From Terriglobales bacterium (GTDB lineage: Bacteria > Acidobacteriota > Terriglobia > Terriglobales > Acidobacteriaceae), in assembly GCA_035606605.1 (NCBI GenBank), contig DATNEX010000152.1, forward strand, positions 1 through 24,000: a stretch of 24,000 bases of DNA. Direction: 5' to 3'. The notes below the pieces were generated by a model. The model saw only the letters and a list, made by a program, of their open reading frames with translations. It did not search any database and was not told the origin of the DNA. Positions 1 through 24,000 of this stretch are shown here, piece after piece (position 1 is the stretch's first letter; the number at the start of each line of letters is the position of its first letter). The position numbers were made by a program, and so were the translations under genes.

Positions 1-1
1 G

Positions 2-307
2 CCCTATGTGTTGCCCATTTTGCGGCAGGCTCGGAAGGCAAATCCCGATTTGTTTCTGTTCTCTTCCCCTTGGACTCCTCCCGGATGGATGAAATCGAAC
101 AAGTCGATGCTTGGCGGCAACATGCAGCGCCACTACATGGCGTCGTATCGATCTCCTCTGAACGAGCAACTACGTGACTGCGGCGACCCGGAATTGGCCT
201 GTGTTCAGGCAGACCCTGTTGCTCCCAACGGGGCACTATCCGTATGCCACTGTCCAGATATTGAGCAATGGCCTTCCAGCCACTCAGGATCACGGTCCCC
301 ATTCTAG
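2..307 (+). pseudogene. GH30-like (glucosylceramidase-family glycoside hydrolase) gene fragment. The 5' end lies outside the window, and family-like sequence is lost after about nt 150.
   Basis: The frame is open from the window edge: PYVLPILRQARKANPDLFLFSSPWTPPGWMKSNKSMLGGNMQRHYMASY. It resembles the conserved GH30 stretch (human GBA ..ASPWTSPTWLKTNG..). After ~nt 150 the translation degenerates; the position expected to read (Q/E)NEP reads QADP. The frame stops at 305-307, several hundred codons short of a full GH30 enzyme, and no continuation is visible in any frame. Confidence 0.4.
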
Positions 308-725
308 CCTGAAAAGCGCTAAGGTACGCCACATTTGGCCAACAAGGGATCCCGCCTACATCTCAACCCTGTCATGCCGAACGAACGCATTCGCAACACG
401 CGCCTTAGGCGAGCATGGTGAAGGATTACTAACGCCTATACTATGCGGTGAACGCGAACGTACTCGACTGGCGGAGCTCCGCTAAGTTATGAGCATTACG
501 CATCTTTATGACTTTCGGGGAGTAGTCGCGGAAGCAGATTTTTCTGGCTCTGCGGAAGTCTGATCCACCTCAATGGTCATTTCAACTGGAGTACGCGGTT
601 TGAGTTGTACTTTCTTTCCTGACTCGTCTGTCAGCTTGTTTTCAATTCTTATTTCTTTGCAGAGATCGTCCGCTTCATCGATCGAATTTTGGGCCTTCTC
701 CGGTTTGCTTGGGTAGGAGATGGTA

Positions 726-1004
726 TCACTTTCTCCACAGTGCCGGGGAGGGTAACGCAGGGCTTCCTTCCTCTTGCATGAGGTCAAACTCATCGGCGCT
801 ATAGCAAAAATCGCCACCTCGCGGACGAATCATTACGAAGAGACTCAAAGAGAGTTTACGGCGCACCGCCGAGATCAATCCTGAGCTGGGGGTGACTCCA
901 CCTTCCGTGAGGCCACTGCACAGTTCGACGCGATGGGCTCCACCCCGTTCGGCAGCGAGGGCCGATTCGGGTGTGTCTACGCAGATTTCTAAGGTCACTT
1001 CCAT
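726..1004 (-). pseudogene. cutC: Truncated copper-homeostasis protein CutC homolog; only the N-terminal ~78 aa are CutC-like.
   Basis: [79 protein letters not shown] is collinear with E. coli CutC residues 1 to ~80 (..[33 protein letters not shown]..). Similarity ends near nt 770 and the frame stops at 726. Full-length CutC is about 240-250 aa. The ATG at 1002-1004 is preferred over the TTG at 1010. Confidence 0.6.
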
Positions 1005-1016
1005 CCGCAATCTAGG

Positions 1017-3551
1017 CTACTTAAGGCCGAGATTCAGTTGTTCGCTTAGGTAGCTCAACAGCGTAGCCGAATCATCAATGGCGAGTAATTGTTTACGAAA
1101 GTCATCCGTCATGAGCTTGCGAGCAAGCACGGAGAAAACCTGCATGTGATTGCCACCGTTCTGCGTCGCTCGCGCGGCCATCCCGATCACCATGCGTACG
1201 CCCAGAGCATCGACCGCTCCCCAGTCAATGGGCTGCGTGAACTTGAGCACGATAATTGAGCTCGCATTTATGGCATCCGTTTTGCAGTGCGGCGTAGCAA
1301 AGCCAAAACCGAGACCGGTCGAGTAGACCAATTCCCTTGACCATAATGCCTCTTCCAATTTTTCCGGATCCGATGTTCTTCCAGCGTTGCGCAGGAGATC
1401 GATGAATTCCTGCATCGCCTCTTCTTTGTTATTACTGTCGCTGTCTAAAATCATTAGTTCTTCACTCAAAAGTGGATGCGAAGAACACGTTTGCTCGGCG
1501 GACGCGAGCAGATGATTGATATCTGCGTCACTCGACAAAAGCATTTCATCGACCAGCGACCGGCAAGCGGAGGCAGAGTATGTTCGGACGATGCTTTTGA
1601 TTTTTGGGATGTTTACAACGGGCAAACTGATTTCATCGAGACCTAAGCCAAGAAACAGGGGCAAATACTTGGCGTCTGACGCCATGTCGCCGCAGATCCC
1701 AACCCATTTATCTGCTGCCCCGACTTCATCGATAATGCGCTTTAGCAAACGGATGAAGCTGGGACTCGACTGATTAGAAAGTTTGCTAACGTTGGGATTC
1801 CCACGATCCGCAGCAAAAAAGTATTGAGCCAGATCATTGGTGCCAACGCTGAAGAAATCTACCTCGTTACGAAGCTGATAGAGACTGAATGCCGCTGCGG
1901 GTACTTCGAGCATGATGCCGATGGGAATGTCTTCTCGGAAGACAGTATTCTGAGATCGGAGGTCCTCTTTTGCAGCCTTCAGTTGCTGTTTGAAAGCGAG
2001 GACCTCTTCCAGACAGGAGACCATGGGAATCAGTATGTGAACATCGCCAAACACCGAGGCACGAAGAATTGCCCGAAGCTGAACCTGCAAGAGATCCCGC
2101 TGCGTAGCATAGAGCCGTACCCCTCGCAATCCGAGAAATGGATTTTCCTCAGGGGCAAGCCCGAGATAGGGTACAGCCTTGTCGCCGCCCAGATCGAAAG
2201 TGCGAATGATGACAGGCTTTCCGCTCGCGGCTTTGAGTACTTGCTCGTAAACGGCGACTTGCTCCTTTTCAGAAGGCGGCCGTGCTTCCATGAAGAGCAT
2301 TTCTGTTCGAAAAAGGCCGATCCCATCCGCTCCATTTCCAAATGCCAAAACGGCTTCATCCTGTGCCGACGCATTCGCTCCCACGTCCAGATTGATTCCG
2401 TCCCTTGTTATGGCGGGCGAACTCGCACTGGCTTTCAAGATTTCTGTTTGACGCGACAATGTTCTTACTTCACGCGCGTAAAACCTCTCCACCGCTGGTA
2501 GCAATTCCGGAAACAACAATCCGCGATTTGCATCCACCACAATTGCCTGCCCCGTCGAAAGCAGGGACTTTGTGTGCTTAACTCCGACAACAGCCGGAAC
2601 GCCATACGAGCGGGCCAGAATAAGCGCATGGGAATTAGCGCCGGCATACTCCAGCACGATGCCTTTGAGAAAGTGGCGATCAAGCCTAAGGAACTGCCGC
2701 GGCGCGAGAGTGTCAGCCACGACAACTGAGGGCTCATGAAGAGTGATTACGGTCTTAGGCAGGTCTTTACCACAGATCTCGCTTAGGAGGTGTGCTGCAA
2801 TCTCCTCAACGTCTGCTGCACGTTCCCGAATGTACTCACTATCAGAATGACGCAACAGATCTGCAAAAAACTTTCCAGTTTCGAGTACTGCCTGAGCGGC
2901 AGATTTGTCGTTGTTTACTTGATGCGCAAGCCTTTCTGCGAAAAGAACGTCGTCCAAGAGGGCAAGCTCTGCCTGAAGTACGTCTCTGGTTTGCGAGCCG
3001 GAGCGGGTCAATTCCTCACGAATGTTGTCACGTACGTTCCTAAGTGCGCGCTTGAGGCGTTGCAGTTCTTCCTTTGGATCAGTTGCATCGTGTGAAATCG
3101 CGGCATGCGAGAGTGAAACCGAGTTAAGAAACACCACCTTACCACGTCCCACTCCGGGACTTACGGCAGAACCCGAGTAACATGCAACGCCCACCTGTTG
3201 CAGAATCCGCGGAAGAGAAAACGGCTTAGTGGACGGGCTCTTCGCAAGTGGCACATCACACGTCGGCAGAACGTGCTTAGTAAAGTCGCGAAGAGAAGTA
3301 TAGCCAAACTGTTCGTCTGCCCCATTTATCTGAACAAGGCAATTGTCGCCTTGGCGGATATCCAACGAGATGATCGAAAGAACGCTCTTGGCGTTCCCTT
3401 CGTTGTTGTTTCGCAAATTCGTGAGTGTGCATTCCGAGACAAAGCTGTTCGCGAGCGTAGCGAAATGGCTTGCTGGACGCGCATGCATGCCCGCCAACAA
3501 AGGACAAGTGAACACAAACTGCAGCGACGTGCTGCTGAGGTTTGGCGACAT
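1017..3551 (-). CDS. PTS multiphosphoryl transfer protein, a fused HPr - enzyme I - EIIA(Fru/Mtl type 2). The domain order is FryA/PtsA-like.
   Basis: 844-aa ORF. aa 1 to ~95 are HPr-like (CPLLAGMHARPAS; His23 codon at 3483-3485). aa ~125-690 are enzyme I (GANSHALILARSYGVPAVVG with His308 codon at 2628-2630; GLFRTEMLFM; IIRTFDLGGDK; LGLRGVRL; IMLEVPAAA; FFSVGTNDLAQY; ICGDMASD). aa ~696-844 are EIIA type 2 (GLGFGFATPHCKT; His755 codon at 1287-1289). The ATG at 3549-3551 lies 1 nt after the IIB stop. Confidence 0.9.
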   Translation of the reverse strand: MSPNLSSTSLQFVFTCPLLAGMHARPASHFATLANSFVSECTLTNLRNNNEGNAKSVLSIISLDIRQGDNCLVQINGADEQFGYTSLRDFTKHVLPTCDVPLAKSPSTKPFSLPRILQQVGVACYSGSAVSPGVGRGKVVFLNSVSLSHAAISHDATDPKEELQRLKRALRNVRDNIREELTRSGSQTRDVLQAELALLDDVLFAERLAHQVNNDKSAAQAVLETGKFFADLLRHSDSEYIRERAADVEEIAAHLLSEICGKDLPKTVITLHEPSVVVADTLAPRQFLRLDRHFLKGIVLEYAGANSHALILARSYGVPAVVGVKHTKSLLSTGQAIVVDANRGLLFPELLPAVERFYAREVRTLSRQTEILKASASSPAITRDGINLDVGANASAQDEAVLAFGNGADGIGLFRTEMLFMEARPPSEKEQVAVYEQVLKAASGKPVIIRTFDLGGDKAVPYLGLAPEENPFLGLRGVRLYATQRDLLQVQLRAILRASVFGDVHILIPMVSCLEEVLAFKQQLKAAKEDLRSQNTVFREDIPIGIMLEVPAAAFSLYQLRNEVDFFSVGTNDLAQYFFAADRGNPNVSKLSNQSSPSFIRLLKRIIDEVGAADKWVGICGDMASDAKYLPLFLGLGLDEISLPVVNIPKIKSIVRTYSASACRSLVDEMLLSSDADINHLLASAEQTCSSHPLLSEELMILDSDSNNKEEAMQEFIDLLRNAGRTSDPEKLEEALWSRELVYSTGLGFGFATPHCKTDAINASSIIVLKFTQPIDWGAVDALGVRMVIGMAARATQNGGNHMQVFSVLARKLMTDDFRKQLLAIDDSATLLSYLSEQLNLGLK

Positions 3552-3552
3552 G

Positions 3553-3852
3553 TCAGTGTTGAATCTTTCTGAAGATGCCTTCCGGGTTTTTTAATGCCTC
3601 CTGCAGAGGCACCTGAATAATGTTGACGCCATTGAATCGCTCGCGCCCCTCGATTTCGATATCAATGGCGAAAATTGCGACTTTGGCCTGGCGAATGTCC
3701 GTGTCTGTGAGCTTGTTTTCGATACCCATTGCTCCCTGAGTCTCGACCTTGATCTCGTGACCGAAATTCTTCGCCACGGCTTCCAACCTTGCAGCAGCCA
3801 TGTAAGTGTGGGCGATGCCTGTTGGGCAGGCAGTCACGGCGATGATCTTCAT
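3553..3852 (-). CDS. PTS fructose-family IIB component (stand-alone, 99 aa).
   Basis: MKIIAVTACPTGIAHTYMAAARLEAVAKNFGHEIKVETQG.. matches the Fru-type IIB signature with the phospho-Cys in ACPTGIAHT. The ATG (3850-3852) overlaps the IIC stop (3849-3851) as ATGA. The longer ORF start at 3912 would lie inside IIC and adds no IIB-like sequence. Confidence 0.85.
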   Translation of the reverse strand: MKIIAVTACPTGIAHTYMAAARLEAVAKNFGHEIKVETQGAMGIENKLTDTDIRQAKVAIFAIDIEIEGRERFNGVNIIQVPLQEALKNPEGIFRKIQH

Positions 3853-4937
3853 ACGGTCTCCTGGAGCTCCTGGCGGACTCCAATATTTCTGGATTTTAGG
3901 AGGTTGATGCACACGGCAGTCAGGACTGTTCCGGTGAGTATCGCGAGCAAATACGGAATGCGGTGATTGACCCCGAATAAAACAATCGGACCTCCATGAG
4001 GAGCGGGATCCCCGACTTGGTAAAGCATGGCGATGACCGCGGCAACCATGGAACCGAACATAATGCTGGGAATAACGCGCACCGGATCCGATGCTGCAAA
4101 TGGTATTGCGCCCTCAGTGATTCCAATGAGTCCCATCGCGATCGCGGCGGACCCTGCTTCGCGTTCCTCTGTACTCCAGAGTTTCTTCCTAATCAATGTA
4201 GCCAGCCCCATACCTAGCGGAGGAGTGCAGATGGCCGCCGCACAAGCGCCCATTATTTGATAATTTCCCTGACTGATCATGGCGGCGCCAAAGAAAAATG
4301 CGGTCTTGTTGACCGGACCACCCATATCAAAGGCGATCATTGCGCCGAGTGTCAGCGCCAGTAGAATGCTGTTGCCCGTACTCATGTGCAGTAAGAAAGC
4401 CGTCGCGTGCTGCATCACCGAAGCGATGGGCGGTCCAAGAACTTTGATCATGAGCACACCGACCAGGGCTCCCGAAACAATGGGAATGACGAGAATGGGC
4501 ATGATTGGGCGAACATATTTTGAAACAGGCACTTTCTTTAGACCTTCGACCAGATAACCGGCGAGAAGCCCCATTAATATTGCCCCCAGAAATCCCGCCA
4601 CTATGTCTTTCGTTCCTGGGACAGGGATTGGTACGCCCGATAAATAACCGCCGATGAAGCCGGGAACAAGTCCCGGTTTGCCAGCAATCGAATACGAGAT
4701 GTAGCCGGCAAGAACGGGCAGCATAAGAGTGAACGCAGCTTTGCCGATATCAAGCATTAATTTCAGAGTTGGCGCCTGGGAGAAATCGGGACCCTTTGAG
4801 GTCATTGCCGAGGGATCGGTAAGTTGAAGCAACCCAATCGCAAGCGCGATCAATATTCCGCCGCATGCGATGAATGGGATCGCAAATGAAACCCCTGTTA
4901 GCAAATGCTGACGCACGTTATATAGCGGCTTTGTCAT
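3849..4937 (-). CDS. PTS fructose-family IIC membrane component.
   Basis: 362-aa polytopic hydrophobic protein. The N-terminus (LLTGVSFAIPFIACGGILIALA) and later motifs (FDMGGPVNKTAFFFG, GITEGAIPFA) are typical of FruA-type IIC domains. ATG at 4935-4937. Confidence 0.9.
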   Translation of the reverse strand: MTKPLYNVRQHLLTGVSFAIPFIACGGILIALAIGLLQLTDPSAMTSKGPDFSQAPTLKLMLDIGKAAFTLMLPVLAGYISYSIAGKPGLVPGFIGGYLSGVPIPVPGTKDIVAGFLGAILMGLLAGYLVEGLKKVPVSKYVRPIMPILVIPIVSGALVGVLMIKVLGPPIASVMQHATAFLLHMSTGNSILLALTLGAMIAFDMGGPVNKTAFFFGAAMISQGNYQIMGACAAAICTPPLGMGLATLIRKKLWSTEEREAGSAAIAMGLIGITEGAIPFAASDPVRVIPSIMFGSMVAAVIAMLYQVGDPAPHGGPIVLFGVNHRIPYLLAILTGTVLTAVCINLLKSRNIGVRQELQETV

Positions 4938-5020
4938 TCGTTATGTGGCGATGACATATCGGGCATGCCTGCAATTCTCTACATTGTCCTCATGGCCGGT
5001 TTCTTAGTATGTGTGAATAG

Positions 5021-5040
5021 TCCTATTGTCGAAAATAGGA
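5021..5040. promoter_or_regulatory. Perfect inverted repeat TCCTATT-N6-AATAGGA between the AraC stop and the PTS operon; candidate operator or weak terminator hairpin.
   Basis: Read directly: 5021-5027 tcctatt, 5028-5033 gtcgaa, 5034-5040 aatagga. It lies 84-103 nt upstream of the IIC ATG on the minus strand. No T-tract follows on either strand. Confidence 0.3.
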
Positions 5041-5061
5041 TAAATAACACGTTTGTTGCAT

Positions 5062-6039
5062 TTAGGTAACCTTTTCGTGCGAAAGAGCGGCCGCGTTCTC
5101 GCCGTCCGTAGCGATGATCGAGAGTCGAAGCGTGCTAATTTTTGTCTTTGGCTTGTTTGCCAAACTGCGCGTGCGATATTCGGTCGGCGTCACCTTGGAG
5201 ATTTTCTTAAAAACACGACAGAAGTATGCCGTATCAGTGTAGCAACAATTGGCGGCGATCTCCTTCAATGTCATGCTGTAGTTCTGAAGCATGAACTTTG
5301 CCCGGTTCACGCGGACGAGGTTGAGATAATCGTTGAAACGCATCAACCCTTCTTTGCGGAAAAGTCGAGATACATGATTAGGGGCCAGGCCGAAATGTTC
5401 CGCCACACTCTCCCGCGTCATTGGGTTCTGTAAATTCTCTTGTAGATAGAGACAGATGGATTCGTAAGTACGGATAGCCTTGCGCAGCTTTCGATGCTGC
5501 GGCGCCTTGAGCAGTCGTAAACAAGCATGTAGCAAGGACTCGGTCAACAACCGGGCCAAAGGGCCTTCCGAGCGATCGGCCGCCAAAACCATAAGTGCGG
5601 CGAGAATGCCGTGCGTGGGAACGTCGTAGCCGCCATGCACGCTGGCCTTCAGACCCGCAGTGGGCATTTGCGTGCCCCCTTTGTGCCGAACCAAACTGAC
5701 TCCAATCTGTTTCACACCAAAAAGAATAGTGAGTACATCAATTCTTTCCACCCAGTCCGGCTTGTTCCAGGCGTGATCCGGAACAAAAACTGCGTGCCCG
5801 CGTACAGGCCGAATCGTTTTTGTACTGCCATTTTGCGAGATTTCCATCGTGTGACAACCCGAAAGCGGAATAGAGAGACGCGGGAAGTTGGTGACGTACG
5901 CCAGCGCCGGAGGCACAGTCGTTCCGTCGCTGAAATGTACGTGACGAACGCGGCTCTCGCGCAGAAAAGCTTCGAGCTCGTGGATCACAATCTGGTTTGC
6001 GGAGAGTCGTGCACCTCGCGAAGCAACAGTTCGTTTCAC
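5062..6039 (-). CDS. AraC/XylS-family transcriptional regulator.
   Basis: The C-terminal double-HTH region is typical of the family (..MTRESVAEHFGLAPNHVSRLFRKEG..MTLKEIAANCCYTDTAYFCRVFKKISKVTPTEYR). It follows an N-terminal ~180-aa putative ligand-binding domain. The start is uncertain: GTG at 6037-6039, or an in-frame GTG about 17 codons downstream. Confidence 0.85.
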   Translation of the reverse strand: MKRTVASRGARLSANQIVIHELEAFLRESRVRHVHFSDGTTVPPALAYVTNFPRLSIPLSGCHTMEISQNGSTKTIRPVRGHAVFVPDHAWNKPDWVERIDVLTILFGVKQIGVSLVRHKGGTQMPTAGLKASVHGGYDVPTHGILAALMVLAADRSEGPLARLLTESLLHACLRLLKAPQHRKLRKAIRTYESICLYLQENLQNPMTRESVAEHFGLAPNHVSRLFRKEGLMRFNDYLNLVRVNRAKFMLQNYSMTLKEIAANCCYTDTAYFCRVFKKISKVTPTEYRTRSLANKPKTKISTLRLSIIATDGENAAALSHEKVT

Positions 6040-6040
6040 A

Positions 6041-6073
6041 GAACGTTACATTAGTACAAACAATGTTTACTGT
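6041..6073 (+). promoter_or_regulatory. Copy 1 of a conserved 33-nt upstream element (GAACGTTACATTAGTACAAACAATGTTTACTGT).
   Basis: Ungapped 29/33 identity with 17579-17611 on the same strand. It sits in the divergent AraC/TBDR intergenic region, directly abutting the predicted AraC start. Confidence 0.5.
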
Positions 6074-6089
6074 CCACTAGCAGTTTTCG

Positions 6090-6118
6090 TTGACTGTCGC
6101 ATCGATTTCCCACATACT
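6090..6118 (+). promoter_or_regulatory. Candidate sigma70-like promoter for the TBDR gene (TTGACT-N17-CATACT).
   Basis: TTGACT at 6090-6095, a 17-nt spacer, then CATACT at 6113-6118, about 105 nt upstream of the TBDR ATG. This is pattern matching only; promoter consensus in this phylum is poorly defined. Confidence 0.3.
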
Positions 6119-6223
6119 CCGTGACCGGCGCTATATATCGGTGCGCTCTGCAAGGTCACTGGCCATCGTGAAAGCGCGTTTTTCGTGGCTGAACTCGCTG
6201 TTCAAGTTGTCAAGGAGCTGGAG

Positions 6224-9200
6224 ATGAAGATCCTCTCAGTGTCGACACCTTCTGTATCTGCTTGCAATTTCACACTCCGCATCTGTGGCAAGACCCTGGC
6301 GCTCTGTGTGCTGTTGGCACTCACGCGACCACAATTGCATGCCCAAGCCTTCAGTGGCATCAACGGGACGGTGACTGATACGAGCGGCGCCGCTGTTGCC
6401 GGCGCGAGCATCACCGCGACGAACGTTGACACCAACGTCTCGAAAAAAGCAGTGGCCACGACCGCCGGCACTTATTACATTACCGACCTGATCCCGGGGA
6501 CCTACACAGTGCGGGTGCAACAGTCGGGCTTCAGGGCCTTTGTCCAGAACAACGTGAACGTTGTAGGCGGAGCTACGTCCACGGCGAATGCGGTGCTGCA
6601 GGCAGGTAGTGTTGAAGAACAGGTTGAGGTCATTGCTTCAGCGGTCGCGCTGCAGACCGAGCAACCGGAGATCGGCACCGAGATCAACCAGACCCTCCTG
6701 ATGGATTTGCCGCAGGAGATCGCCGGCTCAAATCGCCAGATTGACGCCTTTATCTTCCTCGCCCCCGGCGTCACGGGTAGCGGATTCAGTCATCGGATCA
6801 ACGGCGGCGTCGACGAGCAGACAGAGGTGATGTTCAATGGCGTCCCCGAGTCTTGGTCAGAAACGTCGGGTTTCACGTTCTGGAACCAGCCGCCGTACGA
6901 CTCGATCAAAGACGTCAATGTCTTGACGGGTACGTTTTCTGCACAGTACGGCCTGGGGCAAGGGGTTGAGCAGTACACAGCGAGGTCGGGAACCAACCAG
7001 ATTCATGGAGATGCATTCGGGTTTTACCGCGATGCGTTCTTTGACGCGCCGGGAGCGACCGCCGATGTTTTCGGAAACAATAGAGGCCAGAAGGGCGAAC
7101 CCAATACCGACCATGAAACTAACTGGGGAGGGTCCGTAGGGGGTCCGGTTTGGATCCCCAAGCTGTATGACGGACGAAACAAGGCCTTCTGGTTCGTCAG
7201 CTATGACCGTTACCGGCTGGCTCAAGGACAGCAACCGATCACCATGCCAACGGCTGCGGAGGTTCAGGGGGATTTCAGCGGCTTAGTCAATCCCGTTACC
7301 GGTGTACCAATACCGATTTTCGTTCCGTTGGCATGGGGCACCACTCCATCACTCATACCGACTGGTTGTAACCTTGGAGCGCTGGGCTATACACCAGGAC
7401 AGCAGTTTCCTGGCAACAAGATCGATCCGAGTTGTTTCAGCACCGTTTCACAGGGGTTGCTCCAGTATGTGCCAGCTCCGACTACATCATCGGTTGAAGT
7501 CAAAAACTTTATCCCCAGTTTTACTCCTCTCAATTTGGAGACAGACTTCAGCGTCAACGTAGACTACAACCTCACCGATAAACAGTCTTTACATGGCTGG
7601 TACTGGCGACAATACTTCCCTGTTCCGTCCGGGACAGAGTTCACTTCGGCTCCCATCGATACCTCATTCGTCAATACCGTTCTGGGAAGAGGCGTTGATA
7701 TTACGTATGCCAACACCCTTTCTTCGCACTTCGTGGTGACCGGGGGGTTCCTATACGTATTTCAGAACAACGACTTTAGTCCGACTCACTTCTATCCTGG
7801 CACTTTCCCAGGTGTCGCCCCGTTCAGCTCGTCCGCTAATATTTTGCCGGGCATTAACTTCACAGGCGGCCCTTGGGAACCGGACAACTGGGGCGCACGA
7901 AATGGCGGCTTGCCAACACAAAATCACAAGACCGGATATTCGATTATGGGGAACGCCCTGTGGACGCACGGGCGCCACACGGTCAATTTTGGAGTGGATA
8001 TTCGAAAATCGAAGCAGCTCGATTTCGAATGCGATGGATGCGCAGGGAGTCTGACCTTCAACTCCACTACAACGGCCGATCCAAACGAGCCGACCCCTGG
8101 CACGAACACCGGCAACGGATTCGCTAGCTTCCTACTCGGAAACGCGGACTCAGCCAGCCGAGCGGGCGCGGCTCCGACGATTCTAACCAATACGTACCTA
8201 GCTCCTTATTTCCAGGACGATACGCAGATTACTTCGAAGCTCAAGGTCAACTGGGGCGTTCGGTGGGATTTGGCGTTTCCCTTCAGCAACGACTTCCATT
8301 CCAATCAACTCACCTTCTTCAACCCGAACGTTCCGAATGCCGGTGCGATCAATCCAGCTACCGGGCAGCCGCTCTTGGGCGGTATGGCGCAGCTGGGCAA
8401 AGGATGCCCAGTATGCATCGGCTGGAGCCAAATGGACATGATGTGGAATCACTTTAGCCCGCGAGTCGGCTTTACCTACCAGCTAAATAACAAGACTGTT
8501 GTGCTCGGGGGAGCGTCGTGGTATTGGCTGGACACTGGCGGCTTCGAATACGGCGTCAACAAGGTAGCTGTGAACTACGGAAACAATTTGAATGGTTCTG
8601 AGACCTTCGACAGCGGGAGCAAGGGATCAATTGGTAGCTACAGCATCCCAAGCTATGGCTTGTGGGACAGCGGGGTGAGTGGAGCAGCGGGACCGCTTCC
8701 TGCACCGGCGCAGCTTCCTCTAACCACGGATTTCTTCAACACCCAGTCTCCACAAGCGATGACCAAGCACGTTCGGCAAGCCTACGACGAACAATTTGTC
8801 CTGGGCATCCAGCGGGAATTACCGTGGAACATGTTCCTCTCAGTGTCCGGAGTGCATACCCACGATGTACACCTACCGTCCTTACTGGCGGGCAGTGGGA
8901 GGCTGAATTATCTCAATTATGGATTCGTGCAGAGCGTATGCCCTCCTGGGCTGGCAAACTCAACTGATTGTGTCCTAGGTCAATCCTGGACCTCTCCGGC
9001 GGCGCAGACGCTCATGGCGTCAAACGCCTCGCAGTATAATCTTGCTCAATATACGTACCCCGGAAGTGATCCGTCTTGCCCGGGGATGACCCTCTGGGTT
9101 CCATATATCAATTTCTGCGATGACTATGGGTCTGGGGGTTTGACCGCTCGAGCATTTCTGAAATATCCGCAGTTCCGGGGCATCACGAACAACTTCGATA

Positions 9201-10012
9201 CGAATGGTGCCGACAAGTACAACGCGCTGCAGATGAGTTTACGCAAGCGCACCGGAAGCGGGCTGACGTTCCTCGTGTCCTATACACTTTCGAGATACTT
9301 CACGAATACCGATAGCGGATTCTCGACTTTCAATTTCAGAGGCCTGGATCCGGGAAACCCCAGGAGGGAGTGGTCGGTTGGCAATGACGATCGCACGCAT
9401 GTGATCTCGATCGCGGGAGTTTATGAACTGCCTTTCGGCAGGGGCAAGAAGTTATTGAACAATGCCAATCGGATAGTGAACAACGTAGTGGGTGGGTGGT
9501 CGTTTAGCTTCGTCAATTATTACGAAAGTGGAACGCCGGTACAGTTTACGTCCTGCAACGGCGTGCTCAATTGCACTCCGCTCCTCTATACGGCAGGGTA
9601 CAATCGTCCCAACATCCAGAACACAAATTTCAATGTGGACTGGCATAACTACTATAACAACCTCAATGGGGGAACCACGCCAATCTTTAATACTTCCATC
9701 TTCAGTTCCCCTGGCGCTTGGACCATAGGCAATGCAGGATTTCTCTACAACAACTTCCGAAATCCTTGGTACAACGAGGAAGATTTTTCTCTGGGAAAGA
9801 AGTTTTTCGTCAACGAACGCGTAAATTTCGAGGTGAAGATGGAATACTTCAACGCGCTAAACCGATTTAATATCGGTAACTGTATGGATACGAATGTCGG
9901 CGATGCCAATTTCGGTCTCAATAGCAGCCCCGGCGTCCCTTGTCAGGCTGCAAATAATAACGGTGCGATCATACCGAGACAAGGCCAGGTGAAGTTGCAG
10001 GTTAATTTTTAG
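6224..10012 (+). CDS. TonB-dependent outer-membrane receptor with an N-terminal carboxypeptidase-regulatory-like domain.
   Basis: AAGGAG at 6212-6217 precedes the ATG at 6224. The signal peptide is MKIL..LALTRPQLHAQA. The CarboxypepD_reg-like fold reads GINGTVTDTSGAAVAGASITATNVDTN..GTYYITDLIPGTYTVRVQQSGF. A plug region (DVNVLTGTFSAQYG) and a long beta-rich barrel follow, ending in the OMP-typical terminal aromatic residue (..KLQVNF). The ORF-track start at 6185 (GTG) adds 13 residues before the signal peptide. Confidence 0.9.
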   Translation: MKILSVSTPSVSACNFTLRICGKTLALCVLLALTRPQLHAQAFSGINGTVTDTSGAAVAGASITATNVDTNVSKKAVATTAGTYYITDLIPGTYTVRVQQSGFRAFVQNNVNVVGGATSTANAVLQAGSVEEQVEVIASAVALQTEQPEIGTEINQTLLMDLPQEIAGSNRQIDAFIFLAPGVTGSGFSHRINGGVDEQTEVMFNGVPESWSETSGFTFWNQPPYDSIKDVNVLTGTFSAQYGLGQGVEQYTARSGTNQIHGDAFGFYRDAFFDAPGATADVFGNNRGQKGEPNTDHETNWGGSVGGPVWIPKLYDGRNKAFWFVSYDRYRLAQGQQPITMPTAAEVQGDFSGLVNPVTGVPIPIFVPLAWGTTPSLIPTGCNLGALGYTPGQQFPGNKIDPSCFSTVSQGLLQYVPAPTTSSVEVKNFIPSFTPLNLETDFSVNVDYNLTDKQSLHGWYWRQYFPVPSGTEFTSAPIDTSFVNTVLGRGVDITYANTLSSHFVVTGGFLYVFQNNDFSPTHFYPGTFPGVAPFSSSANILPGINFTGGPWEPDNWGARNGGLPTQNHKTGYSIMGNALWTHGRHTVNFGVDIRKSKQLDFECDGCAGSLTFNSTTTADPNEPTPGTNTGNGFASFLLGNADSASRAGAAPTILTNTYLAPYFQDDTQITSKLKVNWGVRWDLAFPFSNDFHSNQLTFFNPNVPNAGAINPATGQPLLGGMAQLGKGCPVCIGWSQMDMMWNHFSPRVGFTYQLNNKTVVLGGASWYWLDTGGFEYGVNKVAVNYGNNLNGSETFDSGSKGSIGSYSIPSYGLWDSGVSGAAGPLPAPAQLPLTTDFFNTQSPQAMTKHVRQAYDEQFVLGIQRELPWNMFLSVSGVHTHDVHLPSLLAGSGRLNYLNYGFVQSVCPPGLANSTDCVLGQSWTSPAAQTLMASNASQYNLAQYTYPGSDPSCPGMTLWVPYINFCDDYGSGGLTARAFLKYPQFRGITNNFDTNGADKYNALQMSLRKRTGSGLTFLVSYTLSRYFTNTDSGFSTFNFRGLDPGNPRREWSVGNDDRTHVISIAGVYELPFGRGKKLLNNANRIVNNVVGGWSFSFVNYYESGTPVQFTSCNGVLNCTPLLYTAGYNRPNIQNTNFNVDWHNYYNNLNGGTTPIFNTSIFSSPGAWTIGNAGFLYNNFRNPWYNEEDFSLGKKFFVNERVNFEVKMEYFNALNRFNIGNCMDTNVGDANFGLNSSPGVPCQAANNNGAIIPRQGQVKLQVNF

Positions 10013-10020
10013 CCGACACC

Positions 10021-10044
10021 CTGCCGGGCTACAATCCCCGGCAG
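10021..10044 (+). terminator. GC-rich hairpin just after the TBDR stop; possible partial terminator or attenuator.
   Basis: ctgccggg (10021-10028), loop ctacaatc, cccggcag (10037-10044), giving a perfect 8-bp stem. Only a weak T content follows (gttatc). Confidence 0.4.
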
Positions 10045-10078
10045 GTTATCATGGCGGCTTCCGGATTAGTATTCTCTT

Positions 10079-11248
10079 GTGCTAATTTCCCCTGCGTCTC
10101 GGCGCACAACAACTGCTTACTCCTATGCGCATCGAGCGGTTTTGTTGGCTTCGATCGTGCATGTTCTCGGTGCGCCTGCGATGGCACGAGCCGCAGCAGC
10201 CTCTCCGAGTAAAAGCGGGTCCTCGAGGCAGCAAACGAGCTATGGATCGTCGTCTCCCGCAGCCGGAAGAGCCGCTAAGCAGACCGAGACTGCGCAGGCT
10301 TCGGAATTAGCGGAAGCGAAATCCTTTTTGCAAAAGGGGCTCCTCGCCGAGGCAGAAAAAGCCACGCGCCAATTCCTTCATTCGCATGCAGATTCCGCCG
10401 AAGGGCATTACATCCTCGGTCATATTCTCTTCGATGAAGTCCGCGAAAAGTACGTCGGGGAAGAAAAGAAGGAAGGCGAAAACTTTCGGTACAGCGATAC
10501 CGTGGACAATCCATTAGTCACGATGCGCGACGCGAAAGCGCGGGAGTCACTCGCGGAGCTTTCCGCCGGGGCACGATACCGCGCACCTGGCGCTTTGGAC
10601 TTGAAGATAGTCGGGCTCGACTATCTGCTGCTAAAGGACCTACCCTCGGCCGAGAAGTGGCTCACTGCGTCCACCACACTGAACCCCAAGGACGAGCAAA
10701 CGTGGTTTTACCTGGGGCGGACGAAATACAGCCAGACTAAGTATTCTTCTGCAATCGAAGCTTTCCAGCACTGCTTGAAACTCGATCCCCGAAATCCTAC
10801 CGCAGAATACAACGTGGGACTTTCCTTTGAGGGCCTGAACCAAAACGACGAAGCCATTCAAGCGTATCAAAACGCGATCGCCTGGCAGGAGCAGAACGAA
10901 ACCAAGTCCCCTGATTCCCTTGTCGGTCTCGCCAGACTATACCTGCGTCAAAATCAGCCAGAAAATGCTCTTCCTTATCTCTTGCAGGCGGTTGCGGCGT
11001 TCCCCGAATTATCTTTGGCGCACGAGGAATTGGGGAAAGCCTTTTCGGTTCTGCGCCGCTTGCACGAGGCGCAAGAGCAGTTGGAGAAAGCGGTCCAGCT
11101 CTCGCCACAAAAGGCTCCTCTGCGATGCCTGCTTGGCCAGGTTTACCAACAGGAGAAAATGACTGCAAAAGCTCAGTCTGAATTTGAGCGCTGCACCGCC
11201 CTACGGACCTCCGAATCGCAACCCGCGGGGGTCAACCAAACACATTGA
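10079..11248 (+). CDS. Secreted tetratricopeptide-repeat protein (TPR-A), paralog of the 15000-16151 protein.
   Basis: GTG start with signal-like N-terminus (..AVLLASIVHVLGAPAMARAAAA). TPR-like helical repeats are present (WFYLGRTKYSQTKYSSAIEAFQHCLKLDP.., AIQAYQNAIAWQ..). It is collinear with TPR-B over ~300 aa, roughly 40% identity by eye. Confidence 0.8.
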   Translation: MLISPASRRTTTAYSYAHRAVLLASIVHVLGAPAMARAAAASPSKSGSSRQQTSYGSSSPAAGRAAKQTETAQASELAEAKSFLQKGLLAEAEKATRQFLHSHADSAEGHYILGHILFDEVREKYVGEEKKEGENFRYSDTVDNPLVTMRDAKARESLAELSAGARYRAPGALDLKIVGLDYLLLKDLPSAEKWLTASTTLNPKDEQTWFYLGRTKYSQTKYSSAIEAFQHCLKLDPRNPTAEYNVGLSFEGLNQNDEAIQAYQNAIAWQEQNETKSPDSLVGLARLYLRQNQPENALPYLLQAVAAFPELSLAHEELGKAFSVLRRLHEAQEQLEKAVQLSPQKAPLRCLLGQVYQQEKMTAKAQSEFERCTALRTSESQPAGVNQTH

Positions 11249-13008
11249 CGTTTCCTTTTCGCCAATTCGATCGCCGCTCCGTGTTGCTAGTCGTTGCGTT
11301 TATAGCGGCTTACATCGCAAGCGACGCCAACAGCGCGTTCGGTGGGCAATCCGCCTCGGTGCCGCTTCCGCTCCCAAAGTTGGTCCCCGGAAAATTCAGA
11401 GATATAACTTCCGAACTGAGCATCGACTTCCGCTATCTCTCTTCTCATACCACGAAAAAATACCTCATCGAAACTATGGGAACGGGAGCTGCGCTCTTCG
11501 ATTTTGACAATGACGGGCGCTTGGATATTTTTTTGGTAAACGGCGCCCCGTTGACCGACCCCACGCCGAAAACAGCTATCCCGCAAAAGACGGGCCCTCA
11601 ATACTGGAATCGTTTGTATCACCAGAAGCGAGATGGCAGGTTCGAAGATGTGACCGAAAAAGCGGGACTCCAGGGCGTCGGATACGGAATGGGCGTTGTC
11701 GTTGGAGATTATGACAACGATGGGTTCGAAGATCTGTACGTGACGGCTTATGGAGGCAATCGGCTTTATCACAATAATGGCAACGGCACATTCACGGACG
11801 TCACTGAAAAGACGGGCGTAGCTGGCGAAGGATGGTCAACGAGCGCCGCCTGGGTGGACCTCGACAATGATGGCCTGCTGGACTTAGTCGTTCTCCGTTA
11901 TCTCGACTGGGATTTCAGCGACGTGTGGTGTGGTACGCATAAAGAAGGATATCGTTCATACTGCACGCCCGACATTTTCAAGCCTATCGCGCCACTGGTT
12001 TATCACAATGAGGGGAACGGCCGCTTCACGGAAGTCTCTCAGAAGATCGGCATAGCGAAACCTGGGCGGGGATTAGGAATTGCTCTCGCAGATTACGACC
12101 GCGATGGGCATATCGACGTCTTTATCGCCAACGATTCCATGTTTGAATTCCTCTACCACAAGAAGGTCGATGGCACGTTCGAAGAGGTCGCTTTGCCTGC
12201 CGGCGTTGCCGTCGACAGTGACGGCAACACCTATGCTGGGATGGGTGTCGATTTCGCTGACTATTACAACGATGGCCTTCCGGATCTGCTCGTCACGGAC
12301 TTGGGAAACCAAAGATATGCGCTGTACAAGAATAATGGAGACGGAAGCTTTACCTACGCAAGCTTCTCGTCCGGAATTGGAACCATCACGCAGCGATTCT
12401 CTGGCTGGGGCGTTCGTTTCATGGACTACGACAACGACGGCTGGAAGGATGTTATGGTCGCGCAGGGACATGATTTGGACAACGTGGAGCTGACCACGCC
12501 CACTCTGCGTTATCGCGAGCCGATGCTTCTCGCCCGAAATATGGGCAAGGATTTCGCAGATGTTTCTGCGCAATCGAGCAGTGTATTTCAGATTCCCTGG
12601 GTCGGGCGTGGTATGGCCGTCGGAGACATCGATAATGACGGACGGCTGGACGCGCTGGTTACTACGAACGACGGACCGGTTCATGTCCTGCACAACGAGA
12701 CTCAGACTGCGAATCATTGGCTTCTCCTGAAACTTGTGGGGCACAAGAGCAATCGGGACGCGATTGGCGCAGAGGTGAGAGTGAAGACTCAGCATGGGTC
12801 TCAGCTTGGTATCGTCACCACTGCAAGCAGCTATCTCTCGTCCAGCGACAAACGCCTGCACTTCGGCCTGGGCACGGACGAAGTAGTCGAGGAGATGGAG
12901 ATCCGATGGCCAAGTGGCATCATTCAGAAGCTGCAGAATGTGCACAGTGACCGCATAATGCAGATCGATGAACCTGGGCCGAATGAGTCCTCGGCTTCGA
13001 AAAAATGA
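11245..13008 (+). CDS. CRTAC1-family protein: FG-GAP/VCBS repeats plus a C-terminal ASPIC/UnbV domain.
   Basis: Repeated Ca-binding-like loops (FDFDNDGRLDIFLVNG, GDYDNDGFEDLYVT, VDLDNDGLLDLVV, MDYDNDGWKDVMV, GDIDNDGRLDALV) are interspersed with NRLYHNNGNGTFTDVTEKTG-type strands. The C-terminus reads NHWLLLKLVGHKSNRDAIGAEVRV..SYLSSSDKRLHFGLG..IRWPSG. The TTG start at 11245 overlaps the TPR-A stop (TTGA). The N-terminus FDRRSVLLVVAFIAAYIA is signal-like. Confidence 0.9.
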   Translation: MTFPFRQFDRRSVLLVVAFIAAYIASDANSAFGGQSASVPLPLPKLVPGKFRDITSELSIDFRYLSSHTTKKYLIETMGTGAALFDFDNDGRLDIFLVNGAPLTDPTPKTAIPQKTGPQYWNRLYHQKRDGRFEDVTEKAGLQGVGYGMGVVVGDYDNDGFEDLYVTAYGGNRLYHNNGNGTFTDVTEKTGVAGEGWSTSAAWVDLDNDGLLDLVVLRYLDWDFSDVWCGTHKEGYRSYCTPDIFKPIAPLVYHNEGNGRFTEVSQKIGIAKPGRGLGIALADYDRDGHIDVFIANDSMFEFLYHKKVDGTFEEVALPAGVAVDSDGNTYAGMGVDFADYYNDGLPDLLVTDLGNQRYALYKNNGDGSFTYASFSSGIGTITQRFSGWGVRFMDYDNDGWKDVMVAQGHDLDNVELTTPTLRYREPMLLARNMGKDFADVSAQSSSVFQIPWVGRGMAVGDIDNDGRLDALVTTNDGPVHVLHNETQTANHWLLLKLVGHKSNRDAIGAEVRVKTQHGSQLGIVTTASSYLSSSDKRLHFGLGTDEVVEEMEIRWPSGIIQKLQNVHSDRIMQIDEPGPNESSASKK

Positions 13009-13015
13009 TGCGCCG

Positions 13016-14962
<1,947 letters not shown>

Positions 14963-14990
14963 ATGCCTATAGAGCCGTATAATCTTCGTC

Positions 14991-15010
14991 GAGGAAAACG
15001 TGTTTTCCTC
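14991..15010. promoter_or_regulatory. Perfect 9-bp inverted repeat GAGGAAAAC-gt-GTTTTCCTC spanning the SD-like GAGGA and the GTG start of TPR-B.
   Basis: Read directly: 14991-14999 gaggaaaac, 15000-15001 gt, 15002-15010 gttttcctc. A TATAAT hexamer lies just upstream at 14978-14983. Confidence 0.3.
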
Positions 15011-16151
15011 CAGGCAGACTCCGATGCATAGGCTATTCAGGCGGGGAATTCTGATTTTTCGGCAACGGCCGTTTCTTGCTTTTTGCCTCATAGTTGTTTT
15101 CGTCTTCGCTGCCGGACGCGCCATCGCCCAATCGCCCTCCCCGGCATCGGCTCAGGCCCCAGATTCGAACGATGACAAAACTGTTTCGAGCCCGACGGCG
15201 CTGCCCAAATCGCTCGATCTCAAGTTCGCAGAGGCAGAATCGCTGATGGAAAAGGGACAACTGAACGAGGCCGAAGCGGCCATCCGCCAGGATTTGAAGA
15301 CAGCGCCACAGTCGGCTGCTGCACATTTTCTGCTTGGCTACATCCTATACAAGGAAATTCAAGCGGAAGCAAAACGAGTTGATCCCAACCCGAATGCCGT
15401 CTATGCGGCACCCACGAAATCTCTCATTGAGCTCCGGGAGAAAAACGCAAGAGAATCCTTGGGCGAATTCACTGTGGGGGCCCGCTACCGCACTCCCAGC
15501 GCATTCGATTTGAAAATCGTTGCCATGGATTACATTTTGCTTGGTGATTTCACGGACGCCGATAAGTGGCTGACGCGATCCCTCCAAGGGAATCCAACTG
15601 ATTCCGACGGCTGGTACCAGCTTGGTCGCACGAAGTACAACGAGAACCGGTTCACCGAAGCGATCGACGCATTCAAGAAGTGCCTGGCGATCGATACAAC
15701 AAACATCAAAGCAGAAGAGAACCTGGGATTGTCTTATGCAGGACTGGGCGACGATGCGGAAGCTATCAAAGCCTACCAAACCGCAATCGATTGGCAGGCC
15801 AGCTCAGGCAGCAAGGATGTCGAAGCTTACTTTGCTCTGGGCACCTTGTTATTGGGCGAAAATCGTCCCCAAGATGCCATTCCGGTATTAATTCAGGCGA
15901 CACAAATTGCCCCGTCCGTATCTCAAGGTCACGAATTGCTGGGCCAGGCCTACATTCAGACACAAATCCTTCCTAAAGCGCAGACGGAATTGGAAGAAGC
16001 GGTGAGCCTCTCGCCTGATGTTGGTCGATTGCATTGTGTTCTCGGCCAAACCTATCGAAAAGAGGGACTCACCACGAAAGCAAAAACGGAATTCGATCGC
16101 TGCTCTGCGCTACAGAAAGAGCACCCATCGGATCGCAGTACTATACAGTGA
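15000..16151 (+). CDS. Secreted tetratricopeptide-repeat protein (TPR-B), paralog of the 10079-11248 protein.
   Basis: Signal-like N-terminus (..FLAFCLIVVFVFAAGRAIAQ). It shares blocks with TPR-A (ARESL.E...GARYR.P.A.DLKIV..DY.LL, WLT.S....P.D, LGRTKY, AI.AF..CL, EAI.AYQ.AI.WQ, C.LGQ.Y). The start is either GTG at 15000 (GAGGA 4 nt upstream) or ATG at 15024. Confidence 0.8.
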   Translation: MFSSRQTPMHRLFRRGILIFRQRPFLAFCLIVVFVFAAGRAIAQSPSPASAQAPDSNDDKTVSSPTALPKSLDLKFAEAESLMEKGQLNEAEAAIRQDLKTAPQSAAAHFLLGYILYKEIQAEAKRVDPNPNAVYAAPTKSLIELREKNARESLGEFTVGARYRTPSAFDLKIVAMDYILLGDFTDADKWLTRSLQGNPTDSDGWYQLGRTKYNENRFTEAIDAFKKCLAIDTTNIKAEENLGLSYAGLGDDAEAIKAYQTAIDWQASSGSKDVEAYFALGTLLLGENRPQDAIPVLIQATQIAPSVSQGHELLGQAYIQTQILPKAQTELEEAVSLSPDVGRLHCVLGQTYRKEGLTTKAKTEFDRCSALQKEHPSDRSTIQ

Positions 16152-16169
16152 TTTGGCGGCGGGCCAAAT
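16151..16169 (+). terminator. Small hairpin at the TPR-B stop (ATTTGGC-ggcgg-GCCAAAT).
   Basis: A 7-bp perfect stem read directly, in the 77-nt gap between convergent genes. No clear U-tract follows. Confidence 0.3.
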
Positions 16170-16191
16170 GTCATCTGCAGGGCCAAATCGA

Positions 16192-16210
16192 GCGCATCGC
16201 CGAGATGCGC
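16192..16210 (-). terminator. Small hairpin downstream of the convergent minus-strand TPR gene (GCGCATC-gccga-GATGCGC).
   Basis: A 7-bp perfect stem read directly. On the minus strand it is followed by tcgatttgg, which is modestly T-rich. Confidence 0.3.
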
Positions 16211-16228
16211 AAAGTTGGTTGATCTCGC

Positions 16229-17452
16229 TCACCGCTGAGGCGTATCCGGTATTTTGGATTTCTCTTTCATTACCTCTTGGGCGTGTTTTGCTTCCGCTGC
16301 GCGCGCATTTTGTTCCAGCTTCCCAAAAGTAGACATTTCCGCGTTCGCCTCCGCTGTTCTCCCCAGACCGCGGTATGCCTGCGCCAGCATGAAGTGTAAG
16401 CGCGGATCTTCGGGATCAGTTTTGATAGCCATTTGAAGATCTGGCACAGCTTCTTCGTACCGATTCAGGCGAATGAGCGCGGTGGCACGATCCGGCCTGG
16501 CCTCCATCAGGTACGGGCAGGTCTGCAGGGCACGATTGATATCGTCGAGTGCTTCCTCAGGACGCAGGTGTTGTTCGAGCAGAATATTCCCGAGCTTCCA
16601 TTGCGCGTCGCAGTTCCCTGGATCGTTGGTTAGTTCCGCTTGAAACTGCGCTGTCGCATCCGCCCAGTCATCAAGCTGCCAATAGGCATTGCCGAGCTTG
16701 TAGTGGGTGCCAGTCTGATTGGGAGCTATATCAACTGCTTTTTTGTATTCCACCAGCGCCCCATCAAAATTTTTCATGCTGGACATGATGTCGCCGCGAA
16801 TTTGGTGAGACAGCACTGAATTTGGATCAATCGCGTCAACCTTCGCGAGAGCCTCTTCGGAAAGCTGAATATAGACGTTCCCCAACATGTACCAGATTTC
16901 CTGGTCTTTGGGCTCGCGTTTCGCCAACTCCTGCAAGTGCGCCGCCGCGAGGCCGAAGTTTCGAAGCTTGACCAAGTCCTTGGCAAGATAAAGTTCTGCG
17001 TTGTTGTCCTTCGGATTCTTTCGAATTGCTGCTTCCAACGGCTGTCGCGCCTCCGTATATTCGCCCGCCTCGTAATAAGCGATGCCGAGTAGGACGCTTG
17101 CGGAATACATAGTCGGATACACTTTCAAGCCTTGCTTGAGCGTAGCAATTGCTTGGGGGTATTCGTGTTGTTTCAGATAGAGTGCGCCGAGGTTGTTGTA
17201 CGCAGGCCCAAGGCGAGGCGCAACTTCAAGGATCGACTTGTATTTTGAGATTGCACCGGCCATGTCGCCGCTTTGCTCAGCCGCCTTAGCTCCCGCGTAG
17301 AGCTGGACTATACGAGGATCGTTCGCGTCCGGCTCCGCCTGTGGGTAGGCAGCCAACAACGGAAATATCGAAATCGAGCTGGCAAGAGCGCAGCCACAGA
17401 TCACCTTGGCAAAGCGTATCGGATTCGGAGCCGAGAAAAGACACCACCGCAT
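16229..17452 (-). CDS. Secreted tetratricopeptide-repeat protein (TPR-C), not closely related to TPR-A or TPR-B.
   Basis: 407-aa ORF with a hydrophobic N-terminus (..ICGCALASSISIFPLLAAYPQA). It carries many canonical 34-aa TPR units (AYNNLGALYLKQHEYPQAIATLKQGLKVYP, LLGIAYYEAGEYTEARQPLEAAIRKNP, HYKLGNAYWQLDDWADATAQFQAELTNDP, HFMLAQAYRGLGRTAEA). Confidence 0.8.
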   Translation of the reverse strand: MRWCLFSAPNPIRFAKVICGCALASSISIFPLLAAYPQAEPDANDPRIVQLYAGAKAAEQSGDMAGAISKYKSILEVAPRLGPAYNNLGALYLKQHEYPQAIATLKQGLKVYPTMYSASVLLGIAYYEAGEYTEARQPLEAAIRKNPKDNNAELYLAKDLVKLRNFGLAAAHLQELAKREPKDQEIWYMLGNVYIQLSEEALAKVDAIDPNSVLSHQIRGDIMSSMKNFDGALVEYKKAVDIAPNQTGTHYKLGNAYWQLDDWADATAQFQAELTNDPGNCDAQWKLGNILLEQHLRPEEALDDINRALQTCPYLMEARPDRATALIRLNRYEEAVPDLQMAIKTDPEDPRLHFMLAQAYRGLGRTAEANAEMSTFGKLEQNARAAEAKHAQEVMKEKSKIPDTPQR

Positions 17453-17578
17453 GGCTCGTTCGATTCTACTCTGGGTCTACGTATTTCAATCCTGCGACTT
17501 GCACCCGTAATCGCCACGGCGCGTCCGAGCGGGCCCGCAGCAACAGTCTGGATGTGATCAAGGATGCTCAGACCGTGG

Positions 17579-17611
17579 GAACGTGACTTTAGTACAAATA
17601 ATGTTAACTGT
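17579..17611 (+). promoter_or_regulatory. Copy 2 of the conserved 33-nt upstream element (GAACGTGACTTTAGTACAAATAATGTTAACTGT).
   Basis: 29/33 ungapped identity with 6041-6073 on the same strand. It sits in the 374-nt divergent region between TPR-C and GH38. A shared ATACTCC block follows at 17643-17649 (compare 6114-6120). Confidence 0.5.
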
Positions 17612-17826
17612 GTCCTATTTCTTTTCTCGGCCTTTCTGTCCGATACTCCCATATCGAAATGCTTCTGCTTCTGTTCGGCAGCTTTCAACAAGCAAGTCGC
17701 CTAAAGGTTCTCTTTATACAATTCCTAAAGTCATTCAAAATGCGCTGCGTTGGGTCAACGTTCGTTTTGAGTATTGGGGGACTAATGCATATTTCACCCG
17801 CTAGCACAGCCAACTCGGCCAAGTTA

Positions 17827-20800
17827 ATGGATTTTGCGAGGAGCAAACTTGCCCCGGTCGTCGGACTGGTGAGTCTATTGCTTGGCTCGGCAGCTTCGGC
17901 ACAACGGTCTACGGCACCTGATTTAAGCAAAGATCAGATGCTGTATGTGGTCGGCTATGCACATCTCGATACCGAGTGGAGATGGGAGTATCCACAGGTC
18001 ATCAACGAGTACCTCCGCAAAACCATGGAGGACAACTTCAAGCTTTTCGAGAAGTATCCGCATTATGTATTCAACTTCAGCGGGGCAAACCGTTACCGGT
18101 TGATGAAGGAGTACTACCCCGAAGACTTTGCGAAATTGAAAAGGTACGTGGACGAGGGCAGGTGGTTTCCCGCTGGCTCATCCATGGAAGAAGGCGACGT
18201 CAATACACCGAGCGCGGAAACGATTATTCGGCAAATCCTTTACGGCAATGAGTGGTTCCGCCGAGAATTCGGCAAGGCCAGCGCCGAATACATGCTGCCC
18301 GACTGCTTTGGCTTCCCGTCTTCGTTGCCGACAATTCTTGCGCACTCCGGAGTGAAAGGATTCTCCACGCAAAAGCTCGTGTGGGGATCATCGGCGCCGG
18401 GAGGCGGTGCCGAATCGATCGAGAAAACTCCCGAAGGCACGCCTTTCAATGTAGGTGTCTGGGTTGGTCCGGACGGCGAGAGCGTTCTGGCTGGCCTAAA
18501 TCCCGGTAGTTATGGCGGCGCCATCGAGAGTGACTTGAGCAAACCATTGCCGCCGCTTCCGGCTAACAACGCACTGGATGAACTCAAGAAAAAGGTTCAC
18601 GACCTCAGAGCAAAAATTGACGAGGATGATCGTAACAACAAGCTTGATCCAAAAGAGCTCGAACAGTATTACGAGTTACGCCGTCAGCGCGACGGATTCA
18701 ATCGCGCACAGCAGGAAGACGAATTGCATCATTATCAAAATGACTGGGCCCGCCGCGTAGAGCAGAACGGCAAGGTTGGTGGAGTTTTCACCGACTACCA
18801 CTATTACGGCACGGGAGACATCGGCGGCACGCCGGAAGAAGATTCCGTCAAGCGTTTGGAAGCCATTGTGACCAATGGGATCGCGAATCTGCCGCCCAGT
18901 CCGGCAAATCCTCAGGGCTGGCAAGGGAAAGTTGGCGATGGTCTCATACATGTGATTTCTGCGACAGCCGATCAGATGTTTAGGGACATAAATCCTAAGC
19001 AAGCCAAAGATCTTCCCCGCTACACAGGCGAAATGGAGCTCACAAACCACTCTGCGGGGTCGTTGACCTCTCAAGCCTACCAAAAGCGATGGTTGAGAAC
19101 GGAAGAACTGCTTGCCGAAGCAGCAGAGGAGGCATCCGTAGCGGCGGAATGGCTGGGCGCAAGGAAATATCCGCTGGAGAGGCTGAACAATGCATGGACA
19201 TTGCAGATGGGCGGTCACTTTCACGACATTGCCGCCGGAACGGCCACTCCCAAAGCTTATGAGTTCGCGTGGAATGACGATGTGATCGCCCTGAATCAGT
19301 TCGCCGCCGTCCTCACCAGTGCCAGTGAGGGCGTTGCGAGCGCGATGAATACAGAGGCGAAGGGCACATCAATTGTCATCTTTAATCCTCTCGGTATTTC
19401 ACGCGAAGACATCGTCGAAGCGTCCGTTGATTCTTCGAAGAACGCGGGTGTCCGCGTGGTCGGTCCCGATGGCAAAGAAGTTCCTGCGCAGATGCAGAAC
19501 AGCAAAGTTGTTTTTCTCGCGAAAACACCGCCGGTTGGTTACGCAGTGTACGATTTGCAAACTGACTCTGAGGCTTCACATCAGCCATCAACGCTGCAAG
19601 TTTCCGAAAACTCACTCGAAAATAAGTATTACCGCGTGAAAGTGAATCCGGATGGCGACGTCTCCAGCATCTTCGATAAATCCCTCAACAAAGAATTGCT
19701 TGCTGCTCCTATGCGTCTCGCGATTTCTTATGACAATCCCGAGCAGTGGCCGGCGTGGAACATGGACTGGGACCAGGAGCAATCTCCGCCCAAAGCTTAC
19801 GTAAGCGGCCCGGCGAAAGTTCGTGTTGTCGAAAACGGGCCGGTGCGAGTCGCCATAGAGGTGACACGTCAAACCGCAGGATCCAACTTCGTGCAGATCA
19901 TCCGCTTGTCATCAGGGGACGCTGGAAAACGCGTTGAGTTCGGAAACATCATTGACTGGAACACAAAAGAGTCGAACCTCAAAGCAGTGTTTCCGCTGAC
20001 TTCCAGCAATCGGATGGCAACCTATAACTGGGATATCGGCACCGTCCAACGCCCAACTGCCGAGCCGAAGAAATTTGAAGTTCCCTCGCACCAGTGGATT
20101 GATCTCACCGACATGAGTGGCACGTTTGGAGCGACAATTCTCACGGATTGCAAAAACGGTTCCGACAAGCCGAACGATAATACGATTCGCTTAACTTTGA
20201 TTCGCACTCCCGGCGTGCGCGGCGGATACCCCGATCAGGCCACGCAGGACATTGGCCACCATGAATTTGTCTTCGGTATCGCCGGGCACAGTTCAGACTG
20301 GCAGACCGCACAAACGGATTGGCAAGCGCAGCGCTTGAATGATCCTTTGATCGCATTCAAAACGTCGTCCCATCCAGGTGCCCTCGGCCGAGCATTCTCA
20401 CTAGTCAAGATCAGCGACCCTCGAATTCGCGTTTTGGCGTTGAAAAAAGCAGAGCATAGCAATGAGATCGTCCTTCGCGCAGTCGAACTCGATGGCAAGC
20501 CGCAGGAAAACGTCAAAATCGCATTCGCTGCTCCGATCAGCGCGGCTCGCGAAGTGAACGGACAAGAACAACCAGTTGGGCCCGCGACCGTGACGAATGG
20601 CTCGCTCGTCACGTCCTTCACTGCATATCAGCCACGAACATTCGCGATTAAACTCTCCCCGCCAGCGACCAAAGCATCAGGCGTCCGCTCCGTACCTGTT
20701 GCACTTGCTTATGATCTCGCAAGTGCCACAACCACCGGCACGCATTCGAACACCGGACTTGACGCCCACGGAAATTCCCTTCCGGCGGAAATGCTGCCGG

Positions 20801-22182
20801 AGCAGATAAATTTCGGCGATGTCAATTTTCAACTCGCAGCACCCGCTGCCCCTAATGCTGTCGTTGCAAAAGGTCAGAGTATCGACCTTCCCGTGGGCAA
20901 ATTCGAGCGCGTGCACATTTTGGCTGCCGCCGCCAATGGCGATCAGAAAGCCACATTCGAAGTCGGTAGTAAGCAGGTGGATCTCAATATCGAAAACTGG
21001 GGCGGGTTTATCGGCCAATGGGACAACCGCACCTGGTCAAAAAATGGCGCCAATGACGATTACGGCGAGATGACAGGACTGAAACCCGGTTATATAAAAC
21101 GTGCTGACCTGGCGTGGTATTCCTCGCACCATCACAACTCTGCAGGCGAGAACGTGCCTTATTCTTATTCCTATCTCTTCGCCTACGCGATCGACCTGCC
21201 GCCGGGTACCAAAAGCGTCAGGCTACCTGTGAATGACAACATTCGCATTTTCGCCATGTCTGTGAGTGACGAAGGCCCTCTCATTCGTCCTACGCAGCCG
21301 CTATATGATGTTCTACCCTTCCCGAAGAGCGGCGACCCTGATTTTCTTCTTGCGAGCTCGTCACCGAAGATGACGCTGCTTCAGGAGAGCAGTGAAACCG
21401 TTCAACTGGCGCTCACAGCGCTGAATGGATTTGAAGACAAACCGATTTTCACTGCTTCAGGACTTCCCGCGGGCGTTTCAGCCAAATTCGATCCAGGAAG
21501 CACCGCCCAAGCGTACAAGCTGACATTGATCGCAGATAGTTCTGCGAAAGCCACCTCTTCCACTGTGACCATCTCTGCTTCGGCGAGAAGCATCTCGCAC
21601 TCGACCACATTCGATCTCACCGTCGTACCAATGAAGCGCGGCGCCGTGCCGGTTGACCTCTCATCTGCGTACAACGTTCACGCGATCTACAGCGACGGAT
21701 CGAAGTTTGCAAATTCAAGCAGTATGGATCGCGGCGGTTTCGCATATTCGGGCAATCTGCTTGGACCGCAACAGACTTGGAATGGCGTGCAATTCAAGCT
21801 CGGTGCCCCCAATGTTCTCGACGCGGCAAGTGGGAAAGAGATTACCCTCCCAATCGCCAAGTTCCGGAGCTTAAGCCTCCTCGCGACTGCTGTGGACGGC
21901 AGCCAGGGAGATCAGGTTTTTACGGTCAATTACGCAGACGGAACTCGCCAGACTGTCGAGCAAAGTCTGAGCGACTGGTACGCACCGTCCAACTTCCCAG
22001 GAGAGTTCAAAGCAGTAATCATGCCCTACCGACTCTCGGGTACGGGCCAAAAAGACGAACGCACGTTTTATCTATACGCGTATTCGTTCGATCTCGATCC
22101 AAATAGAGATGTACGGAGTGTTAGCTTGCCCGACAACGATGCCGCACTGGTGTTTGCTTTGAGCCTCGAACCAACGCGCTAA
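17827..22182 (+). CDS. Secreted GH38 alpha-mannosidase with a ~500-aa C-terminal extension (two repeated modules plus an Ig-like linker domain).
   Basis: GH38 N-domain signatures are present: VVGYAHLDTEWRWEY (metal-binding H.D) and YMLPDCFGFPSSLP (nucleophile-Asp motif). Collinear middle and C-terminal regions follow (NHSAGSLTSQ, HFHDIAAGT, HQWIDL). Start chosen at ATG 17827 because MDFARSKLAPVVGLVSLLLGSAASA-Q is a canonical signal peptide. ATG 17785 and the ORF-track start 17659 remain possible. Confidence 0.9.
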   Translation: MDFARSKLAPVVGLVSLLLGSAASAQRSTAPDLSKDQMLYVVGYAHLDTEWRWEYPQVINEYLRKTMEDNFKLFEKYPHYVFNFSGANRYRLMKEYYPEDFAKLKRYVDEGRWFPAGSSMEEGDVNTPSAETIIRQILYGNEWFRREFGKASAEYMLPDCFGFPSSLPTILAHSGVKGFSTQKLVWGSSAPGGGAESIEKTPEGTPFNVGVWVGPDGESVLAGLNPGSYGGAIESDLSKPLPPLPANNALDELKKKVHDLRAKIDEDDRNNKLDPKELEQYYELRRQRDGFNRAQQEDELHHYQNDWARRVEQNGKVGGVFTDYHYYGTGDIGGTPEEDSVKRLEAIVTNGIANLPPSPANPQGWQGKVGDGLIHVISATADQMFRDINPKQAKDLPRYTGEMELTNHSAGSLTSQAYQKRWLRTEELLAEAAEEASVAAEWLGARKYPLERLNNAWTLQMGGHFHDIAAGTATPKAYEFAWNDDVIALNQFAAVLTSASEGVASAMNTEAKGTSIVIFNPLGISREDIVEASVDSSKNAGVRVVGPDGKEVPAQMQNSKVVFLAKTPPVGYAVYDLQTDSEASHQPSTLQVSENSLENKYYRVKVNPDGDVSSIFDKSLNKELLAAPMRLAISYDNPEQWPAWNMDWDQEQSPPKAYVSGPAKVRVVENGPVRVAIEVTRQTAGSNFVQIIRLSSGDAGKRVEFGNIIDWNTKESNLKAVFPLTSSNRMATYNWDIGTVQRPTAEPKKFEVPSHQWIDLTDMSGTFGATILTDCKNGSDKPNDNTIRLTLIRTPGVRGGYPDQATQDIGHHEFVFGIAGHSSDWQTAQTDWQAQRLNDPLIAFKTSSHPGALGRAFSLVKISDPRIRVLALKKAEHSNEIVLRAVELDGKPQENVKIAFAAPISAAREVNGQEQPVGPATVTNGSLVTSFTAYQPRTFAIKLSPPATKASGVRSVPVALAYDLASATTTGTHSNTGLDAHGNSLPAEMLPEQINFGDVNFQLAAPAAPNAVVAKGQSIDLPVGKFERVHILAAAANGDQKATFEVGSKQVDLNIENWGGFIGQWDNRTWSKNGANDDYGEMTGLKPGYIKRADLAWYSSHHHNSAGENVPYSYSYLFAYAIDLPPGTKSVRLPVNDNIRIFAMSVSDEGPLIRPTQPLYDVLPFPKSGDPDFLLASSSPKMTLLQESSETVQLALTALNGFEDKPIFTASGLPAGVSAKFDPGSTAQAYKLTLIADSSAKATSSTVTISASARSISHSTTFDLTVVPMKRGAVPVDLSSAYNVHAIYSDGSKFANSSSMDRGGFAYSGNLLGPQQTWNGVQFKLGAPNVLDAASGKEITLPIAKFRSLSLLATAVDGSQGDQVFTVNYADGTRQTVEQSLSDWYAPSNFPGEFKAVIMPYRLSGTGQKDERTFYLYAYSFDLDPNRDVRSVSLPDNDAALVFALSLEPTR

Positions 22183-22203
22183 GATTCTTCCCAAGGAGCT
22201 GAT

Positions 22204-22995
22204 ATGAACAGTACGCCTAATTCTCTGATAGTAGTGCTCCTTTGCACCGCGGTCTTGGCACAAGGTGGAGATTCGCAAACAACAGATCCAACTCCCGCTA
22301 GCGCGGGAGGCCAGGCCAGCGCCACTGCATCAAATCAGGCACATGACTCCTTCCGCGTAGCCGAGGGCAGCGTATTTCACGTTGTGCTCGCTAAGAATGT
22401 GGACGCGAAAAAGAACAAAGTGGGTGACGAGGTGACTACCACGGTTGTCGAGGACCTCAGGTCGCGTGGCCAACTGATGGTTCCGAAGAATAGCGTTGTC
22501 GTTGGCCACATCACGCAGATTGAGGCGCACAGCAAGGAGCATCCACAATCGCAAGTCGCTGTAGCTTTTGATCGGCTGGTCATCAAGGACGGTAGCGAAA
22601 TTCCGTTATCTGCCTCGATTCAGGCCGTGGCGGCACCCGAAACAGCGCCAAGTAATGATTCTGAGCAATCCGGCACGGGCTATGGCGAAATGGGTGGCTC
22701 GATGGGCGGGACTGTGGCGGGTTCTGGTGGGCGGGCCTCTCCATCCGTCCGCGGCACCTCTAGCGGAGTCGGAGGACCAGGAGCGGGTGCTGCTAAATCC
22801 ATCGGCAGCATAGGGGATACATCCAACGGGTCGCGGGGACTTTCGGCAGCAAGTCACGGGGTTATCGGGATCAAGGGTCTTTCTCTGAGCACGCAAGACG
22901 AGACGTCGCAAGACTCTGTGATCAGCTCAGATCACCAGAACATCCATTTGGAACACGGAACACAATTCGTGCTCCGAGTCAAGGCAAAATCATGA
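22204..22995 (+). CDS. Hypothetical secreted protein with a Gly/Ser-rich central segment.
   Basis: AAGGAG at 22193-22198 lies 5 nt before the ATG, and the gene starts only 21 nt after the GH38 stop. Signal peptide MNSTPNSLIVVLLCTAVLAQG. A beta-rich segment (GSVFHVVLAKNVDAKKNKVGDEVTTTVVEDLRSRGQLMVPKNSVVVGHITQIE..VAFDRLVIKDGSEIPLSASI) precedes a G/S-rich tract and a C-terminal ..IHLEHGTQFVLRVKAKS. I could not recognise a family confidently. Confidence 0.65.
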   Translation: MNSTPNSLIVVLLCTAVLAQGGDSQTTDPTPASAGGQASATASNQAHDSFRVAEGSVFHVVLAKNVDAKKNKVGDEVTTTVVEDLRSRGQLMVPKNSVVVGHITQIEAHSKEHPQSQVAVAFDRLVIKDGSEIPLSASIQAVAAPETAPSNDSEQSGTGYGEMGGSMGGTVAGSGGRASPSVRGTSSGVGGPGAGAAKSIGSIGDTSNGSRGLSAASHGVIGIKGLSLSTQDETSQDSVISSDHQNIHLEHGTQFVLRVKAKS

Positions 22996-23075
22996 AGCGC
23001 ATTTTCGCCTCTCCTTCTGAACGGGCGATCATTGACGCTCACTGCTCAATGCGTGATATTGCGCCTGAAATCCGT

Positions 23076-23130
23076 TTGACTGCGCCGGGCGTAATCGATT
23101 TATACTAAGATATCTATATAAAGACATCTA
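23076..23130 (+). promoter_or_regulatory. Candidate padR promoter/operator: TTGACT, an AT-rich -10 region, and two AAGAYATCTA direct repeats.
   Basis: TTGACT at 23076-23081. TTTATA/TATACT at 23099-23106, giving a 17-19 nt spacer. AAGATATCTA at 23107-23116 and AAGACATCTA at 23121-23130; the first contains the perfect palindrome AGATATCT. The region ends 4 nt before the padR ATG. Confidence 0.3.
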
Positions 23131-23133
23131 AGT

Positions 23134-23463
23134 ATGGCAAAGACGGATGCTCTCCAGGGTTCGCTAGATCTGCTCGTCCTCAAGATATTGTCGCGGCGCC
23201 CGCGACTGCACGGATACGCCATCATGGCTGCCATCGCCGGTACATCCGGCGAAGTACTGCGCGCAGAGGAGGGGTCGCTTTACCCCGCGCTGTATCGGAT
23301 GGAGGAAGCAGGTTGGATTCGTGCCGAGTGGATCAAGAAAGGCTCCGGCCGCCGGGCCCGCATCTACGAATTGACCGCCGCAGGCAAAAAGCAACTGGGA
23401 GTGGAAGAATCGCGCTGGCAGTCAGTCGTATTGGCAATCAACCGGGTTCTCCGGGAGGCCTGA
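23134..23463 (+). CDS. PadR-family transcriptional regulator.
   Basis: 109 aa with the canonical PadR winged-helix signature: LDLLVLKILSRRPRLHGYAIMAAI....EGSLYPALYRMEEAGWIRAEW......RRARIYELTAAGKKQL. Confidence 0.9.
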   Translation: MAKTDALQGSLDLLVLKILSRRPRLHGYAIMAAIAGTSGEVLRAEEGSLYPALYRMEEAGWIRAEWIKKGSGRRARIYELTAAGKKQLGVEESRWQSVVLAINRVLREA

Positions 23464-23464
23464 C

Positions 23465-24000
23465 ATGTCTATATGGTCCCGCATCTCGAATGCCCTGCAC
23501 GGCGAGCGCTTGAATCGCGAGATCGATGAAGAGTTGCAGTCACACATTGAAGAAGCCATTGCCTCAGGACGTGATCCCGGCGAAGCGCGCCGTGCTTTCG
23601 GCTCCGCTTTGCGTGCCCGCGAGGCGAGCAGCATTCGAGTTGCCGGATGGCTTGAGTCGCTTCTCGCCGATCTACGTTTCGGTTGGCGGCAGCTCTGCCG
23701 CAACAAAGTCGCGTCTGCGGCCGCTGTACTTTCCCTTGCCCTCGGCATCGGCTGCTGCGTCGCCGCCTTCCGGCTGATCGACGCCCTGCTCTGGAGACCC
23801 CTGCCTATCTCTAATTCCAGCGGCCTCTACTTCCTCTCCCGCAAGTTAACCGGCCCTGAGGGCAAGCCTATCGAGGATGGCTACTGGGCCACGCCGGACT
23901 TCAACCTCATGCGCGATGCTGCGAAGGACCAGGCCGAACTCATCGCCATCAGCTCCGCCGACCGCACGGACATCACCTGGTCCACCGACGACGACATGGA
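23465..24000 (+). CDS. ADOP-family duplicated permease (MacB/FtsX-like), N-terminal part; continues past the window end.
   Basis: Not in the ORF track because it has no stop in the window. My translation from ATG 23465 (1 nt after the padR stop) reads MSIWSRISNALHGERLNREIDEELQSHIEEAIASGRDPGEARRAFGSALRAREASSIRVAGWLESLLADLRFGWRQLCRNKVASAAAVLSLALGIGCCVAAFRLIDALLWRPLPI... This is the characteristic ADOP N-terminal prefix plus first transmembrane helix. The PadR-ADOP pairing is a recurring acidobacterial arrangement. Confidence 0.85.
   Translation, partial: MSIWSRISNALHGERLNREIDEELQSHIEEAIASGRDPGEARRAFGSALRAREASSIRVAGWLESLLADLRFGWRQLCRNKVASAAAVLSLALGIGCCVAAFRLIDALLWRPLPISNSSGLYFLSRKLTGPEGKPIEDGYWATPDFNLMRDAAKDQAELIAISSADRTDITWSTDDDM

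Follow-up and report, generated by a model that had tools for sequence, protein, structure and literature searches.

The locus described here raises a simple question: do a TBDR, a PTS and a GH38 alpha-mannosidase, which lie together with an AraC-family regulator inside 21 kb, belong to one regulon and, if so, which sugar does it serve? A preliminary description of the window (the whole stretch of 24,000 nucleotides that was analysed) had suggested co-control by the AraC-type regulator and passage of sugar through the inner membrane by way of the PTS, a scheme that comparative genomics now supports. We consider it likely that this is a ManR-type mannose regulon that has been enlarged into a TBDR-based glycan-foraging system, in which GH38 would free mannose, the PTS would import it and mannose-6-phosphate would be the inducer. 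If true, this soil acidobacterium has a mannoside-foraging locus with its only PTS as the inner-membrane step.

Organisation of the locus

The PTS genes are all on the reverse strand and encode a fructose-family IIC (3849-4937; TIGR01427, 284 bits), a fructose-like IIB (3553-3912; PF02302 and TIGR00829, 46% identity to FryB), whose probable start, an ATG at 3852, overlaps the stop codon of IIC (ATGA), and a FryA-like HPr-EI-EIIA(Fru) multiphosphoryl transfer protein of 844 aa (1017-3551; Pfam and NCBIfam domains). The latter aligns with E. coli FryA along its whole length at 37% identity and is the sole Enzyme I of the genome (the lone match above the TIGR01417 cut-off in G000), and the phosphorelay motifs are intact (GMHARP in HPr, SHALILAR in EI, TPHCK in EIIA and the Cys motif CPTGIAHT in IIB). 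Directly upstream of these genes, on the same strand, is the AraC-family regulator (5062-6039; HTH_18 and HTH_AraC), which belongs to the ManR (VC1825)/YpdC family and is 33% identical to E. coli YpdC (E 1e-42). Gene calls and domains thus confirm that the regulator sits between a complete fructose-family PTS and a large TBDR.

The TBDR is on the forward strand (6185/6225-10012, the ATG at 6225, preceded by AAGGAG, being the probable start) and is of the CarboxypepD_reg/OMP_b-brl_4 type (Pfam CarboxypepD_reg, Plug and OMP_b-brl_4); no SusD-family Pfam match was found among the window ORFs. An orthologue that is 83% identical occupies the same position in a related genome (G020). Four forward-strand genes identified by Pfam (10079-16151), which encode a TPR protein, two CRTAC1-like proteins (FG-GAP/ASPIC for the first) and another TPR protein in that order, are probably the distal genes of the TBDR operon, in which successive gene gaps are 66 bp, -4 bp, an overlap and 37 bp. 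In a related locus (L017), an IIB'-CRTAC1-TPR set is preceded by an operator of the P2 type described below. A further TPR protein (16229-17452, reverse strand; Pfam) is divergent from GH38, and its relatives accompany GH38 in three other loci (L017, L018 and L025; cluster 11 synteny). As a separate observation, the window bears scars of rearrangement and gene decay.

The only GH38 gene of the genome, with four GH38 Pfam domains, is on the forward strand and probably spans 17827-22182, since the start of the longest ORF (17659-22182) seems too far upstream. From 17827, the protein has a Sec signal peptide (MDFARSKLAPVVGLVSLLLGSAASA, followed by Q), the metal site HLDTEWRW and two C-terminal beta-sandwich modules, and its nearest solved relative is Ams1. 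GH38 enzymes are exo-mannosidases releasing mannose. Judging by the signal peptide, this one would act in the periplasm or outside the cell, and import through the TBDR followed by periplasmic trimming fits as well as trimming outside the cell followed by import.

Three copies of one operator

A 33-bp element, the core of a 48-bp operator-promoter, is common to 6041-6073 and 17579-17611 on the same strand (29/33 identical). A degenerate 23-mer pattern has two matches in the window versus none expected (100 shuffles), and no further copy within five mismatches is found elsewhere in the whole 6.5-Mb genome. The earlier claim that the TBDR and GH38 genes carry the same upstream element therefore holds. 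A matrix scan of the genome returned only three sites of at least 8 bits, P3 (61.4), P1 (50.7) and P2 (9.7), the last of which had been left out of the training set, and each lies upstream of its own operon in the correct orientation.

P1 (6040-6118, forward strand), upstream of the TBDR, comprises an operator (6040-6087) with a direct repeat of AANGTY at a distance of 20 bp, which abuts the GTG start of the AraC gene, followed by a -35 (TTGACT, 6090-6095) and a -10 hexamer (CATACT, 6113-6118) that a promoter scan reports as TTGACT-17-CATACT. It is the same in G020 and conserved in two more genomes (G001 and G013). In P1 the operator lies 9 bp further from the -10 than in related loci, and with its good -35 the promoter may therefore depend less on the activator. 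P3 (17578-17647, forward strand), upstream of GH38, is the genome's top matrix match, with an operator (17578-17625) and a GATACT -10 hexamer (17642-17647) at a spacing of 16 nt, the same as in the family consensus. P2 (5006-5075, reverse strand), upstream of IIC, consists of a copy that is weak in this genome (5028-5075), overlapping the last codons of AraC, and a CATACT -10-like hexamer (5006-5011); 26 related loci have a homologous copy upstream of IIC, followed after 16-18 nt by the hexamer.

Operator matches occur in 35 related loci, and 26 of these combine a strong with a weak copy. A NATACT hexamer, resembling the CATACT -10, follows 16-17 nt downstream in 57/64 copies (29/33 strong and 28/31 weak), and AANGTY occupies element positions 3 and 23 in ~90% of them. 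The element follows the AraC gene even where identity of the adjacent TBDR falls to 28%.

A regulator of the ManR type

The window AraC and the Vibrio AraC encoded divergently from manP-manA (EIIABC-PMI) are reciprocal best hits in both directions, with 35-40% identity over ~275 residues (full length, including the sensor domain) and scores of 188-210 bits, the next match reaching at most 57 bits. The Vibrio protein was taken as ManR by the published layout of VC1820-27 and its AATCC boxes, not by the name VC1825. On this evidence, the regulator is an orthologue of a ManR-type activator, which senses mannose-6-phosphate and switches on a mannose PTS of the Fru family. In V. cholerae, ManR activates ManP, a Fru-family mannose PTS that also carries fructose, binds mannose-6-phosphate (Kd 152 nM) and, weakly, fructose-1-phosphate, and requires AATCC at -61 to -65 of manP (PMC9392796). 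The Vibrio box GTTACAAnAATCCAGTAAATGC aligns with GTTACGTTAGTGCAATTAATGT at 15/22 positions. The pentamer at the AATCC position is here AGTGC or AGTAC, at about -63 to -59 as counted from start sites placed by the -10 hexamers alone. Boxes of the AATCC type recur in loci of Opitutia, Verrucomicrobiota and Phycisphaerae, the literal AATCC being found in Opitutia and Verrucomicrobiota relatives.

In 4/4 Vibrio genomes, the best match of IIC is the ManP-like gene beside a ManR-like AraC and PMI (46-48% identity), by a small margin (259-274 bits versus 225-250 bits for other Vibrio Fru-family IICs), and IIC is probably a mannose permease. A PMI-like gene adjoins manC on another contig (C184), away from the locus, and none is present in the window or in acidobacterial loci, so PMI is not co-transcribed with the permease here. 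The preliminary description had held that the substrate cannot be read from the sequence; by analogy, mannose can now be named as the best candidate. IIC-IIB-EI directly follows AraC and has an operator copy at its promoter, so that the regulator would also control the adjacent PTS.

Conservation of the linkage

The AraC-IIC-IIB-(HPr-EI-EIIA) cassette is found in 43/50 loci across Acidobacteriota, Verrucomicrobiota and Phycisphaerae. In all three phyla, GH38 orthologues with signal peptides adjoin the cassette or share its operon, the PTS and GH38 being in one operon in five loci (L037, L043, L046, L053 and L025), and the signal peptide lies within the ORF in all linked full-length orthologues but one (L055), whose N-terminus is not clearly a signal peptide. 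The P1 operon c5-TBDR-c9-S53-GH38 ends with GH38 in 5/5 genomes checked. This survey of neighbourhoods, with AraC, PTS and GH38 linked across three phyla and operators beside AraC orthologues in 26 loci, strengthens the original proposal. AraC and PTS are rare in close relatives (3/24 genus mates, 7/150 in the family), yet a GH38 orthologue is present wherever they occur: orthologous GH38 is found in 6/6 genomes with the orthologous PTS versus ~17/144 without it, in the 150-genome family sample. The idea is thus not refuted by absence in relatives. Cassette relatives in E. coli and Necropsobacter adjoin peptidases or a glycyl-radical enzyme, not GH38, so the cassette family is not uniformly tied to mannose.

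Proposed mechanism and alternatives

Besides the conserved operators and linkage described above, two observations support control of all three units (TBDR, secreted GH38 and PTS) by one AraC regulator: the third operator copy at the PTS promoter is the only further matrix site in the genome, and the regulator is orthologous to a ManR-type mannose-PTS activator. In the model that we infer for regulator binding, inducer and sugar specificity, an AraC dimer would bind two ~20-bp direct repeats (core AANGTY) at about -74 to -35 of three sigma-70-type promoters with a CATACT-like -10 hexamer. Of these, (i) P1 would drive TBDR-TPR-CRTAC1-CRTAC1-TPR, (ii) P3 the secreted GH38 and (iii) P2, the weaker site, IIC-IIB-(HPr-EI-EIIA). 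The TBDR would bring the glycan, whole or in fragments, through the outer membrane, and extracytoplasmic GH38 would free mannose from alpha-mannosides (oligomannose glycans, fungal mannan or mannoproteins). The self-contained fructose-family PTS would then import this sugar as mannose-6-phosphate, which PMI, encoded elsewhere in the genome, would pass into glycolysis and which, by analogy with V. cholerae ManR, would induce all three units in a feed-forward loop.

The same regulon could instead deliver a small alpha-mannoside or conjugate to the PTS (mannobiose, Man-GlcNAc or a mannosyl-peptide fragment), GH38 trimming its substrates to that size. E. coli MngA, also of the Fru family, carries a mannoside (205 bits for IIC against the MngA model), most acidobacterial loci have S53 peptidases in one operon with GH38, two aminopeptidases are encoded in the fry operon of E. 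coli and a TBDR implies import of oligomers. We nevertheless find such cargo rather unlikely, because exo-mannosidases yield mannose, none of the loci examined links a cytoplasmic glycosidase to the cassette and the nearest characterised regulator senses mannose-6-phosphate (PMC9392796). That the PTS is an ordinary system for fructose or another hexose, whose regulator happens to control glycan genes too, so that GH38 products are not its substrate, would agree with the NCBIfam models that IIB and IIC match best, those of the E. coli fructose-like proteins, and with fructose transport by ManP and weak F1P binding by ManR in V. cholerae (PMC9392796). Against this stand the linkage of secreted GH38 throughout three phyla and the lack of any 1-phosphofructokinase above cut-off in the genome, or in the ~45 loci examined, and we judge it unlikely.

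Pairing of GH38 with a Fru-family PTS also recalls E. coli mngAB, in which case the PTS would import and phosphorylate an alpha-mannoside for hydrolysis by a cytoplasmic GH38. This is very improbable given the Sec signal peptides on the window enzyme and nearly all linked orthologues, its weak match to the MngB model (80 bits versus a cut-off of 1138), the Ams1-type nature of its nearest solved relatives and the absence of a GntR-type MngR. Accidental adjacency, the repeated element being just a duplicate of a promoter fragment, under no shared regulator, might be read from the rarity of AraC and PTS in close relatives and from the scars of rearrangement and gene decay; it is disfavoured, and hardly credible when the operator is kept with AraC in 35 loci of several phyla at a fixed distance from the -10 hexamer, the third genome-wide matrix match falls exactly at the PTS promoter and all six PTS-bearing genomes have GH38.

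Comparison with known systems

The closest parallel to the mannose regulon proposed here is the V. cholerae ManR (VC1825)-ManP (VC1826)-ManA regulon (Lee et al. 2022; PMC9392796), which likewise has (i) an AraC-type activator gene beside a fructose-family PTS permease gene, (ii) a similar operator (GTTAC..A.T.CA..AA.G) ~60 bp upstream of the inferred start, (iii) an operator copy adjoining the regulator's own gene and, if our proposal is correct, (iv) a feed-forward logic in which the imported phosphorylated sugar is the inducer. Unlike in V. cholerae, the permease consists of separate IIC and IIB proteins accompanied by a dedicated HPr-EI-EIIA fusion, the locus lacks manA, the operator pentamer is not AATCC and the regulon adds a secreted GH38 and a TBDR operon (and an S53 peptidase in related genomes), none of which is found in Vibrio.

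Pfam domain order and homology to FryA, FryB, FryC and YpdC place the PTS with the cryptic fructose-like Fry/Frw systems of E. coli, which share the fusion order HPr-EI-EIIA, the separate IIB and IIC and an adjoining YpdC-type AraC regulator, but have aminopeptidases YpdE and YpdF (fry operon) or PflD and PflC (Frw type) and neither GH38 nor TBDR. The E. coli MngR-MngA-MngB mannosylglycerate system also pairs a fructose-family PTS genetically with GH38, but its MngB works in the cytoplasm on the imported, phosphorylated product, whereas export is predicted here, its regulator is GntR-type rather than AraC and its transporter is a fused EIIABC.

Finally, as in TBDR-centred CUT loci and Bacteroidota mannan PULs, the locus groups a TBDR, a degradative enzyme, a transporter of the inner membrane and a regulator of its own, with a genome-unique shared operator that points to their co-regulation. 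The differences are that the TBDR is accompanied by TPR and CRTAC1-like proteins and has no SusD partner, that the inner-membrane step is a PTS, not an MFS or ABC transporter, and that the regulator is a cytoplasmic AraC, probably sensing a phosphorylated monosaccharide, not a periplasmic sensor. The logic of the locus resembles that of mannan PULs, in which oligomers are imported and then depolymerised to mannose in the periplasm (reviewed in PMC13543919).

Gene content of the locus

A complete, stand-alone PTS, an operon for an outer-membrane receptor and a secreted alpha-mannosidase appear to be wired together by a shared operator. The preliminary description of the window, which had recognised a complete fructose-family PTS, an AraC-family regulator, a large TonB-dependent receptor (TBDR) and a secreted GH38 enzyme, is borne out by the ORF listing, Pfam/NCBIfam scans, phosphorelay motifs and a Sec signal peptide. 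Genes on the minus strand encode an HPr-EI-EIIA(Fru) fusion of 844 aa (1017-3551), a fructose-type IIB (3553-3912, with a probable true start at ATG 3852 that overlaps the stop codon of IIC), a fructose-family IIC (3849-4937) and the AraC-family regulator (5062-6039), with all PTS phosphorelay motifs intact in the window sequence. Divergent from AraC, the plus strand carries the TBDR (1275 aa, 6185/6225-10012), followed by four genes (10079-16151) encoding, in order, a TPR protein, two FG-GAP/ASPIC proteins of the CRTAC1-like type and another TPR protein. Beyond a minus-strand TPR gene (16229-17452) lies the GH38 gene (1507 aa, 17659-22182, plus strand), the most plausible start of which is at 17827. 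A whole-genome search identified the EI of this PTS as the sole Enzyme I of the genome.

The contig starts with a GH30 fragment (2-307), which is 65-73% identical to tandem GH30 genes adjoining the AraC-PTS cassette in two related loci (L030 and L032), and a truncated cutC (726-1010, minus strand, covering only profile positions 2-77 of 202). Both look like rearrangement remnants. A putative IIB relic downstream of cutC, between these two fragments, was rejected as not significant (tblastn E 0.09). At the other end, an ORF downstream of GH38 (22204-22995, 263 aa) has only a sub-threshold TrbI-like match and no conserved linkage to GH38 elsewhere. A PadR-family regulator gene (23134-23463) and the first part of an ADOP-family (MacB-like) permease gene (23465-23998) also lie 3' of GH38, as a unit apart from it.

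Operators and promoters

The element that had been reported to be common to the TBDR and GH38 upstream regions is 29/33 identical on the same strand (6041-6073 versus 17579-17611), a match absent from shuffled sequence, and no further copy within five mismatches occurs in the 6.5-Mb genome. Comparison of 78 fetched loci encoding AraC relatives revealed that in Acidobacteriota the element sits flush with the AraC orthologue's start codon, pointing away from it, and consists of a 48-bp block (GGAACGTTACGTTAGTGCAATTAATGTTAAATGTCTACTATTTCTTTT) followed by a variable spacer and CATACT. When the whole genome was scanned with a weight matrix built from 27 unique operator copies, only three positions scored at least 8 bits, the cut that was used. 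These are (i) 17578-17625 upstream of GH38 (P3, 61 bits), (ii) 6040-6087 upstream of the TBDR (P1, 51 bits) and (iii) 5028-5075 on the minus strand (P2, 9.7 bits), which lies exactly upstream of IIC in the correct orientation and is followed by CACATACT at the expected distance. Of ~13 million positions, this third site, which was absent from the matrix training set, ranks best after the other two.

The weaker class of operator is separately conserved upstream of IIC (consensus AAAgGTTACtTgAGTaCAAcAAACGTTCCATCTCTCCTGTTTC): matches to either class were found in 35 loci, 26 of which have both, the strong one in the promoter divergent from AraC and the weaker one before IIC. A NATACT hexamer starts 16-17 nt past the element in 29/33 strong and 28/31 weak copies, and AANGTY occupies positions 3 and 23 of the element in ~90% of copies, forming two direct repeats 20 bp apart. 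With CATACT taken as the -10 hexamer, these repeats would span roughly -74 to -35, a geometry typical of activators in the AraC family (AraC at araI, XylS, RhaS). In the window genome, P1 contains 9 additional bp together with a good TTGACT -35 hexamer, and P3 has canonical spacing. A generic promoter/terminator scan of the window, which served only as a consistency check for P1, gave no enrichment over shuffles.

In nearly all acidobacterial loci, the GTG start of AraC abuts the distal operator repeat (TTCAC/GGAAC; 6037-6087 in the window), and the AraC strand of the operator holds TGGACA-17 nt-TAATGT, ending 8 nt ahead of the GTG. This arrangement suggests that the araC transcript may be leaderless or have a very short leader, with a predicted promoter overlapping the operator, which would allow autoregulation.

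Synteny and distribution

Gene-neighbourhood conservation, which the preliminary description had proposed to survey, was analysed by tblastn and by clustering every ORF in the fetched loci. AraC, IIC, IIB and the HPr-EI-EIIA fusion occur together in 43/50 loci, with AraC identities of 58-80% in Acidobacteriota, 35-46% in Verrucomicrobiota, Opitutia and Phycisphaerae, and 34-40% in Tolumonas, Vibrio and Necropsobacter. The GH38 orthologue follows EI in the same operon in L037 (Bryobacterales), L043 (Acidobacteriota), L046 (Verrucomicrobiota) and L053 (Phycisphaerae), and is divergent from AraC in L017, L018 and L020. In the commonest acidobacterial layout it seemed missing within the 10-kb flanks, yet was present beyond them in 5/5 genomes, as the last gene (68-73% identical) of a tightly packed operon that begins at the strong operator. 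This operon, found in most acidobacterial relatives (for example in locus L104, G193:C6:36000-55500, at 2427-18381 on the minus strand), encodes in order a c5 lipoprotein, the TBDR, c9, an S53 sedolisin-like peptidase and GH38, separated by -4, 35, 10 and 23 bp. The c5 protein is lipoprotein-like and, as c9, has no Pfam match, while the C-termini of c9 and of the S53 peptidase (c6) contain a PEP-CTERM-like hydrophobic or basic anchor, then an extra Ig-like segment.

In the five other Acidobacteria, no operator of its own was found before the operon-embedded GH38 gene, which is consistent with co-transcription from P1. The window genome lacks the c5, c9 and S53 genes and encodes another TBDR, partnered by TPR and CRTAC1 proteins, and GH38 has been kept 7.5 kb away with its own operator copy, which is the expected outcome if co-regulation of GH38 is under selection. 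The TPR/CRTAC1 module itself seems to be a recurrent regulon member, since a third operator copy of the P2 type in L017 (153-200) precedes an extra IIB paralogue (IIB') followed by CRTAC1-like and TPR genes. The co-regulation originally suggested for the TBDR, GH38 and PTS is supported by a third operator at IIC, by conservation of the operators and by a maintained AraC-PTS-GH38 linkage.

The cassette is patchy, being present in 3/24 sampled genus mates and 7/150 genomes of an even family sample. In the latter, the rare PTS fusion protein (7/150 genomes, six of them with an orthologous protein) goes with an orthologous GH38 in 6/6 genomes that have the orthologous fusion, adjacent in four; ~17 of the other 144 also encode such a GH38 (kin genomes, hence non-independent). 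Since the cassette is patchy and supplies the genome's only Enzyme I, PTS capacity in the window lineage looks like an accessory trait, probably of horizontal origin. Pfam analysis of neighbours found no more mannose enzymes beside the cassette in Verrucomicrobiota, Opitutia or gammaproteobacterial loci, where the neighbours are helicase, histidine kinase, Ig-domain, PFL and serine dehydratase genes.

The GH38 alpha-mannosidase

Starting at 17827, GH38 has a classic Sec signal peptide (MDFARSKLAPVVGLVSLLLGSAASA, with Q following the cleavage site) just before the GH38 metal-binding motif HLDTEWRW. A signal peptide lies within the ORF in all full-length linked orthologues except that of L055, the N-terminus of which is not clearly one. 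The nearest solved relatives are Ams1-type enzymes, which trim free oligomannose. An Rfam scan of the window returned zero matches, so the long GH38 leader is without a known riboswitch.

The enzyme also has two ~180-aa modules without Pfam match (20692-21279 and 21646-22179). In other Acidobacteria, two further products of the GH38 operon share this module, namely c9 and, C-terminally, the S53 peptidase c6 (L023, 2960-3493; L012, 2685-3227). The AF2 model of the C-terminal copy (pLDDT 79.6) predicts a beta-sandwich, for which AziU2/U3 from azinomycin biosynthesis was the sole strong PDB match in a fold search (TM 0.81, 19% identity). Carbohydrate-binding modules, which the search had been meant to find, were represented by marginal matches to CBM35 and CBM6 folds, so the result does not tell the substrate.

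Substrate and proposed mechanism

The substrate had been considered unreadable from the sequence, but mannose is now the best-supported one. In the mechanism that we propose, (i) the extracytoplasmic GH38 exo-alpha-mannosidase would free mannose from alpha-mannosides, either extracellularly or, following import by the TBDR, in the periplasm, (ii) the TBDR would carry the glycan or its fragments across the outer membrane, (iii) the PTS would take up mannose as mannose-6-phosphate and (iv) a ManR-like regulator loaded with mannose-6-phosphate would switch on P1, P2 and P3. Elsewhere in the genome, a PMI-like gene adjoins manC.

A PTS serving fructose only is disfavoured both by the linkage to GH38 and by the genome, in which no 1-phosphofructokinase scores above the family cut-off. 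The signal peptides of GH38 similarly speak against a cytoplasmic pathway of the MngAB type, as does a score of 80 with the MngB model versus a cut-off of 1138, while mere accidental adjacency of AraC, PTS, TBDR and GH38 is difficult to reconcile with operator conservation and with three sites that are unique genome-wide. That the PTS imports a small mannoside or a glycopeptide rather than free mannose, we consider less likely.

Beyond mannose itself, an S53 peptidase encoded in the ancestral operon points to glycoproteins as a possible natural substrate. It is conceivable, although we would not favour it at present, that the ManR/YpdC-Fry cassette serves soil Acidobacteriota, Verrucomicrobiota and Planctomycetota as an ancient module for 'mannoprotein foraging' and is horizontally mobile. 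A self-contained PTS, in many cases the only one of the cell, would then be the dedicated inner-membrane step of a SusD-less TBDR system, and secreted GH38 together with acid-active S53 peptidases would strip fungal/plant high-mannose glycoproteins. Recurrence of the wiring in three soil/peat phyla in any case offers a testable model of mannose harvest from mannans and glycoproteins by abundant peat/soil bacteria, and the operator motif could be used for regulon prediction in metagenomes.

Comparison with known systems

The final import step of TBDR glycan loci is usually an MFS or ABC transporter and, to our knowledge, PTS sugar uptake has been little described in Acidobacteriota. The closest characterised system is that of Vibrio cholerae, where the AraC-type activator ManR (VC1825) has a Kd of 152 nM for mannose-6-phosphate and binds fructose-1-phosphate ~2700-fold more weakly (Lee et al. 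2022, PMC9392796). ManR activates its own gene, VC1820-24 and, together with manA, the gene for ManP (VC1826), a mannose permease of the fructose-family EIIABC type, through sites requiring the pentamer AATCC at -61..-65 (manP) and -72..-76 (manR) (PMC9392796). Of 151 Vibrio genomes, 99 encode a homologue of the window AraC, which was tentatively equated with VC1825 from the published VC1820-27 layout: in 8/14 inspected loci it is divergent from EIIABC and then PMI, with extra Fru-family components on the other side. The two regulators are reciprocal best hits (188-208 bits versus at most 49; 192-210 versus 57 in reverse), and the window IIC matches the ManP-like gene best in 4/4 Vibrio genomes, with a modest lead. 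Vibrio intergenic regions hold GCATTTACTGGATnnTTGTAAC, the reverse complement of which (GTTACAAnnATCCAGTAAATGC) includes AATCC and aligns at 15/22 positions with the acidobacterial GTTACGTTAGTGCAATTAATGT. Related boxes, some with a literal AATCC, occur in AraC-IIC intergenic regions of Opitutia, Verrucomicrobiota and Phycisphaerae loci, and the pentamer equivalent in the window lies at ~-63..-59, near the published ManR position. Judged by sequence, the window regulator is a member of the characterised ManR family.

The same appears to hold for YpdC of Escherichia coli K-12, an AraC-type protein 33% identical to the window regulator (E 1e-42), which adjoins the cryptic Fry system (FryA 37% identical over its full length, FryB 46%, FryC 28%). 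In E. coli (L086), this fry-type cassette lies beside the YpdE and YpdF aminopeptidases, and in Necropsobacter rosorum (L057, 10837-17883) a frw-type cassette lies beside a PFL-like glycyl-radical enzyme, neither being next to GH38. Cargo within the cassette family may vary by lineage. If mannoprotein foraging is confirmed, it would offer an initial clue to the kind of substrate that E. coli Fry/Frw handle, that is, mannose-derived sugars or glycopeptide fragments.

In the literature searched, there was no functional precedent for fryA/ypdC, frwC/fryC or an acidobacterial PTS with GH38. Parts of the system are already known, namely control of Fru-family mannose PTSs by ManR-type regulators, fusion proteins of the Fry type and CUT loci built on a TBDR, but the combination of a ManR regulon with a TBDR operon and a secreted GH38 seems undescribed there. 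What is unusual is (i) a ManR regulon that covers a TBDR operon and secreted GH38 as well, (ii) a self-contained PTS as the inner-membrane step and (iii) retention in three non-proteobacterial phyla, which together form a bridge between the characterised ManR system of V. cholerae and the uncharacterised YpdC/Fry/Frw systems of E. coli.

Follow-up and report, generated by a model that had tools for sequence, protein, structure and literature searches.

Genes and a repeated non-coding element at the locus

The window analysed here, a 24,000-nt stretch of DNA from a Terriglobales bacterium, carries a gene for an AraC-family regulator that is flanked on the same strand by a fructose-family PTS operon and on the other side by the divergent gene of a TonB-dependent receptor (TBDR; Table 1). 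The two tandem FG-GAP/ASPIC-UnbV genes of the receptor run are paralogues that share 38% identity, and direct-repeat families D1–D7 (window 11500–14400) represent coding repeats of these two genes rather than non-coding elements. Farther along, a gene for a 407-aa TPR protein (TPR-407) and a gene for a GH38 alpha-mannosidase diverge from each other, and the latter is followed on the plus strand by an unknown 263-aa protein and a PadR regulator. Within the PTS operon, the listed IIB open reading frame (3553–3912) overlaps that of EIIC by 64 nt; IIB has 99 aa in related contigs, and its true start is probably near position 3852.

Table 1 Coordinates of genes, candidate operators and predicted promoter elements in the window
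Feature	Position	Strand	Remarks
Fructose-family PTS operon	1017–4937	−	EIIC 3849–4937; IIB ~3553–3852; HPr-EI-EIIA fusion 1017–3551
PTS promoter, −10-like hexamer CATACT	5006–5011	−	Context CACACATACT; almost invariant across loci
Copy 3 (PTS-type site), diverged homologous candidate operator before the PTS operon	~5030–5075	−	57/75 identity to PTS-type consensus, one gap
AraC-family regulator gene	5062–6039	−	HTH_18 and HTH_AraC (Pfam), residues 213–291
Copy 1 (primary site), ~45-nt candidate operator toward the TBDR operon	6041–6085	+	Positional orthologue of 88/88 sites 1 nt from the AraC start codon
Putative regulator promoter inside the operator	6048–6076	−	−35 TGGACA (6071–6076), 17-nt spacer, −10 TAATGT (6048–6053); read from sequence
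Predicted TBDR promoter	6090–6118	+	TTGACT (6090–6095), 17 nt, CATACT (6113–6118); −10 begins 72 nt after operator start
TBDR gene (CarboxypepD_reg + OMP_b-brl_4)	6224–10012	+	First gene of a TBDR-TPR-ASPIC-ASPIC-TPR run to 16151
407-aa TPR protein	16229–17452	−	Upstream neighbour of copy 2
Copy 2 (distal site), ~45-nt candidate operator toward GH38	17579–17623	+	PWM score 45 bits; orthologues before GH38 in L102/L103 and L104
Predicted GH38 −10-like hexamer GATACT	17642–17647	+	Begins 63 nt after operator start; no good −35, TTCTTT there
GH38 alpha-mannosidase ORF, ~1500 aa	17659–22182	+	Likely true start ATG 17785 or 17827, then signal-peptide-like stretch

An earlier note on this DNA, prepared by inspecting the nucleotides, described a 33-nt element shared by the regions upstream of the receptor and GH38 genes, and interpreted it as an operator or promoter module of the AraC/XylS type that defines a small regulon. 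The repeat is borne out by our analysis. Specifically, GAACGTTACATTAGTACAAACAATGTTTACTGT (6041–6073) and GAACGTGACTTTAGTACAAATAATGTTAACTGT (17579–17611) lie on the same strand and are identical at 29 of 33 positions, with mismatches exactly where the earlier note had placed them (element positions 7, 10, 21 and 28). Its estimate that such a match is not random also holds, as 100 dinucleotide-preserving shuffles yielded 0 matches. When the four variable positions are replaced by N and as many as three further mismatches are allowed, copies 1 and 2 remain the only matches in the window. Similarity between the two copies extends beyond the element, reaching 48 nt at 77% identity in a repeat search (family D8) and roughly 76 nt at 70% identity by blastn. 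The size first given requires revision: although the 33-nt match stands, the unit that is conserved measures about 45 nt.

Both copies are intergenic and point toward a plus-strand gene, as had been described. Copy 1 occupies the gap between the regulator and receptor genes, where it adjoins the start of the AraC-family gene (GTG 6037–6039, minus strand), and copy 2 occupies the gap between the TPR-407 and GH38 genes. The smaller collinear blocks reported 3′ of both copies are likewise present, and the ATACT they contain is part of a CATACT or GATACT −10-like hexamer (6113–6118 and 17642–17647, respectively) that is kept across orthologous loci. The internal structure proposed for the element, three GT(n)AC units, is only partly retained: the boxes that hold family-wide are GTTAC, GTGCA (GTAC), GTTAA and TCTAC, spaced at approximately 10 nt.

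The AraC-family regulator

The regulator carries a double helix-turn-helix region with NCBIfam matches to the DNA-binding domains of AraC, PocR and RhaR/S. Residues 196–295 match PDB profiles of AraC (2k9s), SoxS and MarA, and these matches cover the DNA-binding domain only. The N-terminal region of about 190 residues has no family match, and a structure prediction based on a 15-sequence alignment reached a pLDDT of 51, with values below 50 for the N-terminal domain. Because this region lacks a family match and is poorly modelled, any ligand named for the protein is a guess from gene context. The exact protein is present on soil-metagenome contigs, and hundreds of orthologues exist at 71–92% identity, some of them named Acidobacteriaceae or Candidatus Sulfotelmatobacter.

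Conservation across orthologous loci

A total of 89 loci was collected around regulator orthologues (those discussed individually carry an L number), and 88 of these include enough upstream sequence to read. Phylogenetic footprinting, which the earlier note had proposed as a check, recovers the element in the orthologous intergenic regions of all 88 AraC loci, and also before GH38 in two further lineages. The orientation of the element is constant across the 88 loci, and it always stops 1 nt short of the regulator start codon, which is GTG or, less often, ATG or TTG. Read in the direction of the regulator gene, these primary sites yield a 49-nt family consensus, AAGAAATAGTAGACATTTAACATTAATTGCACTAACGTAACGTTCCGTG, in which most columns are at least 90% conserved among 39 unique primary variants. 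Copy 1 of the window is a lineage variant of this consensus.

To gauge selection, mean pairwise identity was computed for locus pairs whose regulators are no more than 85% identical in protein. The value for the 45-nt site is 84%; in the regulator gene, it is 88% for first and second codon positions and 44% for third ones. Thus, the non-coding site evolves as slowly as the replacement positions of the neighbouring gene and, by this comparison, is under selection. Indeed, a typical AraC-family site would not need almost all of its positions conserved over 45 nt. Overlapping constraints must contribute, whether these come from the regulator’s own promoter, from the context of its start codon or from a second protein.

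In the window clade, both copy 1 and copy 2 carry a C where all other lineages have an A (AACTGT/TACTGT/AACCGT versus AAATGT; L102 9833–9881 compared). The regulators of this clade read YTDTAYF, versus YSDPAYF elsewhere, just before the second recognition helix. The shared A-to-C and YSDP-to-YTDT changes may reflect co-evolution of site and regulator, or gene conversion, with either reading depending on a single position.

Predicted promoter geometry on both strands

The element is located upstream of −35/−10 pairs predicted by consensus. Counted from the first base of the 33-nt element to the nATACT box, the distance is bimodal, being either 62–63 or 72–74 nt in 65 of 67 unique variants. The 50 unique variants of the shorter class have only TTTCTT or TTTCCA at a weak −35 position, and all 15 variants of the longer class have a TTGAC −35. 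Copy 1 belongs to the long class and copy 2 to the short class, and their element-to-−10 distances differ by 9 nt. A shift of approximately one helical turn, together with a promoter that has its own −35, is expected of an activator site whose function depends on the face of the helix, as with AraC/XylS-type and CRP-type sites. By analogy, the two distance classes appear to match this expectation.

On the opposite strand, the primary site includes a putative promoter for the regulator gene, with the family consensus TAGACA-17-TAAYGT and a weak −10 in which only TAnnnT is kept. In the window, the GTG start codon follows TAATGT by 8 nt, and the same gap between −10 and start is found in nearly all loci. 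The regulator start is fixed relative to the element, and frame is kept in almost all loci despite 3n indels (offset 1 mod 3). Furthermore, a Shine-Dalgarno motif does not fit into the fixed operator sequence that precedes the GTG. Most simply, this arrangement would mean that the regulator mRNA is leaderless or near-leaderless, and that its core promoter is covered by the operator. In the lineage represented by L098, the GTG has been lost and, instead, there is a GGGAGG followed by an ATG 30 nt downstream. The context of the start codon is therefore not the sole constraint on the site.

A comparable arrangement is seen at the 5′ region of the TPR-407 gene (window 17452–17500, minus strand; conserved in L102 9950–10003), which has TTGAAA...TAGAAT, an ATG 10 nt later and no Shine-Dalgarno motif. 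TPR-407 may be a second near-leaderless gene.

A diverged site before the PTS operon

When the window is searched with a PWM built from the primary sites, copy 2 is the only non-primary match. At other loci, the same PWM detects a further type of site about 1 kb downstream and on the opposite strand, in the gap between the regulator stop codon and the EIIC gene. These PTS-type sites are found in nearly all loci; copy 3, which the earlier note had overlooked and which overlaps the AraC stop codon (5062–5064), is their positional orthologue in the window. A PTS-type site has the same orientation relative to its downstream gene as the primary site has to the divergent gene. The primary site reads GGAACGTTACGTTAGTGCAATTAATGTTAAATGTCTACTATTTC toward the divergent gene, and the PTS-type site reads AAAATGTTAYnnnAGTRCAAYAAACGTTCCATCTCTCCTGTTTC toward the PTS genes. 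Similarity between the two profiles is 0.56 at a shift of 0 and roughly 0.25 at every other shift. The associated PTS-type promoter is nearly invariant across loci, as far as CACACATACT.

Each site type also resembles itself when displaced. Direct self-similarity, taken as the maximum over shifts of 5–30 nt, peaks at a 20-nt shift for both the primary (0.48) and PTS-type (0.43) profiles. This modest signal is carried mainly by the AAYGTT box, and the half-sites agree little in their second box. A 20-nt direct repeat would provide modest support for two tandem half-sites.

The PTS and TBDR promoters have in common TTCnCACATACTnnGnnACCGGC, which comprises the −10 box and about 12 nt of the initial transcribed region, and they form the inverted pair I21 (window 4995–5017 and 6107–6129). 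At other loci, CACACATACTACG is almost invariant at PTS promoters, and CCATACTTGCCAACCGA is found at most primary promoters.

Rearrangements of the proposed regulon and ancestry of copy 2

All loci that extend far enough have the regulator gene followed by EIIC-IIB-HPr/EI/IIA in this order. What varies is the gene on the divergent side, namely the receptor with TPR and ASPIC genes in the window clade, a receptor–GH38 operon in L018-20, L032, L039 and L042, and GH38 directly in others (L007, L023-25, L041, L059, L062, L078 and L081). In most loci, the partner is an unknown 677-aa protein, which lacks a Pfam or NCBIfam match and is followed by a distant receptor. This protein, the commonest divergent partner, is exemplified by L009 (7677–9710, minus strand). 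Beyond it lie a distant TonB-dependent receptor, an unknown 452-aa protein and a protein of ~1250 aa that carries a Pro-kumamolisin activation domain. Proteolysis of glycoproteins may be among the functions of the regulon.

The combination of a receptor adjacent to the regulator and a GH38 gene with its own copy of the site is shared by the window, L102/L103 and L104 (TPR-407 86% and 81% identical). The module on the GH38 side aligns without gaps from operator to −10 in all three lineages and contains a lineage-specific GTGAC common to them. Copy 2 thus represents an old paralogous site maintained by selection, rather than a recent duplicate of copy 1.

This ancestry bears on the proposal that nothing is conserved but a core promoter and the translation-start context of an AraC-family gene with a leaderless mRNA, with copy 2 a leftover of promoter duplication. 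We consider this proposal improbable, even though the element does contain a −35/−10-like pair with a 17-nt spacer, followed in nearly all loci by a start codon 8 nt beyond the −10. In addition, the −35-like TAGACA is invariant at primary sites and altered in the two distal copies, which lack the regulator gene (GACACA in copy 2, TAGTTG in L095). However, the 17-nt spacer shows the same degree of conservation as the hexamers, and the PTS-type site keeps the boxes and their distance to CATACT even though no gene lies on its back side. Moreover, copy 2 has been kept together with its whole downstream promoter in the three GTGAC lineages, as is characteristic of an old selected site and not of debris.

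Two kinds of remnant were sought behind copy 2 and rejected. A comparison of 17440–17680 with 4900–6230 by blastn returned 76 nt of promoter homology only, rather than a trace of an AraC gene, and a PTS-type PWM scored nothing there that could represent a PTS-type promoter. A shared 9-mer, ACTGTTGCT, is accordingly given no interpretation.

The roles of the two target genes are swapped in the MAG that contains L007, where GH38 adjoins the regulator and the receptor orthologue (60% identical) has the distal copy (L095 902–933). On the MAG contig that also carries L007, L095 860–1300 has a primary-type operator separated by only about 150 nt, without an intervening regulator gene, from a PTS-type promoter. 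This distal PTS-type promoter precedes IIB-ASPIC-TPR genes, and a 99-codon open reading frame (965–1264, beginning MKRIAG...) overlaps it. L095 looks like a duplicated control module that has lost its regulator and EIIC genes and would now drive IIB-ASPIC-TPR. In L017, a close relative of the window with an 88% identical regulator, GH38 follows the PTS operon and has no site that scores with the PWM, which weighs against the operator model set out below. Between the PTS operon and GH38 of this locus (5200–5560) is a perfect hairpin (AGCTACCTGAGC...GCTCAGGTAGCT), and a degenerate element-like stretch, AAACATGTTTTTACTAATGAAACC, is present in the opposite orientation near the GH38 start.

Rarity of the element

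A scan of 185,579 species genomes was performed with the pattern BNNNAANGTNACNNTARTNCANNNAATGTTNA, which matches all 39 primary variants and matches copy 2 in its core, and sites before a canonical start codon were excluded. The scan returned 12 matches besides these start-codon-adjacent copies, and by this measure the element is not the dispersed repeat that the original description had named as a possible refutation. Eight matches are in Acidobacteriota, all inside the same locus, and consist of seven primary sites with a shifted regulator start and one true distal copy (L095). The other four occur in unrelated taxa and lack the flanking architecture. Their number is close to the roughly nine chance matches expected from the information content of the pattern under uniform base composition.

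Operator model and alternatives

The interpretation of the element as part of a shared AraC/XylS-type operator and promoter module with a small regulon is supported by its conservation, its linkage to the regulator gene, its fixed spacing from −10-like boxes, its retention at the receptor and GH38 genes through rearrangements, and its rarity. We consider it probable that the AraC/XylS-family regulator of the locus acts on a ~45-bp operator of which the element forms the core, and that three versions of this operator precede the TBDR, GH38 and PTS genes. The strict linkage of site and gene makes the adjacent AraC-family protein the obvious candidate, and it is most probably the cognate factor. 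This protein most likely switches on the outer-membrane receptor, the alpha-mannosidase and the PTS operon together.

If this model is correct, two regulator subunits with two helix-turn-helix motifs each would occupy two tandem half-sites of ~20 bp, thereby contacting four boxes ~10 bp apart (GTTAC, GTGCA/GTAC, GTTAA and TCTAC). At sites of the GH38 and PTS type (62–63 nt), the promoter-proximal half-site would abut the weak −35, and at sites of the TBDR type (72–74 nt) it would sit farther away by one turn of the helix, upstream of a good TTGAC −35. The bound regulator would then activate the CATACT −10 promoter, presumably on a mannose-containing sugar. On the other strand of the primary copy, the predicted promoter of the regulator gene (TAGACA/TGGACA, 17 nt, TAAYGT) would end 8 nt ahead of the GTG, and a regulator bound at the operator would be expected to repress this gene, resulting in autoregulation. 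A mannose-containing glycan is suggested as the inducer only by the presence of GH38 and by a weak resemblance of this enzyme and of the PTS to the mannosylglycerate system of Escherichia coli.

These roles could be joined in a more elaborate reading, in which the 45 bp would serve at once as operator, as upstream activating site of the divergent promoter and as the full core promoter from which a leaderless regulator mRNA is made, with the regulator toggling RNA polymerase between the two directions. The N-terminal domain might then sense the phosphorylation state of the PTS, and the A-to-C and YSDP-to-YTDT changes would represent co-evolution. As a whole, this reading is speculative and rather unlikely.

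It is also doubtful that a different regulator, such as a global carbon-control protein or a PTS-linked factor, binds the site while the AraC-family protein acts elsewhere. Palindromic pieces of the element (AACGTT and TTAA) could suit a dimeric non-AraC protein, but a global regulator would be expected to have its site at many other loci, and this site is inseparable from the AraC gene, both among the eight Acidobacteriota matches of the genome scan and at 88 of 88 loci.

Other classes of element were considered. An Rfam scan of 4900–6300 gave no match at E ≤ 1, and RNAalifold applied to 60 unique variants returned an open chain on both strands (0.0 kcal/mol, z ~0.2). A cis-regulatory RNA, whether riboswitch or leader, was rejected because the element has neither a consensus structure nor an Rfam family. 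Promoters of the ECF-sigma (GGAAC...CGT) and sigma-54 (GG-N10-GC) types were rejected by eye because the second consensus element is absent. Although the element is a repeated and highly conserved non-coding sequence, and read-through transcription from the AraC gene could extend into its PTS-type copy, it is highly improbable that the element represents a structured RNA (a leader, 3′-UTR element or small RNA) or a mobile, REP/MITE-like repeat, given the open chains and lack of Rfam matches described above and its occurrence exclusively at this locus, in 1–4 copies per genome and free of terminal or flanking inverted repeats.

Relation to known regulatory systems

Control by an AraC-family operator is already well known as a kind of system; full-text literature searches found nothing relevant on the regulon proposed here. 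In the araC–araBAD system of E. coli, AraC is bound at araI1-I2 next to the −35 of pBAD, and the araC promoter is divergent and autoregulated. The present locus resembles that system in having an AraC-type double helix-turn-helix regulator encoded divergently from the operon it presumably controls, a site of ~40 bp with a modest direct-repeat periodicity of ~20 bp that abuts a weak −35, and a putative promoter for the regulator within the control region. Unlike in araC–araBAD, the regulator gene here would have its entire core promoter covered by the operator, which stops 1 nt short of the start codon; the mRNA would then be leaderless. Moreover, no distal looping site is seen at this locus, the N-terminal domain lacks a known family and the sequence motif is unrelated.

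Sites of the XylS/Pm and RhaS/RhaR type consist of tandem or paired half-sites of ~17–20 bp that are located upstream of the −35 or overlap it. The element is similar to these in span, position and helical phasing, including the second distance class one helical turn away, but the symmetry of its putative half-sites is weak.

The mngR–mngAB system of E. coli combines a Fru-family PTS and a GH38 mannosylglycerate hydrolase with the GntR-family regulator MngR. The pairing of a fructose-family PTS with GH38 is shared with the locus described here, and there are weak NCBIfam matches to the MngA and MngB models. Membership in this system was rejected on the basis of NCBIfam scores (80 bits for GH38 against a cut-off of 1138, and 205 for EIIC against 763) and of the regulator, which belongs to the AraC family and not to GntR. 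In contrast to mngR–mngAB, GH38 here is a protein of ~1500 aa with a signal-peptide-like N terminus, and the set also includes a TonB-dependent receptor and TPR/ASPIC proteins.

TonB-dependent receptors are also characteristic of carbohydrate loci in other bacteria, namely the PULs of Bacteroidota, which have AraC-type HTCS regulators, and the CUT loci of Xanthomonas. As in these loci, a TBDR, a glycoside hydrolase and an inner-membrane transporter are brought together, apparently under one sugar-responsive regulator. Unlike them, the present locus has no SusD partner, relies on a PTS for inner-membrane uptake, and has a one-component cytoplasmic AraC-type protein as its regulator.

Implications for Acidobacteriota

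Acidobacteriota are a dominant and mostly uncultured soil phylum in which gene regulation is almost unstudied, and the motif found here is unusually sharp. The analysis provides a sharply defined motif for a probable operator, a candidate for the regulator that acts on it, and a small proposed regulon that ties together a TBDR, a secreted-type GH38 and a fructose-family PTS. The motif could be used to annotate this regulon in metagenomes, and in reporter or inducible-expression tools for these bacteria. The content of the regulon suggests a route for the use of glycans that contain mannose, such as mannans or glycoproteins from fungi or plants. If the 45 bp do combine the roles of operator, regulator promoter and activating site, RNA polymerase would be toggled between the regulator gene and the glycan-uptake genes. 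Furthermore, if the N-terminal domain senses PTS phosphorylation instead of, or in addition to, a sugar, TonB-dependent import across the outer membrane would be coupled to PTS uptake in Acidobacteriota.
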